Part shown: piece by piece, positions 1 through 64,000 of the stretch | How the letters are laid out: every line of letters starts with the position of its first letter | How positions within the stretch are numbered: position 1 is the stretch's first letter | Notes under the pieces: model-generated | Databases searched by the model: none | What the model was told of the DNA's origin: nothing | Seen by the model: only the letters and a program-made list of their open reading frames with translations | Position numbers and translations under genes: made by a program | Assembly (NCBI GenBank): GCA_022819985.1 | Contig: JAJEGH010000014.1 | Coordinates: forward strand, 8,086 to 72,085 | From: Alphaproteobacteria bacterium | Lineage (GTDB): Bacteria > Pseudomonadota > Alphaproteobacteria > Bin65 | Reading direction: 5' to 3' | DNA length: 64,000 bases

Positions 1-1137
1 GGCGGGGCCTATCGCTGCTATTGCAGCCCTGAGGAGCTGGCCGCGATGCGCGAAGCCGCGCGCAAGCGGGGCGGCGGGCGGCTCTACGACGGCACCTGGC
101 GCGACCGCGATCCGGCCGAGGCGCCGGAGGATGTCGCGCCGGTCGTGCGCCTGAAGGCGCCGCTGGACGGCGAGACCGTCATCGACGACGCCGTCCAGGG
201 CCGGGTGGCGGTGCGCAACGACCAGCTTGACGACATGGTGCTGCTGCGTGCCGACGGCACGCCGACCTACATGCTGTCCGTCGTTGTCGACGACCATGAC
301 ATGGATATCACCCATATCGTGCGCGGCGACGATCACCTGACCAACGCTTTCCGACAGACGCAAATCTACCGCGCGCTGGGCTGGGAGGCGCCGGCCTTCG
401 CCCACATCCCGCTGATCCACGGGCCGGACGGCGCCAAGATGTCGAAGCGGCACGGCGCGCTCGGCATCGAGGCCTATCGCGATATGGGGTTTCCGGCCGA
501 AGCCGTGTGCAACTATCTCGCCCGGCTCGGCTGGAGCCACGGCGACGACGAGATTTTCTCCATGACCGAGGCCGCGGGCTGGTTCGACCTGAAGGATATC
601 GGCCGGTCGCCCGCCCGCTTCGATCTTGCGAAGCTGACCAGCCTCAGCGCGCACTATATCCGCGAAATGGCGGATACCCGCCTCGCCGGCCTGATCGAGC
701 CGCCGCTCGCCGCGCGCCTCGGGGCGCCGCTGACGGCATTGCAGCGGGCGCGGCTGGTCGCCGGCCTGCCCGGCCTGAAGCCACGGGCCAGAACCCTGGT
801 CGACCTCGCCGAGGCCGCGCTGTTCTACTGCCGGCCCCGACCGCTCCAGCCGGACGCGAAGGCAGCGAAACTGCTGGACGGCGCCGGCCGGGAACGGCTC
901 GCCCTCGCCCGCGCGGCGCTTGCCGGAATCGCCGGCTGGTCGGCCGAGAGCGCCGAAACCGCCGTCCGGGCCGCCGCCGAAGCCGCCGGGGAGAAACTCG
1001 GCGCGCTCGCCCAGCCGCTGCGCGCCGCGCTCACCGGCAGCACCGTTTCGCCCGGCATATTCGAGGTGCTCGATGTGCTCGGCAAGGCGGAAAGCCTCGG
1101 CCGGATCGACGATAGTCTCGAGCGGGCAGCCGGCTGA
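1..1137 (+). CDS. gltX: Glutamyl-tRNA synthetase, C-terminal part (5' end lies outside the window)
   Basis: The frame is open from base 1. Class I aaRS catalytic-core motifs are present ([27 protein letters not shown] and the KMSKS-type loop GAKMSKRHG), followed by an anticodon-binding-like C-terminus. Confidence 0.93.
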
Positions 1138-1310
1138 GCGCCCCATGCGCCGGGACGGCAGCGCCCCGCCCGAGGTTGCATTTGCCGAAACGGACAGGAC
1201 GGACTATTTTTCCGCACGATGCTGCGCTGCACCACGGCAGGGCCCGCAGAATGCGCCGGCCCCCCTTGCCGCCGCGCCGCGCATAACGGCACTCAGAATT
1301 CGGGAGCACC

Positions 1311-2636
1311 ATGAACGACAAGCCCACGACCGCCGACGCCGCCGCGATCCATACCCTTACCGTGACCGACAACGCCACCGGCGAGACGCTGGACCTGCCC
1401 GTCCGCCAGGGCACGGAGGGGCCGCGGGTTGCCGATATCCGCCGGCTGTACAGCGACCTGGGCATGTTCACCTACGATCCCGGCTTCACCTCCACCGGCA
1501 GCTGCGAATCGAAGATCACCTTTATCGACGGCGAAGAAGGCGTTCTGTTGCACCGCGGCTACGCCATCGAGGAACTGGCTGAGCACAGCGATTTCCTCGA
1601 GGTCTGTTTCCTGCTGCTCTACGGCCATCTGCCGGACAGGGCCGAAAAGGAGGATTTCGAACAGACCATCTCCATGCACACGATGGTCCACGAACAGATG
1701 CGCACCTTCTTCAGCGGCTTCCGCCGCGACGCGCATCCCATGGCGATCATGGTGGGCGTGGTCGGTGCGATGTCCGCCTTCTATCACGACAGCACCGATA
1801 TCGACGATCCGTACCAGCGCATGGTCGCCTCGCACCGGCTGATCGCCAAGATCCCGACCATCGCGGCCATGGCCTACAAATACTCCATCGGCCAACCCTT
1901 CATGTATCCGCGCAACGACCTGCGCTACGCGGAGAACTTCCTGCACATGACCTTCAACGTGCCGTGCGAGGACAAGCGCATCTCGCCGGTGCTGGCGCGC
2001 GCGATGGACCGCATTTTCATCCTGCACGCCGATCACGAGCAGAACGCCTCGACGTCGACGGTGCGCCTGGCCGGATCGTCGGGGGCCAACCCGTTCGCCT
2101 GCATCGCAGCTGGCATTGCCTCGCTGTGGGGCCCGGCCCATGGCGGCGCGAACGAGGCCGTACTGAACATGCTGCGGGAGATCGGCTCCAAAGACCGCGT
2201 TCCGGAATTTCTGAAACGCGCCCGGGACAGGAACGATCCGTTCCGCCTGATGGGCTTCGGGCACCGGGTCTACAAGAACTACGATCCGCGCGCCGCGGTG
2301 CTCAAGCAATCCACCGATTCTGTGCTCGACGAACTGGGCGTGCGCGAGGAGCCGCTACTGGAACTGGCGCTGGAGCTGGAGCGGATCGCCCTGGAGGACG
2401 ACTATTTCCAGGAACGCAAGCTGTTCCCGAACGTCGATTTCTATTCCGGCATCCTGCTCCAGGCGATGGGCTTCCCGACGTCCATGTTCACCGTGCTGTT
2501 CGCGCTGGCCCGCACGGTCGGCTGGATCGCCCAGTGGAAGGAGATGATCGAGGATCCGGTCCAGAAGATCGGCCGCCCGCGCCAGCTCTACACCGGCGAA
2601 GCCCGCCGCCCCTTCGTGCCGCTGGAGGAGCGCTAG
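1311..2636 (+). CDS. gltA: Citrate synthase (type II)
   Basis: 441 aa. Typical citrate synthase blocks are present ([48 protein letters not shown]). GGAG-like sequence lies upstream of the ATG. Confidence 0.95.
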
Positions 2637-2813
2637 GCCGCGAGGCGGCGCCGGACTGAATCCGCACCGTTCCAGCCCCTCCCCGCACGGATCGCGCGTG
2701 ACATAGCGATACTGCCGAACGGCTACCCGCCGCGAAGGTAGTTTGTTGCCAATGGTCCGATGGCGTATAGGATCGTTCCCAAGCTTTGTCGGCCGGGGGA
2801 TGGGTACAGCAAG

Positions 2814-4616
2814 ATGAAGCGGCGGAACCTGATCGATGTCGCGCTGGGCGTCGAACCGCCCGATCTGGTCGTCAGATCGGCGATGCTGGTTAACGTGATC
2901 AGCCGCGAATTGCATCCCGCAGACATTCTGGTCAAAGGCAGCCGGATCGCGGCGGTTCTCGAAGCCGGCGGCGCCTATGGCCGGGACGTCCATGTCATCG
3001 AGGCCGAGGGCCGGTTCGCGGCGCCGGGCTTCATCGATCCGCACGTCCATCTCGAAAGTTCCATGATCACCGTGGCGGAATACGCGCGCGCCGTGATTCC
3101 GCGCGGCACCACGATGGTCGCGGCGGATCCCCACGAAATCGGCAATGTGCTGGGGCTTCCCGGCATGAAAGCCCTCTTCGATGAAGCCGGCACGGTCCCT
3201 CTGCGGGTCAGGTTGCGGGTGCCTGGACGGATTCCTGCGGTGCCGGCGTGGATGGAGACATCCAACGGTGAACTGAGCGTCGCTGACACCCGCGCCATGT
3301 TCGAATGGCCGGAGGCCCTTTGCCTCGCCGGCGACATCAACCCGAACCTGGTCCTCCGGCAGGATCGGGAACAGCTCGACAAATTCGAACTGGCCGACGA
3401 ACTGGGCGTGACGATCTCCGGCCAGTCGCCGGGTTTGAGCGGACGGGCGTTATCCGCCTTTGTCGCGGCCGGCCCCGAAGATTCCCATGTCGCAAGCTCG
3501 GTCGACGAAATCGTGGAAAACACCCGGGTGGGGATGCGAACGGTGCTGGCGTTGCGCCCGTCCCGGAGGCTTGAAGCGGCCCACATGGCGGAACTGGCCC
3601 GGCGTGTCGCCGAGGACAGGCTGGACACCAGGCTCTTTCAGGTCTGCACGGACGACATCCATGCCCACGATCTTCTCCATGAAGGCCACCTCGACCATCG
3701 CCTGCGCGCCCTGATCGAAGCGGGTTTCGATCCGGTCGAGGTTTTTCAATTCGCCACCTTCAACGCTGCCCAGGGTCTTCGCGTCGACCGCGACTACGGC
3801 AGTCTCGGCCCGGGCAAAATGGCCGACATCGTTCTGCTCGACGATCTCCGGGCCGTAACGGTCTCGACCACAATCATCGCGGGCAAGATCGTCTATGCGG
3901 ACGGAGAATACCGCGGACCCGGCCAGAGCATGAGCTATCCCGACTGGACAAAATCGACGATCCGCTACGCTGAACCTCTGACAGCAGCCGATCTTTCGCT
4001 GCGACCGCCGAACAATACCCACACCGCCACGGTGCGTTGCATCGAGGCGCCGGCCGGCAGGGGGAAAAAGACGGCGAAGGAAATCGAACTTCCGGTCCGG
4101 GACGGAGTTATCGTTCCCGCACCCGAACGCGGCATCAACGCGCTCGCCGTTGTCGAGCGGCACAAGGCAAGCGGCGAAATCGGGCGCGGGTTCGCGAGCA
4201 GCCTCAAGCTCCGGCGCGGCGCCATTGCCTGTTCGGTCAATCACGATGCGCATAACGTGATGCTTCTGGGCGCGAACCACAGCGATATGGCGCTGGCCGG
4301 CAACCGTCTCGCGGAAATCGGCGGCGGGTACGTCCTGGCATGCGACGGCGAAATCGTTGCCGAACTTGCGCTGCCCGTTGCCGGGCTCATGTCTGAAGCC
4401 GGCATTGAGGAGGTGGCTTCGGACCTCAGATCGCTCGAGGACGCATTGAACGGCGTCCTCGGTGCGGATTTGAGCGACAAGGCGCTGATCAATATGAATT
4501 TCCTCTCGTTGCCGAACATTCCGGACTACGGCTTCACCAACAAGGGGCTCGTCGCTTCGGACAAACGCATGCAACTTGTGGAGACCGTAATCGAAGAAGG
4601 AGGGAGAGTGATATGA
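2814..4616 (+). CDS. Adenine deaminase-like amidohydrolase
   Basis: Metal-binding amidohydrolase signature GFIDPHVHLESSM, then AADPHEIGNV. Length is about 600 aa, as in adenine deaminases. The ORF opens at 2760; the start at 2814 (MKRRNLIDV) is preferred but not certain. Confidence 0.78.
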   Translation: MKRRNLIDVALGVEPPDLVVRSAMLVNVISRELHPADILVKGSRIAAVLEAGGAYGRDVHVIEAEGRFAAPGFIDPHVHLESSMITVAEYARAVIPRGTTMVAADPHEIGNVLGLPGMKALFDEAGTVPLRVRLRVPGRIPAVPAWMETSNGELSVADTRAMFEWPEALCLAGDINPNLVLRQDREQLDKFELADELGVTISGQSPGLSGRALSAFVAAGPEDSHVASSVDEIVENTRVGMRTVLALRPSRRLEAAHMAELARRVAEDRLDTRLFQVCTDDIHAHDLLHEGHLDHRLRALIEAGFDPVEVFQFATFNAAQGLRVDRDYGSLGPGKMADIVLLDDLRAVTVSTTIIAGKIVYADGEYRGPGQSMSYPDWTKSTIRYAEPLTAADLSLRPPNNTHTATVRCIEAPAGRGKKTAKEIELPVRDGVIVPAPERGINALAVVERHKASGEIGRGFASSLKLRRGAIACSVNHDAHNVMLLGANHSDMALAGNRLAEIGGGYVLACDGEIVAELALPVAGLMSEAGIEEVASDLRSLEDALNGVLGADLSDKALINMNFLSLPNIPDYGFTNKGLVASDKRMQLVETVIEEGGRVI

Positions 4617-5599
4617 AACCGAAGAAATTCTGGAAACTGGGCCTCGCTGCTGTCGCGATGACGGCTTCGGCGGCGTCTTCGTCGTTCGGGGCGGACAACG
4701 TCAAGGTGATGTTCGACTGGATTCCCGGCGGCTGGCACGCCGCCTGGTACGCGGGCAAGGTGAACGGCTGTTTCGGCGACCGGAACCTGAGCGTTTCGCT
4801 GCAGCGCGGTTCGGGGGGCGTCGATACCGTGGCGAAGGTGGCCTCCGGGCTCGCAGACGTCGGGATGGCCGATCTCGGAACGGTGATGATCGGCGCGCAC
4901 AAGAACAAGGCCGGCGTGAAAGCGATTTTCCCCGTCTACATGGATAACCCGTTCGGGATCCTGTCGCTGAAATCCACCAAGATCGCCTCGCTGAAGGATC
5001 TGGAAGGATTGAAGCTGGCGGCCGGTCCGGGCGATTCCAACATCCAGATGCTGCCCTATGCGATGCAGCTCGCCGGAGCGGACTTCAAAAAGGTGAAGGC
5101 CGAGCGGGCGGATTTCTCCGCATTGCTCGGATTGCTTCTGCGGGAGAAGGTCGAGGCGTTCACAACGTTCCTGACAACCGCGCAAATTCTGAAGGCCGTT
5201 TCCAAGAACGCCGGCAAGGAAGTCGCGTTTTACCACTACGGCAGGGATTTGAAGATCTACGGCTCGGTCATCTTCGCGACCGACAAGTTCCTCAAGGAGC
5301 GTCCGGGGGTGGCGAAGCGGCTGATGGCCGGCATGAAATGCGCCTACGAAACGGCCCGGGCCAATCCCGATGCAGCGGCGGACGCACTGCTCGCCGCGTT
5401 CCCGTCGAAGAAGAGAGGCGCCGAACTGGCCAGCATCAGAGGCGGGATCATCCTGACCTTCGGAGCCGAAACCTACAAGAAGCACGGCTTCGACTGGGAT
5501 ATGGACCGGGTCGCCAGGACCTTTCAGCTGGCGCTGACCGCACAGGGAGAAAAGGTGGAAGGCGCAGCGGGCGCCGCCTATGTGCACATGTTCAAGTGA
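4613..5599 (+). CDS. ABC transporter periplasmic substrate-binding protein (NMT1/THI5-like, NitT/TauT family)
   Basis: N-terminal signal peptide (MKPKKFWKLGLAAVAMTASAASSSFGA). ATGA overlap with the preceding stop. Followed by a matching ATPase and permease. Confidence 0.75.
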   Translation: MKPKKFWKLGLAAVAMTASAASSSFGADNVKVMFDWIPGGWHAAWYAGKVNGCFGDRNLSVSLQRGSGGVDTVAKVASGLADVGMADLGTVMIGAHKNKAGVKAIFPVYMDNPFGILSLKSTKIASLKDLEGLKLAAGPGDSNIQMLPYAMQLAGADFKKVKAERADFSALLGLLLREKVEAFTTFLTTAQILKAVSKNAGKEVAFYHYGRDLKIYGSVIFATDKFLKERPGVAKRLMAGMKCAYETARANPDAAADALLAAFPSKKRGAELASIRGGIILTFGAETYKKHGFDWDMDRVARTFQLALTAQGEKVEGAAGAAYVHMFK

Positions 5600-5633
5600 A
5601 CTGCATAACCTTCGGCGCCTTCGGATACACGGG

Positions 5634-6428
5634 ATGACGGCGGACGGAGACAGGACGCACGTCGTCATATCCGAAGTCGCCAAAGAATTCGAAACGGGGG
5701 CCACGGAACCTTTCGTGGCCCTCGACGATATCGACCTGACAATCGATCGGGGAGAATTCGTGCTCCTTCTGGGGCCGTCGGGCTGCGGCAAGTCGACTCT
5801 TTTGCGTCTGATTGCCGGCCTCGATACGCCGACGAGGGGCGATATCCGCGTCAGCGGCGACCGGATCACCACCGGGTTCGACCGCATCGGCATGGTCTTC
5901 CAGCAACCCACGCTCCTGCCGTGGCTGTCGATTCTCGAAAATGTCGTTTACCCGGCGCGGGTGCGATCCCGTCGACTGGCACAGGAAAAGCGGGGCGAGG
6001 CCCTGCGCCTGCTCGAAATGGTCGGGCTCTCGCGGGTCGCGGACCAGCCGCCGAGCAGCCTGTCGGGCGGCATGCAGCAGCGCGCCGCAATCTGCCGCTC
6101 CCTGATCCTGGACCCCGAACTCCTGGTCATGGACGAACCGTTCAGCGCGCTCGACGCCATGACGCGCGAAGAGCTGCAGTTCGAGTTGCTCCGCATCCAT
6201 GCCGACAGCGGCAAGACGATCGTCTTCGTGACACACTCCATTCCGGAAGCCGTCCTTATGTCGTCGAAGATTGTCGTGATGGCGACGTCGCCGGGAAGGA
6301 TCGCCGAGACGCTCGAAACCGGCATGCCGTACCCGCGCACGCTCGACAGCTTACGGCTCGACAGAGCCCGACAGCTGGATATCAGAATTCGCGAACTGAT
6401 TTACGGACAGGACCGGGGACAGCAATGA
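5634..6428 (+). CDS. ABC transporter ATP-binding protein (NitT/TauT family)
   Basis: Walker A GPSGCGKST, signature LSGGMQQR, Walker B LLVMDEPFSALD. The ORF opens at 5580; the start at 5634 avoids overlap with the binding-protein gene. Confidence 0.86.
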   Translation: MTADGDRTHVVISEVAKEFETGATEPFVALDDIDLTIDRGEFVLLLGPSGCGKSTLLRLIAGLDTPTRGDIRVSGDRITTGFDRIGMVFQQPTLLPWLSILENVVYPARVRSRRLAQEKRGEALRLLEMVGLSRVADQPPSSLSGGMQQRAAICRSLILDPELLVMDEPFSALDAMTREELQFELLRIHADSGKTIVFVTHSIPEAVLMSSKIVVMATSPGRIAETLETGMPYPRTLDSLRLDRARQLDIRIRELIYGQDRGQQ

Positions 6429-7186
6429 AGCTTCGGTTGATCCTGCTGCCGACAGCCAGCCTTGCGGCAATGCTGGCGATCTGGGAATTGGCGGTCTTCG
6501 GCCTCGACATTCCCGCCTATCTTCTGCCTGCGCCGAGCCGTGTTTGGTCGGCGGCGGTCGATATCGCCGCGGTGCTGCCGCGCCACATCGTTGCAACCTT
6601 GCTCACCGTGTTGTCGGGCTTTGCGCTTTCCACGGCCATATCGATACCCTTGGGTGTCGGCCTCTCGGTCAACAAAACGGTCTCTGAAGCGCTTTACCCG
6701 CTTCTGGTCTTTGCCAATGCCGTTCCGGTGATCGCCGTCGCGCCGATCATCGTGGTCATGTTCGGAACCGGTCTGGAATCGCGCCTGGTGATCACCCTGA
6801 TGGTCTGTTTTTTCCCCATCATGGTCGCCACCGCGACCGGAATTCTCGATACGCCGCGGGAGTATCTCGACCTTAGCAAATCGACCGGCGCGTCGTTCGG
6901 AATGGAACTCCTCACCATCCGCATGCCGCATGCTGCGCCCTTTATTTTCAGCGGGCTCAAGATCGGAATTACCTTGTCTGTGATCGGCGCCGTTGTCGGA
7001 GAGTTCATAACCTCGCAAAAAGGTCTCGGCTTTCTGATCGTGTCCGCTACGACAAATTTCGACCTGGCCCAGGCAATCGCCTCGGTTGTGGCCTTAGCGC
7101 TGATGAGCGTCGTGCTCTACCAGATCGTTCAACAGGTGCAGAAATTCTGGCTGCCCTGGTCGATCAAGGCCGAATCCATGACCTGA
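6425..7186 (+). CDS. ABC transporter permease (NitT/TauT family)
   Basis: ATGA start/stop overlap with the ATPase gene. Multi-span hydrophobic protein (MKLRLILLPTASLAAMLAIWELAV...). The upstream part of the 421-aa track ORF overlaps the ATPase gene and is rejected. Confidence 0.85.
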   Translation: MKLRLILLPTASLAAMLAIWELAVFGLDIPAYLLPAPSRVWSAAVDIAAVLPRHIVATLLTVLSGFALSTAISIPLGVGLSVNKTVSEALYPLLVFANAVPVIAVAPIIVVMFGTGLESRLVITLMVCFFPIMVATATGILDTPREYLDLSKSTGASFGMELLTIRMPHAAPFIFSGLKIGITLSVIGAVVGEFITSQKGLGFLIVSATTNFDLAQAIASVVALALMSVVLYQIVQQVQKFWLPWSIKAESMT

Positions 7187-7217
7187 CCGGACAAGCCGGG
7201 TACGCCCGTCGCTGGCG

Positions 7218-7622
7218 CTACTTTTCGATCAGTTCGACCTTGTAGCCGTCCGGATCCTCGATGAAGGCGATGACGGTCGTGCTGTGCTTCATCGGGCCCG
7301 GCGGGCGTGGGATGGCGACGCCGGCGGCTTCCAGCTTTGCACAGGTGCCGTAGATGTCCGGCACGCCCAGCGCGATATGGCCGTAGCCGGAACCGAGATC
7401 GTAGGGTTCTTCCTGGTCCCAGTTATGGGTCAGTTCCAGCACGGTATTGCTGGCCTCGTCGCCGTAACCGACGAAGGCGAGCGTGAAGCGACCGCCGGGA
7501 AAGTCCCGCTTGCGCAACAGGGTCATGCCCAGATGGCCGGTGTAGAAGGCGATCGACTCTTCCAGGTCGCGGACCCGCAACATGGTGTGCAGCATCCGGA
7601 AGGCGGGTTTCTCGTCGCTCAT
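7218..7622 (-). CDS. gloA: Lactoylglutathione lyase (glyoxalase I)
   Basis: 134 aa. Shows the HTMLRVRDLEESIAFY...ELTHNW...GYGHIALGV...FIEDPDGYKVELIE pattern typical of GloA. Its start overlaps the lpxB stop (ATGA). Confidence 0.9.
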   Translation of the reverse strand: MSDEKPAFRMLHTMLRVRDLEESIAFYTGHLGMTLLRKRDFPGGRFTLAFVGYGDEASNTVLELTHNWDQEEPYDLGSGYGHIALGVPDIYGTCAKLEAAGVAIPRPPGPMKHSTTVIAFIEDPDGYKVELIEK

Positions 7623-8818
7623 CGCTGGGCCCTTTCCCGAATGATCCGGAGAACGGTTTCGGCGGCAATCGCGCTCGGCTTGCGGCCGGGGACCGACAGC
7701 GTTCGCGCCACCGCACGAATACGCGCTGCCTGGGCGCGGCGCAACGCCGGATCGCGCAGCAGCGGCGCCAGGGCGTCGGCGAGAATTTCCGGCCGGCACC
7801 GCTCCAGAATGCACTCCGGCATGATCTCCTCGCCGGCCGCGAAATTGACCGCGGAAGCATAGGGCGAGTTCACGAGAAATCGCGCGAGCCGCCCTTCGAG
7901 CCGGGGCAGCTTGTAGGTCACGACCGCCGGCGTACCGGCGAAGGCCAGTTCGACCGTAACGGTGCCGGAGGCGGCGAGCGCCGCATCGGCCGCGGCGAAG
8001 GCGAGATATCTGGTCGCATCGGCGGGCAACGCAACCAGCGGCGCCGGCCAGTCCGCCGTCAGGGCAGACGCCAGGTCGCGGATCGAAGCCACGGTGGGCA
8101 TCAGGCAGACCGGCGCCAGGCCGACACTTTTCAGGCGCTGGATCGTCGCGCGGTACACGGGCAATAGCCGTCGCACTTCCTTGCGGCGGCTGCCGGGCAG
8201 CATGCAGAGCAGCGGGCTTGCGCCCTCGCCGGCATGGCGGTTGCGAAACCCGGCCACGTCCGCCGGGTCCGGCAGATCGGGCTCGGCTGCCGGGTGGCCG
8301 ACAAAGGTCACCGGCAGGCCGTGCGGCTCGAACCACGGCGCCTCGAAAGGAAAGATCGACAGCAGATGCGTCAGCCGCCCGGCGATGACCTTCGCCCGTC
8401 CGGGGCGCCATGCCCATACCGTCGGCGCCACATAGTGCACCAGCGTCTCGCCGCGCCGGGCCAGCCGCCGGCCCATATGGCCCGACAGGGCCTGGGCGTC
8501 GATCGTGACCACGCAATCGGGCCGGCGCCGGGCGATGTCGCGCTCAAGCTGCTTCATGCGCGCCAGGATGGTGCGCAACCGCGGCAGATAGTCGAGGCCC
8601 ATCACCGAAAACAGGTCGATGGAGAACAGGCTCTCCAGGCCGGCTTCCGCCATAGCCGGCCCACCGATGCCGCCGAAATCGACCTCATCTCCGGTCTGCC
8701 GCTTCAGCGCGCGGATCAGGTGCCCGCCGATCTGGTCGCCGGAAGGTTCGCCTACGATGAAATAGACGAGCGGCCGGCCGGCGCCGGGCCGGACCGGGTC
8801 ATGCGATGCGTTCGGCAT
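7619..8818 (-). CDS. lpxB: Lipid-A-disaccharide synthase
   Basis: N-terminus VYFIVGEPSGDQIGGHLIRAL is typical of LpxB. About 399 aa counted from the ATG at 8818. Sits downstream of lpxA-lpxI. Confidence 0.9.
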   Translation of the reverse strand: MPNASHDPVRPGAGRPLVYFIVGEPSGDQIGGHLIRALKRQTGDEVDFGGIGGPAMAEAGLESLFSIDLFSVMGLDYLPRLRTILARMKQLERDIARRRPDCVVTIDAQALSGHMGRRLARRGETLVHYVAPTVWAWRPGRAKVIAGRLTHLLSIFPFEAPWFEPHGLPVTFVGHPAAEPDLPDPADVAGFRNRHAGEGASPLLCMLPGSRRKEVRRLLPVYRATIQRLKSVGLAPVCLMPTVASIRDLASALTADWPAPLVALPADATRYLAFAAADAALAASGTVTVELAFAGTPAVVTYKLPRLEGRLARFLVNSPYASAVNFAAGEEIMPECILERCRPEILADALAPLLRDPALRRAQAARIRAVARTLSVPGRKPSAIAAETVLRIIRERAQR

Positions 8819-9659
8819 CCGTTTCGCCGCCGTCCGGGGCCAGCCCGACCAGGAACATCCCGGCCTTGTCCGCAGCCGCGACGACGGCATCCCGGTTGAC
8901 CAGAATCGTCCCGCCCGCTTCGACGGCAATGCCGCGCAGACCGGCCGCCGCTGCGTTTTCCACCGTCGCCGCGCCAACCGTCGGCAGGTCGATGCGCCGG
9001 TCCTGCCGGGACTTCCGGGTCTTGACCAGCACACCGCCCGGACCGGCGCGCCGGAGTCCGGCGCAGCGTTCGAGCAGGGCGTCGGTGCCCTCGATCGCTT
9101 CAACGCCCAGCACCAGCGACTGCTGCACGACCACCGCCTGGCCGACATCCAGATCGCCCAGCGACCGCGCGATCTCCAGCCCGCGCGCAATATCGCGCTG
9201 CGCCTGCTCGTCCGGCCCCGTGCGGCTGAGCGTTCCGGCAGGCGCCAGCAGCCCGGCGACGATGTCCTGGATGCCGACGACACGGAAACCAAAACACTCC
9301 AGTTCCGCCGCAACCGCCCGCAGCAGCCCGTCGTCGCCCAGCGACTTCATGGCGAACCGCGCGACGAAGGCCGCCGCCTTGGCGTCCGGCCGGATCTGCC
9401 GCAGGGCCGGCCGGCGAACCCGGCCGACCAGCACGACATCTCCGACGCCTTCTTCCCGCGCCCGTTTTACGAAACGCCCCGCAGCACCGATCCGGATGAC
9501 CTCGTGCCGCGCCGCAAAAACGGCGGGGTGATCGGCATGGCCTTCCAGCGCAAACACGAAATAGGGGCGGCCCACGCGTTCGCAGGCTTCAATGGCCAGC
9601 GCGGGGATTTCGCCGCCGCCGGCGACGATGGCGAGTGCCCCGGCCGCCGGTTCAGCCAC
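8799..9659 (-). CDS. lpxI: UDP-2,3-diacylglucosamine pyrophosphatase LpxI (DUF1009 family)
   Basis: Lies between lpxA and lpxB, as in alphaproteobacteria. Sequence LAIVAGGGEIP...DLDVGQAVVV...VEAIEGTDALL...VLVKTRKSRQDRRIDLPTVG. GTG at 9659 gives an 8-nt overlap with lpxA; the ORF maximum is 9701. Confidence 0.8.
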   Translation of the reverse strand: MAEPAAGALAIVAGGGEIPALAIEACERVGRPYFVFALEGHADHPAVFAARHEVIRIGAAGRFVKRAREEGVGDVVLVGRVRRPALRQIRPDAKAAAFVARFAMKSLGDDGLLRAVAAELECFGFRVVGIQDIVAGLLAPAGTLSRTGPDEQAQRDIARGLEIARSLGDLDVGQAVVVQQSLVLGVEAIEGTDALLERCAGLRRAGPGGVLVKTRKSRQDRRIDLPTVGAATVENAAAAGLRGIAVEAGGTILVNRDAVVAAADKAGMFLVGLAPDGGETDAERIA

Positions 9660-10449
9660 TTGTAGCCGGTGGCTGGCAGATCGGCCGGGTCGGATCCGCA
9701 CGGATGAAGTCGACGATTTCCCGTACCGCCGTGCTGCCGTTGAACATCTCGGCCACGTCGTTGGTGCGTTCGGTCAGCGTGCCTTCGGCCGCGAACAGCA
9801 ACCTGTAGGCGCGGCGCAACTCGTGGATCTGGCCGCGCGTATAGCCGCGGCGGCGCAGGCCGATCAGGTTCAGGCCCGAAAGCCCCTCGCGCACGCCGAT
9901 CACCAGACCATAGGGGATGATGTCGGCTTCCGAGGCCGACATCCCGCCCATCATGGCATGCCGGCCGACCCTGGCGAATTGCTGGATCGCCGAATTGCCG
10001 CCGAGGATCGCATAGTCGCCGATGGTGACGTGACCGCCCATAACGGCGTTATTCGCCATGATTACGCTGTTGCCGATGGTGCAGTCGTGCGCGACATGGG
10101 TGTTGACCATGAAGAGACAACTATCGCCCACCGTCGTCACGCCGCGGCCCTTGACCGTCCCGGTATGCAGGGTCGCATGTTCGCGGATGACGTTTTTCCT
10201 GCCGATGACCAGCCGGGTCGGTTCACCCCCGTAGGACAGATCCTGCGGCGGCAGTCCCACGCAGGCATGGGGGTAGATCACCGTGCCCTCGCCGACGCTG
10301 GTGTGCCCCTCGACGACGGCATGCTGCTTTACCGTGCAATGGTCTGCAAGCTCAACATGCGCACCGATCGTGGCATAGGGGCCGACGCGGACGGTGTCGG
10401 CCAGCGCGGCGGACCGGTCGACGATAGCTGTCGGATGAATATCGGGCAT
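9652..10449 (-). CDS. lpxA: Acyl-ACP--UDP-N-acetylglucosamine O-acyltransferase
   Basis: 265 aa. Starts MPDIHPTAIVD, followed by hexapeptide-repeat left-handed beta-helix sequence and a C-terminal helical domain. Confidence 0.93.
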   Translation of the reverse strand: MPDIHPTAIVDRSAALADTVRVGPYATIGAHVELADHCTVKQHAVVEGHTSVGEGTVIYPHACVGLPPQDLSYGGEPTRLVIGRKNVIREHATLHTGTVKGRGVTTVGDSCLFMVNTHVAHDCTIGNSVIMANNAVMGGHVTIGDYAILGGNSAIQQFARVGRHAMMGGMSASEADIIPYGLVIGVREGLSGLNLIGLRRRGYTRGQIHELRRAYRLLFAAEGTLTERTNDVAEMFNGSTAVREIVDFIRADPTRPICQPPATSG

Positions 10450-10462
10450 GGTGCGCCGCCGT

Positions 10463-10930
10463 TCAGCTCACTTCATCGACGATCATGGCGGTGTAGGTCG
10501 CTTCCGCAACCGTCTCGCCGTCAATCTTGCACACGCCGTCGAACTTCCAGACCAGTCGCCGGGCATGGCGCTTCTGCACATGGATGTGCATCCGGTCGCC
10601 GGGGCGGACCGGCCTGCGGAAGCGTGCGCCTTCGATCGACATGAAATAGACCAGCTTGCCCTCCATTTCCCGGCCGAGCGTTTCGATGACCAGGATTCCG
10701 GCGGTCTGCGCCATCGCCTCGATCATCAACACGCCGGGCATCACCGGCGCGCCCGGGAAATGGCCTTGGAAATAGGGTTCGTTGATCGACACATTCTTGA
10801 TCCCGACAGCGCTTTCGCCGCGCACCACATCCTCCATCCGGTCCACCATCAGGAACGGATAGCGGTGCGGCAGCACCTCCAGGATGCGCTGTATGTCCAG
10901 AACAGAGGGAAGCGTTTCGTCGGACACCAT
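10463..10930 (-). CDS. fabZ: 3-hydroxyacyl-ACP dehydratase
   Basis: 155 aa. Contains LPHRYPFLMVD and INEPYFQGHFPGAPVMPGVLMIEAMAQ (hot-dog fold catalytic region). Confidence 0.95.
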   Translation of the reverse strand: MVSDETLPSVLDIQRILEVLPHRYPFLMVDRMEDVVRGESAVGIKNVSINEPYFQGHFPGAPVMPGVLMIEAMAQTAGILVIETLGREMEGKLVYFMSIEGARFRRPVRPGDRMHIHVQKRHARRLVWKFDGVCKIDGETVAEATYTAMIVDEVS

Positions 10931-10999
10931 CGATCACCGGTTCGCCGCGGTCGCCGTGCAGGCGGCCAGGATCGGAGGCTCGCGCCAGGCAGGCGGCGA

Positions 11000-11611
11000 T
11001 TACTTCTTTTTCTGCTGCGCCTTTGCGCGCCGTTTCGTGACTGCTCCCGCGGCGCCGCCGACAGGATCCCTGTAGTCCAGCGCCAGTTTCGGCAGACGCT
11101 TGTTCAGCCGCGCAACGACCTTGTCGGTTATATCGTATTGCGGCGACGCATGAATCAGCGTGGCCTTGTTGACGATGAGCGTAAAGCCCCCTTCCACAGC
11201 CAGCGCCTTGACCACCAGGATGACTTCCTGACGGAATTTGACGAAAGACTTCTGGAAAGCCTCGTTCAGGGCGTCGCTGCGCGCCCGGGCCTGGCGACGC
11301 AATTTGACGATATCGGCCTGAAGCGTGCGCACCCGGCGTTCGTATTCGGAGCGCGACAGGTCCTTGTCTTTGCGCAGCCGGTCGTATTCCGCCTGCATTT
11401 CCTTTTCGCCGGTGCTCAGTTGCTTGTCGTACTTGTTGCGCAACGCCCGCAGCGCTTTCCGGACGCTGGCCATCGCATGCGACTGGCTTTGTACCTTTTG
11501 CACATCGACTATGGCGATCTGTGCCGCCGGCACCTTGCCTTGTGCGTTAGCCGGAGCAAGCACCGCCAATGCGAGCGCCGCGGCAAGTCCTGTGAGAGCG
11601 GTCTTGATCAT
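11000..11611 (-). CDS. skp: OmpH/Skp-family periplasmic chaperone
   Basis: 203 aa. Signal peptide (MIKTALTGLAAALALAVLAPANA), a K/E/R/Q-rich coiled body, and a position directly downstream of bamA. Confidence 0.8.
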   Translation of the reverse strand: MIKTALTGLAAALALAVLAPANAQGKVPAAQIAIVDVQKVQSQSHAMASVRKALRALRNKYDKQLSTGEKEMQAEYDRLRKDKDLSRSEYERRVRTLQADIVKLRRQARARSDALNEAFQKSFVKFRQEVILVVKALAVEGGFTLIVNKATLIHASPQYDITDKVVARLNKRLPKLALDYRDPVGGAAGAVTKRRAKAQQKKK

Positions 11612-11614
11612 GGT

Positions 11615-13912
11615 CTAAAACCTGGTGCCGAAGCTGAAGTGGAACAACCGGGTACGGTCGCTGTTTTCCTTCAGGAACGCAAATCCCAAATCGAAGGTCA
11701 GCGGCCCGAGCGGAGAAGTCCATGTCAGGCCGGCACCGGCAGACGCGCGCGGAGTGGCCGAATCGACCAGGGTCGGCCCGCTGAGGTCGATCCCGAACGC
11801 GCTGCCGACATCGGTGAACAACCGGCCCCTGATACCCAGTTCTTTCGGTAATCCGAGCGGAACGCTCAACTCGGCCGTGACGAGCCAGTAGTTGTTGGAA
11901 CCGAGCGCATCGCCCGTTGCATTGTCACGGGGGCCGACGCCGCCATACTCGAAACCGCGCAGTTTGGAGCCGCCGAGGAAAAACCGCTCGCTCAGCCGGA
12001 TATCCTGTCCGAACCCGGCAGTATGGCCCGCTTCGCCGAGGAGCGCCAGTACCCAGCCTTGGGAAACGGCGTGCCAATACCCGGCTTCGGCGGAAAGTCT
12101 GTAGAATTTTTCTGTACCGCCCAGTCCGGCTACCGTGGCGCCACCGCCAAGCAGGAAACCGTCCGTCGGCTCGAAGCGGTTGTCGCGGACGTCCCAGACC
12201 ACGCGGGAACCGAGCGCGGATTTGGTCGTTCTTCCGGCATTATCGCGCAGGTGTTGAGACGCGCCTTCATAGACGTCCCCTATCCGGCGCGTCGACAATT
12301 CGTAGGAGACGCTCTGGCGCACGTCTTCCGCCAGCGGATAGCCGAAGCGCACCCGGCCGCCGAGCGTTTCGATTCTGTAAAGGGGATTATCCGTGTAGAC
12401 GGACTGGAAGCCGCGGTCGACTCGGAACACGTCGACACCGAAGGATACATCGCGGCCCAGAAAGTGCTTGTCGGTAAAACTCGCATCGATCTGCGAAGCG
12501 CGGAGCGACAACTGGCCCGACAGCCGCACATCGTAGCCGCGGCCGAGAAAGTTGCTCTCCTGCACGCCGATGGTGCCGAGCGGCCCGTCCTGGGTGGAAA
12601 AGCCGGCGCCCAACGACAGCTGTCCGGTCGCACGCTCCAGAACCGTAATGACAAGCCGCACTCGGTCCGCCGCAGAGCCGCGCCTGCGTTCGATTTCGAC
12701 TCTCTCGAAATATCCGGTGTTGACCAAGCGCCGCCGGGACTGGCGAATTCTGGCCGAGTTGAAGGCATCGCCTTCGGCCACGAGAATCTCGCGGCGGACC
12801 ACCGAGTCCCGGGTCCGGACATTGCCAACGATGTCGATCCGCTCGATGAAGACCCGCTGTCCCCGCCCGATGACGAATTCGACGTCGACAGTCTTCTCGC
12901 TGCGGTTCAGGTCAATTCTCGGCGTCGCCTCGACGAAAACATAGCCCTCACTGCCCGCCACGTCGGTGAGCGCGACCACCGAGCGCTGGACCTTGTCCGC
13001 GCTGTACCGGTCGCCGGGCTGCGCCTTGATGGCGGCATTCAGCCGTTTGACGTCGACCCGCCGCAACTGCGATTTGACCGACAGCTCGCCGAACCTGTAG
13101 CGCGGCCCCTCCTGCACCGTGATCGTGATGAAAAAGCCGGCCCGGTCGGGCGACAGTTCGGCGACAGCGGACAACACCTGGAATTCGGCAAACCCCTGGT
13201 TCAGATAGTACTGGCGCAGTACTTCCTTGTCGGCCTCGAGCTTGGCGGGATCGTAGATATCCGTACGGCCCAGAAAGCGCCAGAAAGCCGTTTCCTTCGT
13301 GATGATGACATCCCGCAGCGTGCCGTCGGAATAGGTCTTGTTGCCGATGAAGCTGATCCGTTCGACCAGAGTCGTGCTGCCTTCGTCGATTTCGAAAACG
13401 ACGTCGACGCGGTTTTGGCTCCGAGGAATGACCTTGGGCACGATCGTGGCGGCATAGCGGCCGGCGGCGCGAAAGGCCGCCAGCATCCGCCGCACGGCCT
13501 CTTCGACCTTGGCGCGAGTGTAAACGCTGCGCGGCGCGATATTGGCCTCCGAGGCCAGGGTGGAATCGTCGAGCTTGCTGTTACCCTCGAAAGCGATCCG
13601 GTTGACGATCGGGTTCTCGACAACGCGGATCACGAGATCCCGGCCGCGGCGGCGGATCGTTACGTCGCGGAACAGTCCACTGCGGAACAGCGCCTTCAAG
13701 GACGCGTCGATCTTCGCCGCATCGAAGCGGCCGCCCTTTCTGACGACCAGGTAACCGGCGACGGCCTGGGCATCGATACGCCTGGCCCCTTCGATCACGA
13801 TATTCCGGATCGTATCGTCGCGCGCTTGGGCCGCCGCGGGTTTGACGGATACCGTCTGTGCGCTTCCGACGACCAGCGCGACGCCAAACAAAACCAACGC
13901 AAAAAACCGCAC
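11615..13912 (-). CDS. bamA: Outer membrane protein assembly factor BamA
   Basis: POTRA-repeat N-terminal part and a C-terminal beta-barrel ending ...FHFSFGTRF. GTG at 13912 is preceded by AAGGGA and yields a signal peptide (MRFFALVLFGVALVVGSAQ). Alternative starts are 13933 (GTG) and 14020 (ATG, which overlaps rseP). Confidence 0.88.
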   Translation of the reverse strand: MRFFALVLFGVALVVGSAQTVSVKPAAAQARDDTIRNIVIEGARRIDAQAVAGYLVVRKGGRFDAAKIDASLKALFRSGLFRDVTIRRRGRDLVIRVVENPIVNRIAFEGNSKLDDSTLASEANIAPRSVYTRAKVEEAVRRMLAAFRAAGRYAATIVPKVIPRSQNRVDVVFEIDEGSTTLVERISFIGNKTYSDGTLRDVIITKETAFWRFLGRTDIYDPAKLEADKEVLRQYYLNQGFAEFQVLSAVAELSPDRAGFFITITVQEGPRYRFGELSVKSQLRRVDVKRLNAAIKAQPGDRYSADKVQRSVVALTDVAGSEGYVFVEATPRIDLNRSEKTVDVEFVIGRGQRVFIERIDIVGNVRTRDSVVRREILVAEGDAFNSARIRQSRRRLVNTGYFERVEIERRRGSAADRVRLVITVLERATGQLSLGAGFSTQDGPLGTIGVQESNFLGRGYDVRLSGQLSLRASQIDASFTDKHFLGRDVSFGVDVFRVDRGFQSVYTDNPLYRIETLGGRVRFGYPLAEDVRQSVSYELSTRRIGDVYEGASQHLRDNAGRTTKSALGSRVVWDVRDNRFEPTDGFLLGGGATVAGLGGTEKFYRLSAEAGYWHAVSQGWVLALLGEAGHTAGFGQDIRLSERFFLGGSKLRGFEYGGVGPRDNATGDALGSNNYWLVTAELSVPLGLPKELGIRGRLFTDVGSAFGIDLSGPTLVDSATPRASAGAGLTWTSPLGPLTFDLGFAFLKENSDRTRLFHFSFGTRF

Positions 13913-13977
13913 GCCAATCCCTTTCGGCCGCACGCCGACACGTCCGCCGATGCCGGTGGCCGTGTCAAACGACAGGT

Positions 13978-15369
13978 TTACGAACCGTGCGCTCCGAACA
14001 GGCGGAGCAGATCGTTCCAAGTGACAACGACCATGAGGGTTAATACCAAAGCCATACCAATTCGAAAACCATATTCCTGGGCCTTTTCGCCCAAGGGTTT
14101 ACCGCGAATTGCTTCGATTCCGTAGTACAGCAGGTGACCGCCGTCGAGCATCGGCACCGGCAGCAGGTTGATCAGGCACAGGGACAGAGAAATCGCCGCC
14201 ATGAACCAGACGAACGCGTACGGTCCGATCCGAGCCATGTCGCCCGACATCTCCGCGATGCGCAGCGGACCGCCGATATCCCTGAATTCCCGCTTTCCGG
14301 CAAACATCTGGCCGATAGCGGTGCCTGTGGTGACCGTCAGCGACCAGGTTTCCTGCACCGCCGCCCACAACGCGGCGACCGGGCCGTGGCGCTTCATGGG
14401 CGGCGGCGCCACGCCGATTCCGATCCGGCCGGCCGTCTGCGTCGCGCCGGTGCCGTCCGCGTAGGAAAACCGTTGCGGCACGATCGTCAGGGCGGTCCGG
14501 CCGCCGTCGCGCAGAATGCGCAGGCGCATCGGCGTTTCCGGGCCGGCCATCACTGCGGTGCGCACTTCCTGGAAGGTCGAGACCGGGCGCCCGTCGATGG
14601 CGACGATCCGGTCGCCCGTCCTGAGGCCGGCCGCCGCCGCTGCCGAGCCGTCCAGAACCCGCCCGACGACCGGCGCGACCATCCGAACGGCGCCCAGCAT
14701 GCCAAAGGTCTCGGCGTTGCCGTGCCTGTCGCGCACGGTGCGGGGCTCCGGCGTCAGCAAATATGCGCGCTCGGCATTGTCCCGTCGGACGACGATCCGC
14801 AGCGGATCGCCGGGATGCAGCAGGGCGATCCGCTCTGCATCCTCGAAGCGGTCGATCGTCCGGCCCGCGAACCGCACGACCGTATCTCCGGTGCGCAAGC
14901 CGGCCCTCTCAGCTGCCCCGCCGGGAACGACGGCGCCCACGACCGCCGGAGTGTGGCGCTGGCCAGCGGTCATGAACAGCAAGGCCAGAACCAGGACCGC
15001 AAAGAGATAGTTGACCGCCGGGCCGGCAAACACGATCGCCGCGCGTTGCCCAACGCTCTTATGGTAAAAACTCACCTTGCGCTGCTCGGGCGTAAGCGCC
15101 GCCGCTTCCCGGCCGGGCCGGGAGGCTGCATCGGCATCGCCGTACATTTTGACATAGCCGCCGAGCGGGATGGCGCAGAATTTCCAGCGCGTGCCCCACC
15201 GGTCGTCGCGGCCGAACAGTTCGGGACCGAAACCGATCGAGAAAACCTCGACCCGCACGCCGTTGCGGCGCGCGACGGAATAGTGGCCCATTTCGTGCAC
15301 GAACACGAGGAGCGTGAAGAGAACCAGGAACGGAAGGATGTAGTTCCAGAGGACGGAGATGAATTCCAT
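13978..15369 (-). CDS. rseP: RIP zinc metalloprotease RseP (site-2 protease)
   Basis: HEMGH zinc motif at the N-terminus (FVHEMGHYSVAR), PDZ-like middle regions, and a C-terminal NLLPVPMLDGGHL motif. Confidence 0.9.
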   Translation of the reverse strand: MEFISVLWNYILPFLVLFTLLVFVHEMGHYSVARRNGVRVEVFSIGFGPELFGRDDRWGTRWKFCAIPLGGYVKMYGDADAASRPGREAAALTPEQRKVSFYHKSVGQRAAIVFAGPAVNYLFAVLVLALLFMTAGQRHTPAVVGAVVPGGAAERAGLRTGDTVVRFAGRTIDRFEDAERIALLHPGDPLRIVVRRDNAERAYLLTPEPRTVRDRHGNAETFGMLGAVRMVAPVVGRVLDGSAAAAAGLRTGDRIVAIDGRPVSTFQEVRTAVMAGPETPMRLRILRDGGRTALTIVPQRFSYADGTGATQTAGRIGIGVAPPPMKRHGPVAALWAAVQETWSLTVTTGTAIGQMFAGKREFRDIGGPLRIAEMSGDMARIGPYAFVWFMAAISLSLCLINLLPVPMLDGGHLLYYGIEAIRGKPLGEKAQEYGFRIGMALVLTLMVVVTWNDLLRLFGAHGS

Positions 15370-15485
15370 CGGTCGCCTGTCGAGCGGAATGCCGGCGGTC
15401 GCGCCGCTCAGCCGGATATAGGCGCAACCATGCCGATTTCCCCCTTCGTCGTGTCGCGCCTTGCGCCGGCCACGCCGGCCCGGGT

Positions 15486-16706
15486 TCAGCGTATCGTCAG
15501 CTCCCGTGCGATCCGCCGGGCGGTCCGGTCGACCGCCAGGACATCGTCGAGCGACCCGATCGGGTGTTGCGGCCCGCGCGACAGCGTCTCCTCCACCACG
15601 CCGGCGATTTCGAGAAATGCGATCGTTCCTTCGAGGAAGGCCGCGACCGCCACCTCGTTGGCGGCGTTCAGCACCGCGGGCGCCGCGCCGCCGGCCTCGA
15701 GCGCGGAAAAGGCCAGCCCGAGCGCCGGGAACCGTTCGAAATCCGGCGCTTCGAAGTTGAGCGTCCCGGCCGCCGTCAGATCCAGCCTTTCGGTCGGCGC
15801 CGCCATCCTTTTCGGCCAGGCCAAGGTATAGGCGATCGGGGTGCGCATGTCGGGCGTTCCCATCTGGGCGAGCGTGGACCCGTCGACATAATCGACCATA
15901 GAATGGACGACCGACTGGGGGTGCACCACAACGGTGATCTGTTCCTTTTCCACGGGGAACAGGTGCCAGGCCTCGATCACCTCAAGACCCTTGTTCATCA
16001 GCGTGGCCGAATCGACGGATATCTTCGCGCCCATGTCCCAGTTCGGGTGGGCGACCGCTTCGGCCGGGGTCGCCGCGACCATCCGTTCGCGCGGCCAGGT
16101 CAGGAACGGGCCGCCGGACGCCGTCAGAACGATGCGCGCCACCCGTTCCGGCTGGTCGAAATCGAATACCTGGAAAATAGCGTTATGCTCGGAATCGACC
16201 GGCAGCAGAGTCGTGCCGCAGCGCCGGACCTCGGCCTGGACGAATTCGCCGGCGCACACCAGGCTCTCCTTATTGGCGAGCGCAACGACCGTCCCCTGCC
16301 GGACCGCACGCAGGGTCGGCTCCAGGCCGGCGGCGCCGACAATCCCGGCCATCACCCAATCGACCGGCCGGCCTGCCGCCTCGGCAACCGCTTCCGGCCC
16401 GGCCGCCGTCTCGATGCCGGTCCCGGCAAGCCCGTCCCTCAGCGCGCCGTAGAGCGCCGGATCGCCGATCACGGCCAAGCGTGCGCCGGTCTCCCGCGCT
16501 TGCCGGACGAGGAGTTCAACATTGCGGTAAGCGGTCAGCGCCTCGATCTCGAAATCGTCCCGCTGGCGGACGACCAGATCCAGCGTGCTCTGGCCGATCG
16601 AGCCGGTCGCGCCGAGGATCGTCAGGCGCCGCGGTGGCGGCGCAGTTCCGGCCGCACCGCCCCGCTGCGCACGGCGCAGCGCCGTATCGGGTCCCCCTAG
16701 AGCCAC
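15486..16706 (-). CDS. dxr: 1-deoxy-D-xylulose-5-phosphate reductoisomerase
   Basis: ILGATGSIGQSTLDLV NADPH-binding start, VDSEHNAIFQ, and NKGLEVIEA. GTG at 16706 overlaps the cdsA stop by 10 nt. The long upstream part of the track ORF is antisense or overlap noise. Confidence 0.9.
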   Translation of the reverse strand: MALGGPDTALRRAQRGGAAGTAPPPRRLTILGATGSIGQSTLDLVVRQRDDFEIEALTAYRNVELLVRQARETGARLAVIGDPALYGALRDGLAGTGIETAAGPEAVAEAAGRPVDWVMAGIVGAAGLEPTLRAVRQGTVVALANKESLVCAGEFVQAEVRRCGTTLLPVDSEHNAIFQVFDFDQPERVARIVLTASGGPFLTWPRERMVAATPAEAVAHPNWDMGAKISVDSATLMNKGLEVIEAWHLFPVEKEQITVVVHPQSVVHSMVDYVDGSTLAQMGTPDMRTPIAYTLAWPKRMAAPTERLDLTAAGTLNFEAPDFERFPALGLAFSALEAGGAAPAVLNAANEVAVAAFLEGTIAFLEIAGVVEETLSRGPQHPIGSLDDVLAVDRTARRIARELTIR

Positions 16707-17575
16707 GGCGTTTCCACCCCACCGCGCAGCGACGCCAGAACCGCGACGAGAATCAGGACCGGAACGACGCCGTCGACCCGGTCGAGCAATCCGCCGTGCC
16801 CGGGAATCGACTTTCCGGAATCCTTGGCGCCGAACCGGCGCTTGAGCAGCGATTCGAACAGATCGCCGCCCTGCGCCACCAGGCTCGCAACCAGGGCGGC
16901 GGCGATGTGGAAGCCGGCAGCCGGCCGGTCGGCGACCAGGGCGAACAGCAGCCCGGCAAGAGCGGCGAAGGCCAGTCCGCCGAAAAAGCCCGACCAGGTC
17001 TTGTTCGGGCTCAGCCGCGGCGCAAGCCTGGCGCCGCCGAACGCCCGGCCGGCGAGAAACGCGCCGATATCGGTGAGCGCGACGACCCAGAATATCCAGG
17101 CGACTGCCCAAGCCCCGTCCCGGAACAGGTCGAACAGCGCGACAGCAGCCCAGGCGGCGCCGCCGACATAGAACGCGCCCGCGCCCAGCCAAACGGCATC
17201 GGAAGCGCGTTCGTGCCACGCCAGCAGCGCGACCGCCGGCGCCCCGAGGATCAGAACCAGCGACGCTTCGCCCGGCATGGCGAACGAGGCGAGCGCGACG
17301 ACGACCGCGCAGACGGCCATCAGGGCGAAGCCGGCACGGCCGGCCGTGCCCCGGCCGCACAGGCCGGCCCATTCCCAGGCCATCAGGCCGGCGGCGCCGA
17401 GGATCAGCAAATGAAAATACGGCCAGCCGAAATAGAGGCATGCAGCCAGCAGGCCCGACAGGCCGCCGGCGGACAGGGTTCGGGCCAGAACTTCGCGCGG
17501 CCTGCCCGTCCCGTCCGCGGCTGTCGGGGAAGCGATGGTCGGCTCCGTGGCAGCCCGGTCAGCCAACAGCGCCAA
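16697..17575 (-). CDS. cdsA: Phosphatidate cytidylyltransferase
   Basis: Polytopic membrane protein with the C-terminal CDS signature (SLLKRRFGAKDSGKSIPGHGGLLDRVD). The start is uncertain: TTG at 17575 or 17566, while ATG at 17671 would overlap uppS by about 110 nt. Confidence 0.85.
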   Translation of the reverse strand: MALLADRAATEPTIASPTAADGTGRPREVLARTLSAGGLSGLLAACLYFGWPYFHLLILGAAGLMAWEWAGLCGRGTAGRAGFALMAVCAVVVALASFAMPGEASLVLILGAPAVALLAWHERASDAVWLGAGAFYVGGAAWAAVALFDLFRDGAWAVAWIFWVVALTDIGAFLAGRAFGGARLAPRLSPNKTWSGFFGGLAFAALAGLLFALVADRPAAGFHIAAALVASLVAQGGDLFESLLKRRFGAKDSGKSIPGHGGLLDRVDGVVPVLILVAVLASLRGGVETPWL

Positions 17576-18290
17576 AACGGCGGTCCCGCCGGTAATATTC
17601 CGAGACCGCGGCCCGCAGGGTGTTGGCGTCGAAATCCGGCCACAGGCATTTGGTGAAGACCAGTTCGGCATAGGCCGACTGCCAGAGCAGGAAATTGCTC
17701 AACCGCTGCTCGCCGCTCGTCCGGATTACCAGATCCGGATCGGGGATATCGCAGGTCAGCAGGTGGCGGGAAAATTCCTCCTGCCCGATCGCGTCGGGAT
17801 CGAGGTCGCCGCGCGCTGCCCGTACGGCCATCCGGCGCACAGCGGCCAGGATTTCGTCCCGGCCGCCATAGCTGAGGGCGATGACCAGGGTGAAGACGCC
17901 GTTGCCGGCGGTGCGCCGCTCGGCATGGTCGATCTGCGCGACGATATCGGCGGGCAGCCGCGCCCTGTCGCCGATAAACCGGAGCCGGACTCCCTGTTCG
18001 TGCAACTCGTCGACTTCGCTGCGCAGGTAATGGCGCAGCAATTTCATCAATTCGTCGACCTCCGAGGCCGGGCGGTTCCAGTTCTCGGAAGAAAAACCGT
18101 AAAGCGTAACGAAGCGGATGCCGTTCTCGATCGCCGCCTCGACCGTCCGGCGCACCGCCTCCACGCCGTGCCGGTGCCCGGCCGTGCGCGGCAGGCCGCG
18201 GGCCTTGGCCCACCGGCCGTTGCCATCCATGATGATCGCAACGTGGCGAGGCGGCGTCCGCTCGATCGCGCAGGGCGAAAGGGCATCCAT
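17559..18290 (-). CDS. uppS: Undecaprenyl-diphosphate synthase (cis-prenyltransferase)
   Basis: HVAIIMDGNGRWAKARG, SSENWNRP and ELVF...WPDF motifs. 243 aa. Confidence 0.93.
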   Translation of the reverse strand: MDALSPCAIERTPPRHVAIIMDGNGRWAKARGLPRTAGHRHGVEAVRRTVEAAIENGIRFVTLYGFSSENWNRPASEVDELMKLLRHYLRSEVDELHEQGVRLRFIGDRARLPADIVAQIDHAERRTAGNGVFTLVIALSYGGRDEILAAVRRMAVRAARGDLDPDAIGQEEFSRHLLTCDIPDPDLVIRTSGEQRLSNFLLWQSAYAELVFTKCLWPDFDANTLRAAVSEYYRRDRRFGAVG

Positions 18291-18302
18291 CTCCGGCAGA
18301 CT

Positions 18303-18860
18303 CTAGACCTGCATGATCTCGCCCCGTTTCTGGGCGAGCAACGAGTCGATGTCCTCTATATGGGCATCGGTTGTTTTCTGGATATCCTCGGCCCGGGCGT
18401 GCTGTTCGTCCTGCGAAATCTCGCCGGCCTTCTCGGCTTTCTTGAGCTGCTCCATGCCGTCGCGGCGGACGTTGCGCACCGCAACCCGCGCCTGTTCCGC
18501 ATAATTGCCCGCCACCTTCACGAGCTCCTTGCGGCGCTCTTCGGTCAGGTCGGGCAGCGGTACCCGGATCACCTGCCCCTCCGTTTGCGGGTTGAGGCCG
18601 AGATCGGAGGCGCGGATGGCCTTCTCGACGACCGCGACCAGCGAGTTGTCCCAGACCTGCACCGTGAGCAGGCGCGGCTCGGGCGCGGAAATGTTGCTCA
18701 CCTGGTTGAGCGGCATCTGCGTGCCGTAAGCTTCCACCGTTATCGGCTCCAGCAGGCCGGTCGACGCGCGCCCGGTGCGCAGCCCCGCCAGATCGCCGCG
18801 CAGCGCTTCCATCGCGCCGTCCATCCGGCGCTTGATGTCTTTAAGAACGGGATCCCTCAT
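18303..18860 (-). CDS. frr: Ribosome recycling factor
   Basis: 185 aa from the ATG at 18860 ([20 protein letters not shown]...). Conserved block [15 protein letters not shown]. Confidence 0.95.
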
Positions 18861-18976
18861 GGCCCGGCCTCTCGTTCCGTTTCCACGCACGGCGGCGGCG
18901 TTGCGTTTCGCCGGCTCTTCTTCCCGCGCGTTTCCCGATACACTTTTTTATCAGAATGTTCGAAGCGGGGAATGCC

Positions 18977-19696
18977 TTATTCGGCGATGATGGTGAACGC
19001 GCCCCGGCCGCGTACCACTTCGGCGATCGCGCCGGGCGTCTGGATCGAAAAGACGAGGATCGGGATGCCGTTCTCCCGCGCCAGGGCGATGGCGGTGGCG
19101 TCCATGACCTTCAGGTTGCGGTTCAGCGCCTCGGTAAAGGACAGCCTGTCGAACCGCTCCGCCGCCGGATTGCCGGCGGGGTCGTCGCTGTAGACGCCGT
19201 CGACCTTGGTGCCCTTGAACAGCGCATCGCAGTTCATCTCCGAGGCGCGCAGGGCGGCAGCAGTATCCGTAGTGAAGAAGGGGTTGCCGGTTCCGGCGGC
19301 GAAGATCACCGCCCTGCCCTTCTCGAGATGCCGGACGGCGCGGCGCCGGATATACGGCTCGGAGACGGTCGACATCGGAATCGCCGACTGGACGCGCGTA
19401 TCGACCCCGAGCTGTTCCAGCGCGCCCTGGATCGCCAGCGAGTTCATCACTGTCGCGAGCATACCCATATAGTCGCCGGTCGCCCGGTCGATGGCATGGG
19501 CGGCGGATTGGATGCCCCGGAAAATGTTGCCGCCGCCGATGACGAGGCAGACTTCGATCCCGATATCGTGGATCGATTTGACCTCTGTGGCGATACGCTC
19601 CAGCGTTGCCGGATCCAGTCCGAAGCTGCGCTCGCCCATCAGCGCCTCGCCGGACAGTTTCAGAAGGACGCGCCTGTATTTCGGGTCGTTTTTCAT
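18977..19696 (-). CDS. pyrH: UMP kinase
   Basis: [22 protein letters not shown] and [17 protein letters not shown]. 239 aa. Confidence 0.95.
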
Positions 19697-19759
19697 CAGG
19701 GGGCCTTCATCGGCGAAGGCCTCCCGGCGCCGGCGGTCCTTTCTCGCGCTGCTGCGGGG

Positions 19760-20683
19760 TCAGCCGGCAAGCTGCGCCACTTCCGCGGCGAAATCGTCCG
19801 CCTTGCGTTCGACGCCTTCGCCCAGCCGATAGCACGCGAAGCCGGCGATCTCTACCGGCGCGCCGAACTCCTTTGCCGCCGCCGCGATGACCTTCGACAC
19901 TTTCGATTCGCCGTCGATCACCCAGGTCTGGTTCATCAGAACGACCTCTTCGTAGAACTTGCGGAGCCGGCCTTCGATCATCTTCTCGACGATCTCCGGC
20001 GGCTTGCCGCTGCCGGCGGCCTGTTCGCGCAGGATTTCGCGCTCTTTCTCGACAGTCCCGGCGTCCAGGTCCTCGGCGGTGACCGCCCGGGGGCTGCTCG
20101 CCGCGATGTGCATGGCGACCTGCTTGCCAAGCTGCTGCAACGCTTCGGGGTCGGCGGAGGATTTCATGCCGACCAGGACGCCGATCTTGCCCAGGCCGGG
20201 GCCGGCCGAATTGTGCATGTAGGAGGCGACGATCCCTTCATCGACGCTCAGGCCGGCCGAGCGGCGCAGGGTCATGTTCTCGCCGACGGTTGCAATCAGA
20301 TTGGTGAGTTCGCCTTCGACCGTGCGCCCGCTGTCCGGATAATCCGCCGCCTTGAGGGCCGCCGGATCGCCGCCGACCGTCAGCGCGATATCGGAAACCG
20401 CGCCGACGAATTCCTGGAAGCTCTCGTTGCGCGCCACGAAGTCCGTCTCGGCGTTGACCTCGACCAGGGCGCCCCGCCCGCCGGCGGTGCGCAGCCCGAC
20501 AAGGCCTTCCGCCGTCACCCGCCCGGATTTCTTCGCCGCGGCCGCCAGGCCCTTCTTGCGCAGCCATTCGCCGGCCGCCTCGATATCGCCGCCGGATTCG
20601 ACCAGAGCCTTCTTGCAGTCCAGCATGCCGGCGCCGGTGCGCCCGCGCAGTTCCTTCACCATGGACGCACTGATCTGAGTCAT
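19760..20683 (-). CDS. tsf: Translation elongation factor Ts
   Basis: MTQISASMVKELRGRTGAGMLDCKKAL UBA-like N-terminus. 307 aa. Sits downstream of rpsB. Confidence 0.95.
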   Translation of the reverse strand: MTQISASMVKELRGRTGAGMLDCKKALVESGGDIEAAGEWLRKKGLAAAAKKSGRVTAEGLVGLRTAGGRGALVEVNAETDFVARNESFQEFVGAVSDIALTVGGDPAALKAADYPDSGRTVEGELTNLIATVGENMTLRRSAGLSVDEGIVASYMHNSAGPGLGKIGVLVGMKSSADPEALQQLGKQVAMHIAASSPRAVTAEDLDAGTVEKEREILREQAAGSGKPPEIVEKMIEGRLRKFYEEVVLMNQTWVIDGESKVSKVIAAAAKEFGAPVEIAGFACYRLGEGVERKADDFAAEVAQLAG

Positions 20684-20768
20684 CTTATCCTCGTGTTCGC
20701 TGGGTCTTTGCCGGGCGTTCGCCGGCTTCCCTGCAGCGGGCTGCGCGGCGCCTGCCTGCGGCCGGCGT

Positions 20769-21875
20769 TCAGCCGGCAGCCTTTTCTTCGGCGGGCTGTT
20801 CTTCGGCCGCTTGCCCGCCCGCGCCCGGCGCTTCGGTGTCCTTCGCCTCGCCGTCCGGCGGTTCGGCGTCCTGTCCTTCCGCTTCCGGCGTTTCGGCAGT
20901 TTCCGCTGCGGCGTCAGCAGCCGTGTCCGGTACGCCTTCCGCCGCCGTTTCCCCGGCCGGCTCCGGAGCCGATTCCGAATCCGCTTCGGGGACCGTTTCC
21001 GGGGCAGCTACCGGGGCACCCTCCGGAGCCGGGCCATCGCCTTTTTCCGGTGCGCCGCCGGGCTCGGCGGACTCTGCCGGCTCGGTCCCGGCTGCGGCGG
21101 CCTCGCCCTCCGCGGAGGCGTCGGGCAACTCTTCGGGCAGCGGCGCCTCGGCCTCGCCCAAGTCGCCGCCGGACAGCGCCACTTCCTGCGCCAGCCCGTC
21201 CAGCACCGCGCCCCAGAAGAGTTCCATATAGATTTCGATGGCGCGCAGCGAATCGTCGTTGCCGGGCACCGGAAAGTCGATGCCGTCCGGGTCGCTGTTG
21301 CTGTCGATCACGGCGATCACCGGGATTTTCAGCTTGTTCGCCTCGGCAACGGCAATCGCTTCCTTGTTCGTGTCGATCACGACGACGATGTCCGGCAGGG
21401 CGGACATTTCCTTGATGCCGCCCAGCGCCTTTTCCAGCTTGTCGCGCTCGCGGGTGAGCTGGAGCAATTCCTTTTTGGTCAGGCCCTGGGTCTCTTCCTC
21501 GTTGCCGAGCTGTGCATCGAGGGCCTTCAGGCGGGCGATGGACCGCTGGATGGTCGCCCAGTTGGTCAGCATGCCACCGAGCCAGCGGTGGTCGACATAG
21601 AACTGGCCGCAGCGCTCGGCGGACTGGGCGATCATGCGCGACGCCTGGCGCTTGGTGCCGACGAACAGCACCCGGCCACCCGCCGCCGCCACCTCGCGCA
21701 CCGCATTCATGGCGCGCTGGAGCAGCGGCACGGTCTGCTGCAGGTCGATGATGTGGACATTGTTGCGCGCGCCGAAGATGTAGGGCGACATCTTCGGGTT
21801 CCAGCGGCGCGTGTTGTGTCCGAAATGAACGCCAGCCTCGAGCAGCTGGCGCATGGTGAAGTTCGGCATCGCCAT
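20769..21875 (-). CDS. rpsB: 30S ribosomal protein S2 with an unusually long acidic A/E/P-rich C-terminal tail
   Basis: [29 protein letters not shown] is a canonical S2 start. The conserved core ends near ...GAVLDGL and is followed by about 130 low-complexity residues. The ORF opens at 21911. Confidence 0.92.
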
Positions 21876-22248
21876 GGCATGTTCCTTTACCGGTTCGGCC
21901 GCCGCGGACATTCATCCGGCCCTTGGCCGTTTCGGCCATCGGAGTCCGGACACCGGAACGACAGAACCGGATTTCCCGGCCGCCGCAAATCCGCGTGAGG
22001 GGTTGACGGCGCAAGACCTAGGCTCGCAGCGGTCGAAGCGCAACGCCCGCGCGGCGGCATGCGGCAAATCTCCTGCCTGCGGGCCCGTCCGTGCTGGCGC
22101 GGCGCTCCCGGCGGGATCGTGCGGGGGGTGCCTGGGTCGCCGGCGCGGCCGGCCCGTTGCTTGGGCGCCGGCCGCCATGCTCTGCTGCGGCGCGAAGGCG
22201 CACTATTACAAAATGTTGACGATTCTGGGCGTGCGCCACAAAATCTTG

Positions 22249-22277
22249 TTGACAAATTTTCCTGTCGCCTTTATGGA
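22249..22277 (+). promoter_or_regulatory. Sigma70-like promoter candidate (TTGACA-N17-TATGGA), preceded by a second TTGACG copy inside a direct repeat
   Basis: TTGACA at 22249-22254, a 17-nt spacer, TATGGA at 22272-22277. ACAAAAT..TTGAC occurs twice (22208-22220 and 22238-22253). The patch is AT-rich within GC-rich DNA. Confidence 0.35.
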
Positions 22278-22283
22278 GACGCC

Positions 22284-22359
22284 GCACAGGTGCGAAAGAC
22301 GCGGACAGGCCCTGGCACAGCAAACCCGGCTGCACCCCGGTGCGGCCGGGTTTTGTTTT
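22284..22359 (+). ncRNA. Candidate small RNA of about 75 nt (promoter to intrinsic terminator); family not recognised
   Basis: Bounded by the promoter candidate above and a strong terminator hairpin. There is no ORF or RBS inside. The 5' end is only predicted. Confidence 0.25.
22325..22359 (+). terminator. Rho-independent terminator
   Basis: An 11-bp stem (CCCGGCTGCAC / GTGCGGCCGGG, with one G-U pair), loop CCCG, followed by TTTTGTTTT. Confidence 0.55.
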
Positions 22360-22390
22360 ACGGTATCGGCGGCGAAAACGGACGGTCCTG

Positions 22391-22826
22391 TCCTTCGGCG
22401 GGGCAGCAGGCTCCCCGGTCCGAAGGCAGTGCTCCAAACGCAAAGAAGGCGCCAGGTGCTTCGACGCGGACGTCCCTGCATGGCTCCGAAGAGCCCCCTG
22501 ACACCTTCTCTGCGGGTTTGCCCCGAAGGGCTCCCCACACGGTCTCGAACCCGAAGGTCCGGACCACGGGCTCGCCCTTGCAGGCTGCCCTACCGGTCCG
22601 CGTCCCCGAAGGTCCGCTTTCCGGCTGCCGGCTCGCCCGAAGGCTCCCCGGCTCCCGACCTCGACGACCGAAGCCGCCTGGCCGTTCCGCCTTCGATCCG
22701 GTCCCGAGGGCTCGGCTCTCCGGCTCAAGCGCCGATCGCCCGAAGGCTTTCGCCGCTTCCGCGACCGGCTTCCTTGCGGTCACCCATCGCGTGAATGGAT
22801 ACTGCTTCGCCCCCGCCGCCGAAGCA
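22391..22826. repeat. Dispersed array of CCGAAG(G) motifs (CCTTCGG on the minus strand) in non-coding DNA
   Basis: CCGAAG starts at 22420, 22486, 22523, 22551, 22606, 22637, 22668, 22740 and 22819, and six of these are CCGAAGG. There is one inverted copy, CTTCGG, at 22393. Several copies sit in short stems (GGCTC-CGAA-GAGCC, GCCC-CGAA-GGGC). Confidence 0.6.
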
Positions 22827-22857
22827 ACAAAAAATTACACCGGATCTTCGAAATTTC

Positions 22858-22964
22858 GGTGGATAACCAAGTAGTTAGCGGACAAATGACCTAAAATTTT
22901 TCCACAATTCGACACAAGCTCGGCAGATTTCCGCCGATTCCGCCTGTGGATAAAGTTATCCCCA
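22858..22964. promoter_or_regulatory. Cluster of four DnaA-box-like 9-mers in an AT-rich patch
   Basis: GGTGGATAA at 22858-22866 (reverse complement TTATCCACC), TTTTCCACA at 22898-22906, TGTGGATAA at 22945-22953 (a perfect TTATCCACA on the other strand), and TTATCCCCA at 22956-22964. Flanked by A/T runs (AACAAAAAATTACA, CTAAAATTTTT, AGAAATTTTCA). Confidence 0.5.
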
Positions 22965-23034
22965 AGAAATTTTCATCGGGAAGCGAACGGCGGCGCAGCG
23001 GGTGCCGGACAGCCGGCCGGGCAGGCGCGACCCG

Positions 23035-23826
23035 TTACCCGCCGTTCCGGTTCACAAGGGCGCGCGCATAGAGCGGATGGTGCAGGCTACGCACTTCGTG
23101 CTCGATGGCGAACAGCGGTGCCTCCGCCCCCGGCGCCGCGATTTCCACGAAGCGGTACTGGCTCGCATTGTCCTCGGCAGTGATGAGGCTGCGTTCGGCG
23201 AGCGCACGGTACGGGCCGGAAAAGTCCGCGGCGTAGACCGCCACATGGTGCCCGTCGTATTCGGCTGCGGGCGCATCGCTCTCGCGGAACAGGAAATGCT
23301 GGCCCGGCCCCACCGTCACCCGCGCGCAGCCGCCGTCGACCGCCGCCGGCGCCCCCATCACCGCGCAGTAGAACTGCGCGATGCCCGCCGCCGCCCGCTC
23401 GGGAACCGGCATGTCGAGGTAGGGAATACCCAGCGGACCGAAGCCGCCGCCGGCCGCGTGCGCCCGGAAGCGGTTGCCCCACGGGCAGGTCAGCGCGACA
23501 TGGCCGTTTTCGCGGCGCCACGAGAACTGCGTTCCGTCGAGCCGGGCGGCGACCCGGCGCAGCCGTTCCTCGAGCGCGTCCAGATCCGGCAGAACCAGGC
23601 CGATGACCCCGCGGAAGCGCTGCGGGTTTCCCCTCGGCAGGTGGAATTGCTGGCGGCCGGCGTTGATCCACATATTGTCGGTGCCGACCATCATATAGGG
23701 GTCGCGGGTCAGTCCCAGTCCGGCGACGTAGAAGTCCGTCGCCGTCTCCTGGTCCGGGACGGTGAGGTTGACATGCTCGAAGCAAACGATGTTGCCGACG
23801 TCCTGGGAAGCGGGATCGAAGCGCAT
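23035..23826 (-). CDS. Hypothetical protein, possibly a VOC (glyoxalase/dioxygenase-fold) family member
   Basis: 263 aa with coding-like composition. The N-terminal FEHVNLTVPDQETATDFYVAGLGLTRDP resembles a VOC beta-alpha-beta-beta-beta module. The family call is tentative. Confidence 0.55.
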   Translation of the reverse strand: MRFDPASQDVGNIVCFEHVNLTVPDQETATDFYVAGLGLTRDPYMMVGTDNMWINAGRQQFHLPRGNPQRFRGVIGLVLPDLDALEERLRRVAARLDGTQFSWRRENGHVALTCPWGNRFRAHAAGGGFGPLGIPYLDMPVPERAAAGIAQFYCAVMGAPAAVDGGCARVTVGPGQHFLFRESDAPAAEYDGHHVAVYAADFSGPYRALAERSLITAEDNASQYRFVEIAAPGAEAPLFAIEHEVRSLHHPLYARALVNRNGG

Positions 23827-23911
23827 GTGCTGCTCCTCGCTCTTTTTTGCCCGGATCGCCGGCCCGGCCCTCCAGGTCAGGCCCGCCAGCCCGGCTACGC
23901 GTCGGGCGCCC

Positions 23912-24460
23912 CTACGGCACAGTGCCGATCCGGCCGAAATCGGTCGAGGCGATATGGGCCATCAGGGTCGTCCGGTCCGACGTGCCGAAAAAGAGCACCG
24001 AATAGCGGCCGCCGACGAAAGTGGCGGCGGTGTACTCGCCCTGAATCTCCACGATCGCAAATCGCTGGCCCGCAATGTCCCGGAATTCGCCCTTCCTGGC
24101 CCGGACCACGGCGGGGTCCATGAAGGTCCGTTTCCGCTTTTCCAGCGTCTCCGGCGTTTCGCTGCGCACCGCGATCGCGATAACGGGCTTGCCGTCCGCA
24201 TCCAGATAGACCCGCTGGACGCGAACCTGCCCGGTTTCGGCATTGTCCTCGATCCGCTCGCGCGCGGTATAGCCGTCCAGGGGCGCCGGCAGCGCCCTGG
24301 CCAGCCTGTCGCCGCGGGTCGGCGCCTCCCGGCCCGCGGTCCCGGATTCGGTCCCCGCCCGGGACCCGGACGCGGATTGCGCTTCGGCGAGGGCGACCGC
24401 GCCGACGACGAGGACGGCGGCGGCGAGATGCAGGAACAGCAGGCGGCCCCAACGGGACAT
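23912..24460 (-). CDS. Secreted hypothetical protein
   Basis: The ATG at 24460 is preceded by GGAGAA. Signal peptide MSRWGRLLFLHLAAAVLVVGAVALAEA. No family recognised. Confidence 0.6.
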   Translation of the reverse strand: MSRWGRLLFLHLAAAVLVVGAVALAEAQSASGSRAGTESGTAGREAPTRGDRLARALPAPLDGYTARERIEDNAETGQVRVQRVYLDADGKPVIAIAVRSETPETLEKRKRTFMDPAVVRARKGEFRDIAGQRFAIVEIQGEYTAATFVGGRYSVLFFGTSDRTTLMAHIASTDFGRIGTVP

Positions 24461-24630
24461 GCGGTTCTCCGGCGTTGGCGGATCGGGAGCGTGTTCGGCC
24501 GGCGGTATAGCATCGCCCCCGGTGCGACGCCACAGCCGCACAGCGCTTCCGACGCGCGGCGACCCGTCTGCTGGCGGCGGGCGGCCTTCCGGTGTAGCAG
24601 CGACTGCCAGCCTCCGACAGGAGCCCGTTC

Positions 24631-25941
24631 ATGATTCCCCGCTATACCCGCCCGGCCATGGCCGCTGTCTGGGAACCGGCCAGCCGCTTTCGCATCTGGT
24701 TCGAGATCGAGGCCCATGCCTGCGACGGGCTGGAGAGGCTCGGTGCGCTTCCCGAAGGCACGGCGGCGGCGGTGTGGCGCAACGGCGACCGGCCCTACAC
24801 GGCGGAGCGGATCGCCCGCATCGACGCCATCGAGGCCGAGGTCAAACACGACGTCATCGCCTTCCTGACCGAGCTGGCCGAACAGGTCGGCCCGGAAGCG
24901 CGTTTCGTCCATCAGGGCCTCACCTCGTCCGACATTCTGGATACCGGCTTTGCGGTGCAGCTCACGCGGGCGAGCGATCTGTTGCTGGCCGGCCTCGACG
25001 GCCTGCTCGCCGCGCTCAGGCGCCGGGCCGAAGAGCACAAGTTCACCCGGACGATGGGCCGGAGCCACGGCATTCACGCCGAGCCGACCACCTTCGGCGT
25101 CAAGCTGGCCGGCCATTATGCCGAATTCGCCCGCTGCCGGGCGCGGTTGGAAGCGGCGCGGGCGGAGATCGCGACCTGCGCCATCTCCGGCGCCGTCGGC
25201 ACCTTCGCCACCGTCGATCCGCGTGTCGAAGCGCATGTCGCGGAAAAGCTCGGCCTGACGCCCGAGCCCGTTTCCACCCAGATCATTCCGCGTGACCGCC
25301 ACGCCATGTATTTTGCCACCCTCGGCGTCATCGCCGGCGCCGTCGAGCGGCTGGCGGTTGAGATTCGGCATCTACAACGCACCGAGGTGCGCGAAGCGGA
25401 GGAATTCTTCTCCGAGGGCCAGATGGGCTCCTCGGCCATGCCGCACAAGCGCAATCCGATCCTGACCGAGAACCTGACCGGCCAGGCCCGGATCATTCGC
25501 GGCATGGTCCTGCCGGCACTGGAAAACGCCGCCCTGTGGCACGAGCGCGACATCTCCCACAGCTCGGTCGAGCGGCAGATCGCCCCGGACGCCACGGTGG
25601 CGCTGGATTTCTCGCTGGCCCGTCTGACCGGCGTCGTCGACAAACTGGTGGTCTATCCCGAGCGCATGGCCGCCAACGCCGACGCCCTGGGCGGCCTGCA
25701 CAATTCGCAGCGGGTCCTGCTGGCGCTCACCCAGGCCGGGATGAGCCGGGAAGACGCCTACCGCGCCGTCCAGCGCCACGCCATGACGGTCTGGCAGGAC
25801 GGCGGCGACTTCGCGGCTTCGCTCAAGGGCGACGCCGAAATCGCCGTCCGTCTGACCGCCGACGCCATCGACGCCCTGTTCGACCCGGCCTTCCACACCC
25901 GGCACGTCGAGACGATCTTCGAGCGGGTGTTCGGCGGGTGA
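24631..25941 (+). CDS. purB: Adenylosuccinate lyase
   Basis: 436 aa. Starts MIPRYTRPAM, contains the fumarate-lyase signature GSSAMPHKRNP, and has an ADSL C-terminal region. Confidence 0.95.
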   Translation: MIPRYTRPAMAAVWEPASRFRIWFEIEAHACDGLERLGALPEGTAAAVWRNGDRPYTAERIARIDAIEAEVKHDVIAFLTELAEQVGPEARFVHQGLTSSDILDTGFAVQLTRASDLLLAGLDGLLAALRRRAEEHKFTRTMGRSHGIHAEPTTFGVKLAGHYAEFARCRARLEAARAEIATCAISGAVGTFATVDPRVEAHVAEKLGLTPEPVSTQIIPRDRHAMYFATLGVIAGAVERLAVEIRHLQRTEVREAEEFFSEGQMGSSAMPHKRNPILTENLTGQARIIRGMVLPALENAALWHERDISHSSVERQIAPDATVALDFSLARLTGVVDKLVVYPERMAANADALGGLHNSQRVLLALTQAGMSREDAYRAVQRHAMTVWQDGGDFAASLKGDAEIAVRLTADAIDALFDPAFHTRHVETIFERVFGG

Positions 25942-25969
25942 TTTGGCAGCCGGCGAGGCGGGCGGCGGC

Positions 25970-26194
25970 TCAGTCCGGCAGGTCGATTGCCGGCCGGAAC
26001 GGGTCGTCATAACCCAGGACCGAGCCTTCCATCGCGCCGATGATCGAGGAGGCTTTCTCCGCCGGCGGAGCAGGCGACAGCACGGCCAGCGGCCGGCCGC
26101 GTTCGGTGATCGTAACCGGCTCGCGGTCCTCGCACATCTGTTCGATCACACGGAGGCATGTGGCCTCGAATTCGGCCGCGGCTATCGTTTTCAC
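25970..26194 (-). CDS. Phd/YefM-family type II antitoxin (no adjacent toxin gene)
   Basis: 74 aa. MKTIAAAEFEATCLRVIEQMCEDREPVTITERGRPLAVLSP is a typical Phd/YefM N-terminal domain. Only 28 nt separate its stop from the convergent purB stop. Confidence 0.8.
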   Translation of the reverse strand: MKTIAAAEFEATCLRVIEQMCEDREPVTITERGRPLAVLSPAPPAEKASSIIGAMEGSVLGYDDPFRPAIDLPD

Positions 26195-26318
26195 CGTCGT
26201 CCCCGTTGCAGCGTCGTGCAGGTTTCTAACTTACCGGCGACCCAGTCAAACCTGATTGGTTTCGGCAAGACGGCAAGTCCGGTCTTTGTCGTTCATAGGC
26301 TCTGAACCGATCACTTTG

Positions 26319-26347
26319 TTGTCAATTTTTGCCAAAGCCGTTAGTCT
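26319..26347 (+). promoter_or_regulatory. parDE promoter candidate (TTGTCA-N17-TAGTCT) placing the TSS at or next to the parD ATG
   Basis: TTGTCA at 26319-26324, a 17-nt spacer, TAGTCT at 26342-26347. The ATG is at 26354, and no Shine-Dalgarno sequence lies in between. Confidence 0.4.
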
Positions 26348-26353
26348 CTTTGC

Positions 26354-26593
26354 ATGAGCACCATGAACATATCGCTGTCCGAATCTCTCAAGTCCTTCGT
26401 TGAAGATCAGGTTGGCGCAAACGGTTACAGCACATCCAGCGAGTATGTCCGCGAACTGATTCGCAAGGACCGAGACCGCCTGCGCCTGCGCGCCCTCCTT
26501 CTCGAAGGCGCGGCCTCGCCGAAGGCCGGCATGGCCGATGCAGACTATTTCGACGAACTCCGTGCCCGGATCCACGAAGCCGGCCAGCCGTGA
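26354..26593 (+). CDS. parD: ParD/CopG-type ribbon-helix-helix antitoxin
   Basis: 79 aa. MNISLSESLKSFVEDQV...YSTSSEYVRELIRKDRDR is typical of ParD-like RHH antitoxins. Its stop overlaps the parE GTG start (GTGA). Confidence 0.85.
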   Translation: MSTMNISLSESLKSFVEDQVGANGYSTSSEYVRELIRKDRDRLRLRALLLEGAASPKAGMADADYFDELRARIHEAGQP

Positions 26594-26919
26594 GCGGAAA
26601 ACCGGTCGTATTGCGCAAGCGGGCGCAGCACGACATCGACGAGGCTGTAGGGTATTATCTGGCCGAGGCTGGACCGACCGTTGCGCTGGCTTTTGTCGAC
26701 GCACTGGAAGACGCCCGCCGGAGTATCGGCGAGCTGCCGGCGATCGGCTCGCCCCGCTATGCACTCGAACTGGATATTCCCGGCCTGCGCGTCCGGTCTG
26801 CCGGAAGGTTTCCGTATCTGATCTTCTATGTCGAGAGAGAGACGGAAATCGAAGTCTGGCGCGTCCTCCACGGCGCGCGCGACATACCCTCCAGGATGAT
26901 GGAACTACGCGAGAACTGA
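26590..26919 (+). CDS. parE: ParE/RelE-family toxin
   Basis: 109 aa. A...RAQHDIDEAVGYY... start and C-terminal FPYLIFYVERETEIEVWRVLHGARD, typical of ParE toxins. Translationally coupled to parD. Confidence 0.85.
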   Translation: MSGKPVVLRKRAQHDIDEAVGYYLAEAGPTVALAFVDALEDARRSIGELPAIGSPRYALELDIPGLRVRSAGRFPYLIFYVERETEIEVWRVLHGARDIPSRMMELREN

Positions 26920-27145
26920 TATGCCGTGCGCTGGCGGCAAACCGCTGATCCGACCGGAATCACGGCGCGTCGCGGGCGCGAATCCGACCGGCCCTGCTCC
27001 GACGCCGCAGGTTGCGCCCCGATCACGCCGAATTTAGCGTGGATTCCCGCCGGTCGGGCATAGTATCCCGCGCCTTTACCGGCCGGCCGCGATCAGGCGG
27101 CAGACGGCAGGTTCGGCGGGCAGCGAAGATAGGGAGGCCCTGCGG

Positions 27146-29590
27146 ATGAAGGACCAGGCGCGCGTTGTCGTCATCGGCGGCGGAGTGGTCGGCGTTTCGA
27201 CCCTCTACCATTTGGCGAAAAAGGGCTGGACCGACGTCGTGCTGCTGGAACGGACCGAACTGACGGCGGGCTCGACCTGGCACGCCGCCGGCCTGCTGCC
27301 GCTGTTCAACATGAGCTATTCGGTCGGCCAGCTGCACCAATATTCGGTCAACCTCTACAAGACGCTGGAAGCCGAGACCGGCCAGGACGTCAGCTTCCAC
27401 GTCAACGGCAACCTGCGCCTCGCCACCAACCGCGACCGCATGGACGAATACCGCCTCTACCAGTGCACGGCGGAGACCATCGGCGTCGAATGCGAAATTA
27501 TCGATGTCGAGCGCATCAGGAAGCTGTGGCCGCTGATTAACGCCGAGGGCCTGGTCGGCGCGCTGTGGCACCCGACGGACGGCCATATCGCGCCGGTCGA
27601 CGTCACGATGGCGCTGGCCAGGGGCGCCCGCAACCGCGGCGCGGAGATCCACCAGCACACGACCGTCACGGGGATCGAGCGCGACAGCAGCGAATGGATC
27701 GTCAGGACCGACAAGGGCGACATCCGCTGCGAGCATGTCGTGAGCGCGACCGGCAACTATGCGCGCACCACCGCCCGGATGGTCGGCCTGGAAATCCCGG
27801 CGATCCCGGTGCAGCACCAGTATATCGTCACCGACGTCGATCCCGTCCTGAAGGAATACCGCGAGGCCGGCAATACGGAACTCGCCGTGCTCCGGGAATC
27901 CGACGCCTCCTATTATCTGCGCGAGGAGCGCATGGGCTGGATTCTCGGCCCCTACGAGCGCCACGCGCCGGCCTGCTTCGTCGACGGCGTGCCGGAGAGT
28001 TTCGAGAAGGACCTGTTCCCCGGCGAGCTGGACCGGCTCGTACCCCATGTCGAGGCCGCCATGAACCGGGTGCCGAGCTTCGAGAACGCCGGCATCAAGG
28101 ACATCGTCAACGGCCCGATCGCCTATACGCCCGACGGCAACCCGATGGTCGGCCCGGCCTTCGGCCTGGAGAATTTCTGGCTGTCGGAAGGCCACAGCTT
28201 CGGCATCACCGCGGCCGGCGGCGCCGGCTGGCAGCTCGCCGAATGGATCGTCGACGGCGAACCGACGGTCGACATGATCGGCGTCGATCCGCGACGCTTC
28301 GGCGTGGTCTCGAAGAATTTCGCGAAGATCAAGAACGAGGAGGCCTACGAGCACGTCTTCATCAACCACTATCCGATGGAGGAGCGCGGTCTCGGCCGGC
28401 CGGCCAAGGCGCCGCCCTGCTACGAGCGGCTGGACCGGGCCGGCGCCGTCTGGGGCGCGCGCTTCGGCTGGGAGCGGCCGAACTGGTTCGCGCCCGAAGG
28501 CGTCGAGCGCAAGGACGACTACTCCTACCGCCGTTCCAACTGGTTCCGGCATGTCGGCAACGAGGTCCGCACCATGCGCGAGCGGGTCGGGCTGATGGAG
28601 CTGTCGAGCTTCGCGAAATACCTGGTTGAGGGCCCGGGCGCGCGGGCCTGGCTCGACGGCATGGTGGCGAACAACGTGCCGCGCAAGGTCTCGCGCATGA
28701 CGCTCGCCCACGCGCTCAACCCCTCGGGCTCGGTGCGCAGCGAATTCACCATCCTGCGCCTGCCCGACGGCCTCTATGGCGAGCGCTTCTACCTGGTCGG
28801 CCCCGGCGCGGCCCACGACATGGACTGGGACATCCTCACCCGCCGGGCGCCGCGCGACGGCTCGGTCTTCCTGCAGGACCTGACGACGCAATACGGCGTG
28901 TTCGTGCTCGCCGGCCCGCAGGCCCGCAAGGTGCTGGAGAAGCTGGCCGACGCCGACGTTTCCAACGAGGCCTTCCCGTGGCTGACGGGCCGGGACATCC
29001 CGGTCGGCTACTGCCCGGACGTGCGGGCGCTGAGGGTCAATTTCGTCGGCTCCCTCGGCTGGGAGCTGCACCATCCCATCGAATACCAGATCCATCTCTA
29101 CGACGCGTTGATGGCGGCCGGCGCCGAGTTCGACATCGGTCCCGTCGGCATGCGCGCGATGGATTCGATGCGGCTGGAGAAGAGCTACCGCCTGTTCGGC
29201 ACCGACCTGAACGCCGAGAACAGCGTCCTGGAGGCCGGGCTGGACCGTTTCGTGCGCTTCGACAAGAACGCCGACTTCACCGGCCGCGCGGCGCTGCTCG
29301 CCCAGAAGGAACAGGGCGTGCCCAACGCCTACCGCACCATCGAGATCGACGCCGACGACGCCGACCCCTTCGGCAACGAGCCGGTCTATATCGACGGCGA
29401 GGTGGCCGGCCGGGGCACCGCCGGCGGCTACGGCCACCATGTCGGCAAGAGCCTGCTGCTCGGCTATGTGCGCAGCGACGCGGCGGAGATCGGCCGGGAG
29501 TGCGAAGTCCGGGTCCTCGACCAGCGCCGCCCGGCCCGGATTATCGCCGAAAGCCCCTACGATCCGGACAATGAGGCGCTGCGGGCGTAG
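27146..29590 (+). CDS. Dimethylglycine/sarcosine dehydrogenase-family enzyme (FAD oxidoreductase fused to a GcvT-type folate-binding aminomethyltransferase domain)
   Basis: 814 aa. N-terminal dinucleotide fold VVVIGGGVVGVSTLYHLAKKGW and STWHAAGL. The C-terminal half resembles GcvT (LMELSSFAKYLVEGPGA..., GSLGWELHHP, GYGHHVGKSLLLGYV). Confidence 0.88.
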   Translation: MKDQARVVVIGGGVVGVSTLYHLAKKGWTDVVLLERTELTAGSTWHAAGLLPLFNMSYSVGQLHQYSVNLYKTLEAETGQDVSFHVNGNLRLATNRDRMDEYRLYQCTAETIGVECEIIDVERIRKLWPLINAEGLVGALWHPTDGHIAPVDVTMALARGARNRGAEIHQHTTVTGIERDSSEWIVRTDKGDIRCEHVVSATGNYARTTARMVGLEIPAIPVQHQYIVTDVDPVLKEYREAGNTELAVLRESDASYYLREERMGWILGPYERHAPACFVDGVPESFEKDLFPGELDRLVPHVEAAMNRVPSFENAGIKDIVNGPIAYTPDGNPMVGPAFGLENFWLSEGHSFGITAAGGAGWQLAEWIVDGEPTVDMIGVDPRRFGVVSKNFAKIKNEEAYEHVFINHYPMEERGLGRPAKAPPCYERLDRAGAVWGARFGWERPNWFAPEGVERKDDYSYRRSNWFRHVGNEVRTMRERVGLMELSSFAKYLVEGPGARAWLDGMVANNVPRKVSRMTLAHALNPSGSVRSEFTILRLPDGLYGERFYLVGPGAAHDMDWDILTRRAPRDGSVFLQDLTTQYGVFVLAGPQARKVLEKLADADVSNEAFPWLTGRDIPVGYCPDVRALRVNFVGSLGWELHHPIEYQIHLYDALMAAGAEFDIGPVGMRAMDSMRLEKSYRLFGTDLNAENSVLEAGLDRFVRFDKNADFTGRAALLAQKEQGVPNAYRTIEIDADDADPFGNEPVYIDGEVAGRGTAGGYGHHVGKSLLLGYVRSDAAEIGRECEVRVLDQRRPARIIAESPYDPDNEALRA

Positions 29591-29912
29591 AGCGCCAATT
29601 CCATGTTTGCGGCTATCCTGCCCTGAAATCCCCTGGAGCGAACCTTTCGAATTATGGTTCTTCCGGCGGCCTCCGCGACAAATGAAAAAGATGGGGTTGT
29701 GAGCTGATTTGAAATTCCGGTCCGGGCAGAGCCCGATGTCGCCCCGGCGGGCCGCCGTTTTCCCCTCGTTGCCGCCCCGGCCGGAGCGGAGCGGAGAGCC
29801 GGGGCCCAGTGTCGCCGGCACGGCCTGCGCTTGTGGCTCTGGGCCCCGGATCGTCGCTGCGCTCCGTCCGGGGAAGCAATAATGGGAGGGGTGGCGATGA
29901 GGAAGCGGCAGT

Positions 29913-30695
29913 TCAGACTTTCGAGAAATCCGGACACCATTTCAGGATGCCGTCCCTGTAGCTCTGCCTGTCCCGAACGGCCGCCGCCCAGCGCGAGATG
30001 TTCGGGTAGTCCTCGAACGGATAGCCGCATCCAATGAGCACGAAGTGCAGGGGGATCCAGGAAATATCGGCCAGGGTGAACCGGTCGCCCATAATCCATT
30101 TCCGGTCCTCCAGCGTGTTTTCGAGCCTGGCGAAACACGTCTCCAGTATCCCGCGCGCCCTGGCGATATCCGCCTCGCCGAACGCGCTGTCGCCGGCATG
30201 CTTGGCGTGAAACTCTTTCAGCTCCTCGTTTTTCTGTAGTTCGTCGTACTTTTCCTGTTCCTCGGCGGTCTTCTTCAGCTTCGTCTGCATCCTGGTCGCG
30301 TAGACATACGGCTTGACGGCCGGCACATGGATGGACGCGGCAAGACGAAGCCACTCCAGCATCCCGTCTTCCCCGTCTTCCCCGTCTTCATGGCCTGTCG
30401 CGCGCAGCGAGGGTTCGGGGTAAGTCCGGTCGAGATAGTCGATGATGTCGTTGGACTCGATATGGACGACGCCGTTGTCGATCAGGGTCGGCACCAGACC
30501 GTTGGGATTGATGCCGAAATACGCATCCGAAACGTTCTCTTTCCGCTTCAGGTCGAGGTGATGGCTGGTCCACGGCAGACCCTTCTCGATCAGCGTCATG
30601 CGGACCCGCATCGAGCAGTTCGAGATATCGCCGTGGTAAAGGTGGATCCCCTCGAGCGTTTCCACGGACTTGTCGGCCGGGACGATCACCGCCAT
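29913..30695 (-). CDS. Glutathione S-transferase family protein
   Basis: The ATG at 30695 gives MAVIVPADK.... The N-terminal thioredoxin-like domain contains INPNGLVPTL..VHIESNDII, and there is a C-terminal helical domain. Contains an EDGEDGEDG insertion encoded by a 9-nt tandem repeat. Confidence 0.82.
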   Translation of the reverse strand: MAVIVPADKSVETLEGIHLYHGDISNCSMRVRMTLIEKGLPWTSHHLDLKRKENVSDAYFGINPNGLVPTLIDNGVVHIESNDIIDYLDRTYPEPSLRATGHEDGEDGEDGMLEWLRLAASIHVPAVKPYVYATRMQTKLKKTAEEQEKYDELQKNEELKEFHAKHAGDSAFGEADIARARGILETCFARLENTLEDRKWIMGDRFTLADISWIPLHFVLIGCGYPFEDYPNISRWAAAVRDRQSYRDGILKWCPDFSKV

Positions 30696-30804
30696 GGGAA
30701 GGCTCTCCGATGCTTTTGCGCGGCGGATCCCGAAGACGGCGCCCCGCACGGCCCCTGCAATCGCCGTTCAATCCGCTCGACCGAAAGGGACGCGATGAGG
30801 GAAG

Positions 30805-31380
30805 CTACTCGTTCTTGGTCATCAGATCCGCGACGTTGAGGTTCTTGCCGACCCGGTGGAACGGGCGGCCGGCATCGCTGACCGCCACGACGACGACGAT
30901 TTCGTCGCCCCGCGGAGCGTCCGTGACCGAAACCTGCATCGCGTCGAAATGGCTGAATGTCCACATTTCGTCCTTGTGATGCAGCGGGCAGTCGATCGCC
31001 GTGCCCGGCCCGCCGATCTTCTTGGTCGACGGCATGATCGACTTCGCCGGGCCGACGATCTCGCGCACCGGCTTGCCCATCGTGGGATGCATCACCGCCG
31101 CCGCGTGTTCGCGTTCTCCCTTCACACCGACGATCGCCGCCTTGCCGTAGCTCGTAACCGACGCCCCGTCGATGCCAAGCGCGTCGATCGCGCGCTGCAC
31201 CAGGAGAGCGCCGAGCGCGGCGCCGGCCTGCTGCAACTCCTCCAGTTCCTCGTCGTAGATCCCGGCATAGGGGTTCGCGATCACGGCGATCGCGGCGGCC
31301 TGGCGGGTCGCCGGCTCCACCGGCCGGTCGAGTTCGCGCCGGGTCTCCTCGACGACGGTGACGATCTTGCGGATCTTCAT
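30805..31380 (-). CDS. Amino acid synthesis family protein (DUF1185-like)
   Basis: 191 aa. MKIRKIVTVVEETRRE...AAIAVIANPYAGIYDEEL...YGKAAIVGVKGEREHAAA matches my recollection of this family. Assigned from memory only. Confidence 0.65.
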   Translation of the reverse strand: MKIRKIVTVVEETRRELDRPVEPATRQAAAIAVIANPYAGIYDEELEELQQAGAALGALLVQRAIDALGIDGASVTSYGKAAIVGVKGEREHAAAVMHPTMGKPVREIVGPAKSIMPSTKKIGGPGTAIDCPLHHKDEMWTFSHFDAMQVSVTDAPRGDEIVVVVAVSDAGRPFHRVGKNLNVADLMTKNE

Positions 31381-31505
31381 CCCGTTTTCTCCCGATCGTG
31401 GCAGGCATGACTCGTCCCGGGCACTATGCCATCGCCCAGGCCCGTTGCAACGCCTGCGTTAGGCAAATTCCGACCCCGTCGCTTTCGCAGCGCCAGGCAA
31501 AGGCC

Positions 31506-31976
31506 TCAATCCCCCGCAAAGGCGATCAACCGCCCGCAGACGAGCGCGCCCGACCAGCAGACCGTCGAGAGGATGGCGTGACCGGCCAGGCGGGCGCGCG
31601 GAGCGTCCTTGAGCAGGAACCCGTGAGCCCGGCACAGCGCGAGCGTGGACAGGACCCCGACCGCGATGAAGATCAGCTTGAGCTGGAGGAATCCGATATC
31701 GCTGTATTCCCGCGCCCGGACTGCGAACAGCAGCGGTCCCGTGAGCAGGGCAAGAACCAGCCCGGCGGCCGCGACCGGCGCGAGCACCCGCACCACCGCT
31801 TCGCGGGAGATGCCGCGCCACACGCCGAGAAGTCGCAGATTGAGCGGGACGACGGACCCGACCAGCAGGGCGATGGCGAAGATGTGCGCCGCGTTGACGC
31901 CGGCATAGAGCCAGCGGGAACTCCGCAGGGATTGCGCCAGGGTCGTCCCCTCGAGCGCTGCGAACAGGACCTCCAA
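31506..31976 (-). CDS. Hypothetical integral membrane protein (about 4 TM segments)
   Basis: 156 aa of hydrophobic segments. A 4-nt gap separates it from the upstream small secreted protein gene, suggesting an operon. Confidence 0.6.
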   Translation of the reverse strand: MEVLFAALEGTTLAQSLRSSRWLYAGVNAAHIFAIALLVGSVVPLNLRLLGVWRGISREAVVRVLAPVAAAGLVLALLTGPLLFAVRAREYSDIGFLQLKLIFIAVGVLSTLALCRAHGFLLKDAPRARLAGHAILSTVCWSGALVCGRLIAFAGD

Positions 31977-31980
31977 GATC

Positions 31981-32349
31981 TCAGTCGCGCCCGGGATAAA
32001 GGACGTATTCCCGTTTGCCGAGGAACAGCCGTTCCACCTTCACCCGTTTTTCCGACACATCGGCGGCCGGCTCGCCGATCACCCGGATTTCGACCCCTTC
32101 GGCCAGATCGCCGTCCCTGAGGCCGGCGCGTCGGTTGCGCCAGGGCTGGCCGACCTCGACCGTCCACTCCTCGCCCTCCACATCGACCTTCAGGACGCCG
32201 TGGGGATTGCCCAAGCGGACGGTCTTGATAATGCCGGTCAGATCGATATTGCCGCCGGTCGTCCACGACCAGCCGTGATGGGCCAGGACCCCGGCCGCCG
32301 GAGCCGCGAGCCCCAGGGCCAGGACCGCGATGAACAGGAACCTCGTCAT
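31981..32349 (-). CDS. Small secreted hypothetical protein
   Basis: The ATG at 32349 gives the signal peptide MTRFLFIAVLALGLAAPAAGVLA, followed by HHGWSW. The ORF opens at 32370. Confidence 0.6.
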   Translation of the reverse strand: MTRFLFIAVLALGLAAPAAGVLAHHGWSWTTGGNIDLTGIIKTVRLGNPHGVLKVDVEGEEWTVEVGQPWRNRRAGLRDGDLAEGVEIRVIGEPAADVSEKRVKVERLFLGKREYVLYPGRD

Positions 32350-32568
32350 GGTGCGCCTCCGATGCCTCAAGCGTTACCGGCAAGGTTGCGTCACACGGCC
32401 GGACATTCAAGCCGGCGCGTCCCGGATAACCTTCACGACCGTGGCGATCGTACCCGACCCGCCCGGGAACGGGGTGCCGCGAGATCCGGCATCGGCTATT
32501 GGACGGGGCCGGACATCTCGAACGGGGCGGTCCGGGTCAAGCCGCAGCTCGAAGGCGAACCGTTATCG

Positions 32569-33444
32569 ATGGAGCATTCTTCAATGACCGAATCCCGTCC
32601 CAGACTCACGATTCCGGATCTCGCCGCCAAAAAGGCGGCGGGCGAGCGCCTCGCGATGGTGGCGGTCGGCGAATGCCTGACCGCGGCTTGGGCGGAGCGG
32701 GCCGGAATCGATATCCTGGGCGTCGGAGACAGCCTCGGCATGACGCTCTATGGACACGAGAACACGCTGCCTATGACCGTCGACCAGATGATCGAGCACA
32801 CCAGGGCCGTCCGCCGCGGCGCGCCGAACACATTCTGCCTCGTTTCCATGCCCTACGGCTCCTACGCCACCGCCGACCTGGCGGTGACGAACGCCGTGCG
32901 GATGATGAAGGAAAGCGGCGCCGAGGCGGTGAAGCTGCAGGGCGGGCGCGAGATGTTCGACGTCATCAAGGCCGTCGCCGACGCCGGCGTGCCGGTCATG
33001 AGCCATGTCGGGCTGCTGCCGCACTATGTGCATCGGTTCGGCGGCTTCAAAATGCAGGGCCGCACCGTGGAGGACGCGCTGAAGATCGTCGACAACGCCC
33101 GGGCTATCGAAGAGGCCGGCGCCATCGGCCTGGAGATCGAGGCGATGCCCTACGAGGTCGGCAAGGCCGTCGACGACGCGGTGAGCATCTTCACTTTCTC
33201 CATCGGCGCCGGCTCCGCGGGCACTTGCCAGCTCCTCAACGGCTACGACCTGATCGGCGCCTTCGATACGTTCAAGCCGAAATTCGCCAAGCGCTACGGC
33301 AACATCGCCGAAATCGCGACCGAGGCCTTCGCCCGGTACGCCGGGGAGGTCCGGGCCGGAGCCTTCCCGGACGAGGACCACAGCTACAAGATGAAGCCCG
33401 AAGAGGCGGCCAGGTTCGCCGAAGCCCTGAAGGCGGGCATCTGA
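32569..33444 (+). CDS. panB: 3-methyl-2-oxobutanoate hydroxymethyltransferase (PanB family)
   Basis: MVAVGECLTAAWAERAGIDILGVGDSLGMTLYGHENTLPMTVDQMIEHTRAVRRG..., KLQGG, HVGLLPH. Start is 32569 or 32584; the upstream part of the track ORF is rejected. Confidence 0.86.
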   Translation: MEHSSMTESRPRLTIPDLAAKKAAGERLAMVAVGECLTAAWAERAGIDILGVGDSLGMTLYGHENTLPMTVDQMIEHTRAVRRGAPNTFCLVSMPYGSYATADLAVTNAVRMMKESGAEAVKLQGGREMFDVIKAVADAGVPVMSHVGLLPHYVHRFGGFKMQGRTVEDALKIVDNARAIEEAGAIGLEIEAMPYEVGKAVDDAVSIFTFSIGAGSAGTCQLLNGYDLIGAFDTFKPKFAKRYGNIAEIATEAFARYAGEVRAGAFPDEDHSYKMKPEEAARFAEALKAGI

Positions 33445-33544
33445 CGCGCCGGCCGAAAGTCCGATCGCTCATACGATACGGTGTCCGGGAAATGCATTAC
33501 GGGGCGCCCCACCGTATGTTGCGCGCCCGAGGAGGAACACTGCC

Positions 33545-34183
33545 ATGGACGACAAAGACAAACCCGGCCTCGACGCTTCCTACGGTTCGGGCTCGGCGGA
33601 AGAAAACCGCCGCGTCTATCGCGACTGGGCGGCGACCTACGACGAGGAATTCGCCGGGCACAGCGGATACCGGTTCGGCAGGCTGATCGCCGAGGCCTTT
33701 GTCGATGCGGGCGGAAGCGGTCCCGTCCTCGACGCCGGGTGCGGGACGGGCCTGGTCGCCGATCGCCTGCCGGCCTCCATCGTCGTCGATGGCGTCGATC
33801 TTTCGCCGGACATGCTTGCCGTCGCCGACGGCAAAGGACGGTACCGAACGCTCGTCGAGGCCGACCTGACGAAGCCCCTGCCGTTCGAAGACGGCGCGTA
33901 CAATGGCCTGACCTGCGCGGGCACGTTCACGCAGGGCCATGTCGGACCGGAGGCGCTGGCCGGGCTGCTGCGCGTGCTCCGGCCCGGCGCGGTCTGCGCG
34001 ATCAGCATCAAGCTGCCCTTTTACGACACCGCGGGATTTGCCAGGGAGTTCGAGGCGCTTGGTTCCGGGAAGGTCATATCCCGGCCGGCCGTCCGCGAGG
34101 AGCGCGTCTACAGCGCCGACTCGACGCCGCCGGCAGGTCACGAGAACGATCTCGCCTACATCGTCACGTTCCGGAAGACCTGA
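33545..34183 (+). CDS. Class I SAM-dependent methyltransferase
   Basis: 212 aa. Motif I VLDAGCGTGLV, followed by GVDLSPDML and the post-I/II pattern. Confidence 0.8.
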   Translation: MDDKDKPGLDASYGSGSAEENRRVYRDWAATYDEEFAGHSGYRFGRLIAEAFVDAGGSGPVLDAGCGTGLVADRLPASIVVDGVDLSPDMLAVADGKGRYRTLVEADLTKPLPFEDGAYNGLTCAGTFTQGHVGPEALAGLLRVLRPGAVCAISIKLPFYDTAGFAREFEALGSGKVISRPAVREERVYSADSTPPAGHENDLAYIVTFRKT

Positions 34184-34247
34184 CTTGCCGCGCAATTGCA
34201 GAACATGCATTTCCTGACATCGCTGCACTCGAAACGGAGGTCCGGCC

Positions 34248-35828
34248 ATGAGCGAAGAACGCGGCAGGAAGCCCGGAGAGCGGGCCGGACGGGCCGGGCG
34301 GCGGTCCGGCAGGGCCGGCGGCGGCCGGGAAAGCCGGCGCGCGGCGCGGACCGCCGGGCCGGTCGAGCAGCTGCGCGCGATCCGGCGCAAAATCCCCAGG
34401 GTCGAGCTGCTGTCGGCCGAGGGGCTGGAGCTTATCGAGCATAACGCCGACACGATCCTGGAAGAGGTCGGCATCGAGTTCCACGACGATCCGGAATGTC
34501 TGGAGATGTTCCGCGATGCCGGCGCGGACGTTGACGAAACGCGCGTCCGTTTTCCGCGCGGCCTCGCCCGGCAACTGTGCTCGACCGCGCCGGCGCAATA
34601 CACCCAGCACGCGCGCAACCCGGAACGCTCGGTGGAGATCGGCGGCGACCACACGGTGTTCGCGCCGGTCTACGGCCCGCCCTTCGTGCGCGACCTCGAC
34701 CGGGGCCGGCGCTACGGCACCATCGAGGATTTCCGCAACTTTGTGAAGCTCGCGTACCTGTCGCCCGCCCTGCACCATTCGGGCGGGACGGTGTGCGAGC
34801 CGGTCGACGTGCCGATCGCCAAGCGGCATCTCGACATGGTCTACGCGCATATGCGCCTTTCGGACAAACCCTTCATGGGCTCGGTCACCCATCCGGAGCG
34901 CGCCGCCGACACCGTCGCCATGGCGAAGATCCTGTTCGGCGACGACTTCGTCGACGAAAACTGCGTCTGCACCAGCCTGATCAACGCCAATTCGCCCATG
35001 GTGTTCGACGCCACCATGCTGGGCGCGCTCAAGACCTATGCCAAAGCCGGCCAGGCGACGGTGGTCAGCCCCTTCATCCTGGCCGGCGCCATGGCGCCCG
35101 TAACCGTCGCCGGCGTGATGGCCCAGACGCTGGCCGAGGCGATGGCCGGCATCGCCGTGACCCAGCTCTGCCGGCCGGGGACGCCGGTGGTGTTCGGCAG
35201 CTTCTCGAGCTCGATCTCCATGCAGTCCGGCGCGCCGACCTTCGGCACCCCGGAGCCGGCGCTCGCCCTGTTCGGCCTGGCGGCGCTGGCGCGCCGGCTC
35301 GGCCTGCCCTTCCGCAACGGCGGTTCGCTCTGCGCCTCGAAGCTGCCGGACGCCCAGGCAGCCTACGAAAGCGCGAACACGCTGATGCCGACGGTATTGG
35401 CCGGGGTGAATTTCGTGCTCCACGCCGCCGGCTGGCTCGAAGGCGGGCTGGCGTCGAGCTACGAGAAGCTGGTCATGGACGCCGACCAGCTCGCCCTGCA
35501 CCAGGTGATCGCCGGCGGCTACGACCTGTCGGAGAACGGCCAGGCGCTGAGCGCGGTGCGCGAGGTCGGCCCGGGCAGCCACTATCTCGGCTGCCAACAT
35601 ACCCAGGACAATTTCGAGACCGCCTTCTGGCGCTCGGCGGTCGCGGACAACAACAGCTTCGAGCAATGGCAGAGCGACGGTTCGAAGGACATCGTCGCGC
35701 GCGCCAACGAGCGCTGGAAGGCCATGCTGGCGAGCTACGAGGCGCCGCCGATCGACCCGGCGATCGACGAGGCGCTGATCGCGTTCATCGCGAAGAAAAA
35801 GGAGAGCCTGCCCGACGGGATCGGGTGA
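34248..35828 (+). CDS. MttB-superfamily (trimethylamine methyltransferase family) protein, non-pyrrolysine type
   Basis: 526 aa, uninterrupted (no in-frame TAG). Family-typical blocks: LSAEGLELIEHNADTILEEVGIEF, FAPVYGPPFV.D, NANSPMVFD, SPFILAGAMAPVT, GAPTFGTPE, KLVMDADQL, GPGSHYLG..HT. Arg-rich N-terminal extension. Confidence 0.9.
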   Translation: MSEERGRKPGERAGRAGRRSGRAGGGRESRRAARTAGPVEQLRAIRRKIPRVELLSAEGLELIEHNADTILEEVGIEFHDDPECLEMFRDAGADVDETRVRFPRGLARQLCSTAPAQYTQHARNPERSVEIGGDHTVFAPVYGPPFVRDLDRGRRYGTIEDFRNFVKLAYLSPALHHSGGTVCEPVDVPIAKRHLDMVYAHMRLSDKPFMGSVTHPERAADTVAMAKILFGDDFVDENCVCTSLINANSPMVFDATMLGALKTYAKAGQATVVSPFILAGAMAPVTVAGVMAQTLAEAMAGIAVTQLCRPGTPVVFGSFSSSISMQSGAPTFGTPEPALALFGLAALARRLGLPFRNGGSLCASKLPDAQAAYESANTLMPTVLAGVNFVLHAAGWLEGGLASSYEKLVMDADQLALHQVIAGGYDLSENGQALSAVREVGPGSHYLGCQHTQDNFETAFWRSAVADNNSFEQWQSDGSKDIVARANERWKAMLASYEAPPIDPAIDEALIAFIAKKKESLPDGIG

Positions 35829-36008
35829 GCGGCCTTCGGGACGGCACCGGCGCGCTCTTTTGGCGCCCTCCTCAGGATTGCTCTGCGGAAGGGAGCGCCG
35901 GCCGCAGGTTGGCATTCTTTTTTTGAACAATCATTCCAGTATATTTTCTCCGCAAACGCTGTTTTTTCCGCAGTTTTCCATCGTTTTTCCGCGGTCATAC
36001 CGAATTAG

Positions 36009-36022
36009 ACAGACCGGTCTGT
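36009..36022. promoter_or_regulatory. Perfect 14-bp palindrome ACAGACCGGTCTGT in an AT-rich patch with phased T-tracts
   Basis: Read directly from the sequence. Embedded in TTAGACAGACCGGTCTGTATTTTGATATTTTTTTGCA. T-tracts around 35962, 35974 and 35984 are spaced 10-12 nt apart. Confidence 0.4.
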
Positions 36023-36184
36023 ATTTTGATATTTTTTTGCACTTTGAAGCTCTCGAATCGCTCGAAGACCGCAGAAACGCTGGGAAGTCGCGATTCGGGG
36101 GGCCGCAAAAAAATTCCTGGCAGGAAATATTCCATATTCCGCTCCGAGCGATGGCCCGCGTCCCGAACCCGCCTCCCCCTTTAT

Positions 36185-36362
36185 CGTCATTTCGACCGGA
36201 GCCCCGGCCCCCGGCCGGGGCGGAGTGGAGAAATCTGGCCCGCGCTCCATCGACGCCGCAGGGCTGTGCCTGTGGCCGGCCTTCGTCGCCGGCCGGATTT
36301 CTCCGCTCGCTTCGCTCGGTCGAAATGACGGGTGGGCGGTGCGCTCCGGTCGGAATGACGGA
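36185..36362. repeat. REP/MITE-like inverted-repeat element (CGTCATTTCGACCGG ... CGGTCGAAATGACG) with an extra half-site
   Basis: The left arm at 36185-36240 (CGTCATTTCGACCGGAG...GGAGTGGAGAAATCTGGCC) pairs with the right arm at 36291-36330 (GGCCGGATTTCTCCGCTC...CGGTCGAAATGACG). A third copy, CGGTCGGAATGACG, lies at 36347-36360. Confidence 0.6.
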
Positions 36363-36617
36363 AGGGAGCGAGTCGCCAGCGGAGCGGACGCACTTCGGGT
36401 GCTGGCAAAAGCACATATAAGGAACATGATTCGCAATGTCAAGGACAATTATCGAAAAAAAGGAAATATTTTGAAGACTGCCCCGGCGAACCCCGGCGCA
36501 CCCGCCGCATGCAGGGTGCAGGGCGGCGGCCGAATCTCCCTTTTCGCAGAGAAATCGTGAGGAGCGGTTCCCCTCGGCTTCGCTCGGGGCGGGCTCCGCA
36601 CTCCGTCCCGAAGCCCC

Positions 36618-36650
36618 GTCTCGAAGGCGTCTCGAAGGCGTCTCGAAGGA
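36618..36650. repeat. 11-nt tandem repeat x3 (GTCTCGAAGGC) immediately 3' of the activase gene stop
   Basis: GTCTCGAAGGC GTCTCGAAGGC GTCTCGAAGGA. The last unit forms the hairpin GGCGTC-TCGAAG-GACGCC, a possible terminator for the minus-strand operon. Confidence 0.7.
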
Positions 36651-36654
36651 CGCC

Positions 36655-38706
36655 CTATCTGCGCCGTCGGCGCCCTCTCCGGCCCGAACTCTCCGCCGCG
36701 CCGCCGTCGTCCGCCAGCCGCGCCGGCAGGGTCACCTGCTCCGAGAGATGCGGATAGTCTGCGGTGGCGTGGGGCAGCGCCATCGCGTCGACGAAATGAC
36801 GCTGGAATTCGGGTTCGACCGCGGTCTCGACCTTTTCGATGCCGCGCACGACCCGCTCGATCTCGTCGCGCGCCGCCTGGTCGAGCAGGGCAATGCGCGC
36901 GCCGGTGCCGGCCGCGTTGCCCGCCGAAACCACCTTGTCGAGGGCGCAATCCGGAATCATGCCCAGGACCATGGCGTATTTCGGCTCGATATGGGTGCCG
37001 AAGGCGCCGGCCAGCACGATCCGGTCCGGCGCCGCAATGCCCTTGCGGTCCATCAGCAGGCGCGCGCCGGCATAAAGCGCCGCCTTGGCGAGCTGGATGG
37101 CGCGGACGTCGACCTGGTAGATGCGGATGTCGCGTGCGCCCGCCTTGAACAGACGATAGCTGAACGTCCTGTCCTCTGCCTGGAGCCGATCGGTCCTACC
37201 GCTCAGGGCGCCGTCGATCGTGCCGTCGGGTTTAATCAGGCCGGCGAGATACATTTCGGCCAGCGCTTCGATGATACCGGAGCCGCAGATGCCGGTGACC
37301 CCGGTATCGCCCGCCGCCTGCTCGAAGCCGGGTTCGTCGGACCATAATTCGCAGCCGATCACCTTGACCCGCGCCTCCAGGGTTTCGGAATCGATGCGCA
37401 CCCGCTCGATGGCGCCGGGCGCCGCGCGCTGGCCGCAGATTATCTGTGCTCCCTCGAACGCCGGGCCGGTCGGCGACGAAGCTGCGAGGATCCGTTCCCT
37501 GTTGCCGAGCACGATCTCGGCATTCGTTCCGACATCGACGATCAGCACGGTTTCGTCGGAGAGGTAGGGCGTTTCGGAGAGGATCACGCCGGCGGCGTCG
37601 GCGCCGACATGGCCGGCGATGCAGGGCAGGAAATAGACCCGCGCATCCGGATTGACCGCCAGCCCGATCTCGGACGCCCAGAGCGTCTGCGCCCGGTTGG
37701 TCGCGAGCGCAAAGGGTGCGCCGCCCAGCTCGACCGGGTCGATGCCGAGCAGCAGATGATGCATGATCGGGTTGCCGACGAAGGTCGCGTTGAGGATGTC
37801 CTCGGCCGAAATCCCGGCCTCGGCCGTGGCGTCGGCGACCAGCCGGTTGACCGCCTCGCGCACCGCTTCGGTCAACTCGGCATCGCCGCCCGGATTCATC
37901 ATGGCGTAGGAGACCCGGCTCATCAGGTCTTCGCCGAAGCGGATCTGCGGGTTCATGACTCCGACCGAGGCAACGACTTCTCCGGTCGAAAGGTCGGCCA
38001 GATGCGCGGCCACGGTCGTCGATCCGACATCGTAGGCAAGACCGTACGCCTTGTCGCGAAAACCCGGCCAGATCGCGATGATCCGCTCTCTCCGGTGAAT
38101 CGCGACGGTCGCCGTCCAGTCGCCGTCGCGCAGTATTTTCTGCAACCCCTGCAGGGTACGGATATCGCCCTCGAGATCGCCGAGGCCCCACTGGTCCCGC
38201 AGCGCCACGGCGAGCCGTTCGAAATCGCCGGTCGGGCGGTGCATGTCGGGCTTCTCGACCTCGACATAATGCAGCCGGACAGCCGGGTTGACGGTGATAT
38301 CGCGGACTTCGGCCCGTTTGCGGACCACCTGCTTGTGGACCTGGCTGTCCGGCGGCACGTCGATCACCAGATCGCCCTGCACCGTGGCGTGGCAACCCAG
38401 CCGCCGTTCCTCGGCCAGCCCACGCCGGTCCTTGTAGCGCTGCTCGTTGGCGCTGAAGGCGCTCAGATGGCTTGCTGCGCTTTCGAGCCCGAACTTGGCG
38501 AAGCGGCCGGTGCCGATCGTGATCTGGCAGCGGCCGCAGATGCCGCGGCCGCCGCACACCGAATCCAGATCGACGCCGAGGTCGCGCGCCGCCTGGAGGA
38601 GATTGGTGCCAACCGGAAAGGTGCCGCGCCTGCCCGACGGCGTAAAGACGATCTTCGCCTCCCGCCCGGCGGTCGTGTCCCCGGTGCCCGGCCGGCTCTC
38701 AGGCAC
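36655..38706 (-). CDS. Corrinoid reductive activase-like protein (N-terminal 2Fe-2S ferredoxin domain plus ASKHA ATPase domain; RACo/RamA-like)
   Basis: 683 aa. Plant-type ferredoxin cysteine pattern SVCGGRGICGRCQ...LGCH. ASKHA-like phosphate motifs (GLAYDVGSTTVAAHL, LIVDVGTNAEIVLG, GICGSGIIE). Overlaps the stop of the upstream methyltransferase gene by 8 nt. Confidence 0.85.
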   Translation of the reverse strand: MPESRPGTGDTTAGREAKIVFTPSGRRGTFPVGTNLLQAARDLGVDLDSVCGGRGICGRCQITIGTGRFAKFGLESAASHLSAFSANEQRYKDRRGLAEERRLGCHATVQGDLVIDVPPDSQVHKQVVRKRAEVRDITVNPAVRLHYVEVEKPDMHRPTGDFERLAVALRDQWGLGDLEGDIRTLQGLQKILRDGDWTATVAIHRRERIIAIWPGFRDKAYGLAYDVGSTTVAAHLADLSTGEVVASVGVMNPQIRFGEDLMSRVSYAMMNPGGDAELTEAVREAVNRLVADATAEAGISAEDILNATFVGNPIMHHLLLGIDPVELGGAPFALATNRAQTLWASEIGLAVNPDARVYFLPCIAGHVGADAAGVILSETPYLSDETVLIVDVGTNAEIVLGNRERILAASSPTGPAFEGAQIICGQRAAPGAIERVRIDSETLEARVKVIGCELWSDEPGFEQAAGDTGVTGICGSGIIEALAEMYLAGLIKPDGTIDGALSGRTDRLQAEDRTFSYRLFKAGARDIRIYQVDVRAIQLAKAALYAGARLLMDRKGIAAPDRIVLAGAFGTHIEPKYAMVLGMIPDCALDKVVSAGNAAGTGARIALLDQAARDEIERVVRGIEKVETAVEPEFQRHFVDAMALPHATADYPHLSEQVTLPARLADDGGAAESSGRRGRRRRR

Positions 38707-39607
38707 GGCGGCGGCGACGCCCTTCCCGACCGCGGCGGCTCTCGCTCTCGGCGGCGGGATCGCGAAACTTCTTCAGCCAGCGCCGGCAGTCGGGATCGTT
38801 GCCATTCATCACATCGGCCGCCATCACGGCATCGACTTCATGGGAATGCAAGGGATTCATGATTGCCGAGGTCATGCCCGAACAGGCCGCCATGCCGAGG
38901 AAGGCCGCATTGAGCCCGGGCCGGTTCGGCAGGCCGAAGCCGATATTGGACGCGCCGCAGGTACTGTTGACGCCCAGTTCGTCGCGCAACCGGTTCAGGA
39001 TGTGGAAGACCTGCCGGCCCGCCCGGTTGATGGCGCCGATCGGCATGACCAGCGGATCGACCACGATATCCTCCTTCGGGATGCCGTAGTCGGCCGCGCG
39101 GCGCACGATCTTCCGGGCGACCTCGAAGCGGACGTCGGGATCTTCGGAAATGCCGGACTCGTCGTTGGAAATGGCGACGACGGCGCAGCCGTATTTCTTC
39201 ACCAGCGGCAGGACCGCCTCCAGCCGTTCCTCCTCGCCGGTCACCGAATTGAGCAGCGGCTTGCCCCGGTAGACCGACAGCCCCGCCTCCAGCGCCGCGA
39301 CGATCGAGGAATCGATGGAAAGCGGCACGTCGACCAGCGACTGCACCAGCTCGATGCAATCGGCCAGGATCTTCGGCTCGTCGGCCAGCGGCACGCCGGC
39401 GTTGACATCGAGCATATGCGCGCCGGCCTCGACCTGGGCGACGGCGTCGGCCTCGACCCGACTGTAGTCGCCGGCGCGCAACTCTTCCATCAGGATCTTG
39501 CGCCCCGTGGGATTGATGCGTTCGCCGATGATGCAGAATGGCCGGTCGAAACCGATAACGACCTCCCGGGTCGCGGAACTGACGACGGTTCGGCTCATGT
39601 CGGGCAA
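38699..39607 (-). CDS. Methyltetrahydrofolate:corrinoid methyltransferase (pterin-binding, MtrH/AcsE/MetH-like domain)
   Basis: 302 aa. IIGERINPTGRK, MLDVNAG, PLSIDSS, LNSVTGEE and GASNISFGLP-like (CGASNIGFGLPNR) blocks typical of pterin-binding methyltransferases. Confidence 0.85.
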   Translation of the reverse strand: MPDMSRTVVSSATREVVIGFDRPFCIIGERINPTGRKILMEELRAGDYSRVEADAVAQVEAGAHMLDVNAGVPLADEPKILADCIELVQSLVDVPLSIDSSIVAALEAGLSVYRGKPLLNSVTGEEERLEAVLPLVKKYGCAVVAISNDESGISEDPDVRFEVARKIVRRAADYGIPKEDIVVDPLVMPIGAINRAGRQVFHILNRLRDELGVNSTCGASNIGFGLPNRPGLNAAFLGMAACSGMTSAIMNPLHSHEVDAVMAADVMNGNDPDCRRWLKKFRDPAAESESRRGREGRRRRRA

Positions 39608-39625
39608 ACTCTCCGGTCCGGATGT

Positions 39626-39934
39626 CTAGACGGTCGCTTCGTCGATGCCGTTCGACCGGACGATCCGCTCGACCCGGTCTTCGGGATAGTCCCGCTCGAT
39701 GCGGCCGGCGGCCTCAGCGGCCGCCGTTTCCAGATCGTCGCCGCAATCGACCGGCGCGCTGCGGCGCCACTGTTCGAGATAGTCGTCGGTGCCGTGCAGC
39801 TTTGCGCGGATGGCCGCCCGGTCGATCGCCTTCTCGAACCGCACGTCCAGCTGCCGGCGCGCCCTCTTCCGGCCGGCGGACACGATGATCTGGGCCGGTA
39901 TATCGCGCCAGTAGATGATCTGGAGCTTCGCCAT
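39626..39934 (-). CDS. Small conserved hypothetical protein (resembles proteins annotated as 'virulence factor family'); function unknown
   Basis: 102 aa, MAKLQIIYWRDIPAQIIV.... Sits 3 nt downstream of the DUF1638-like gene inside the corrinoid operon. The family name comes from memory only. Confidence 0.6.
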   Translation of the reverse strand: MAKLQIIYWRDIPAQIIVSAGRKRARRQLDVRFEKAIDRAAIRAKLHGTDDYLEQWRRSAPVDCGDDLETAAAEAAGRIERDYPEDRVERIVRSNGIDEATV

Positions 39935-39937
39935 GCT

Positions 39938-40696
39938 TCAGGCCCCGGGTTCCGGCTCGGAATCGGCCGCGCGGCGCAGGAATTGTTCCAGTTCGCCGTA
40001 GCCGACATAGCGGTAGGCATAGCCGAGGCCCAGCCGCGCCGCAGCCGCCTGCGCCTTGACCTGGAGCCCGGCATCGCGGGTCTGGGCGATATAGAGGCAG
40101 CGCGTGTAGTGGCGGAAATAGTCGTCGCGCAACTCGGGATGGCGGTCGAGGCCGAGGCCCTGGACGATCAGCCGGTCGAAATGCCGGACCATGTAGTCGG
40201 TCAGGTAGAACGTGCCGGTTTCCGCTTCCGCCAGGTCCGCGAAAGCCTGCCGGCCGGTGTAGAAGGCGTAGCAGTGCGGCCCGTCGATGCGCTCGGCGCC
40301 CTCTTCGTCCAGCACCCGGTCGAGCAGCCCGCCGGTCCCGCAGTCGGCGTAGGCCACCAGGACCCGGCCGTAAGCCTTGCGGTATTCTCGGATCTTCCCG
40401 CGCACCCGGTCGGGAATCAGGTGCGGCGCGTTATGGAGCCACGCCGGCACGCAGGCGACATCGAAGGCGGGGACGGCGTTCATGTTTCTGAAATGGACGA
40501 TTTCCCGGGCCAGGGCGCCGCAGGCGATCACCATGGTGCCGGCCCGGCTCCGCCCGGCAAGGACCGCCTCGCTGTCCGGTGCGATATCGGGCGCCGCATC
40601 GGGCGGGCCGGCAGCGACGGCCGGCCGCGTGGCGCTCCGGGGGCGTCCGCTCCTGCCGGTTCGTGCGGTCGGGCGACGCGCCAGCGCAGCCTCCAT
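39938..40696 (-). CDS. DUF1638-like protein; function unknown
   Basis: The core MVIACGALAREIV...AWLHNAPHLIP...VAYADCGTGGLLD...GPHCYAFY...FYLTDY matches my recollection of DUF1638. The ATG at 40696 lies 3 nt after the corrinoid gene stop; an alternative start is 40534. Confidence 0.7.
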   Translation of the reverse strand: MEAALARRPTARTGRSGRPRSATRPAVAAGPPDAAPDIAPDSEAVLAGRSRAGTMVIACGALAREIVHFRNMNAVPAFDVACVPAWLHNAPHLIPDRVRGKIREYRKAYGRVLVAYADCGTGGLLDRVLDEEGAERIDGPHCYAFYTGRQAFADLAEAETGTFYLTDYMVRHFDRLIVQGLGLDRHPELRDDYFRHYTRCLYIAQTRDAGLQVKAQAAAARLGLGYAYRYVGYGELEQFLRRAADSEPEPGA

Positions 40697-40699
40697 GAT

Positions 40700-41410
40700 T
40701 CAGTTGATCGTCGCGCCGCCAAGCAGGTTGTGCTTGCGCTTCATGAAGTCCTTGGCGATTTCAACCGCAACCGCGGCGTCCGGGCAATAGGCATCGGCGC
40801 CGACCGCCTGGGCGAATTCCTCGTTCAGCGGCGCACCGCCGACCAGAACGGTATAGTCCTCGCGGATGCCCTTTTCCTTCAGGGTTTCGATCACGACCTT
40901 CATATAGGGCATCGTCGTCGTGAGCAGCGCCGACATGCCGAGGATGTCGGGCTCGTGCTCCTCGATGGCGGCGAGATAGTTCTCGACCGGATTGTCGATC
41001 CCGATATCGACCACCTCGAAGCCGGCGCCCTCCATCATCATCGACACCAGATTCTTGCCAATATCGTGGATGTCGCCCTTGACGGTGCCGATCACCATCT
41101 TGCCGACCCGGGGCGCGCCGGTCTCGGCGAGCAGCGGCCGGAGGATCGCCATGCCGGCCTTCATCGCGTTCGCCGATTGCAGCACCTCCGGCACGAACAG
41201 GATGCCGTCGCGGAAATCGATCCCGACGATGCGCATGCCCTCGACCAGCGCTTCGGTCAGGATATTGTAGGGCTGCCATTTGCGTTCGAGCAGGATGTTG
41301 ACGCCCTCTTCGATCTCCTCGCGGAGACCGTCGTAGAGATCGTCGTGCATCTGTTCGACCAGCTCTTCGTCGTCCAGTTCGCTGAGAACGAGATCGTCGT
41401 CGTCGGACAT
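40700..41410 (-). CDS. Corrinoid (cobalamin-binding) protein, MtbC/MttC/MetH B12-domain type
   Basis: 236 aa from the ATG at 41410. B12-binding cap helix region, then the DxHxxG motif (KGDIHDIGKN), ...SALLTTT... and ...GGAPL.... First gene of the minus-strand operon. Confidence 0.9.
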   Translation of the reverse strand: MSDDDDLVLSELDDEELVEQMHDDLYDGLREEIEEGVNILLERKWQPYNILTEALVEGMRIVGIDFRDGILFVPEVLQSANAMKAGMAILRPLLAETGAPRVGKMVIGTVKGDIHDIGKNLVSMMMEGAGFEVVDIGIDNPVENYLAAIEEHEPDILGMSALLTTTMPYMKVVIETLKEKGIREDYTVLVGGAPLNEEFAQAVGADAYCPDAAVAVEIAKDFMKRKHNLLGGATIN

Positions 41411-41664
41411 GGCGGTTCCATCCCCCGGAATGCGCCCCGGAATTGCACAGGGGCGCCTGGCAACCGGCGCGCACGGCGGCGCGGGAACATGCACATAACG
41501 GTCTGCCGGGTCACGAAAAATCGGCAGCGGGCAGATGACAATTTCGTGCGGCGCGCTGTCGCTGACGCCGGCCCGCCCCCCGCACCGCCATTCGGCGGCC
41601 TTTCGGCACTGGCGCCGCGGTGCTACAGCCCCGGCGAACGGGACCCGTCGCAAAGGAGAATATC

Positions 41665-42477
41665 ATGTCCGGAAACCGTTACGACGCCTACGAACGCCTG
41701 AAAATCGACTGGCCGGCCGACGGCGTGTTGCGGCTCACGATGCACAATCCGGATAACCCGCTGAATTCCGTCGACGGGCAGATGCACAGGGAACTGGTCT
41801 CGATCTGGCCCGAAATCGACGCCGACCGCGATGTCGGCGCGGTCATCCTGTGCGGCGCCGGCCGGGCCTATTCGGCGGGCGGCGACTTCGGCATGATCGA
41901 CGAGATCATCGGCGACCACGGCGTCCGGATGCGCGCGATGAAAGAGGCGCGCGACATCGTCTACAACGTCATCAACTGCTCCCGGCCGACGATCGCCGCG
42001 ATGCACGGGGTCGCCGTCGGCGCCGGCCTGGCCGCCGGCATGGTCTGCGACATCACCATCGCCACGAAGAGCTGCCGCATCATCGACGGCCACACCAATC
42101 TCGGCGTCGCGGCAGGCGACCACGCGGTGATCGCCTGGCCCCTGCAGTGCGGCATGGCCAAGGCGAAATACTATCTGATGACCTGCGAGCCGATGACCGG
42201 GGAGGAGGCGGAGCGGATCGGGCTGATCTCGCTGGCGGTCGAGGACGACGCCCTGGAGGCCGAAGCGCTGCGGGTCGCGCGCCGGCTCGCCGGCGGCGCC
42301 CGCACCGCGATCAGCCACACGAAGATGGCCCTGAACAACTGGTACCGCATGAACGGGCCGGGCTTCGATGCCTCGCTGGGCTACGAATTCCTGGCTTGGG
42401 ACGGCCCGGAGGCGAAGGAAGGCGTCGCCGCCCTCAAGGAAAAGCGCAAGCCGCAATTCGGCCGGATGCCGGTGTAG
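41665..42477 (+). CDS. Enoyl-CoA hydratase/isomerase (crotonase) family protein
   Basis: AAAGGAGAA RBS before the ATG at 41665. Oxyanion-hole regions GAGRAYSAGGDF and AAMHGVAVGAGL. Confidence 0.88.
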   Translation: MSGNRYDAYERLKIDWPADGVLRLTMHNPDNPLNSVDGQMHRELVSIWPEIDADRDVGAVILCGAGRAYSAGGDFGMIDEIIGDHGVRMRAMKEARDIVYNVINCSRPTIAAMHGVAVGAGLAAGMVCDITIATKSCRIIDGHTNLGVAAGDHAVIAWPLQCGMAKAKYYLMTCEPMTGEEAERIGLISLAVEDDALEAEALRVARRLAGGARTAISHTKMALNNWYRMNGPGFDASLGYEFLAWDGPEAKEGVAALKEKRKPQFGRMPV

Positions 42478-42487
42478 GGGGCGGCAG

Positions 42488-42648
42488 CCCCTCGATACGC
42501 CCCGGCCTGGCGGCCGGGGCTACTCGGGATGAGGGGAATATGTTCGGGACACATCTGCACCCTCCTCCTTGCCTGCACCCTCATCCTTTCCTGCACCCTC
42601 ATCCCGAGTAGGCGCGCCAGCGCCGTATCGAGGGGGCCGTATCGAGGG
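42488..42648. repeat. Composite palindromic element between convergent genes, with an internal 18-nt tandem repeat
   Basis: The outer inverted repeat is CCCCTCGATACG (42488-42499) paired with CGTATCGAGGGG (42624-42635), plus a further CGTATCGAGGG copy at 42638-42648. The inner perfect 16-bp inverted repeat is CTACTCGGGATGAGGG (42520-42535) paired with CCCTCATCCCGAGTAG (42596-42611). There is a hairpin CCCCGGCC-TGGC-GGCCGGGG (42500-42519). CTGCACCCTC recurs at 42555, 42573 and 42591. Confidence 0.65.
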
Positions 42649-42649
42649 A

Positions 42650-43201
42650 TCAGGCCGCCAGGGCCTGCGGCTCCCGAGCGTCGAGAAAGCCGCGCAGCCA
42701 TTCGAGCATCGTATCGGCGTCGGAGACCTCGAAGGGATCGGCCGGGCATTCGTCGTCGAAGCCCGGCTCGACGAACATTTTGACGATCCGGCCGTCGTCG
42801 ACGAAGGCGGAATAGCGCCAGGACCGCATGCCGAAGCCGAGATTGTCCTTCGAGACCAGCATGCCCATGCGGCGGGTGAAGGCGCCGGAGCCATCGGGCA
42901 GCAGGGTGACTTTCTCGACGCCCTGGTGCTCGCCCCAGCGGAACATGACGAAGGCGTCGTTGACGCTGAGGCAGATGATTTCGTCCACGCCCAGCGCGGC
43001 GAATTCGTCGTGCAGTTCCTCGTAGCGCGGCAGATGGGTCGAGGAGCAGGTCGGCGTAAAGGCGCCGGGCAGGGCAAAGAGCACGACCTTCCGGCCGCGG
43101 AAAATGTCGGCGCTGGTAAGGTCCTGCCAGCGGTAGGGGTTCGGCCCTTCGACATTCTCGTCGCGGACGCGGGTCTTGAAAGTCACGTCGGGTACGCGCA
43201 T
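42650..43201 (-). CDS. Peroxiredoxin, Prx5-like subfamily
   Basis: 183 aa. LFALPGAFTPTCS peroxidatic-cysteine motif and overall Prx5 architecture. Confidence 0.9.
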   Translation of the reverse strand: MRVPDVTFKTRVRDENVEGPNPYRWQDLTSADIFRGRKVVLFALPGAFTPTCSSTHLPRYEELHDEFAALGVDEIICLSVNDAFVMFRWGEHQGVEKVTLLPDGSGAFTRRMGMLVSKDNLGFGMRSWRYSAFVDDGRIVKMFVEPGFDDECPADPFEVSDADTMLEWLRGFLDAREPQALAA

Positions 43202-43358
43202 GGATCGGGTTCTCCGGTATGAAGCGACGATCCATATTTATAATTATTCTAAATTAAATCAATAGCGCACTTCCCTACCCTGTTGACATTTTTGTGACAG
43301 TACCGGGCGAGACATCGGCTAACCGCGCCCGCCAGGCCGCGCCCCTCCGCTTCGCAGG

Positions 43359-44279
43359 TCAGCCTTGCCGTCCGCCGGGCGGACGTCCCGTACGCCTCAT
43401 GAAATCGCGGAGCGCCGGCACGACCCTGTCGGGCGCTTCTTCCGCCAGGAAATGCCCGCAATCCTCGAACTCGTGCAGCTCGAAATCCGGCAGGGTGCGC
43501 TTCCACCGGTCGAGTTCCTTCCTTCGGAACGCAATATCCTTCAGGCCCCACAGGAGGAGCGCCGGTTTGCCGGCAAAGGACGCGCGGCCGTCCCAGATCG
43601 AGCGCAGCCAGTCGCCCGCCCCCACGATGTATCCCGGCAACGCGGCGCTGGCTGCGCGCGCGGCAGGCGATGGCTGCGCGTTGCGGTAATGCGCCATGAT
43701 CTCGGGCGTCAGGATGCTCCGGTCGCCCACCGCCCTGGGCATCACCGAATTGACGAACAGGTTGCGGTGCCGGATCAGATACTGGCCGATCCAGCTCGAC
43801 ATCAGGAAGCTGAACGCCGCAAAGTGGAAATCGCCCCCGACCGGCCAACACCAGGTATTCGCAATGACGAGACGGCGGACGCGCTCCGGATGCCGGCGGG
43901 CGAAGTCGATGCCGATCGGCCCGCCCCAGTCGTTCATGAACAGGGTGATGCCGCGAAGGTCGAGGCTGTCGAGCAGGGCGGCGAACCGGTGCGCGTGACT
44001 CTCCGGATGATGGTCCTCGCGCCGGCTGCTGCGCGACGACAGGCCGAAACCGATATGGTCCGGCGCGATGCAGCGGAACTCCGGGCGAAGCTCCCGGATC
44101 GCATGACGGAACTCGAACGACCAGGCCGGGTTGCCGTGCACGAACACGATCGGTTCGCCTTCGCCCTCGTCCACGAAGTGCATCCGGTGTCCCGACGCAG
44201 TGGCGAAGAACCGGCTCTCGAAGGGATACAGGTCGTCCGACACCCAGTCCGGACGGAGGCTCGACGCACTCCGGTTCAT
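43359..44279 (-). CDS. Alpha/beta hydrolase, haloalkane dehalogenase-like
   Basis: 306 aa from the ATG at 44279. VHGNPAWSFEFRH, the nucleophile elbow NDWGGPIG, and a C-terminal DCGHFL histidine motif. ATGA overlap with the upstream gene. Confidence 0.85.
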   Translation of the reverse strand: MNRSASSLRPDWVSDDLYPFESRFFATASGHRMHFVDEGEGEPIVFVHGNPAWSFEFRHAIRELRPEFRCIAPDHIGFGLSSRSSRREDHHPESHAHRFAALLDSLDLRGITLFMNDWGGPIGIDFARRHPERVRRLVIANTWCWPVGGDFHFAAFSFLMSSWIGQYLIRHRNLFVNSVMPRAVGDRSILTPEIMAHYRNAQPSPAARAASAALPGYIVGAGDWLRSIWDGRASFAGKPALLLWGLKDIAFRRKELDRWKRTLPDFELHEFEDCGHFLAEEAPDRVVPALRDFMRRTGRPPGGRQG

Positions 44280-44737
44280 CCCGGCCACAGGTCCTCGAGC
44301 TTCGCGAAGCATCCGTTCCAGCCCTGCACATGCTCGTCGCGGGCCTCCTCTCCGGCAAACCGGGCGTGCGTCAGGGTCAGGCGGGTCCTGCCGGCCGCCT
44401 CGGGCTCGAATTCGACGGTGACCAGCGTCTCGGCATCGCTGCCGTCCCAGCGCCAGGTGTGAACCAGGCGGCGGAGGGGCACGACATCCCGGTACCGGCC
44501 GCGGGTGAGCCATTTCCGGCCGTCCGCTCCGCGCATCTCGATCAGGAACGTCCCGCCGACGGTCGCTTCGGCAACGGCGCGCACGACCGTGGCATTGCCG
44601 GGCGCCAGCCAGCGGCGCAGCATCTCCGGCTCGGTCCACGCGGCGTAGACAGCTTCGACCGGCGCGTCGATAACGCGATACAGCGTCAGGGAGACGTCCC
44701 GTTCGGCGGCTCCCGCCGGTGGCTTCGACCCGGTCAT
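44276..44737 (-). CDS. SRPBCC-superfamily protein (AHSA1/START-like)
   Basis: 153 aa, ...LTLYRVIDAPVEAVYAAWTEPEMLRRWL.... ATGA overlaps at both ends link it to the arsR-like and hydrolase genes. Confidence 0.8.
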   Translation of the reverse strand: MTGSKPPAGAAERDVSLTLYRVIDAPVEAVYAAWTEPEMLRRWLAPGNATVVRAVAEATVGGTFLIEMRGADGRKWLTRGRYRDVVPLRRLVHTWRWDGSDAETLVTVEFEPEAAGRTRLTLTHARFAGEEARDEHVQGWNGCFAKLEDLWPG

Positions 44738-45075
44738 CGCGTTTCGTCCGGGCCGTCCGGGGCGCTTCCGACCAGCGCCTCGAGCGCATCCAGGCGGTCC
44801 GTCCAGAAGCGTTCGTGGAATTCGAGCCAGGCGCGGGCGTCGGCGAGCGCCGCCGGATTGATCCGGCACAGCCGCTCCCGCCCCCGCGCCCGGCGTGTCA
44901 CCAGACCCGCATTTTCGAGCACGCCGAGATGCTTCGACACGGCGGCGAACGAGAGGTCGAAAGGCCGGGAGAGACGGCTGACGGTCGCCTCCCCGGCGGC
45001 CAGGCGATCGAGGATGGCGCGGCGGGTCGGATCGCCGAGCGCGTGGAAGACGCGATTCAGATCATGCTCAACCAT
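44734..45075 (-). CDS. ArsR/SmtB-family transcriptional regulator
   Basis: 113 aa. FHALGDPTRRAILDRLAAGEATVSRLSRPFDLSFAAVSKHLGVLENAGLV winged-helix region. Confidence 0.88.
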   Translation of the reverse strand: MVEHDLNRVFHALGDPTRRAILDRLAAGEATVSRLSRPFDLSFAAVSKHLGVLENAGLVTRRARGRERLCRINPAALADARAWLEFHERFWTDRLDALEALVGSAPDGPDETR

Positions 45076-45321
45076 GCGGTTGAATATACCAGCCTCCGGC
45101 CAATGCTCAACCCATTGGTAAAATATTTTTCGAGATGCGCCCGGGGGCGCATCGGCACCCGGATCCGGCGAGGCGACGTGGCCCTCGATCTCCTGCGGGC
45201 CGTTCTCTTTCGCCATGAGCGGAACGATCGTGCTATACGCCGCACTTCCGATCGCCGGTCCGGTCCTGTCGTTCGCAGGACGGTCGGTACAACACCCGGT
45301 ACAACGTAAGGAGAGAGTGGA

Positions 45322-46077
45322 ATGAGCAGGCTTGACGGAAAGGTCGCGATCGTAACCGGCGCCGCCCAGGGCATCGGCGAGACATATTCGAAGGCGCTCG
45401 CCGAAGAGGGCGCCCGGGTGGTGGTGTCGGACATCGCCGATCCGTCGCGCGCGGTCGACGAGATAACGGGCGCCGGCGGCGAGGCCATCGGCAGCATCGC
45501 GGACGTGACCGACGACGCGTCGCTTTCGGCTCTCGTCGAGGCGGCCGAATCGGCGTTCGGGCCGGTCGATATCCTGGTCAACAATGCGGGGCTTTTCACG
45601 GAATTGCGCCTGACCCCGATCATGCAGCTCACGAATGAGGAATGGGACCGGGTCATGACCGTCAACATGCGGGGCACGTTCCAGGCCACCAAGGCCGTCG
45701 TTCCCAGCATGCTCAAGAACGGAGGGGGCAAGATCATCAATATCAGTTCGGGCACCTTTTTCTACGGCGGGCCCGGCATCGCGCACTATGTCTGCTCGAA
45801 GGGCGCCGTCATCGCCTTCACGCGGTCGGCGTCGCGGGAATTCGGCGACAAGAACATCCAGGTGAACTGTATCGCGCCCGGCCTGGTCGAGACCGAGGGC
45901 GTCCAGAACCACCCCGATCTTCACGTCGCCCGGGCGCCGACGCTACAGGCGCGCGCCATCAAGCGGGAGATGGTGCCGGAAGACCTGATCGGGACGCTGC
46001 TGTTCCTGGCGAGCGAAGGCAGCGACTTCGTGACCGGACAGACCTTCAACATCGACGGCGGCAGGCACAACTATTAG
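45322..46077 (+). CDS. SDR-family oxidoreductase
   Basis: GKVAIVTGAAQGIG Rossmann motif, NNAG, and the catalytic YxxxK (YVCSKGAV). AAGGAGAGAG RBS. Confidence 0.9.
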   Translation: MSRLDGKVAIVTGAAQGIGETYSKALAEEGARVVVSDIADPSRAVDEITGAGGEAIGSIADVTDDASLSALVEAAESAFGPVDILVNNAGLFTELRLTPIMQLTNEEWDRVMTVNMRGTFQATKAVVPSMLKNGGGKIINISSGTFFYGGPGIAHYVCSKGAVIAFTRSASREFGDKNIQVNCIAPGLVETEGVQNHPDLHVARAPTLQARAIKREMVPEDLIGTLLFLASEGSDFVTGQTFNIDGGRHNY

Positions 46078-46137
46078 GCCGCGCGCGCCGGCTGTCGTAG
46101 GGGGGCCGGACCTGTCGCGGGACGGTCCGCCTGCCCC

Positions 46138-46866
46138 TTACGCCGCCCGTGGCGAGTCCGGCCCGACCTCCCCGGCGCGCCGGGCCTCGCGCAGCCAGAA
46201 ATACGCCGCCAGAAGGCCGAGCACGGCCCAGGCGACCAGGCCGACGCCGAGCGCCCTGGCGGCGAACAGGCTCGCCAGTTCCGGCGGCGCCGGGCCGATG
46301 AACTCGTCCGGATGCGGCGCGCCGATCAGGTGCGGCGCCAGGAGCAGCGCCGCGGCTACGGCCCGGAGCGCCCAGCCGCGGCCGAACGCGATCAACGCCA
46401 ACCCGGCGGCGGTCGCGCCGACCGTGCCGAACCACCAGATCTGGCGCAGATCGATTTCCGCCGCCGCCGAGCCCGGCAGTTCCGGCGGGGCGCCGAGCGC
46501 CGGGGCGAGCTGAAACGCCAGGAAGCCGGCCACGCCCCAGACCAGCCCCTGCCGGACCGTCACCCGCCAGCCGCGGTCTTCGGCCAGCGCCATCGCGGCA
46601 ACCAGCAGGAAGGCAAAGCCGGTGTAGGTCAGGGCCGTGAACAGCACGCTCAACCCGTCGCGCTCCAGATCGATGCCCGGGACGGCCGCCGTGGCGCCGG
46701 CCCCCCCATTGCCGGCCCCGCCGTCGCCGAAATGGTTCAGCGTCCCGCTCTCGTACAACTCGGCATGAAGCAGGACGGGCTGCACGAAGGCGAGTTGCAG
46801 CAGGGCCGCCACCACGCCCGCCAGAAAGCCGGCGAACAGCGCGCTGACCGCTATGCGGGAAAACAT
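46138..46866 (-). CDS. cbtA: Cobalt transporter subunit CbtA
   Basis: 242-aa polytopic protein (MFSRIAVSALFAGFLAGVVAALLQ...) directly downstream of cbtB and a B12 riboswitch. Confidence 0.8.
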   Translation of the reverse strand: MFSRIAVSALFAGFLAGVVAALLQLAFVQPVLLHAELYESGTLNHFGDGGAGNGGAGATAAVPGIDLERDGLSVLFTALTYTGFAFLLVAAMALAEDRGWRVTVRQGLVWGVAGFLAFQLAPALGAPPELPGSAAAEIDLRQIWWFGTVGATAAGLALIAFGRGWALRAVAAALLLAPHLIGAPHPDEFIGPAPPELASLFAARALGVGLVAWAVLGLLAAYFWLREARRAGEVGPDSPRAA

Positions 46867-46880
46867 GGCCAGCGGAAGGG

Positions 46881-47051
46881 TCAGTGGCAGGGGAAGCCCA
46901 TGGCGTGGCGCGAATCGTGCGCTGCGTCATGCAGGGCGGCGGTCTGGACGTGGCCGGCCAGCGTGACGATCGCCAGGCCGATGAAAGCAGACAGCGCGAT
47001 GGCGGCAAGCTTCGCCGAAATTCCCGTCCTGCTCTGGGTTTGGGCAGTCAT
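46881..47051 (-). CDS. cbtB: Cobalt transporter subunit CbtB
   Basis: 56 aa with a single TM segment and a His-rich C-terminus (HDAAHDSRHAMGFPCH) typical of CbtB. Its start lies just 3' of the riboswitch. Confidence 0.75.
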   Translation of the reverse strand: MTAQTQSRTGISAKLAAIALSAFIGLAIVTLAGHVQTAALHDAAHDSRHAMGFPCH

Positions 47052-47067
47052 TCGATACTCCGTCGTA

Positions 47068-47255
47068 ACACCCGACAACGATACTTCCCGGTTGCGTGGC
47101 AGGTTTCCTGGCTCACGGTTACCGGCCCTGGTGCGCTCGCCTTCCCGGCTTCTTGTCCAGTGGCGTTCGAGCGCGGCCAACCGTCTACAGTTGCGGGGAC
47201 AGCTCCGGACTCGATCGGCCGATCTCACCGGATTCCCTATTAAGCCCCTCCCCTT
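47068..47255 (-). promoter_or_regulatory. Cobalamin (B12) riboswitch controlling cbtBA
   Basis: The minus strand reads AATAGGGAATCCGGTGAGATCGG...CCGGAGCTGTCCCCGCAACTGTA...GCCACTGG...GCCGGGAAGGC...GCCAGGAAACCTGCC. This includes the conserved core and the B12-box (GCCACTG). It ends about 15 nt before the cbtB ATG. Confidence 0.9.
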
Positions 47256-47513
47256 CCGGTTCGGGACGCCAAGCCCGCAAGGATTTGCCCCATGACTCGA
47301 ACGCCGTCAAGCGTCCGGTCGCGGGGCGGCTCGAAATCGGGGGGCTTGTTCCTGTCGCGCGTTCCGGCAATTGACCGGGCGCGCCCGAATCCCTAGCGTC
47401 CCGGCCGCAGGGTCCGACGAAGGGCGCCGGTCGCCGGCAAAGAGCATTGGGCGCCCGCGCATTCGCCCGAGGCCTCGACCGGAGGCGCATACGGAAAGGG
47501 AGCGGCAACCGCA

Positions 47514-48266
47514 ATGAACGAATTGGCGAACCAGGTGGCCTGGGTTACCGGCGGCGGCACGGGGATCGGCGCCGCCGCGGCCGAAGCGCTGGCGGCGGAC
47601 GGCGCCGCCGTCGTCCTGTCCGGCCGGCGCCGGGACGTGCTGGACGAAGTGGCGGCGCGGATCGCGGCGCGCGGCGGCGCGGCGGACGTAGAGCCGGTGG
47701 ACGTCGCAGACGGCGCGGCCATGGCGGCTGCAGCCGACGAAATTCGCGGTACGCACGGCAAGATCGACATTCTGGTCCATTCCGCCGGCACCAATATCCC
47801 CGACCGGTCCTGGAGCAGGATCGAGCCGGAAGGCTGGAAGCTGATCGTGGATGTCAACCTCAACGGCTCCTACAACGCGGTGCAGGCGGTGCTGCCCGCC
47901 ATGCGCGAGGCCGGCGGCGGTCTCCTCATCCTGATTTCCTCCTGGGCCGGCCGCTACGATACGCTGCTCACCGGCCCCGGCTACAACGCCACCAAGCACG
48001 GCATGCGCGCCATGGCCGCCCATCTCAATCTCGAAGAGGGAAAAAACGGCATCCGCTGCTGCACCGTCATGCCCGGCGAGGTGAACACGCCGATCCTCGA
48101 CAAGCGGCCGATTCCGGTGCCGGAGGAAGAGCGCGTGCGCATGATGCAACCGGAGGACATGGGCGAGACCGTCCGCTACGTCGCCCGGCTGCACCCGCGG
48201 GTCTGCGTCAACGAAATCCTGATTTCGCCGACCTGGAACCGGCTGAACGTCCAGCCGGCGGGGTAG
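47514..48266 (+). CDS. SDR-family oxidoreductase
   Basis: VAWVTGGGTGIG Rossmann motif and YNATK catalytic motif. 250 aa. Confidence 0.88.
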   Translation: MNELANQVAWVTGGGTGIGAAAAEALAADGAAVVLSGRRRDVLDEVAARIAARGGAADVEPVDVADGAAMAAAADEIRGTHGKIDILVHSAGTNIPDRSWSRIEPEGWKLIVDVNLNGSYNAVQAVLPAMREAGGGLLILISSWAGRYDTLLTGPGYNATKHGMRAMAAHLNLEEGKNGIRCCTVMPGEVNTPILDKRPIPVPEEERVRMMQPEDMGETVRYVARLHPRVCVNEILISPTWNRLNVQPAG

Positions 48267-48360
48267 GACGGGCGGAACAATGGGCGCAGTTGGCATCGCC
48301 GCCCGCGCGCCCTAGCTTTGCGCCGAGGCTGCAACGGTCCACCGAAGGCACAGGTGCGCA

Positions 48361-49743
48361 ATGTCTGCCGAAAGATGGTCGCCGGAATCGTGGCGCGGCA
48401 AGCCCGCGTTGCAAATGCCGGCCTATGACGACGAGGCGCAACTCCGGCAGGTCGAGACGACGCTGTCCGGCTATCCGCCGCTGGTCTTCGCCGGCGAGGC
48501 GCGGGAGCTGACGCGCCAGCTCGGCCTGGCGGCGGAAGGCAAGGCCTTCCTGCTCCAGGGCGGCGATTGCGCCGAAAGTTTCGCCGAGTTTACGCCGAAC
48601 AACATCCGCGACACCTTCAAGGTGCTGCTGCAGATGACGGTCGTGCTGATGTACGGCGGGTCGCTGCCGGTGGTGAAGGTGGCGCGCCTGGCCGGCCAGT
48701 TCGCCAAGCCGCGCTCGTCGGACGTCGAGCGGCAGGGCGGCCGGGAACTGCCGTCCTACCGCGGCGATATCGTGAACGGCATCGATTTCGAGGCGGACGC
48801 CCGCGTGCCCGATCCGGCGCGCATGATCCAGGCCTACAACCAGTCGGCCGCGACCATGAACCTCGTCCGGGCCTTCGCGCTCGGCGGCTTCGCCGACCTG
48901 CACCAGGTCAACCGCTGGACCCAGGATTTCATCCGGGACGACGCTTTCGGCCGGCGTTACCTCGAGCTGGCGGACCGGATTACCGAGGCGCTGGATTTCA
49001 TGGCGGCCTGCGGCGTCGATGCCTCGACCTCGCCCCATGTCCGCGAAGCCAGCGTCTTCACCTCCCACGAAGGGCTGCTCCTGCCCTACGAACAGGCGCT
49101 CACCCGGCAGGACAGCCTGACCGGCGGCTGGTACGACTGTTCGGCGCATATGCTGTGGATCGGCGACCGGACGCGCCAGCCCGGCGGCGCCCATGTCGAA
49201 TTCCTGCGCGGAGTCGGCAACCCGATCGCCCTGAAATGCGGCCCCAGCCTCGATCCGGACGAGCTCATCCGCCTGATCGACATCCTGAACCCCGACAACG
49301 TCCCCGGCCGCCTCACCCTGATCGCGCGCATGGGCGCCGGCAAGGTGCGCACCGGCCTGCCGCCGCTGATCCGCGCGGTCGAACGCGAGGGCCGCAAGGT
49401 CGTGTGGTCCTGCGATCCCATGCACGGCAACACGATCAAGGCGGCCAACGGCTACAAGACCCGGCAGTTCGACCGGATTCTGGACGAGGTGCGCGGATTT
49501 TTCGAGGTGCACCGGGCCGAGGGCACCTGGGCCGGCGGAGTCCATTTCGAGATGACCGGCCAGGACGTGACCGAATGCACCGGCGGCGCGCGGGAAATCA
49601 CCGAAGAGCGCCTCGGCGACCGCTACCACACCCATTGCGATCCGCGCCTGAACGCCAACCAGGCGCTGGAACTGGCTTTCCTGATCGCGGAAATGCTCAA
49701 GGCGGGCCGGCAGAATGCCGGCCTGCAGGTGGCGGCCGAATAA
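48361..49743 (+). CDS. 3-deoxy-7-phosphoheptulonate (DAHP) synthase, class II
   Basis: 460 aa. [18 protein letters not shown] start, [22 protein letters not shown]-like ([12 protein letters not shown]), and DPMHGNT. Confidence 0.93.
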
Positions 49744-49784
49744 CCCTCCCGTGAGACTGTGAGGGAATTTCCAGGGGACCGCCG

Positions 49785-50912
49785 GTGAGCGACACGCGTC
49801 CGCCCGAACCCGATGTGGCGGCTTGGACCGACGCCTATTTCAACCGGTCCAAAGGCATCGTGCGCAAATTCGGCGATGTCGCCGTCACCTATGCGATTTT
49901 CATGCGCCGTCCGGTCCTTTCGGCGCCGCGCCTGATGATCGACTGGCTGGAGGCGATGGCGGCGGCGCGCGGCATCTCCGTCGGGATCGACCTGCGCTAC
50001 CCGGAGGGCAAATGGGTCGGCGCCGGCGAGCCGATCGTCTACCTGACCGGGCCGTTCGAGCATCTGGTCGATCTCGAAACCCTGTTCCTGCAGAAGCTCG
50101 GCGCGGCCTGCGTGGCGGCCTACAACGCCGATGTCATGTGCACCGAACTGCCGAAGGTGGCCTTTCTCGGCTTCGATGCGCGGCACTGCGCCGGCACGGA
50201 CATGGCCGAGATGATGGCCTACGCCGCCAGCGTCGGCTCCAGCCGGGCCCGCCGCAAGGTCGGCGCCGTCGGCTTCGTCGGCAACGCGACCACGGCGACG
50301 GCGCATTATTTCGGGCAGGACCGGGGCCTCGGCACCATGCCCCACGCCATCATCGGCTATGCCGGCTCGACGCTCAGGGCCGCCGAAATGTTCCACGAGG
50401 CCTATCCGGACGAGGAGCTGACCGTGCTGGTCGACTATTTCGGCCGCGAAGTGACGGATTCGCTCGAAGTCTGCCGCGCTTTCGAGGCGCTCGCCGCGGA
50501 CGGACGGCTGTCGGTCCGGCTCGATACGCCGGGCAGCCGCTACATGGAAGGGCTCGATCCGTCGATCGCCTATGCGGTGCTCGACCGCAATGCGCCGGAA
50601 TCGATCCGCGGCTACCGGAGCGAGGCGGAGCTGCGCCACCTGATCGGCCCCGGCGTTTCGGCGGCCGCGATCTGGATGATGCGCGAAAGGCTCGACGAGG
50701 CCGGCTTCGGCGAGGTGCGGATCGTCGCCTCCTCCGGATTCGGCCCGGCCAAGTGCCGGGTCATGGCGATCGCCCATGCGCCGGTCGATGCGATCGGCAC
50801 CGGCAGCTTCCTGCCCGAGGACTGGCAGGAAACCTACGCCACCGCCGACATCGTCGAATACGATGGTGAGGCCCGCGTGAAAATCGGCCGCGAATTCCTG
50901 CTCCGGAAATAG
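49785..50912 (+). CDS. Nicotinate/quinolinate phosphoribosyltransferase-family protein (type II PRTase)
   Basis: 375 aa with a GTG start. TDAYFNRSK N-terminus, GTMPHAIIG, VRLDTPG, and a C-terminal TIM-barrel-like region. The exact substrate cannot be assigned. Confidence 0.72.
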   Translation: MSDTRPPEPDVAAWTDAYFNRSKGIVRKFGDVAVTYAIFMRRPVLSAPRLMIDWLEAMAAARGISVGIDLRYPEGKWVGAGEPIVYLTGPFEHLVDLETLFLQKLGAACVAAYNADVMCTELPKVAFLGFDARHCAGTDMAEMMAYAASVGSSRARRKVGAVGFVGNATTATAHYFGQDRGLGTMPHAIIGYAGSTLRAAEMFHEAYPDEELTVLVDYFGREVTDSLEVCRAFEALAADGRLSVRLDTPGSRYMEGLDPSIAYAVLDRNAPESIRGYRSEAELRHLIGPGVSAAAIWMMRERLDEAGFGEVRIVASSGFGPAKCRVMAIAHAPVDAIGTGSFLPEDWQETYATADIVEYDGEARVKIGREFLLRK

Positions 50913-51015
50913 CGCCGGGCCTCCGCCGCGCGGGATTGCGTGCCTCGGCCGTCCGGGGACCGTCCAAAGGGGCGTCCGGGAGCCGCCTGTCCGGGAGCCG
51001 CCTGTCCGGGCCGGG

Positions 51016-51573
51016 TCAGTTGAACGCGACGACGACCCTGAAAGGGACTTCGGCGACGACGCGCCGGCCATCGAGCAGCGTCATCGTCCATCGGCCTGCC
51101 GCCATTTCCCACAGATGGTCGAAGCGGAACAGCTGCCGCCGCACGATGCCGATGGCCAAGAACCGGTCGACCAGGATGTCGCCGGACCGGCCGGTTCGCG
51201 GATCGGTCATCCTCGGGAACCGCATGACGAAGGTGAGGGTCTTGCCGATCAGTGCGGGATCGCGCACGCGGAAGCGCAAGCCGAAGGCAAGTCCGGATTG
51301 CGCCAGGATCGTCTGCGTCCGCCGCAGGAGCCGGACATCGGCCGCCGCGAAGCGCCGGCCCGAAATGTCTTCGGGCGCCTCGATGACTCCGAGATCGCTG
51401 TACGCATAGATGCCGTAGTCGAAGATCCGCACGCCGTCCTGCCGGACTTGCCACGGGTTCCCGTCCTGCGCCTGCACGGCCGGAGCGCCCGCAACCGCAA
51501 ACAGCGCGAACGCCGCGAGCGCCGCGAGCGCCGGCCTAATTGAGCGGAACCACGACACGCAGCACTTCCTCAT
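51016..51573 (-). CDS. Secreted hypothetical protein, tandem paralog 3 of 3 (possibly DUF3859-like)
   Basis: Signal peptide ...RPALAALAAFALFAVAGAPAVQA. Shares DYG.Y, FG..FR, P..TDP.TG, WE.A.G.W and FRVVV..N blocks with its neighbours. The start is ATG 51573 or GTG 51558, and either overlaps the upstream paralog. Confidence 0.65.
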   Translation of the reverse strand: MRKCCVSWFRSIRPALAALAAFALFAVAGAPAVQAQDGNPWQVRQDGVRIFDYGIYAYSDLGVIEAPEDISGRRFAAADVRLLRRTQTILAQSGLAFGLRFRVRDPALIGKTLTFVMRFPRMTDPRTGRSGDILVDRFLAIGIVRRQLFRFDHLWEMAAGRWTMTLLDGRRVVAEVPFRVVVAFN

Positions 51574-52030
51574 GCAGCAGCTTCTCGCCCTCCAGAAGCT
51601 GGAAGCGCCACAGCCCCTCGGCCAGCTCCCACATGAAATCGAAACGGTAGCCGACAAAATACACGCCGTTCGACAACGGCATGAACGGGCGAGACTGCGA
51701 TGTGCCGCGGCGGCCGGTCTTCGGATCGTGCAGCGGCGGAAATGCGGTGCGCAGCGTCAGTTGCCGGCCGAACAGAGTGGGGTCGGCAATCCGGAAGCGG
51801 TAGCCGAAATTCCGGCCGAGTTGGCCGAATACGGTCCGCGTGCGCCGGAAAATGCGGATATTCGAGACGACGTTGCGCGCACCGGCGACGGTCCGCTGCG
51901 CCGTCGCCCGATGATCGACGCTGAGCTTGTACACCCCGTAGTCGACCACCGAAATTGCAGGGCCGCTCCGCGCCGGGCCGGAATGGGCGGCGAGCGGCAG
52001 GACGATCAGCAGGGCGGCGAGCGTGCGCAT
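51536..52030 (-). CDS. Secreted hypothetical protein, tandem paralog 2 of 3 (possibly DUF3859-like)
   Basis: 164 aa. Signal peptide MRTLAALLIVLPLAAHS. Carries the same conserved blocks and ends LRVVVPLN. Confidence 0.7.
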   Translation of the reverse strand: MRTLAALLIVLPLAAHSGPARSGPAISVVDYGVYKLSVDHRATAQRTVAGARNVVSNIRIFRRTRTVFGQLGRNFGYRFRIADPTLFGRQLTLRTAFPPLHDPKTGRRGTSQSRPFMPLSNGVYFVGYRFDFMWELAEGLWRFQLLEGEKLLHEEVLRVVVPLN

Positions 52031-52043
52031 CGGGCGGTGCCGG

Positions 52044-52559
52044 TCAATTCAGCGGGATGACGACCCGGAAGCGCTGCTGCGCCAGCAATCGTCCCCGGTA
52101 GAAGAACTGCCTGACCCATTCGCCTTCCGCCAGTTCCCACCTGTAGCTGAAGACATAGCCGAAAAAGACGTTTCGGCGCTCCTCGATATACCGGTCGTAT
52201 TCGCTGACCCGGGTCGTCTCGCCGGTCTCGGGATTGGTGAGGGGCGGGTGAACGGTGCGGATCGTGAGCTTCACCGGCTCCTCTCCAAATCCATGGAGGT
52301 CGATTTCGACCCCGAAATGGCGGCCCAGCTGGCCGAAAATGACGTTCGTGCGCTTTACAAGACGAGGCCGGAATACAACAACGGTCCGGCCGGCGGCGGT
52401 CCGCGGTGTGGGGAACGCTTCGCCGGTCTTTTTTGTCCGGTACTGGCCGTAGCCGACAATGGAGATGGAGGGCTGTGCCCGGACCGGGGCCGAACCCGCA
52501 GCCGCTGCGCCGGCGAGAACGCTGACGGCAAGGAGCAGGATGGCGACAGGCTGCTTCAT
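52044..52559 (-). CDS. Secreted hypothetical protein, tandem paralog 1 of 3 (possibly DUF3859-like)
   Basis: The ATG at 52559 gives MKQPVAILLLAVSVLAGAAAAGSAPVRA. Carries the same conserved blocks and ends FRVVIPLN. Confidence 0.7.
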   Translation of the reverse strand: MKQPVAILLLAVSVLAGAAAAGSAPVRAQPSISIVGYGQYRTKKTGEAFPTPRTAAGRTVVVFRPRLVKRTNVIFGQLGRHFGVEIDLHGFGEEPVKLTIRTVHPPLTNPETGETTRVSEYDRYIEERRNVFFGYVFSYRWELAEGEWVRQFFYRGRLLAQQRFRVVIPLN

Positions 52560-52809
52560 GCACCGTCCCGGTCGAGAAGCGAGGCGACGGCCGGCGCCGG
52601 GGCCGGCCACCTCTCCGACTTCGTATTATGGACGGCTTCCGGCCGTCTGCAAGCGCGGTCGTTTGCAAACGCCGCCCGGCGGCAAAGCCAGAAGCGTCCG
52701 GCATCGGCGGCATTTGCCGCCCCGCCGTTTTCGGATATCGCTACGCCTCCGGACGAACTAAACCGCTCCGTCAGTTTCTGTCCTCCGCGAACCCGTACGG
52801 AACCCGACC

Positions 52810-53643
52810 ATGCCCCTTGTCGACTGCGACGGCCGAAGCGTGAACTACGAGGCCGGCGGACCGGATGACGGAACCGCGCCGCTCATGCCGTTCCAGCCCC
52901 CCGGCGCGAGCGGCGCCCCGATCTGGCGGCCGATCGCAGCGGCTTTGCAGGACCGGTTCCGCACGGCCGCCGTCAATCCCTCGGCCTATGGCGAAACCGA
53001 AGCCTTTGCCGGTCCGGAACCGATGACCCTGCGCGACGAAGCCGCCGCGCTCGCCGCCGTAATCCGGGCGGAACTGCCGAAGTGCCGCGGCGAACGCGCC
53101 CATATCGTCGGCCATTCCTATGGCGGCACGATCGCGCTGGTCCTGGCGCTCGCATGGCCGGAACTCGCCGGCCGGCTCACCCTGCTCGAGCCCGCACCCT
53201 ATGTCCTGCTGCGCGACGCCGGAGAGATTGCGCTGGCCGACGAGATCGGCGGCCAGAACGCGCAGTTCATCGCCACCGTGAGGGCCGGCGGACGCCATGC
53301 CGAGGCGATGGAACAGTATCTCGACTATTTCAACAACCGGCCGGGTTTCTGGCGGAGCCTCGACGGACGGGCGCAGCAGAAGATGCTGGCGCTGGCCGAG
53401 CGGCTCGCCGTCGGGCTGGACGCCGTCGAGCGGCTCGACATGCGCGTCGCCGATCTCGCGGCGATCGATGTGCCGGTCACGGTCATCCGGGGCGGCGGCA
53501 CCGATCCCCTGCACGCCCGGCTCTCGGAACTGGTCGCGCAGGCGATCCCCGGCGCGACGCTGATCGACCTGCCCGGCGCCGGCCACATGATGAGCCTGAC
53601 CCACGGCGCGGAGATTGCCGGGATGCTGCGGGAGACGGCCTGA
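52810..53643 (+). CDS. Alpha/beta hydrolase
   Basis: 277 aa. Nucleophile elbow GHSYGG and a C-terminal GAGHMM histidine motif. Confidence 0.8.
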   Translation: MPLVDCDGRSVNYEAGGPDDGTAPLMPFQPPGASGAPIWRPIAAALQDRFRTAAVNPSAYGETEAFAGPEPMTLRDEAAALAAVIRAELPKCRGERAHIVGHSYGGTIALVLALAWPELAGRLTLLEPAPYVLLRDAGEIALADEIGGQNAQFIATVRAGGRHAEAMEQYLDYFNNRPGFWRSLDGRAQQKMLALAERLAVGLDAVERLDMRVADLAAIDVPVTVIRGGGTDPLHARLSELVAQAIPGATLIDLPGAGHMMSLTHGAEIAGMLRETA

Positions 53644-53669
53644 CCGGGGCCTGCCGGTTTAACCCGGGG

Positions 53670-54377
53670 TTAAAGCCCCAGATAGGCCTCGCGGACCCGG
53701 TCGTCCTGCAGCAATTCCTCGCCCGGCCCGCTCAGCACGATGCGGCCGTTTTCCAGCACATAGGCCCGGTTCGCCATCTTGAGCGACAGGGCGACATTCT
53801 GTTCGACCAGGACGATCGGGGTGCCGTCGGCGTTCAGGCGCTCGACGATGCCGAACACCTCCTGGACAATGGTCGGCGCCAGGCCGAGGGACGGCTCGTC
53901 GAACATGATCAGCTCGGGCTGGCCGAGCAGGCAGCGGCCGATCGCCAGCATCTGCTGCTCGCCGCCGGACAGCGTGCCGGCCTGCTGTTCGGCGCGCTCG
54001 CGCAGGATCGGGAACATGCCGAACACCCGCTCCATGGTCTCGGCGCTCCTGGCCCGCCCGCGCTCCAGATAGGCGCCGACCTCCAGATTCTCGCGCACCG
54101 TCAGCCCGGCGAAGATCTGCCGGCCTTCGGCGACCTGGCCGACGCCGAGGTTGCAGATGCGGTGGCTCGGCCAGCCGGTGATGTCTTCGCCCTTGTAGAC
54201 GATCCGCCCGGAGCGCGGCTTCTCGATCCCGGCGATGGTGCGGATCAGCGAACTCTTGCCGGCGCCGTTCGAGCCGACCACGGCGACGATGTCGCCTTCG
54301 TCGACCTCCAGCGACACGTCGTCGAGCGCCTGGGCGTCGCCGTAGAACAGGTTCAGGCCGCTGACGCTGAGGATCAC
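53670..54377 (-). CDS. livF: Branched-chain amino acid-type ABC transporter ATP-binding protein (LivF-like)
   Basis: Walker A GSNGAGKSS, LSGGEQQML, LIMFDEPSLGLAP. GTG at 54377 overlaps the livG-like stop (GTGA); the ORF maximum is 54401. Confidence 0.88.
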   Translation of the reverse strand: MILSVSGLNLFYGDAQALDDVSLEVDEGDIVAVVGSNGAGKSSLIRTIAGIEKPRSGRIVYKGEDITGWPSHRICNLGVGQVAEGRQIFAGLTVRENLEVGAYLERGRARSAETMERVFGMFPILRERAEQQAGTLSGGEQQMLAIGRCLLGQPELIMFDEPSLGLAPTIVQEVFGIVERLNADGTPIVLVEQNVALSLKMANRAYVLENGRIVLSGPGEELLQDDRVREAYLGL

Positions 54378-55099
54378 AGGTCCTGGTCCCCGAGATAGCA
54401 TTCGAGCACTGCCGGATCGCGGACGATCGTCTCCGGCGTGCCCTCGCTGATTTTCTCGCCGTGATGCAGCACGGTGATATGCTCGGACAGCGCCATCACG
54501 GCGCGCATGACATGTTCGATCAGCAGAATGGTGAGCCCGGTATCGTCGCGCAGCCGGCGCAGAGTGGCGACCATGCGGTCGGTCTCCGACGGCCGCAGGC
54601 CGGCCATCACCTCGTCGAGCAGCAGCAGGCGCGGCCCGGTCGCCAGCGCCCGGGCGACCTCCAGGCGCTTGCGGTCGGGCAACGTCAGATTGGCGGCATG
54701 CTGGGCGGCCCTGGTGTCGAGTTCGAGCATTTCCAGGAAACCGCGGGCCGACTGCGTGGCCTCCGCGACGGTGCCGGCGCCGTGCAGCGCCGCGACCGTC
54801 ACATTTTCCAGCACGGTCATCTGGGCGAAGGGCTTGACGATCTGGAAGGTACGGCCGATGCCGGCGTGGCAGATCCGGTCCGGCCGCTCGCCGGTGATAT
54901 CGGCCTCGCCCAGGCGAACATGGCCGCTGTCCGGCGGGAACACGCCGGCGATGACGTTGAACAGCGTCGTCTTGCCGGCGCCGTTCGGGCCGATCAGGGC
55001 GGCGATGCCGCGCTCTACAACGTCGAACGAGACGTCGTTCAGGGCGAGCAGGCCGCGAAAGCTCTTGCTCACGCCCTCGACCCGGAGCAGCGGCGCCAC
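54374..55099 (-). CDS. livG: Branched-chain amino acid-type ABC transporter ATP-binding protein (LivG-like)
   Basis: LLRVEGVSKSFRGLLALNDVSF, GPNGAGKTT, LLLLDEVMAGL. The start is GTG 55099 or TTG 55108. The long upstream part of the track ORF overlaps the permease gene. Confidence 0.88.
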   Translation of the reverse strand: MAPLLRVEGVSKSFRGLLALNDVSFDVVERGIAALIGPNGAGKTTLFNVIAGVFPPDSGHVRLGEADITGERPDRICHAGIGRTFQIVKPFAQMTVLENVTVAALHGAGTVAEATQSARGFLEMLELDTRAAQHAANLTLPDRKRLEVARALATGPRLLLLDEVMAGLRPSETDRMVATLRRLRDDTGLTILLIEHVMRAVMALSEHITVLHHGEKISEGTPETIVRDPAVLECYLGDQDL

Positions 55100-55104
55100 G
55101 GCGC

Positions 55105-56151
55105 TCAACCTTCCGCCTCGGGCCGGGTCAGGCGCAGCCGGACGCACACCCAGGGCCACAGGCCCTTCGGTTTGAACAACACGATGAGCACGACGATGAA
55201 GCCCCAGATCAGCAGCTTCAGGCCGTCCAGCTTGGTTTCCGGATCGATGACATGCCAGTGTTTCAACAGGTCGATCGCCTCGGTCACGATCTCGCCCAGC
55301 GGCGTCAGGATGAAGGTGCCGAATATCGGGCCGAACAGGGTGCCGACCCCGCCGACGATGGAGCCGAGGGTGGCCTCGATCGAACGTTCGATATTGAACA
55401 CGATCTCCGGGAACAGGCTGTTCTGGTAGAAGGCGTAGAACACGCCCGCGACCCCCGCCATGCCGGAGGAGATCGCCACCGCATACATCTTGTAGCGCAG
55501 CACGTTGACGCCCAGCGCCTCGGCCGCGCCGGCATCGTCGCGGATCGCCTGCCAGTAGTAGCCGAGCCGGCTGCGCAGCAGGTAGCGGCACAGCACGAGG
55601 GCGCCGAGGGCCAGCGCCATGATCAGGTAGTAGTACATCTCCGGCGCGCCGCGCAGGTTCGCCAGGTCGATGCCGTGCCGGTCCGCCTCCGACACCTTCA
55701 GGAAGAACCCCTCGGTGGCGCCGAGCCACGACACATGGTCGATCACGACGCGCACGAACTCGGCGAACGCGATCGTCAGCAGGGCGAAATAGACTCCGCC
55801 GATGGCGAAGCGGAATCCCAGATAGCCGATCAGCAGACCCATCAGGACCGCCAGGCCGATGGCCGGCAGGACGCCGACGGCGGGCGGCAGGCCGACCGCG
55901 GCGAACAAGTAGGCCGCGGTATAGGCGCCGATGCCGACGAACAGGGCGTGGCCGATCGAGAGCAGCCCGGCAAAGCCGAGCATGAGGTTCCAGGACTGGC
56001 CGACCAGCGCCAGGTAGAAGACGGTCGTGGCGACCGTCATGATGTAGGAACCGCCCCACCAGGGCAGCAGCAGGAGCAGCAGGAGGAACGCCCCGCCGAG
56101 CCAGAGCCCGGCCGGCGAGAGCGGGCCGAAGAACCGGCGGACCGCCGTCAT
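55105..56151 (-). CDS. livM: Branched-chain amino acid-type ABC transporter permease (LivM-like)
   Basis: 348-aa polytopic protein. GFAGLLSIGHALFVGIGAY motif. 4-nt overlap with the livH-like gene. Confidence 0.88.
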   Translation of the reverse strand: MTAVRRFFGPLSPAGLWLGGAFLLLLLLLPWWGGSYIMTVATTVFYLALVGQSWNLMLGFAGLLSIGHALFVGIGAYTAAYLFAAVGLPPAVGVLPAIGLAVLMGLLIGYLGFRFAIGGVYFALLTIAFAEFVRVVIDHVSWLGATEGFFLKVSEADRHGIDLANLRGAPEMYYYLIMALALGALVLCRYLLRSRLGYYWQAIRDDAGAAEALGVNVLRYKMYAVAISSGMAGVAGVFYAFYQNSLFPEIVFNIERSIEATLGSIVGGVGTLFGPIFGTFILTPLGEIVTEAIDLLKHWHVIDPETKLDGLKLLIWGFIVVLIVLFKPKGLWPWVCVRLRLTRPEAEG

Positions 56152-57020
56152 CGCACGGCCTTGCCCAGCAGGCCCTGCGGCCGCAGCAGCAGGACGAGGA
56201 TCAGCAGCGCGAAGCTGAAGGCGGTTTTCATCGACGGCTGGAACAGCACCGCCGCCAGGGCTTCCGACACGCCGATCAGGATGCCGCCGACCAGCGCGCC
56301 GAACAGGCTGCCGAGGCCGCCGATGATGACGATGACGAAGGCGAGCAGCGTGTAGCCCGGCGCGAGGTAGGGATGCGCCTCGAACAGCAGCAGGATTATC
56401 GCGCCGGCGGCGCCGAGGCAGGCCGCCCCGATGCCGAAGGTGAGCGCATAGAGCCGGCTGACATTGAGGCCGACGACCTGCGCCCCCATGCGGTTGTCGG
56501 CGCAGGCGCGGATCGCCTTGCCGGTGGTCGTGTATTTGAAGAAGGCGAGCAGCAACGACGCGACGACGATGGCCCCGATCGCGGCGAACATCTTGGGATA
56601 GTCGATGATGAGCTCGCCGACGGCGAAGCTGTCCCAGGCGTAATCGACCTCAACGCCCTGCGCGTCGGGCCCGAAGACCAGCAGCAGGGCGCTGACGATC
56701 ATGATTGCGATGGCGGCCAGCAGCAGGAACTGCATATGCTCCGGCAGGTGGGACACCCGGCTGACCACGGCGAGCTGCAGGACATAGCCGAAGCCGAACA
56801 TCAGCGCCGCCGCCAGCGGCACCGACAGCAGCGGATCGAGCCCGAGCCAGCGGAACATCAGCAGGGCGAAGAACATGCCCATGACCATGATCTCGCCATG
56901 GGCGAAGTTGACGATGCGGATGACGCCGAAAATGACCGAGAGGCCGAGCGCGCTGAGGCCGTAGACCAGCCCGATCAGCAACCCGCTCGCGACCGCATTG
57001 GCCAGAGTCCAGAAATCCAA
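56148..57020 (-). CDS. livH: Branched-chain amino acid-type ABC transporter permease (LivH-like)
   Basis: 290 aa. GLVYGLSALGLSVIFGVIRIVNFAHGE motif. Confidence 0.9.
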   Translation of the reverse strand: MDFWTLANAVASGLLIGLVYGLSALGLSVIFGVIRIVNFAHGEIMVMGMFFALLMFRWLGLDPLLSVPLAAALMFGFGYVLQLAVVSRVSHLPEHMQFLLLAAIAIMIVSALLLVFGPDAQGVEVDYAWDSFAVGELIIDYPKMFAAIGAIVVASLLLAFFKYTTTGKAIRACADNRMGAQVVGLNVSRLYALTFGIGAACLGAAGAIILLLFEAHPYLAPGYTLLAFVIVIIGGLGSLFGALVGGILIGVSEALAAVLFQPSMKTAFSFALLILVLLLRPQGLLGKAVR

Positions 57021-57097
57021 GTCAGCTTCCCCCGGTCCGGCCTAGGGATTCCCCGGTGCAAAGCGGTGAATCGGACCCGACAGGCAAAGCAACGCGT

Positions 57098-57220
57098 CCC
57101 CCCTCCCCTTGGGGGAGGGGGTCAGGGGGAGGGGTATGCGGCGATTGCAGCAGCACCGAAAGCGTCGTCGTTGCAACGGCGGGCGACCCCTCCCCTAGCC
57201 CCTCCCCCTGGGGGAGGGGG
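57098..57220. repeat. G/C-homopolymer-rich nested palindromic element (CCCCTCCCC..GGGGAGGGG hairpins) inside the operon
   Basis: Hairpin 1 is CCCCCCTCCCC-TT-GGGGGAGGGGG (57098-57121). An arm AGGGGGAGGGGT (57124-57135) pairs with ACCCCTCCCCT (57186-57196). Hairpin 2 is CCCCTCCCCC-TG-GGGGAGGGGG (57199-57220). Confidence 0.65.
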
Positions 57221-57382
57221 ATTCGGTCAGTGCCCATTTCGCAGCGCAATTCGAGCGGACGGGGGAACCGGCGGCGCATTTTGGCGGGCGATCCTGAGGC
57301 GGGAGCAGACCGGGTTTCGCGCACCGTCCCGCCGCCGCCCGCGCCGGCGCGTCATGCAGCCGGCGCGGGCATTGGCTGCCGG

Positions 57383-58612
57383 CTAGCGTTTGTTCCAGGG
57401 CCGCATCGGCCAGATCGGCTTGGCGACAGCCGCGAATTCCGGCAGCACGACCAGCGTCTTGCCGCCGCGGTTCTGCACCGCGCCGCACGGCACATAGGGC
57501 ACCTGGCCCTTCTCGTTGAACTTGATGCCGTGGCCGATGGTCGTGTTGTTGGTGATGTTGGTCTTTTGCAGCGCCGCCTGCAGATCGGTGTTCTTGGTCG
57601 AACCCGCGCGCTTGAAGGCGTCGGCGACGATCAGCATCGCATCGAAGGTATAACCCTGGTTCGCCGTGATGCTGCGGCCCGGGAACTTCTTCTGGTAGGC
57701 GTCGCGCATCTTGCGCGCCATTTCCTTCTTGTAGTCGACCCACGGCACGAGGTTGACGACGTCGTCGCCGTATTTGCCGGTCGCCTTGAGATACGGGTCC
57801 TCGTACCAGCCCGGCCCTGTGGACAGGACGCCCATCAGGTCGACGCGCTGGCGCACCAGTTCCTTGGTGATCGCGATGGCGTCGTTCAGACGGCTGACCG
57901 CCCACAATGCGTCCGGCTTGGCGCCCTTGACCTTGCGCACCTCGGCCGAGAAATCGCGGCCGTAGGGATCGTAGGGAATTTTCTCGACGATCTTGTAGGG
58001 CATCTTGAACTTCGGCGTCAGCGCGGCCAGGGCGCCGGCGAGGCTGGTGCCGAACGTATCGTTGACGTGCAGCAGCGCCACGCTCTTGGGCGTCGCGCCG
58101 CCCGCGGCAAACAGCTTTCTCTGGTTCTTGAACGCATCCCCGACGATCATCGGTCCGGTCGGGAAATTGCGGAACACCCACTTGTAGCCGAGCTCGGTGA
58201 GCTTGGTGACCGCCGCGATATTGACGACCAGCGGAATGTTCTTCTGCTCGCACACCTGGGCCGCGGCCATGGTCTGGCCGGAATCGAACGCGCCGACGAT
58301 GACGTGCGCGCCGGCGTCGATCAGCTTCTCGGCTTGGGCGCGAGCGACGTCGACCTTGGTCTCGGTATCGCCGAGCATATACTCCATCTCGGGATAGCCC
58401 ATCGCGCTCAGCACTTCCGGCGCAACGTCCGCGCCGCGCTGACAATCGATGCCGATCTGCGCCTGCGGCCCGGACCGCGGCAGAAGAATGCCGACTTTGA
58501 TCTTGCCGGCCGCCAGGCCGTGACGCAGCGGGACGGCCGAGGCGACAGCGCCCGCGCCGGCGCCGGCCAGAACGGTGCGGCGGCTCACCGCCGGGGTTTT
58601 CGGAGTCTTCAT
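57383..58612 (-). CDS. ABC transporter substrate-binding protein (Leu/Ile/Val-binding family) with a Tat-type signal
   Basis: The ATG at 58612 is preceded by GGAGGGAGGAAACG. Twin-arginine signal MKTPKTPAVSRRTVLAGAGAGAVASA. Periplasmic-binding-protein type I body. Confidence 0.88.
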   Translation of the reverse strand: MKTPKTPAVSRRTVLAGAGAGAVASAVPLRHGLAAGKIKVGILLPRSGPQAQIGIDCQRGADVAPEVLSAMGYPEMEYMLGDTETKVDVARAQAEKLIDAGAHVIVGAFDSGQTMAAAQVCEQKNIPLVVNIAAVTKLTELGYKWVFRNFPTGPMIVGDAFKNQRKLFAAGGATPKSVALLHVNDTFGTSLAGALAALTPKFKMPYKIVEKIPYDPYGRDFSAEVRKVKGAKPDALWAVSRLNDAIAITKELVRQRVDLMGVLSTGPGWYEDPYLKATGKYGDDVVNLVPWVDYKKEMARKMRDAYQKKFPGRSITANQGYTFDAMLIVADAFKRAGSTKNTDLQAALQKTNITNNTTIGHGIKFNEKGQVPYVPCGAVQNRGGKTLVVLPEFAAVAKPIWPMRPWNKR

Positions 58613-58674
58613 CGTTTCCTCCCTCATCCGGGACAATACCCTCAAAGCCGAGTGTATCCGGTCGATTGGGCGAG

Positions 58675-58719
58675 GTCTATAGACTGTCGGGTCCGACAGG
58701 CCTTGACTTGTATATATAA
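58675..58719. promoter_or_regulatory. Candidate GntR/HutC-type operator sites in the divergent promoter region
   Basis: A perfect 10-bp palindrome GTCTATAGAC (58675-58684), an adjacent near-perfect 16-bp dyad CTGTCGGGTCCGACAG (58684-58699), TTGACT at 58703-58708, and TTGTATATATAA (58708-58719). Confidence 0.4.
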
Positions 58720-58819
58720 CTTGCTTTCCACTGCCGGAACGCCGCGGCGACGGGCCGGCGGCGCGACGAGGTGAACATCGGACGCAGGACCGCCTGCGCT
58801 CACCGAAGGGAGGAGTATC

Positions 58820-59965
58820 ATGACGTCCTGGAAGCTCAGCATCGCCGCCGCTGCGGCCGTCGCCCTGGCGGCATCCGCGGCCTCGGCGGACACCATCAAA
58901 ATCGGGTTCAACACGCCCCAGACGGGCTTCGCGGCGGCCGACGGCAAATCGGTCCTGACCGGCGCGCAGATCGCCATAGACACGGTGAACGCCGCCGGCG
59001 GCGTCAACGGCAAGAAGCTCGAACTCGTGGTTTACGACGATCAGGCAAAGCCGAAATTCGCCGTGCCGATCGCGACCAAGCTGATCCAGCAGGACAAGGT
59101 CGCGATGGGCATTTCGGGCAGCTATTCGGCGCCGACCCGCGCCTCCGCCGGCGTCTACCAGAACGCCAAGGTGCCCTATATCTCGGCCTATGCCGTGCAT
59201 CCCGACATCACCCGGGCCGGCGACTATGTCTTCCGCACCGGGATCCTGGGCAGCGTGCTCGGTAAGGCGGCGGCCAAGCTGGTCGGCGACAAGCTGGGCA
59301 AGAAGCGCGTCGTCATCACCATCATGAAAAACGACTACGGCAAGGCGCTCGCCGCCGGCTTCAAGTCGGTGATGGCCAACTACGGCATCGAGGTCGTCAA
59401 CGAATACCAGTACTCCCTGCGCGACCGGCAGTTCGGCCCGATCGTCTCGTCGATCAAGGGCGACAATCCCGATGCCATCTTCGACACCGGCTACTGGTTC
59501 GTCGCCGCGCCCTTCGTCAGCCAGCTTCGCGCCGGCGGCGTCAAGGCGGTGGTCGTCGCCCAGGAGGGCTACGACGGCGTCAAGTTCATCGAGATCGCCA
59601 AGAAGGCGGCCGAGGGCGTGATCATCGTCACGGCGCTGGACCGGGACAGCAAGGACCCGGCGGTCGTCAAGTTCATGACCGAATTCAAGAAGCGCACCGG
59701 CTACGGCGCGGACATGGTCGGCGCCTCGGGCCATGCCGCCGTCATGGTGGCGGCTGCGGCGCTGAAGAAGGCCGGCTCGACCGACCGGGCCGCGATCCGC
59801 GATGCGCTGGCCTCGATCAAGGTCGATGCGATCACCGGCACCCTGTCCTTCAACAAGCTGGGCGAGGTCCAGAAGTCGCTCAAGGTCCAGGAGGTCCGGG
59901 GCGGCGGCTGGCACTATCACTCGGAGATTACCGACGCCAAGCTGCTGACGCCGCCGGACAAGTAA
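58820..59965 (+). CDS. ABC transporter substrate-binding protein (Leu/Ile/Val-binding family)
   Basis: GGGAGGAG RBS. Sec signal MTSWKLSIAAAAAVALAASAASA. IKIGFNTPQTG...AAGGVNGKKLELVVYDDQ is typical of the family. Confidence 0.88.
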   Translation: MTSWKLSIAAAAAVALAASAASADTIKIGFNTPQTGFAAADGKSVLTGAQIAIDTVNAAGGVNGKKLELVVYDDQAKPKFAVPIATKLIQQDKVAMGISGSYSAPTRASAGVYQNAKVPYISAYAVHPDITRAGDYVFRTGILGSVLGKAAAKLVGDKLGKKRVVITIMKNDYGKALAAGFKSVMANYGIEVVNEYQYSLRDRQFGPIVSSIKGDNPDAIFDTGYWFVAAPFVSQLRAGGVKAVVVAQEGYDGVKFIEIAKKAAEGVIIVTALDRDSKDPAVVKFMTEFKKRTGYGADMVGASGHAAVMVAAAALKKAGSTDRAAIRDALASIKVDAITGTLSFNKLGEVQKSLKVQEVRGGGWHYHSEITDAKLLTPPDK

Positions 59966-60086
59966 TCCCGGCAGCGGCCACGGGCTCCGGGCGGCGCCCC
60001 GTTTTGCGCGGGCGCCGTCCGGCCGCGCGCGGCCGGATGTTCCATCGCGATAAACCCGACCCCAACGGCAACCGGGGCGCCCCGCG

Positions 60087-60947
60087 TTGAACTATTCCGA
60101 TCTCCTGATCCAGGGGCTGGTCGAAGGCTGCATCTATGCCCTGATCGCCGTCGGCCTGACGCTGGTCTACGGCCTGCTGCGCATCCTGCATATCGCCCAT
60201 GCCGGGATCTTCACCCTGGGCGCTTATGTCGGCCTGCTCCTGACCAACGAGACCGGCAGCTTCGCCGCCGCCTTCGTCATTACCGTCGTGGCGGTCGGCT
60301 TTTTCGGCATGGCCTTCTACCGGCTGTTCTACGAGCCGCTCCTGGACAAGCCGCCCCATGTCGCGCTGATCGCCTCGATCGGCCTGTTCGTGGCGATGGA
60401 GGAGATCTACCGGATCGTCTTCGGCGCGACGAGCATCTCCTTCCTGGCGCCGCCGCTGAAGGACACGGTGGAGGTCGCCGGCGTCCGGCTCGAGGAAGGC
60501 CGCATCGCGGTCGTTGTGCTGGCCGTCGTCCTGATCGGCGGGCTTGCCGTGCTGGCCGGCCGGACGCGCATCGGCATCGCCTGGCGCGCCACGGTATCGG
60601 ACGCCGCCATGGCCGAATCCTTCGGCATCGATCTCGCCCGGGTGCGCTACATCAATTTCTTCGTCGCCTCGGCTCTGGCCGCCGCCGCCGGCGTCATGGT
60701 CGCGCTGCTGCTCAACCAGGTGATCCCGACCATGGGCGGCGTGCCGGCCTACAAGGCGCTCGCCATCATCGTGCTGGGCGGGCTGGGCAACGTGAAAGGG
60801 ACCCTGATCGCCGCGCTGGCCCTGGGCGTCATCGAATCCTTCGGCACGATCTATCTCGACCGGGTGCTCGACCGCGACGCCATCGCCTTCGCCTTCCTGA
60901 TCGCCATCCTGATGATCCGGCCCCAGGGCCTGTTCATCCGGCGCTAG
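60087..60947 (+). CDS. Branched-chain amino acid-type ABC transporter permease (LivH-like)
   Basis: 286 aa with a TTG start. LVEGCIYALIAVGLTLVYGLLRILHIAHAG. Confidence 0.86.
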   Translation: MNYSDLLIQGLVEGCIYALIAVGLTLVYGLLRILHIAHAGIFTLGAYVGLLLTNETGSFAAAFVITVVAVGFFGMAFYRLFYEPLLDKPPHVALIASIGLFVAMEEIYRIVFGATSISFLAPPLKDTVEVAGVRLEEGRIAVVVLAVVLIGGLAVLAGRTRIGIAWRATVSDAAMAESFGIDLARVRYINFFVASALAAAAGVMVALLLNQVIPTMGGVPAYKALAIIVLGGLGNVKGTLIAALALGVIESFGTIYLDRVLDRDAIAFAFLIAILMIRPQGLFIRR

Positions 60948-60965
60948 GGGACAGGGGCGCTCGGC

Positions 60966-61820
60966 ATGTACGAAATCTCGCTCCTGACCGTGATGAGCTT
61001 CAGCGTGATCTTCGCGCTGAGCCTGAACCTGATTACCGGCTTCTGCGGCCAGATCAGCCTGGGCCACGCGGCCTTCTACGGCATCGGCGCCTATTCGGCC
61101 GCCCTGTTCACGACCGATGGCGGCTCCTTCTGGCTGGCGCTGCCGCTTGCCATGGCGGTCGCCGGATTTTTCGGCTTCATCGTCGGCTTCGCCTCGCTCA
61201 GGGTGCGCCACGATTTCCTGGCGATCACCACCATGGGCGTGGGCTTCCTGTTCACGGGATTCGTGCGCCAGCAGGACTTCCTGGGCGGCGAAGAGGGCAT
61301 CGCCGGCATCCCGGACCCCGGCATCGGCCAGATTCCCTATATGCTGTTGTGCGCCGCCCTGGCCGCCGCGGTCATCGCCTTCAGCCTTTATCTCAAGCGA
61401 TCGTGGATGGGCCATGCGTTCGACGCCATCGCGACCGACGAGGACACGGCCCGGACGCTGGGCATTGACGTGGCGCGCTACAAGCTGACGGCGTTCGTGT
61501 TCGGTACGGCGCTGGCCGGGCTCGCCGGAGCCCTGTTCGCCCACTATGTCAAATTCGTCGAGGTCGAGAGCTTCGATTTCATCGAATCGATTTCCGTTCT
61601 CGCCATGGTCATCGTCGGCGGCATCGGATCGGTCTGGGGCGTCGTCGTGGCGGCGGCGTTCCTGAGCGTGCTGCCGCTGCTGCTCCAGGTGTTCGCCGAT
61701 TTCAAGCTGCTGATCTACGGCGTTCTGCTGTTTTCCGTCATGTATTTCGCGCCCGGCGGCATCGACAGCCTGATGCGCATGGTGTGGCGGCGGATTTCGG
61801 GCCGGCGGACGGCGGCGTAG
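60966..61820 (+). CDS. Branched-chain amino acid-type ABC transporter permease (LivM-like)
   Basis: 284 aa. GFCGQISLGHAAFYGIGAY motif. Confidence 0.85.
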   Translation: MYEISLLTVMSFSVIFALSLNLITGFCGQISLGHAAFYGIGAYSAALFTTDGGSFWLALPLAMAVAGFFGFIVGFASLRVRHDFLAITTMGVGFLFTGFVRQQDFLGGEEGIAGIPDPGIGQIPYMLLCAALAAAVIAFSLYLKRSWMGHAFDAIATDEDTARTLGIDVARYKLTAFVFGTALAGLAGALFAHYVKFVEVESFDFIESISVLAMVIVGGIGSVWGVVVAAAFLSVLPLLLQVFADFKLLIYGVLLFSVMYFAPGGIDSLMRMVWRRISGRRTAA

Positions 61821-61830
61821 GAGAACGGCG

Positions 61831-62610
61831 ATGGATGCGCTCCTCTCCATTGCCGGGGTCTCGGTGCGTTTCGGCGGCGTCGATGCGCTCGCCGATGTCG
61901 GTTTCGACGTGCCGCAGGGCGCCCTGCTCGGGCTGATCGGCCCGAACGGCGCCGGCAAGACCACCATGATGCGCGCGGTCACCGGCATGGTCCGTCCCCA
62001 GGCCGGCAGCATCGTGCTCGATGGCGTCGAGATTTCCCGGCTGCCGACCCATCGCCGGGTGCGCCTCGGCCTCGGCCTGTCGCAACAGATCGTCCGGCCC
62101 TTCGCCGGCATGACCGCGGCTGAGAATGTCGCGCTCGCTGCGGGTTACGCGAAGACCGCCGATCCGCTCAGGGCGCTCGCCACCGCCTCGCGCACCGCCG
62201 AACGGGAGCGGGCGGGCGCCCTGCTCGACCTGGTCGGGATCGCCGATGCCGCCGACGCGCTGCCGGCCGAATTGCCGCTCGGCTATCTCAAGCGGGTGGA
62301 GGTGGCGCGGGCGCTCGCGCTGGACCCCAAGGTCCTGCTGCTCGACGAGCCGCTGGCCGGCCTGAACACCGGCGAGGCGGCGAGGCTCGCCGACACGGTG
62401 GTGGACCTGAACCGCCAGGGCACGACCGTCGTGCTGATCGAGCACAATCTGAGCGAGGTCATGCGGGTCTGCCGGCATCTCGTGGTGCTGGACAACGGCC
62501 GGAAGATCGGCGACGGCGACCCGGCGGAGGTCATGGCCGATCCGGCGGTGCGCGACGCCTATCTCGGCGCGGCCGAGGCTTCGGGGGAGGCGCGCGATGC
62601 TGCAGCTTGA
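61831..62610 (+). CDS. Branched-chain amino acid-type ABC transporter ATP-binding protein (LivG-like)
   Basis: GPNGAGKTT, LPLGYLKRVEVARAL, LLLDEPLAGL. Confidence 0.9.
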   Translation: MDALLSIAGVSVRFGGVDALADVGFDVPQGALLGLIGPNGAGKTTMMRAVTGMVRPQAGSIVLDGVEISRLPTHRRVRLGLGLSQQIVRPFAGMTAAENVALAAGYAKTADPLRALATASRTAERERAGALLDLVGIADAADALPAELPLGYLKRVEVARALALDPKVLLLDEPLAGLNTGEAARLADTVVDLNRQGTTVVLIEHNLSEVMRVCRHLVVLDNGRKIGDGDPAEVMADPAVRDAYLGAAEASGEARDAAA

Positions 62611-63304
62611 CCGCCTGACCTGCGGCTACGGACCCTTCCGGGCGGTCGCCGATCTGAGCCTGGAGGTTCCGGACGGCAGCGTGCTCGCGCTGATCGGCGC
62701 CAACGGAGCGGGCAAATCCTCGACCCTGATGGCGGTCGCCGGCCATGTCGCCGCGATGGACGGCCGGATACGGTTCGACGGCGCCGACATCACCGGCGAA
62801 CCGGCGCGCGCCCGGGTCCGCCGGGGAATCGCGCTGGCGCCGGAGGGCCGCCGCCTGTTCCCGGACCTGAGCGTGCAGGAGAACCTGACCGTCGGCGGCT
62901 ACAGCCGGCCGCGCGCGGCGGAAGCGCGCAATGTCGAGCGGGTCGTCACGCTGTTTCCGCGACTGAAAGACCGGCTGGCGCAACTCGCGGGCTCGATGTC
63001 CGGCGGCGAACAGCAGATGCTGGCGATCGGCCGCGCCCTGATGGCCGAGCCGAAGCTCCTGATGATCGACGAGGTCTCGCTCGGCCTCATGCCGGCGGTG
63101 ATCGACATGTGCTACGAAGCGCTCGGCCGGCTGCGCGACGACGGGCTGGCCATCCTGCTGGTCGAGCAGAGCACCCAGCGCGCCTTCGACATCGCCGATA
63201 CCGTGTGCGTCCTCGAATCCGGCAGGGCGGTCTGGACCGGCGCCGCCGAAGCCGCGCGCAAGGATCCGGGCCTCGTCGAAGCCTATCTGGGGCTGGCGCA
63301 ATGA
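62597..63304 (+). CDS. Branched-chain amino acid-type ABC transporter ATP-binding protein (LivF-like)
   Basis: GANGAGKSS, MSGGEQQMLAIGRAL, LLMIDEVSLGLMP. Overlaps the preceding gene by 14 nt. Confidence 0.9.
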   Translation: MLQLDRLTCGYGPFRAVADLSLEVPDGSVLALIGANGAGKSSTLMAVAGHVAAMDGRIRFDGADITGEPARARVRRGIALAPEGRRLFPDLSVQENLTVGGYSRPRAAEARNVERVVTLFPRLKDRLAQLAGSMSGGEQQMLAIGRALMAEPKLLMIDEVSLGLMPAVIDMCYEALGRLRDDGLAILLVEQSTQRAFDIADTVCVLESGRAVWTGAAEAARKDPGLVEAYLGLAQ

Positions 63305-64000
63305 GCGGATCGGCGCCCGCAGCGGCTTTCGACGCGGCCGGCCCGACGCCGCTTTACCAGCAGGTCAAGGACTATGTCCGCCGGTCGATCCTGACCGGGG
63401 CGTGGCCGGTCGACCACCGCATCCCGTCGGAGACCGAACTGGTCCGCCTGTCCGGCGCCAGCCGGATGACGGTGCACCGGGCGCTGCGCGAACTCAAGGA
63501 CGACGGCTGGCTGCGCCGGGTCCAGGGGCAGGGAACCTTCGTCGCCGACCCGCGGGCCCGGCTCGACCTGCTGGAAATCCGCAATATCGCCGACGTGATC
63601 CGCCGCCGCGGCGCCTACAGTTGCGACGTCATCCGCCACGAACGCGCCCTGCCGTCGGAGGAGATCGCGGAGGAACTGGAGACCGGGCCGAAGGCGGACC
63701 TGTTTCACAGCCGGCTGGTCCACCGGCTCGACGCCGCGCCGTTCCAGCTCGAGGACCGCTGGGTCAACCCGGCCGCCGCGCCGGACTATCTCGGCGTCGA
63801 TCTCACGCGCCAGACGCCGAACGAATACCTCATGCGCGCCGCACCGCTGAGCGAAGTCGAACACAGGCTCGAAGCCGTACTGCCCGGGCCGGTCGAACAG
63901 GAACTGCTCGGTATCGGCCGGCATCAGCCCTGCCTGCTGCTGCACCGGCGCACCTGGTCCGGCGGCCGGGTCGCCTCGCGCGCCTGGCTGACCCATCCGG
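63301..64000 (+). CDS. GntR-family transcriptional regulator, HutC subfamily (3' end outside the window)
   Basis: Not in the supplied ORF track because there is no stop inside the window. My own translation from the ATG at 63301 (ATGA overlap with the livF-like stop) gives MSGSAPAAAF..PLYQQVKDYVRRSILTGAWPVDHRIPSETELVRLSGASRMTVHRALRELKDDGWLRRVQGQGTFV, followed by a UTRA-like domain. Confidence 0.85.
   Translation, partial: MSGSAPAAAFDAAGPTPLYQQVKDYVRRSILTGAWPVDHRIPSETELVRLSGASRMTVHRALRELKDDGWLRRVQGQGTFVADPRARLDLLEIRNIADVIRRRGAYSCDVIRHERALPSEEIAEELETGPKADLFHSRLVHRLDAAPFQLEDRWVNPAAAPDYLGVDLTRQTPNEYLMRAAPLSEVEHRLEAVLPGPVEQELLGIGRHQPCLLLHRRTWSGGRVASRAWLTHP

Follow-up and report, generated by a model that had tools for sequence, protein, structure and literature searches.

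The 1123-nt gap (21912-23034) that separates rpsB from a VOC-like gene in the window (the whole 64-kb stretch of DNA analysed here) raises the question of what is specified by a dense array of one short motif that lies within it. A first-pass annotation, made from the sequence alone, had counted nine copies of CCGAAG on the plus strand, six of them extended to CCGAAGG, together with a single inverted copy at 22393, and had estimated that fewer than one copy should occur by chance; it proposed that the region might be a highly structured noncoding RNA (ncRNA) or a long untranslated region, an array of protein-binding sites, or a decayed tandem repeat. A recount returns the same nine plus-strand starts (22420, 22486, 22523, 22551, 22606, 22637, 22668, 22740 and 22819), the extension to CCGAAGG in six of the nine, and the one inverted copy, and the chance expectation, when the density is taken from the remainder of the 64-kb window, is 0.33 copies of CCGAAG per 436 nt per orientation. 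The Poisson probability of at least nine copies in 436 nt is 9e-11, or about 3e-8 once it is corrected for the number of windows. The enrichment is also local, because the next densest 436-nt segment of the 64-kb window contains three copies in the same orientation as compared to nine in the array. Across the 64-kb window as a whole CCGAAGG is found 35 times, against 17.7 +/- 3.9 in shuffled sequences.

Read on the minus strand the motif becomes CUUCGG, and its interpretation as a C(UUCG)G tetraloop closed by a short stem is upheld for most of the array. The self-complementary flanks of the nine sites form stems with a mean length of 4.4 bp (10, 3, 6, 3, 2, 6, 4, 5 and 1), while the mean at the 97 CUUCGG sites elsewhere in the 64-kb window is 1.7 bp, and the exchanges of loop class described below point in the same direction. 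Seven of the sites, those from 22486 to 22740, fall within a conserved core (Table 1), where their flanking stems measure 2-6 bp. The other two copies are not conserved tetraloops. The copy at 22420, around which the stem has a length of 1, is no tetraloop but pairs with the inverted copy, CCUUCGG (22420-22426) with CCGAAGG (22392-22398), to form a long hairpin followed by GUUUUCG in the variable 3' tail of the window, L001 and L002, and the copy at 22819 sits in a poorly conserved 5'-terminal hairpin (helix 1), which is paired in 76-78% of cells and disrupted in L006, L008, L087, L007 and L093. The core also carries two hairpins with GCAA tetraloops and one with UCCG, and most of its hairpins are capped by C(UUCG)G and a few by GNRA or UCCG.

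From these and the following sequence comparisons, we put at roughly 70% the probability that the array is the most conspicuous feature of a stand-alone minus-strand gene whose product is a large structured ncRNA. The element would then be a candidate for a new structured ncRNA family, restricted to one clade and without a catalogued match.

Table 1. Features in and around the gap between rpsB and the VOC-like gene (coordinates are those of the window).
Feature	Position	Strand	Basis or remark
rpsB	20769-21911	minus	one side of the gap
rpsB (S2) leader, Rfam RF01815	21877-21999	minus	40.5 bits, gathering score 40
Convergent candidate small RNA gene, ~80 nt	22249-22362	plus	promoter-like pair and terminator scan
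G+C-rich palindrome, bidirectional-terminator-like	22322-22353	both	terminator scan
Variable 3' tail	22354-22433	minus	conserved between the window, L001 and L002 alone
Conserved 397-nt core, candidate ncRNA	22434-22830	minus	nhmmer, alignments, identity, fold
5'-terminal hairpin GCUUCG...CGAAGC with the 22819 copy	22805-22826	minus	variable among relatives
AT-rich block, presumed promoter region	22831-22990	minus	directly upstream of the core
DnaA-box match 4	22858-22866	minus	TTATCCACC; TTATCCACA in L093
DnaA-box match 3	22898-22906	plus	TTTTCCACA; CTATCCACA in L093
DnaA-box match 2	22945-22953	minus	TTATCCACA, full consensus
DnaA-box match 1	22956-22964	plus	TTATCCCCA
Glyoxalase/VOC-family gene	23035-23826	minus	Pfam match

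The gap had been described as gene-free, and this is correct in so far as no open reading frame (ORF) across it has the coding-like GC3/GC2 values of the real genes of the window; it is not correct if it is taken to mean that the gap is otherwise empty, since an rpsB leader, DnaA-box-like sites and a plus-strand promoter and terminator pair are all present. The earlier judgement that the ORFs are non-coding is borne out in other ways as well. A Pfam search of the ORFs across the gap gave no match, every reading frame of the core is broken because the homologues described below differ by indels of 1, 2 and 50 nt, and no start codon is conserved in the core, the AUG of the 3' domain being AGG or AAG in L006 and L087. 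A protein homologue would have identified the region as a diverged repeat-protein gene, and a search with the longest core ORF found none that is named or annotated in Pfam; it returned only ten unnamed, Pfam-less ORFs lying over homologous elements, which are spurious gene calls on copies of the ncRNA element.

The range of the element was determined from its neighbour as well as from its own sequence. A search with the VOC-like protein led to eight species-level genomes in which the array lies just downstream of the VOC gene, all of them labelled as Rhodospirillaceae or Alphaproteobacteria metagenome-assembled genomes (MAGs), and among the record names are several that indicate sponges (Spongia_Bin9, IrcVar). 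When metagenome contigs were scanned for an exact 23-mer, only four contained it, and VOC homologues in further assemblies added seven more lineages with the element. In total there are 16 distinct close homologues and one clearly divergent homologue, L093, which was reached through the protein matches to the spurious ORFs; each locus has a single copy, and no second copy was found in the rest of the 64-kb window. The element is absent beside VOC homologues of 69-74% identity in MAGs of other clades (with Gammaproteobacteria or Thiotrichales labels), and it is known from a single clade of Alphaproteobacteria, which are uncultured and for the most part associated with sponges.

Alignment of these homologues shows that the conserved unit is much larger than the motifs. 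The core extends beyond the coordinates to which the array had been assigned and is coupled to the AT-rich block upstream of it, and nhmmer recovers full-length, uninterrupted homologues of the core with E values of 1e-121 to 1e-133. Between the window and its species-level relatives the core is 88-94% identical, while third codon positions of the VOC gene in the same relatives are 65-74% identical, so the core is conserved above the neutral level; the lower value of 78% in L007 is due to a 50-nt insertion. The 3' domain, which is closed by a 17-bp helix, is near-invariant: a 75-nt 3' block is 100% identical among the first nine sequences aligned and shows isolated one-base differences in single sequences in larger alignments. 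The element is therefore single-copy, non-coding and under strong purifying selection.

The same comparisons bear on the proposal of a functionless relic, either a tandem repeat in decay or a repeat-protein gene that has become a pseudogene. Internal duplication did take place: the hairpin modules of the core resemble one another and fall into repeat families D1-D4, one 50-nt module is duplicated in both L007 and L091, and L093 has a 28-nt insertion in the same place. Tandem Repeats Finder (TRF) finds no array, the motif positions cover all three reading frames, the Pfam and protein searches provide no parent gene, and a functionless relic is excluded by the fact that the element evolves much more slowly than the synonymous sites of its neighbour. 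This explanation is left with next to no probability.

The minus strand is favoured by the fold of the region. Compared with dinucleotide shuffles, the folding energy of the minus strand has a z score of -5.15 and that of the plus strand -1.89, a difference of which part is explained by the tetraloop bonus. The proposed helices also contain many invariant G.U pairs, three of them within the 17-bp helix that closes the 3' domain, and these favour the minus strand because on the other strand they would be A.C mismatches.

The detection of compensatory substitutions requires more variation than is present among the 16 close homologues, which taken alone yield two compensatory pairs, a number no better than in shuffles, because they vary too little. 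The test was therefore applied to a curated set of local hairpins in the 16 close homologues together with L093. With L093 added, 16 pairs have changed on both sides and are still paired, while shuffles of the same test give 3.8 +/- 1.7 such pairs, with none of 500 reaching 16, and controls in which the partners were slid by 1-3 columns give 0-4. The support comes almost entirely from this one divergent sequence, and one helix, 116-133 of the RNA, was drawn after L093 had been seen; its omission leaves 12 compensatory pairs. In L093 alone, double changes preserve pairing in 15 cases and lose it in four, at least one of which (268:288) looks like a local misalignment, as do several single-side failures in a GCAA hairpin. 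The helices of the ncRNA are thus shown to be maintained by compensatory substitutions.

The loops provide a second kind of evidence, since the exchange of one tetraloop class for another on a maintained stem is a signature of structural RNA hairpin caps. In L093 a UUCG loop is replaced by GAAA, a GCAA loop by GAAA and another UUCG loop by CUCG, and CUCG and UUCG also alternate at loops among the close relatives. Because the caps are interchangeable on stems that are kept, the heptamer is best understood as a structural tetraloop with its closing pairs, and because whole classes of tetraloop are swapped, a site for a loop-specific protein or a DNA-binding protein is disfavoured. The first-pass annotation had also allowed for the latter, that is, for an array of double-stranded DNA sites in one orientation, recognised by a CCGAAGG-binding protein, in which the symmetry of the flanks is incidental. 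Nine same-strand copies whose spacings are kept between species, and a motif that is nearly invariant, are what such an array would produce. It would not produce self-complementary flanks longer than those of the background sites, stems that change by compensation while the motif stays, the replacement of the motif by GAAA or CUCG at single positions where the stem is kept, or G.U pairs, which are meaningless in duplex DNA, and the size of the conserved unit far exceeds that of the motifs. The compensatory changes in particular weigh against binding sites, which are a most improbable explanation of the array. The first option of the annotation, a structured minus-strand ncRNA, is by comparison supported by the conservation, the strand-asymmetric fold, the compensatory changes and the loop swaps together.

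The evidence for structure does not extend equally to all parts of the RNA. RNAalifold and the single-sequence minimum free energy (MFE) folds disagree in several regions of the middle third, and the RNAalifold consensus was set aside as unsatisfactory, because long-range pairs replace several of the tetraloop hairpins in it. One of these long-range helices, AAGGGC with GCCCUU, conflicts with L093, where a local GGGC/GCCC helix is supported instead. The 3' domain is almost completely invariant in sequence, for which a constraint at the DNA level could be an equally good reason.

Because the element lies on the same strand as rpsB and the VOC-like gene, it must also be asked whether it is a cis-acting part of one of their transcripts, either a long 5' leader of rpsB or a 3' untranslated region of the VOC-like gene; in L093, moreover, the block upstream of the core begins at the stop codon of the preceding gene with no terminator between them. 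The neighbourhood of the element is not constant enough for this. Of 11 lineages in which rpsB was looked for beside the element, only four have it there (the window, L001, L002 and L007), while in other lineages a convergent sox/HbpS-like cluster lies downstream on the opposite strand, and the gene upstream is the VOC gene in 16 genomes and the DctM subunit of a TRAP transporter in L093. VOC homologues in the MAGs of other clades do without the element, and in most relatives a hairpin with a T-run intervenes after the VOC gene and before the block. rpsB, finally, has its own Rfam leader, set apart from the array about 430 nt downstream of the core, so the array is not this leader either, since the RF01815 model matches elsewhere. 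With synteny in 4/11 lineages and a separate leader, a long rpsB untranslated region is not supported, and a cis-acting role as leader or 3' untranslated region is very improbable.

The downstream limit of the candidate ncRNA is likely to be, at its outermost, the G+C-rich palindrome predicted by the terminator scan. It would be a strong terminator on the plus strand, where its tail is TTTTGTTTT, and a weaker one on the minus strand, where the tail is UUUGCUGUG, and it recurs about 92-121 nt past the end of the core in 11 of 16 homologues. An end at the core boundary would give a candidate transcript of about 400 nt, and an end at this shared terminator one of about 510 nt. On the plus strand the palindrome would also end a convergent candidate small RNA, whose promoter-like pair consists of TTGACA (22249-22254), invariant, and TATGGA (22272-22277) across a 17-nt spacer. 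This small RNA gene is kept in 11 of 16 homologues and missing from L004, L005, L086 and L087, and Rfam gives nothing for it except a weak terminator-type match; because it is often but not always a companion of the ncRNA element, it may be independent of it.

Searches for a known identity of the element itself gave no result. At gathering thresholds, Rfam 15 matches no family to the array; its matches in the 64-kb window are the rpsB leader and, elsewhere, a cobalamin riboswitch and PYLIS_3. A permissive Rfam search (E up to 10) of the gap in the window and of L007 and L087 gave scattered, inconsistent matches of 10-22 bits. A tmRNA or tRNA-like identity was rejected with ARAGORN, which finds none, a plasmid origin with a PLSDB blastn search that gave no match, and a phage origin because viral contigs contain no exact 25-mer match, while dispersed palindromes of the REP/BIME type are rejected because nhmmer detects the element once in the window and once at each related locus. 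No description of this ncRNA element was found in the literature searched.

The block directly upstream of the core raises a further question, which is whether the element is connected with replication. Its G+C content is 45-53%, against 67% for the genome, and when the 64-kb window was scanned for the DnaA box TTATCCACA with at most one mismatch, four of the five matches fell within 107 bp of this block (22858-22964). Matches 1 and 2 form an inverted pair with 2 bp between them. Relative to the core start, the boxes have offsets of -134, -123, -76 and -36 in all 16 close homologues, with a deviation within 1 nt in L088 and L091, and the sequence between them varies. The four-box block is present upstream of the L093 core as well, behind DctM, so that 17 of 17 genomes have it; there a 28-nt stretch of the block, AAATTTCTTGGGGATAACTTTATCCACA, is identical, and boxes 3 and 4 are nearer to the DnaA-box consensus. 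Because the block and the RNA have been kept together through rearrangements on both sides, they are to be regarded as one unit.

The block may supply the promoter. Because a terminator-like hairpin separates it from the VOC gene in most relatives, the RNA probably has a promoter of its own there. A consensus scan of the gap found no minus-strand promoter, and what can be recognised is weak by consensus, a -10-like hexamer without a -35, TGTAAT at 22834-22839 in the window and CAYAAT in others, which ends about 4-8 nt before a conserved TTGTTGC; from this hexamer, transcription would start near 22830. Box 4 covers the -35 position relative to this inferred start, and judged from this arrangement the promoter is probably under the control of DnaA. 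DnaA bound to box 4 would then gate synthesis and tie the level of the RNA to the replication-initiation status of the cell. A CtrA-type motif of the form TTAA-N7-TTAA was not seen in the block when it was read by eye, and neither a repeated 13-mer nor a DnaA-trio pattern was recognised in it.

The boxes could also mean that the unit acts at the DNA level, as a replication-control locus (an origin, or a DARS- or datA-like site) built on them, in which the G-rich region beside the boxes may act through an R-loop-forming transcript like RNA II of ColE1. Four matches at fixed spacing in 17 genomes, and a unit that stays intact in different gene neighbourhoods, would be expected of such a locus; the inverted pair with one full consensus recalls the core of DARS (PMC6868365), an ncRNA gene is already known within an origin, that of CcnA in Caulobacter (PMC8959179), and the AT-rich block adjoins a G-rich conserved region (41% G and 28% C on the minus strand) with a local GC skew of -0.2 to -0.27. 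Two marks of a chromosomal origin nevertheless disagree, for the cluster of DnaA boxes is present and a sign change of the GC skew at the locus is not: the cumulative skew of the 64-kb window falls steadily between about 4 and about 40 kb without reaching a minimum near 22.9 kb, and for some 20 kb to each side there is no sign change. The genes on the two sides (rpsB, tsf and pyrH on one, the VOC gene and a 209-aa ORF on the other) all lie on the same strand, and dnaA, dnaN, hemE and parAB are absent from the neighbourhoods examined. The locus is thus, on this evidence, probably not an origin. The 2-bp box spacing and the layout of the boxes are unlike those of DARS, no canonical G-quadruplex motif was found in the element, and a pure DNA element would need neither compensatory substitutions nor G.U pairs. 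Action at the DNA level is in sum distinctly unlikely, although it is the foremost alternative to the ncRNA gene.

If the structured ncRNA is instead the product of the unit, it would be a trans-acting RNA that serves as a folded scaffold or binds protein, and not a short antisense regulator. This conjecture follows from its size, the near-invariance of its loops, linkers and 3' domain, and its modular, tetraloop-rich construction. A more elaborate proposal, which is speculative and on balance improbable, is that the four-box block and the RNA constitute one device, in which the occupancy of DnaA at a non-origin locus switches synthesis of the RNA, and the RNA reports on replication initiation or acts back on it, whether through a replication or cell-cycle factor to which it binds or through an R-loop formed at the DnaA boxes of its own locus. 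If true, such a device would add to the cell-cycle control of slow-growing symbionts a layer of RNA coupled to DnaA, for which no counterpart has been described.

The nearest known systems in kind are the large ornate bacterial ncRNAs OLE, ROOL, GOLLD, raiA and HEARO, all of which are Rfam families. Like them, the element is several hundred nucleotides long, has many helices capped by UNCG or GNRA loops, is conserved to the level of a protein gene, stands alone, is restricted to a lineage and has no obvious mRNA target; unlike them, it matches none of their Rfam models, belongs to another host clade and has a far narrower known range. We know of no DnaA-box array that accompanies any of the five. 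More loosely, the element resembles multi-hairpin RNAs of the CsrB type. CsrB and RsmZ are protein-sequestering small RNAs that display GGA motifs in hairpin loops; the element shares with them its size (about 350-450 nt), the repetition of one short motif along a series of short stem-loops, modules duplicated internally and, putatively, its own promoter and terminator. It differs from them in repeating the structural C(UUCG)G tetraloop and in having no Csr/Rsm match in Rfam. A CsrA-type GGA sponge was rejected, since GGA occurs 16 times as compared to 10.7 +/- 2.8 in shuffles and is not enriched, and protein recognition of specific loops as in CsrB is disfavoured because the loops of the element swap for GNRA.

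Two further systems are similar in their association with sites for regulators of replication. CcnA of Caulobacter crescentus is a 182-nt RNA encoded inside the chromosomal origin, driven by CtrA and expressed in a manner coupled to the cell cycle (PMC8959179). The element is likewise an alphaproteobacterial candidate ncRNA gene among such sites, here predicted DnaA boxes in place of those for CtrA, but it is about 400 nt long and lacks an origin-type skew switch. The DARS core of Escherichia coli has three boxes, of which I and II are opposed and 5 bp apart, III is directed as II, and II is a full consensus (PMC6868365). DARS1 and DARS2 resemble the present block in being non-origin, non-coding clusters of boxes with an opposed adjacent pair that includes one full consensus; here, by contrast, the remaining boxes are some 47 and 87 nt distant and alternate in orientation, no third box of the same direction adjoins the pair, and the block is tied to a structured RNA gene, as DARS is not. 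The RF01815 rpsB leader shares with the element its intergenic gap and its strand and is a distinct feature.

Large, well-folded bacterial ncRNAs without a catalogued family are uncommon, and several that were found earlier proved to have unexpected functions. The importance of the present element is limited by its known range in a single uncultured clade, in which it already accounts for spurious "hypothetical protein" calls at this locus in public symbiont assemblies. It is conserved on a par with a protein gene, compensatory change supports its helices, and the rigid DnaA-box array that precedes it suggests that an RNA effector may be tied to replication status.

The large RNA, the candidate structured RNA built of CUUCGG-capped hairpins, has gained modules more than once at the same place. 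An insertion of 50 nt is present, relative to window position ~22617, in two related loci, L007 (6232-6281) and L091, and the divergent locus L093 has one of ~28 nt (~440-467) at this very site. The insertions are independent, each is a duplication of the neighbouring module which adds one more CUUCGG hairpin, and the insertion point is a hotspot of module gain.

The sequence of the large RNA also admits a possible alternative conformation, in which an invariant single-stranded GAAGGCG (window 22688-22694, RNA positions 137-143) would pair with CGCCUUC (window 22445-22451, RNA positions 380-386), which is the 3' side of the invariant 17-bp helix that closes the 3' domain. The two segments are fully complementary, GAAGGCG would be a rival of the helix's own GAAGGUG strand, and all of the positions involved are invariant.

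In public assemblies the large RNA is overlain by predicted "proteins" of 80-244 aa which are nameless and have no Pfam domain; these are almost certainly annotation artefacts. The three calls that have locus coordinates, those in L086, L088 and L089, are on the opposite strand.

A candidate gene for a small RNA of ~80 nt lies convergent with the large RNA. Its candidate promoter combines an invariant TTGACA, a 17-nt spacer and a TATGGA-like -10 element, and the predicted transcript has a hairpin (CGCAC-AG-GUGCG) on its 5' side, a conserved segment that is single-stranded, and a strong terminator whose tail is TTTTGTTTT. The candidate was found in 11 of the 16 close homologues, and L004, L005, L086 and L087 are without it. 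A direct repeat with copies at 22208 and 22238 (ACAAAATGTTG / ACAAAATCTTG) lies immediately 5' of the candidate promoter.

Features of the window and of related loci (L handles, in locus coordinates)
Feature	Sequence	Coordinates	Strand	Remarks
Small RNA candidate	window	22249-22362	+	~80 nt
rpsB	window	20769-21911	-	RpsB, 380 aa
Cobalamin riboswitch	window	47081-47288	-	RF00174, 101.5 bits, strong match
PYLIS_3 (mttB pyrrolysine insertion sequence)	window	35331-35427	+	Rfam; borderline, 38.3 bits (gathering score 38)
Toxin-antitoxin-like pair beside purB	L086	248-897		
Toxin-antitoxin-like pair beside purB	L087	917-1482		
"Protein" call over RNA	L086	5396-5776	opposite	
"Protein" call over RNA	L088	4883-5563	opposite	
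"Protein" call over RNA	L089	1186-1746	opposite	
"Protein" calls over RNA	P0121-P0130 (protein-search matches)			no Pfam domain, no name

The PYLIS_3 match sits within a 526-aa ORF (34248-35828), which is probably an MttB-family methyltransferase gene and not the site of a true PYLIS element. In relatives of the window, purB is adjoined by small toxin-antitoxin-like gene pairs (PhdYeFM/PIN, ParE); at the corresponding place the window has small ORFs of comparable length (25970-26593).

The plus-strand peak of CTTCGG, with five copies in 436 nt, falls within the coding sequence of rpsB, whose product carries an acidic, low-complexity, Ala/Pro/Glu-rich C-terminal extension of ~125 residues (~20786-21150). 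Elsewhere, three copies of CCGAAGG occur on the minus strand inside 170 nt (5457, 5609 and 5618; region 5457-5624), overlapping an ORF at 4613-5599.

The relatedness of the RNA core and that of its neighbour genes are in conflict. When the window core was compared with L001/L002 and with L003/L088/L094, its identity was 93-94% to L003, L088 and L086 versus 88-89% to L001 and L002, but the VOC genes nearest to the window's upstream VOC gene are those of L001 and L002 (92.7%), which also have the downstream rpsB context in common with the window (RpsB identity 99.6%). This discrepancy hints at recombination within the locus.

Follow-up and report, generated by a model that had tools for sequence, protein, structure and literature searches.

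Organization of the locus

The window, by which we mean the whole 64-kb stretch of DNA analysed, carries the rpsB-tsf-pyrH-frr-uppS-cdsA-dxr-rseP-bamA cluster on its minus strand and, to the right of it, a group of four DnaA-box-like 9-mers followed by a glyoxalase-like gene. The gap between these genes holds three elements that are always found together: the DnaA boxes, a large structured RNA and a small convergent sRNA-like gene (Table 1).

Table 1. Features of the locus, with positions in the window, and the corresponding array in relatives, with positions in the accession named.
Feature	Position	Strand	Remarks
rpsB leader (Rfam RF01815)	21877..21999	-	Context, outside the module; kept in relatives without the module
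Tandem ACAAAAT-N-TTG(N)GAC motifs	22208..22255	+	Conserved, upstream of the sRNA
sRNA -35, GTTGACA	22248-22254	+	Invariant
sRNA -10-like, TATGGA	22272-22277	+	
sRNA-like gene, ~80 nt, convergent	22284..22361	+	Present in every module locus reaching that far
sRNA intrinsic terminator	22322-22353	+	Followed by a T-run
Conserved structured RNA, ~390 nt	22435..22830	-	Rich in UUCG and GNRA hairpins; extent by nhmmer
3' domain of the large RNA	22443..22511	-	Nearly invariant AGAGAAGGUGUCA...GACGUCCGCGUC...CACCUGGCGCCUUCUUU; target of sRNA complementarity
-10-like hexamer, TAATTT	22832..22837	-	Putative large-RNA promoter element, read from alignments A1 and A3
Alternative core promoter (putative)	-35 CTTGGT 22866-22871; -10 GAAGAT 22844-22849	-	16-nt spacer holds box 4
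DnaA box 4, TTATCCACC	22858..22866	-	RNA-gene-proximal; 7/9 columns invariant
DnaA box 3, TTTTCCACA	22898..22906	+	7/9 columns invariant
DnaA box 2, TTATCCACA	22945..22953	-	Perfect consensus; invariant 9/9
DnaA box 1, TTATCCCCA	22956..22964	+	Distal member of the back-to-back pair; 9/9 columns invariant across 7 distinct lineages
Glyoxalase-like gene	23035..23826	-	3' end 70 nt from box 1; syntenic neighbour
Array in closed relative OY762427.1	2,994,411-2,994,517		
Array in closed relative OZ244891.1	3,661-3,767		
Array in closed relative OZ244899.1	3,249,333-3,249,398		
Array in closed relative ERZ25072076 ctg246041_41x_c	~3,055,945-3,056,051		

Boxes and large RNA occur together in all 17 related loci readable for both, and neither is present in 6 related rpsB loci. 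The module stays intact when its flanks change: the glyoxalase-like gene is absent from L009-L011, an insertion of 0.5-2 kb is found in L011, L084 and L085, and the place of rpsB is taken by IS110 in L095 and by sox genes in L097 and L098. A distant blastn search of a plasmid collection with the whole module gave no match, and a plasmid-derived replicon is therefore unsupported; a search of viral contigs with the RNA motif and the box pair yielded only two chance matches and one unrelated phage with DnaA-box arrays. Beyond the glyoxalase-like gene, a '245-aa' ORF (23895-24632) proved to be in the wrong frame, the real gene (23912-24460/24541, minus strand) encoding a protein that has a signal peptide, matches no family and shows no connection with DnaA.

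A conserved structured RNA gene

Judged by covariation and folding, the largest element is an unannotated gene for a structured RNA without an assigned Rfam family. Of the 98 pairs predicted by RNAalifold, 19 show compensatory changes, and 96.5% of the alignment cells are paired; the observed values were reached in 0 of 500 shuffles, and slid controls gave 33-43%. The strand was assigned from G-U pairs and folding energy: the alignment holds 70 G-U cells, the opposite strand pairs in only 87.9% of cells, and the minimum free energy (-213.8 kcal/mol) corresponds to z -4.0 on the minus strand versus z -0.85 on the plus strand. The 3' domain, formed by helices 16-19, is nearly invariant, and 12 of the 15 pairs of helix 16 never vary. 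The first ~40 nt, on the other hand, are structured inconsistently between lineages, so that the 5' end is uncertain, and a candidate hairpin at the 5' start was dropped as unsupported across lineages.

Neither the large RNA nor the sRNA matched Rfam 15 at E ≤1 over 20000-26000. Over 22150-23000 only noise appeared at E up to 10, and the homologues in L009, L010, L081 and L082 gave no Rfam match either. An identity as tmRNA, RNase P, SRP or 6S RNA was rejected on the negative Rfam result and on ARAGORN, which found no tmRNA. Protein-coding readings of the gap, namely 22059-22874 (plus strand) and the other ORFs, were likewise rejected, since they show no Pfam match, no GC3 signal, frame-breaking indels and covariation of the RNA type; the indels between homologues measure 1, 2, ~50 and ~100 nt (alignments A2 and A3). 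Gene callers annotate the RNA region as a 271-aa 'hypothetical protein', a spurious call that hides the element in current annotations. Its known distribution is narrow, being confined to MAGs of uncultured marine and sponge-associated Alphaproteobacteria.

A convergent sRNA complementary to the 3' domain

The sRNA-like gene has its own promoter-like elements and terminator (Table 1), and the tandem motifs upstream of it are accompanied by a second promoter-like site, TTGACG-17-CAAAAT. In L010 and L011 the terminator stem is swapped for a different hairpin (alignment A5). Three blocks of 7, 9 and 9 bp make the sRNA complementary to the invariant 3' domain of the large RNA, with duplex energies of -48 to -57 kcal/mol in five lineages, compared to -34 to -41 for shuffled sRNA. 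The two genes are separated by 75-2000 nt and, because they do not overlap, the complementarity would act in trans. These observations suggest that the sRNA is an antagonist, which would base-pair with the large RNA through the three conserved blocks and unfold its invariant 3' domain.

A four-box DnaA array with fixed geometry

All four 9-mers, with their positions and strands, had been picked out in an earlier sequence-only reading, and our scan recovered each of them, including the back-to-back pair with its 2-nt gap, in which box 2 faces away from box 1. The flank of box 1, AAATTTCTT, is nearly invariant in the alignment as well. Boxes 2 and 3 are spaced by 37-38 nt in every locus and boxes 3 and 4 by 31 nt, shortened to 21 nt in L010 and L011 by a 10-nt deletion, that is, about one helical turn. 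Box order, orientation and spacing are the same in 17 of the 17 related loci readable over that stretch, and identity across lineages is 0.92-1.00 within the boxes against 0.63-0.65 in the spacers, in genomes of 55-70% GC.

With one mismatch allowed at most, TTATCCACA is matched five times in the 64 kb on both strands, four of them inside these 107 nt. Dinucleotide-preserving shuffles of the patch 22826-22980 contained 0.038 boxes on average and three or more in 0 of 20,000 cases, while five other AT-rich patches of the window held none. The patch has 42% GC and ranks with the most AT-rich DNA of the window, although 35851-36155 is slightly more so. The sequence-only reading had named a high frequency of similar clusters in the genome as a point against an origin; within the window and ~300 kb of related loci, the array is the sole box cluster. 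Taken globally, the four boxes represent a conserved candidate DnaA-binding locus that is well supported in silico.

Since boxes 1 and 2 make up a perfect inverted repeat (6+6, 2-nt spacer), we considered that the motifs might be bound by another dimeric helix-turn-helix regulator recognizing the palindrome GGATAA-N2-TTATCC, the likeness to DnaA boxes being coincidental. We regard this as highly improbable, given that both halves agree with the DnaA box at each of its 9 positions and not just at the palindromic 6, and that the non-palindromic single boxes 3 and 4 are also conserved as DnaA boxes, box 3 being a perfect TTATCCACA in L010, L011 and L081.

Proposed control of the large RNA by DnaA

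The array is placed 20-130 bp upstream of the large RNA, with box 4 ~30 nt from the RNA start. The boxes had been described as not adjacent to any promoter, with promoter regulation no obvious explanation; that description fails because a conserved structured RNA gene follows them immediately downstream. For the putative promoter and transcription start of this gene, two models were drawn from the alignments. A TAnnnT-type hexamer, held within +/-1 nt in all lineages and 19-21 nt from box 4, would serve as the -10 (TAATTT in the window); box 4 then falls at the -35 position, where no -35 is recognisable, which favours activation. With CTTGGT-16-GAAGAT as the promoter, the spacer contains box 4, an arrangement that favours repression. 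The boxes thus sit beside or over the putative core promoter, as in DnaA-regulated promoters.

We propose, at about an even chance of being correct, that DnaA controls transcription of the large RNA through the conserved array at its 5' side. Mechanistically, the array would be a 5' control region composed of a high-affinity back-to-back pair and two single boxes at fixed distances, with the distance to the -10-like hexamer, ~20 bp beyond box 4, fixed too. From this constancy of box-to-box and box-to--10 distances it would follow that DnaA occupancy sets the amount of RNA produced, so that the RNA would be coupled to the DnaA level and, through it, to the replication or growth state. In Alphaproteobacteria, DnaA is an established transcription factor (PMC3193534). 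DnaA binding, the sign of the regulation, the sRNA-RNA interaction and the cellular role are what we infer from the sequence.

A wider interpretation, plausible although we hold it at somewhat under even chances, is that the locus constitutes an undescribed three-part riboregulatory module, in which a large structured RNA (~390 nt) of a new class would have its synthesis tied directly to the initiator by the four DnaA sites, and would be paired with and unfolded in its invariant 3' domain by a convergent sRNA dedicated to it. If true, it would provide an RNA-based read-out of, or feedback onto, DnaA status in slow-growing symbiotic Alphaproteobacteria.

Several observations weigh against DnaA control of the RNA. 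Four high-quality boxes over 107 bp exceed a simple operator and resemble a DnaA assembly site, and conserved box clusters of such quality are usually origins. TAATTT comes without a recognisable -35, next to an RNA whose 5' end is uncertain. Finally, the module could instead be an origin whose neighbour happens to be an RNA gene, as with ccnA at the Caulobacter origin Cori (PMC8959179).

Evaluation of the array as a chromosomal origin

The origin hypothesis states that the array is the oriC of this lineage, relocated to the vicinity of purB/rpsB. The genes for the RNA and the sRNA would then lie within it or against it, as ccnA does in Cori, and DnaA, once assembled on the four boxes, would open one of the short A/T tracts at its flanks. 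Several properties of the array agree with it: a strictly conserved cluster of four boxes (at most one mismatch each, within 107 bp, in 17 loci) that keep a fixed spacing and include a perfect consensus, its uniqueness in the sequence surveyed, and terminal boxes that point outward, each towards a short conserved A/T tract. The leftward genes do point away from the array, as had been pointed out, so that the essential rpsB-to-bamA cluster would be co-oriented with forks leaving it, and an ncRNA gene inside an alphaproteobacterial origin has a precedent (PMC8959179). The closed chromosome OZ244891.1 also starts 3.6 kb from its array; we took that start as arbitrary and gave it no weight, since it falls within a DMGDH-like gene and two further closed chromosomes do not begin near their arrays.

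Strand composition, in contrast, shows no inversion at the array. Within the 64 kb, a local and weak test in a genome of weak skew, there is no skew switch and the cumulative minimum falls at 61.5 kb, not at 22.9 kb; raw skew is negative on either side (left -0.029, right -0.009), despite the larger share of plus-strand coding sequence on the right, and GC3 coding-strand skew is higher for minus-strand genes on both sides (right p=0.044). The correlation of k-mer strand skew across the array (r ~0.02) is dominated by gene orientation, and KOPS-like GGGNAGGG sites are too few for polarity. The genes to the right are of mixed orientation, as previously recognized.

The surroundings also lack the elements of an origin. 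The A/T stretches that had been proposed as an unwinding element amount to three separate tracts of 11-13 nt (22825-22839, 22889-22904 and 22964-22976), with no conserved repeats, 13-mer-like or otherwise, and no trio periodicity, and the space from the upstream gene to the large RNA is limited to ~200-270 bp. The CtrA box (TTAA-N7-TTAA), the IHF consensus and a conserved GANTC are all absent; the GATTC at 22936 exists, as had been noted, but is not kept among related loci. No hemE, dnaA/dnaN, parAB or gidAB was found among the annotated genes, which bears out the reported lack of hemE, parAB and dnaA in the window and extends it to the related loci. tblastn with E. coli DnaA against the window and the related loci gave no match, and dnaA is therefore not placeable relative to the module. 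In addition, the gltX-gltA...bamA...rpsB cluster is located far from the origin in Caulobacter and Sinorhizobium, which also speaks against an origin here.

Of the two alternatives in the original proposal, an origin or a DnaA-binding locus, the latter is sustained by full 9-mer matches in palindromic and single boxes alike, their strong footprint and their fixed spacing, while no feature tested beyond the box cluster itself supports the former, which we consider unlikely. If the array were nevertheless oriC, it would stand out among alphaproteobacterial origins by its lack of hemE, of CtrA sites and of a clear unwinding element, and by its fusion to an RNA pair. A bolder variant, in which the RNA and the sRNA take part in firing an origin at the array, is a long shot. 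DnaA control of the large RNA stays as our preferred reading.

Comparison with known systems

DnaA acts as a transcription factor besides being the initiator, for instance in the Caulobacter DnaA regulon (PMC3193534). The promoters of that regulon and those of E. coli dnaA, nrdAB and uvrB P3 resemble our locus in having consensus boxes in or just upstream of the core promoter, and the E. coli uvrB region carries a TTATCCCCA box as well. They differ in that here four rigidly spaced boxes extend over 107 bp, and in that the unit under putative control is a large structured ncRNA and not a protein gene.

Caulobacter crescentus Cori provides an example of an alphaproteobacterial DnaA-box region joined to an ncRNA gene, ccnA (PMC8959179). 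However, the CtrA, AT-rich and hemE features of Cori are absent here, as is a skew switch. Moreover, CtrA drives ccnA, a short sRNA that acts by base pairing; the present RNA is ~390 nt long, highly structured and without a CtrA box.

Few conserved DnaA-box clusters lie outside origins, and their mechanism is understood mainly in E. coli and B. subtilis. By analogy with E. coli datA/DARS or the B. subtilis DnaA-box clusters, the array might be a non-origin site for DnaA titration or for setting its nucleotide state, in which case its place beside the RNA gene would be fortuitous or would at most modulate the activity of the array. Indeed, DARS1, DARS2 and datA are non-origin clusters that include an oppositely oriented adjacent pair, and our array is a high-affinity cluster of fixed geometry, outside any recognisable origin, with a pair of that kind. 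DARS1 itself lies in a promoter region (bioD-uvrB), beside further DnaA boxes, and reads TTATCCACT-N5-TGTGGATAA-N3-TGTGTATTA in NC_000913.3 (PMC6868365).

When the core architecture of DARS was looked for in the array, it was not found. Boxes I and II of DARS1 converge across a 5-bp gap with box III adjacent, whereas the pair described here is divergent (TGTGGATAA-N2-TTATCCCCA, plus strand) with a 2-bp gap, and the remaining boxes are 31-38 bp away, none of them in the position of box III. The IHF site of datA and DARS2 is also missing, a consensus scan for WATCAANNNNTTR finding none on either strand in 22760-23040. A titration site, furthermore, needs no strict linkage or fixed distance to an RNA start, which is what the 17 of 17 loci display. 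We know of no DARS or datA equivalent in Alphaproteobacteria. All in all, we judge a site of this type to be distinctly unlikely.

Among RNA pairs, ColE1 RNA II/RNA I offers a similar picture of a long structured RNA and a short complementary RNA side by side near DnaA boxes. The ColE1 RNAs overlap next to a plasmid origin and are fully complementary, while here the genes lie apart and the 7+9+9 bp would form in trans and target the 3' domain, so that the pair does not qualify as ColE1-type. The context is also different from that of ColE1-type plasmid replicons, with no rep gene, no plasmid homologue and a chromosomal housekeeping neighbourhood.

Finally, the large RNA shares with OLE, GOLLD, ROOL, HEARO and raiA a length of several hundred nucleotides, many tetraloop-capped helices, strong covariation and no assigned function. 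It matches none of them in sequence or structure, and it is distinguished from them by the DnaA array on its 5' side and by a dedicated complementary sRNA. Of the DnaA-box clusters known outside origins, we are aware of none linked to a large structured RNA. Should DnaA control the large RNA, the locus would represent a new output of the initiator in Alphaproteobacteria together with a new class of large ncRNA, for which the boxes, the partner sRNA and the genomes of the closed relatives offer experimental handles.

A conserved cluster of DnaA boxes

All four DnaA-box 9-mers picked out by the sequence-only reading were found where it had placed them (see table). With up to one mismatch to TTATCCACA, only five sites occur in the whole window, four of them inside the 107-nt array. 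The cluster is a real feature, far beyond chance even given local AT-richness, because dinucleotide-preserving shuffles of the patch (22826-22980, 42% GC) rarely make boxes (mean 0.038, and 0 of 20,000 with three) and five other AT-rich patches of the window hold none. The fifth site, TGATCCACA (23664-23672, +), which we take to be the Caulobacter 'G-box' spelling, lies within the glyoxalase-like coding sequence, about 700 nt from the array. It keeps the same position in all relatives having that gene (TAATCCACA in the related contigs L097/L098), a conservation that coding constraint may explain.

Coordinates of the DnaA boxes, RNA elements and flanking genes in the window
Feature	Coordinates	Strand	Sequence or remark
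rpsB	20769-21875	-	left of boxes
rpsB leader (Rfam)	21877-21999		
sRNA	22284-22361	+	~80 nt
sRNA block CAGGUGC	22287-22293	+	complement in large RNA: GCACCUG
sRNA block GACGCGGAC	22298-22306	+	complement in large RNA: GUCCGCGUC
sRNA block CCCUGRCAC	22310-22318	+	CCCUGGCAC in window; complement in large RNA: GUGUCAGGG
sRNA intrinsic terminator	22322-22353 + T-run	+	strong
Large RNA	~22830 to 22435	-	GC-rich, G-skewed on minus strand
Box 4	22858-22866	-	TTATCCACC
Box 3	22898-22906	+	TTTTCCACA
Box 2	22945-22953	-	TTATCCACA
Box 1	22956-22964	+	TTATCCCCA
Glyoxalase-like gene	23035-23826	-	right of boxes
Small signal-peptide protein gene	23912-24460	-	right of boxes

Related loci were fetched from GTDB genomes via RpsB; five further metagenome contigs came through the RNA motif described below, and seven more through a spurious ORF placed over the region by gene callers. 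All close relatives are MAGs from uncultured Alphaproteobacteria, marine or sponge-associated, that carry the label 'Rhodospirillaceae bacterium'. Four boxes, unchanged in order and orientation, lie upstream of rpsB in six GTDB relatives (L001, L002, L005, L009, L010 and L011; 55-70% GC), and four boxes are present in 11/11 added loci with a readable box stretch; the twelfth contig, L083, ends before it. Compared over seven distinct lineages, identity is 92-100% in the boxes and 63-65% in the spacers; boxes 1 and 2 do not vary at any position (9/9). Successive boxes stand at fixed intervals (2, 37-38 and 31 nt), the sole change in length being a 10-nt deletion, about one helical turn, in L010/L011. 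Judged from these alignments, conserved boxes at fixed spacing are the classical phylogenetic footprint of a protein-DNA assembly. A generic dimeric regulator might bind the boxes in place of DnaA, but the match covers all nine positions, in the palindromic pair and also in both non-palindromic single boxes, which argues for DnaA. The earlier designation as a DnaA-binding locus stands, with binding itself predicted from the conserved nine-position boxes and their fixed spacing.

A structured RNA gene next to the array

Alignments showed that conservation runs past the AT-rich patch toward rpsB for ~390 nt, a stretch full of CCUUCGGG and GNRA hairpins. RNAalifold on eight sequences returned 98 pairs, 19 with compensatory double changes. 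An independent count gave 96.5% paired cells, with 0/500 shuffles reaching the observed values, and a slid-partner control gave 33-43% pairing and 2-6 compensatory pairs. Because 70 cells are G-U, pairing would fall to 87.9% of cells if this structure were read on the plus strand. Folding energy is -213.8 kcal/mol (z = -4.0) on the minus strand and -163.1 kcal/mol (z = -0.85) on the plus. Indels of 1, 2, ~50 and ~100 nt between homologues rule out a coding reading of the stretch. No Rfam 15 family matched the large RNA in the window or in divergent homologues, permissive thresholds included, and ARAGORN found no tmRNA. A domainless 'hypothetical protein' of 200-350 aa is called opposite this RNA (22059-22874, +; proteins P0001-P0010). 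Such entries group into a small protein family in public databases; the call is almost certainly spurious and masks the RNA gene.

From this comparative evidence we conclude that an unannotated, predicted structured RNA gene begins ~30 nt beyond box 4; the earlier view that the boxes are not near a promoter was wrong. In the alignments, every lineage has a TAnnnT-type hexamer (in the window TAATTT, 22832-22837, -) at 19-21 nt from box 4, with no -35-like hexamer ahead of it; box 4 sits at that position. An alternative putative core promoter, CTTGGT-16-GAAGAT (CTCGAC in L010/L011), would put box 4 in the spacer. Both are candidates read from the alignments.

A small RNA complementary to the large RNA

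The plus strand carries another conserved element, located between the large RNA and the rpsB promoter. It comprises an invariant GTTGACA, a -10-like TATGGA 17 nt on, ~45 nt that hardly vary and a terminator whose stem is a different hairpin in L010/L011 and whose G-U pairs fit the plus strand. Three conserved blocks of this sRNA are complementary to the nearly invariant 3' domain of the large RNA (22443-22511, -). In five lineages the duplex energy lies between -48 and -57 kcal/mol, compared with -34 to -41 when the sRNA is shuffled, and the sole variable position in the blocks, G or A, still pairs with an invariant U. The two RNAs may pair in vivo.

Read on the plus strand, the blocks form a direct repeat with 22453-22459, 22463-22471 and 22496-22504, and a partial duplication of the 3' domain may have given rise to the sRNA. 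Upstream of the sRNA, tandem conserved ACAAAAT-N-TTG..GAC motifs (22208-22255, +) represent either a stacked promoter pair (TTGACG-17-CAAAAT, TTGACA-17-TATGGA) or sites where an unknown regulator binds.

The module and its surroundings

Boxes and large RNA occur together in 17/17 loci readable for both, and the sRNA in every such locus reaching far enough; all three are missing from six related rpsB loci (L003, L004, L006, L007, L008 and L012), which keep the rpsB promoter and leader. The module persists where the glyoxalase gene has been lost (L009-L011), where 0.5-2 kb is inserted between the two RNAs (L011, L084, L085), and where an IS110 transposase (L095) or sox/HbpS genes (L097/L098) have taken the place of the rpsB side. 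Since it survives such changes, the module travels with the purB side and is no part of rpsB regulation. Rearrangements recur at a breakpoint that separates the sRNA from the rpsB promoter: the transposase of L095 (4817-5749) and the sox/HbpS genes join there, and unrelated DNA lies upstream of rpsB from the same breakpoint in L003, L004, L007, L008 and L012.

The 1.1-kb gap holding the boxes (21900-23035) shows no coding signal. Left of it, rpsB, tsf, pyrH, frr, uppS, cdsA, dxr, rseP and bamA are all on the minus strand, with gltA and gltX at the far left end of the window. Right of the signal-peptide gene come purB (+), a toxin-antitoxin pair and a DMGDH-like oxidoreductase gene, then an MttB/corrinoid/RACo cluster and general metabolism. 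The toxin-antitoxin cassette (~25370-26870) is a variable spot: the window and L093 carry ParE/Phd, and L091, L095 and L096 carry PIN/Phd; L087 also has the spot.

RpsB is 368 aa long, with a C-terminal extension of ~110 aa, and matches the NCBIfam 'sunset domain variant' model below threshold. The extension varies among relatives (proteins called at 327-394 aa); the search peptides EPGGAPEK and EEQPAEEK were from the window's RpsB, probably its C-terminal tail. Elsewhere, a cobalamin riboswitch (RF00174, 101.5 bits; 47081-47288, -) precedes the cobalt-transporter gene cbtA (46138-46866, -). A borderline PYLIS_3 match (35331-35427, +; 38.3 bits, gathering score 38) inside an MttB-family methyltransferase gene (34248-35828) probably reflects gene homology, not a pyrrolysine insertion element. 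The 826-nt gap between the mttB-like and RACo genes (35829-36654) contains the window's most AT-rich patch (35851-36155, 40% GC) and no DnaA box.

The array as a possible replication origin

That the array is a replication origin, as first proposed, we consider unlikely. The quality and uniqueness of the cluster speak for it, and so does the orientation of the essential rpsB-bamA genes, which run in the direction of forks departing from the array. A precedent exists in Caulobacter, where the ncRNA gene ccnA lies inside Cori (PMC8959179). However, an origin at 22.9 kb predicts a flip in skew sign, and none is seen within 64 kb. We compared third-position GC skew of the coding strand between plus- and minus-strand genes, separating replication from transcription effects locally across these 64 kb. 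Right of the array the mean is -0.170 for plus-strand and -0.115 for minus-strand genes (p = 0.044); left of it the difference has the same sign but is not significant (-0.096 versus -0.061). Both flanks have negative raw skew, even though plus-strand coding is more abundant on the right, and the cumulative minimum within the window falls at 61.5 kb.

Nor does the anatomy fit the suggested unwinding element: A/T tracts near the array are just three, separate and 11-13 nt long, with no repeated 13-mers or trio-like periodicity. No TTAA-N7-TTAA or IHF consensus occurs at the array; the single GANTC site is present as reported, but is not conserved among relatives. Only ~200-270 bp separate the upstream gene from the large RNA, and dnaA, hemE, parAB and gidAB are absent from the window, confirming the earlier remark on missing origin neighbours. 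The closed 3.11-Mb chromosome OZ244891.1 (L009 = positions 1-11456) begins 3.6 kb from the array. Because this start falls inside a DMGDH-like gene and two other closed relatives begin elsewhere, it is probably an arbitrary assembly start, albeit a low-probability coincidence, and we give it no weight.

A proposed DnaA-responsive control region

Most simply, the array is a DnaA-responsive control region of the large-RNA gene. DnaA is established as a transcription factor in Alphaproteobacteria (PMC3193534); on the boxes it would control synthesis of the large RNA, whose 3' domain the sRNA would antagonise. The sequence comparisons establish the boxes with their conservation and geometry, the structure and strand of the large RNA, the joint occurrence of all three parts and the sRNA complementarity; DnaA binding, promoter identity, the sign of control, pairing of the two RNAs in vivo and function are what we infer here. 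The element fits best among non-origin DnaA-box clusters or DnaA-regulated promoters, and its more novel part is the cargo, a large structured RNA absent from Rfam with a dedicated complementary sRNA.

The array may instead be a generic DnaA-titration site, but such a role leaves its rigid linkage to the large-RNA start unexplained. Dense arrays of 3 to 9 DnaA boxes also occur in an unrelated viral contig of 59% GC (L090, IMGVR_UViG_3300044630_005784), at 126-217 (8 boxes in ~90 nt), 809-900, 1599-1721 and 2439-2501 of the 2.9 kb fetched; they are possibly a phage DnaA-titration or origin device. Among known chromosomal sites, datA and DARS2 have an IHF site, unlike the present array. In DARS, boxes I and II are oppositely oriented and 5 bp apart, with box III oriented as box II (PMC6868365); E. 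coli DARS1 as read from NC_000913.3, TTATCCACT-N5-TGTGGATAA-N3-TGTGTATTA, agrees with that description. The array departs from the DARS core architecture: the adjacent pair of DARS1 converges across a 5-bp gap, whereas the pair here diverges across a 2-bp gap and the remaining boxes stand 31-38 bp off.

Follow-up and report, generated by a model that had tools for sequence, protein, structure and literature searches.

A probable glycine betaine-to-folate methyl-transfer locus of the aerobic MtgBCD type in an uncultured alphaproteobacterium

Genes and features of the locus

Within the window, the 64-kb stretch of DNA that was analysed as a whole, a single 526-aa mttB gene on the plus strand is convergent to a five-gene operon on the minus strand (Table 1). 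All six genes lie where a sequence-only reading of this DNA had placed them, and HMM searches verified their domains. That reading had proposed a non-pyrrolysine MttB facing a five-gene operon, and the HMM matches bear this out: 34248-35828 is MTTB PF06253, and 40700-41410 carries a B12-binding cap and a B12-binding domain. The gaps within the operon are 3, 3 and 27 nt (18 nt with a TTG start), and one overlap measures 8 nt. Directly upstream of mttB is the gene of a 212-aa SAM-methyltransferase (33545-34183); an overlapping ORF at 33481-34251 is not a gene. The analysis establishes which domains and motifs the proteins carry, their orthology and the conserved synteny; we infer the substrate, which way methyl groups flow, the dual role of the operon and the tasks of the accessory proteins.

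Table 1. Coordinates of the features at the locus (positions in the window)
Feature	Position	Strand	Basis
Dimethylglycine/sarcosine-dehydrogenase-family (DMGDH-like) gene, FAD oxidoreductase and folate-binding GcvT domains	27146..29590	+	Pfam DAO, FAO_M, GCV_T, GCV_T_C
MttB-superfamily methyltransferase, probable MtgB (glycine betaine:corrinoid methyltransferase)	34248..35828	+	PF06253
CTC (Leu361) at UAG/pyrrolysine codon position of methanogen mttB	35328..35330	+	alignment to 7XCL
Non-coding spacer, 826 nt, between convergent mttB and activase genes	35829..36654	.	no credible ORF
Insertion of ~697 nt, imperfect 38-nt inverted repeats at its ends (35868-35905, 36526-36564)	35868..36564	.	repeat analysis
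RACo/RamA-like ATP-dependent reductive activase of corrinoid proteins (2Fe-2S + ASKHA)	36655..38706	-	PF17650, PF17651, PF14574
MtgD-type pterin-binding methyl-THF:corrinoid methyltransferase	38699..39598	-	PF00809
102-aa PF13769 protein, conserved operon member	39626..39934	-	PF13769
DUF1638 protein	39938..40696	-	PF07796
MtgC-type corrinoid (B12-binding) protein	40700..41410	-	PF02607 + PF02310

The methyltransferase and its probable substrate

The MttB protein matches Pfam MTTB with an E-value of 1e-235 over model positions 3-500 of 500. It aligns with PDB 4YYC from S. meliloti (E 3e-233, ~70% identity across residues 15-524), and matches D. hafniense MtgB (2QNE/9YCE) with an E-value of 2e-125 and 44% identity over the full length, while its C-terminal half aligns to M. 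barkeri 7XCL (E 4e-39). In the latter alignment, Leu361 coincides with pyrrolysine 334 of M. barkeri MttB, confirming that the protein is of the non-pyrrolysine kind, with CTC where methanogens have UAG. Leucine occupies this position in 79 of 80 MttB orthologues, and TIGR02369, the model of the Pyl-type TMA methyltransferase, reaches 273 bits where 525 are required. An Rfam PYLIS_3 match that begins right after the CTC codon (35331-35427, 38.3 bits against a gathering score of 38) reflects coding homology.

The residues of D. hafniense MtgB (DhMtgB) that contact glycine betaine are known from mutagenesis and a ligand-bound structure (PMC13080624). By alignment, Y142, R356 and H392 are the counterparts of DhMtgB Y97, R312 and H348, so that three of the four binding residues are retained, in all 80 orthologues. 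The fourth, F356, is G400 here; an invariant W396 lies close by, and it is only a guess that this tryptophan might stand in for F356. The sequence-only reading had a methyl group passing to THF from an unspecified quaternary amine. The proposed transfer to THF stands, and the substrate is probably glycine betaine because of orthology, the active-site residues and the neighbouring DMGDH-like gene.

The same machinery might instead serve another substrate, such as proline betaine, carnitine, gamma-butyrobetaine, choline or an unknown methylated amine. The MttB superfamily has diverged onto several quaternary amines, several MttB paralogues in aerobic bacteria are uncharacterised (up to seven of unassigned substrate per characterised organism), and the variation among members falls on the aromatic pair binding the trimethylammonium group (PMC13080624), F356 of the DhMtgB pair not being kept here. 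We nevertheless consider such a substrate unlikely, given the conserved Y142, R356 and H392, the 44% full-length identity to a proven MtgB, and an MttB clade that adjoins mtgC, DMGDH-like genes and GbdR-like regulators, a setting that fits conversion of glycine betaine to dimethylglycine.

The minus-strand operon

The corrinoid protein has its DxHxxG motif as GDIHDIGKN at residues 112-120 (DIHDIG at window positions 41057-41074), along with SALLTT and VGGAP. Its top NCBIfam models are those of anaerobe MtgC, both below cut-off (211 against 370; 185 against 310). MtgD matches NCBIfam PRK07535 with 364.7 bits (cut-off 259), and the AcsE (NF040758) and MetH models fall below cut-off; on identical contigs gene callers start it at the ATG at 39598, giving 299 aa, and an alternative TTG start extends the ORF to 39607. 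The activase comprises RACo linker, middle and ASKHA C-terminal domains behind an N-terminal 2Fe-2S motif (C51-x5-C57-x2-C60...C105). NCBIfam AcsV covers its residues 18-649, below cut-off (394.6 against 800), as is Rama_corrin_act (128 against 500). With these domains and conserved synteny, the roles assigned earlier (substrate methyltransferase, corrinoid protein, THF methyltransferase and ATP-dependent activase) hold.

AcsV is the top NCBIfam model of the activase, and the pterin protein matches the CODH/ACS methyltransferase model and CdhD, as would be expected of an anaerobic acetyl-CoA-pathway-type methyl branch with an AcsE-like methyltransferase, a RACo/AcsV activase and a corrinoid iron-sulfur protein. 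However, both matches are far below their cut-offs (394.6 against 800; 135.7 against 370), no CODH, ACS or CoFeSP gene occurs among the ORFs scanned in the 64-kb window, and the corrinoid carrier is a DxHxxG protein of the MetH/MtgC type. This branch is effectively refuted on these grounds, and we give it almost no credence.

Two smaller proteins complete the operon. In the DUF1638 protein, C59, C119, C142, H88 and H141 are invariant and C82 is nearly so; its predicted structure has a pLDDT of 84.4, and we found no convincing PDB fold match for the model. A fitness phenotype links the DUF1638 gene to B12-dependent methyl transfer in P. inhibens, and DUF1638 and a RamA-like gene are cofit with split methionine synthase (PMC5764234). 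The 102-aa protein, earlier called unknown, does belong to a family, PF13769 'Virulence_fact' (E 1e-23). Its AlphaFold model (pLDDT 93.8) found no PDB fold match. Of 34 comparable loci, 29 have PF13769, and these are precisely the ones with DUF1638; the family is not mentioned in the publications consulted on the aerobic MtgBCD system.

Conserved neighbourhood

Of 80 orthologous loci, about 34, from Alpha- and Gammaproteobacteria plus one MAG each labelled Limnocylindrales and Polyangiaceae, have the same corrinoid operon no more than 10 kb from the MttB orthologue. Both MtgC and MtgD are found within that distance in these 34 loci, except that the Polyangiaceae locus has MtgC only. The shared order is MtgC-DUF1638-PF13769-(MetV-MetF)-MtgD-RACo, whereas the arrangement of mttB relative to the operon varies among convergent, divergent and co-directional. 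The metV-metF pair sits between PF13769 and mtgD in 20 of the 34 comparable loci and is absent from the operon here.

In the nearest relative, L001, a DMGDH-like gene is immediately upstream of mttB with a 96-nt gap; here a 4.6-kb insertion parts the two and the promoter region is displaced. A DMGDH-like homologue (55-77% identity) adjoins the MttB orthologue in ~12 other loci. The gene here matched no NCBIfam equivalog, and its product is likely the next demethylation step. Eleven of the 34 loci have a GbdR-like AraC regulator no more than 10 kb away. At this locus no dedicated regulator was found within about 10 kb, as had been noted before, and tblastn with one query found no GbdR-like gene in the window. 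Nor does the window contain metVF (tblastn), metF2 or, among its Pfam-scanned ORFs, mtgE; a dual role and downstream methyl-THF oxidation thus depend on genes elsewhere.

Adjacency to mttB could in principle be without functional meaning, the minus-strand operon being the core of a split methionine synthase with a distant MtgE. P. inhibens and R. pomeroyi need the same core to make methionine, and the two convergent transcription units are separate, now with a 0.8-kb insertion between them. But some 34 of 80 loci, drawn from different classes, have MttB and operon side by side in any of three orientations, a recurrence that is hard to explain without functional coupling, and the published model shares the core between both functions, so this explanation stands only in an exclusive form, which we regard as very improbable. 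The two units are nevertheless not a single dedicated pathway: where this system has been characterised, the corrinoid operon functions without MttB as well, as the core of a split methionine synthase. This bears on the independent functioning of the units that the sequence-only reading had itself named as evidence against its view.

A lineage-specific insertion in the spacer

The region between the convergent genes, described earlier as an unusual 830-nt non-coding spacer, is indeed non-coding, at 826 nt, but what is unusual is a lineage-specific insertion rather than a conserved feature of the system. The spacer has no Rfam match at E<=1, and its GC content is 0.60 (genome ~0.67), dropping to 0.47 and 0.35 in AT-rich blocks. 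Positions 35856-36636 are missing from L001, where 58 unmatched bases stand in their place. Of 39 positions in the arms of the terminal inverted repeats, 32 agree, giving a score of 41 where shuffled sequence reached at most 28. The insertion contains a perfect palindrome of 14 nt (36009-36022), a long hairpin rich in GC (36170-36375; nested inverted repeats, predicted fold) and a 30-nt tandem repeat with two copies here and four in locus L087; an 11-nt repeat downstream of the insertion, just before the activase stop codon, has three copies here and four in L087. No second copy of the insertion was found within the window or in metagenomes. The spacer is a repeat-rich, non-coding and species-specific insertion.

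Proposed mechanism

The locus most likely encodes a complete B12-dependent set for moving a methyl group from glycine betaine to folate. MttB/MtgB would take glycine betaine and methylate the Co(I) corrinoid of MtgC with release of dimethylglycine, and MtgD would then use methyl-Co(III) to methylate tetrahydrofolate. Accidental oxidation of the corrinoid to Co(II) is expected often in air, and the RACo/RamA-like protein would re-reduce it via its 2Fe-2S cluster and ATP. DUF1638 would help in reactivation or cofactor handling, probably likewise its constant partner PF13769, and the DMGDH-like enzyme, encoded 4.6 kb upstream, would process dimethylglycine onward. If R. pomeroyi and P. inhibens are a guide, the MtgC/MtgD/activase core is probably reversible and in dual use, yielding methionine with a separately encoded homocysteine-binding MtgE.

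Comparison with known systems

The three-component logic is like that of the anaerobic glycine betaine:THF methyltransferase MtgB/MtgC/MtgA of D. hafniense, whose MtgB also has leucine at the pyrrolysine position. In contrast, F356 of that MtgB is not kept here, the corrinoid protein does not reach the anaerobe MtgC equivalog cut-offs, and the hosts of that system are strict anaerobes. PMC7154762 describes MtgA as having no sequence identity to known structures, whereas the THF methyltransferase here belongs to the pterin-binding (MetH/AcsE-like) family. Methanosarcina barkeri MttB/MttC/RamA shares the superfamily fold, the three-component scheme and an ATP-dependent activase, but there UAG replaces our CTC and the methyl acceptor is coenzyme M, as against the THF proposed here; our activase, below the RamA equivalog, is of the 2Fe-2S RACo type. 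MetH has homologous pterin-binding and cap/B12-binding modules (partial TIGR02082 matches, E 7e-40 and 8e-50). Here these modules are separate proteins, a homocysteine-binding domain is absent, and a RACo-type activase takes the place of the AdoMet reactivation domain.

The closest counterpart is the MtgBCD/RamA/DUF1638 system shown genetically in aerobic Alphaproteobacteria (PMC5764234; PMC12478193; bioRxiv 10.64898/2025.12.19.695462), in which one corrinoid core is used for demethylating glycine betaine as well as for a split methionine synthase (Price 2018, PMC5764234; Mausz 2025, PMC12478193; Hammer 2025 preprint). [quoted passage not shown] Co-located operons were reported previously from S. 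meliloti and marine Alpha-, Gamma- and Deltaproteobacteria. S. meliloti 4YYC, a structural-genomics entry ('putative trimethylamine methyltransferase') for which no activity was found in the publications consulted, shares with our MttB an Arg/Gly-rich N-terminal extension and the active-site segment AAGWLEGGL.

With the system of Ruegeria pomeroyi DSS-3, Phaeobacter inhibens and Sinorhizobium meliloti, the locus has in common the PF06253, corrinoid, pterin-binding, activase and DUF1638 components, the host type and the tie to dimethylglycine-demethylation genes. It differs in that its five core genes are packed into a single operon lacking metVF, that no mtgE, metF2 or regulator lies within the window, and that its host, a Rhodospirillaceae-like MAG lineage, is uncultured. 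On this comparison we hold with considerable confidence that the locus is one more orthologue of the MtgBCD system known from aerobic Proteobacteria; the sequence-only reading had the mechanism right, for a system that is already known. The system was described between 2018 and 2025 in aerobic marine and soil bacteria; the present locus is an ordinary further copy of it, and what this copy adds is small: the co-occurrence of PF13769 with DUF1638 and a short form of the operon without metVF.

Gene content and domain assignments

An ORF map combined with a codon-position GC screen resolved the locus into one plus-strand gene, mttB, opposite a dense block of five minus-strand genes (36655-41410). 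Profile searches in Pfam and NCBIfam confirmed every domain that a sequence-only reading had proposed, including the two assignments on which that reading had staked itself beforehand: the mttB product falls in the MttB superfamily (PF06253, scoring 782.7 bits where the cut-off is 25, with positions 3-500 of the 500-position profile aligned), and the corrinoid protein MtgC is a B12-binding protein (PF02607 and PF02310). MtgC is a separate protein with the DxHxxG motif, and it scores under both anaerobe MtgC cut-offs. MtgD reaches 364.7 bits with PRK07535 against a cut-off of 259. The activase matches PF17650, PF17651 and PF14574 without reaching the equivalog cut-offs of AcsV and RamA; it thus belongs to the RACo family but is an equivalog of neither. 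An anaerobic acetyl-CoA-pathway reading of the locus was rejected, since the scores fell under threshold and no scanned ORF of the 64-kb window was a CODH/ACS gene.

One detail of the operon differs from what had first been described. The 102-aa protein is present as claimed, but it is not family-less, as it matches PF13769. Spacing had been given as 3-18 nt or overlaps; two gaps of 3 nt and one 8-nt overlap agree with this, and the remaining gap is 27 nt, or 18 nt with the TTG start of mtgD. An ORF at 33481-34251 that overlaps the mttB start was also rejected as a gene, because it has no Pfam or NCBIfam match and the real gene there is an out-of-frame SAM-methyltransferase.

Several of the encoded proteins carry charged termini. 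The MtgC N-terminus is acidic (17 Asp/Glu in the first 36 residues), whereas strongly basic tails are found at the N-terminus of MttB (12 Lys/Arg in 40; the crystallised S. meliloti homologue 4YYC has the same Arg/Gly-rich N-terminus), the N-terminus of DUF1638 (7 Arg in 30) and the C-terminus of RACo (7 Arg in 20). Through such opposite charges, interchangeable partners might dock electrostatically on MtgC.

Features of the methyl-transfer locus and its surroundings (window coordinates)
Feature	Position	Strand	Remarks
Ribosomal protein S2 gene	20769-21911		
rpsB leader/sRNA match	21877-21999	-	Rfam
DMGDH/SARDH-family gene	27146-29590	+	dimethylglycine/sarcosine-dehydrogenase family
Insertion 1	29591-34198		GST, PF06684 'AA_synth', unknown 156-aa gene, DUF6152, panB, SAM-methyltransferase
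REP-like hairpins	29796-29872; 42595-42634		short, GC-rich
SAM-methyltransferase	33545-34183		212 aa; just upstream of mttB
MttB family (mttB)	34248-35828	+	PF06253, E 1e-235
MttB N-terminus	34248-34367	+	basic
MttB Leu361 codon	35328-35330	+	CTC
PYLIS_3 match	35331-35427	+	Rfam
Insertion 2	35856-36636		inside spacer
Inverted repeats	35868-35905; 36526-36564		38 nt, imperfect
Perfect palindrome	36009-36022		ACAGACCGGTCTGT; 14 nt
Nested hairpin	36170-36375		long
11-nt tandem repeat	~36617-36650		just downstream of element, near activase stop codon
RACo-type activase	36655-38706	-	linker, middle and ASKHA domains; Cys51/57/60/105 2Fe-2S motif
RACo C-terminus	36658-36717	-	basic
MtgD	38699-39598/39607	-	pterin-binding methyl-THF:corrinoid methyltransferase; PF00809
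102-aa protein	39626-39934	-	PF13769 'Virulence_fact'
DUF1638	39938-40696	-	PF07796
DUF1638 N-terminus	40607-40696	-	basic
MtgC (corrinoid protein)	40700-41410	-	B12-binding cap and B12-binding domain; GDIHDIGKN (residues 112-120), SALLTT, VGGAP
MtgC N-terminus	41303-41410	-	acidic
CbtA gene	46138-46866	-	PF09490
Cobalamin riboswitch	47081-47288	-	Rfam RF00174
DUF3859 genes	51016-52610	-	PF12975; three consecutive ORFs

The substrate methyltransferase

Leu361 of the window MttB aligns to Pyl334 of M. barkeri MttB (7XCL), and the profile for Pyl-type trimethylamine methyltransferases, TIGR02369, gives 273.2 bits, short of its cut-off of 525. Judged from its codons and profile scores, the enzyme is strictly non-pyrrolysine, as had been claimed. 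An Rfam PYLIS_3 match lies inside this non-Pyl gene, barely over the gathering score. We rejected it as a functional PYLIS element and explain it by coding-sequence homology; its start follows directly on the Leu codon that stands in place of UAG. The PYLIS_3 model thus reacts to homology of the coding sequence and not to a functional element.

Across a comparison that took in D. hafniense MtgB, 4YYC and M. barkeri MttB, the window MttB was ~70% identical to 4YYC and 44% identical to D. hafniense MtgB. The latter is biochemically proven and contacts glycine betaine through Y97, R312, H348 and F356 (Picking et al. 2026, PMC13080624). Y142, R356 and H392 are kept in the window MttB and in all 80 orthologues (the best 80 of at least 600 listed); F356 of D. 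hafniense MtgB aligns to an invariant Gly400, and an invariant Trp396 stands four residues upstream, again in the window protein and the 80 orthologues. Given the assignment of the system, this homology and these conserved residues, along with the neighbouring DMGDH and GbdR-like genes described below, make glycine betaine the most likely substrate, and we consider this specificity probable.

Host, relatives and conserved synteny

The window is core chromosome, carrying gltX, gltA, lpxI/lpxA, bamA, rseP, cdsA, rpsB and others. Identical proteins occur on MAG contigs of GCA_022823445.1, GCA_022827465.1 and GCA_022823745.1 and in matching ENA/Logan assemblies, and NCBI labels the identical-protein cluster 'Rhodospirillaceae bacterium'. 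An MttB protein scan with one genome per species returned at least 600 stretches, and relatives are encoded in 586 of the 600 listed. Among the matches listed, the closest is a Rhodospirillaceae MAG (L001, 95% amino-acid identity); the next, at ~74%, come from Inquilinus, Virgifigura, Kiloniellales, Hyphomicrobiales and some Gammaproteobacteria.

We then searched the best 80 of these at least 600 loci with the window proteins by tblastn. In 34 of the 80, MtgC and MtgD are encoded no more than 10 kb from the MttB orthologue, in convergent, divergent or co-directional layouts (for example L041 11423-17811, L045 11585-17820 and L046 378-9628). Pfam scans of three of the 34 gave the operon order MtgC-DUF1638-PF13769-(MetV-MetF)-MtgD-RACo. 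Of the 34 loci, 20 include the embedded MetV/MetF pair, which is of acetogen type, and 11 have a GbdR-like AraC/DJ-1 regulator within 10 kb. A short form without metVF is shared by the window, L001 and about eight others. Across the whole 64-kb window, tblastn found no MetV, MetF or GbdR-like homologue, and no homocysteine S-methyltransferase domain (MtgE) was present among the ORFs scanned there. The DMGDH/SARDH-family gene directly abuts mttB in L001, and a gene of this family neighbours the MttB orthologue in about 12 further loci.

DUF1638 and PF13769

Of the 34 loci, 29 have DUF1638 together with PF13769 and the other 5 have neither; wherever both occur, their genes are adjacent. We treat this perfect co-occurrence as a lead and not as a result. 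A literature search found no report of it, and no paper containing 'PF13769'. AlphaFold models are confident (pLDDT 93.8 for PF13769, and 84.4 for DUF1638 outside a disordered Arg-rich N-terminus). Neither protein has a match in PDB sequence searches, and Foldseek against the PDB returned none at E<=0.001 for either model, with TM scores below about 0.35. PF13769 has a single invariant Cys and a conserved WRDIPAQ motif. In DUF1638, Cys59, Cys119, Cys142, His88 and His141 are invariant and Cys82 nearly so, a set that suggests a metal or cofactor site.

Perfect co-occurrence, fixed adjacency, confident folds with no solved relative and a published DUF1638 mutant phenotype (PMC5764234) together lead us to a tentative proposal, which we hold with more doubt than confidence: in aerobic corrinoid methyltransferase systems, PF13769 and DUF1638 may be the two obligate parts of an accessory module that has gone unrecognised so far. 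Such a module might load or protect the MtgC cobalamin or pass electrons to RACo, and it might bind a metal or cluster through the five invariant DUF1638 residues. If true, such a module would go some way towards explaining how a Co(I) cycle that is sensitive to oxygen runs in air.

Insertions around mttB

Shared genes of the window and L001 are 88-92% identical in nucleotide sequence, and the window carries two insertions relative to L001. The first (4.6 kb) separates the DMGDH-like gene from mttB; L001 has 9765-9860 instead, with the two genes adjacent. Upstream of the mttB start, just ~49 nt are shared with L001, which means that the insertion has displaced the native promoter region.

The second insertion, where L001 has 58 unmatched bases, lies inside the spacer between the convergent mttB and activase genes. 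This spacer had been described as unusual, non-coding and 830 nt long. It measures 826 nt, and no ORF of at least 25 aa in it is credible. We read the insertion as lineage-specific, repeat-rich and intergenic, placed between two convergent genes and not belonging to the system. The element is bounded by the imperfect inverted repeats, has AT-rich ends (GC 0.47 and 0.35) and a GC-rich middle, and contains the perfect palindrome, the nested hairpin and a 30-nt tandem repeat. The 30-nt repeat has 2 copies in the window versus 4 in L087 (7553-8504), a contig of the same species from a different sample, and the 11-nt repeat has 3 versus 4; the contigs are otherwise identical.

Other explanations of the spacer were considered. 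A riboswitch or sRNA was rejected, as Rfam gave no match at E<=1. Three sigma-70-like promoter matches fall in AT-rich blocks and were taken as compositional; the perfect palindrome overlaps a promoter-like site. A multi-copy mobile element was likewise rejected, because neither the rest of the window nor the other 86 loci contain a further copy of the inverted-repeat pattern, and a metagenome scan gave 15 matches spanning just 21-27 nt in unrelated low-GC contigs, as expected by chance. By MITE criteria, terminal inverted repeats are present, L001 lacks the element and no target-site duplication was seen; the insertion is possibly a decayed MITE-like element.

REP-like short GC-rich hairpins also occur in both the window and L001 (420-497 and 11497-11536 in the latter), at different convergent intergenic sites, which suggests that small palindromic repeats move between gene ends in this lineage. 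The hairpin at 29796-29872 differs from the spacer hairpin and is not the same element.

Other features of the window

About 5 kb from the corrinoid operon lies a CbtA cobalt-transporter gene (TIGR02458 above cut-off), preceded by a cobalamin riboswitch (101.5 bits). B12-regulated cobalt uptake beside B12-dependent enzymes agrees with the link between glycine betaine and cobalt reported for P. inhibens. Elsewhere, an uncharacterised gene has apparently been triplicated in tandem, as three successive ORFs all match DUF3859. The rpsB leader match, which precedes the gene for ribosomal protein S2 and scores 40.5 bits (gathering score 40), is expected in a housekeeping region.

Comparison with the known aerobic system

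The split B12-dependent methionine synthase of P. inhibens consists of separate pterin-, B12- and homocysteine-binding proteins, and needs RamA-like ferredoxin/DUF4445 and DUF1638 proteins (Price et al. 2018, PMC5764234). Glycine betaine induces PF06253 proteins (MtgB), RamA and DUF1638, and the genes are co-located, often beside later demethylation genes, in S. meliloti as well as in many marine Alpha-, Gamma- and Deltaproteobacteria (Mausz et al. 2025, PMC12478193). Deletions of mtgB1 and mtgC in P. inhibens confirmed the roles of these genes (Hammer et al., bioRxiv 10.64898/2025.12.19.695462).

The window operon contains MtgC, MtgD, a RamA-like activase and DUF1638, all as in this aerobic MtgBCD/RamA/DUF1638 system, and its DMGDH/SARDH-family gene matches the co-location with later glycine betaine demethylation genes. 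We conclude that the locus is an orthologous instance of the published system, and not an unexplained system in an unexpected host. The methyl-transfer mechanism proposed at first was largely right but incomplete: it missed that the enzyme is probably specific for glycine betaine and that the corrinoid core is also used for methionine synthesis. Aerobic Proteobacteria have already been described in print as coupling cobalamin-dependent demethylation of glycine betaine to a split methionine synthase, frequent co-location of the genes included, and as a system the locus contributes little. It does add an uncultured Rhodospirillaceae-like lineage to the known distribution, and it provides a compact short form of the operon with five genes. 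A conserved operon grammar emerges from the comparative set, and the strict pairing with DUF1638 nominates PF13769 as a candidate sixth component.
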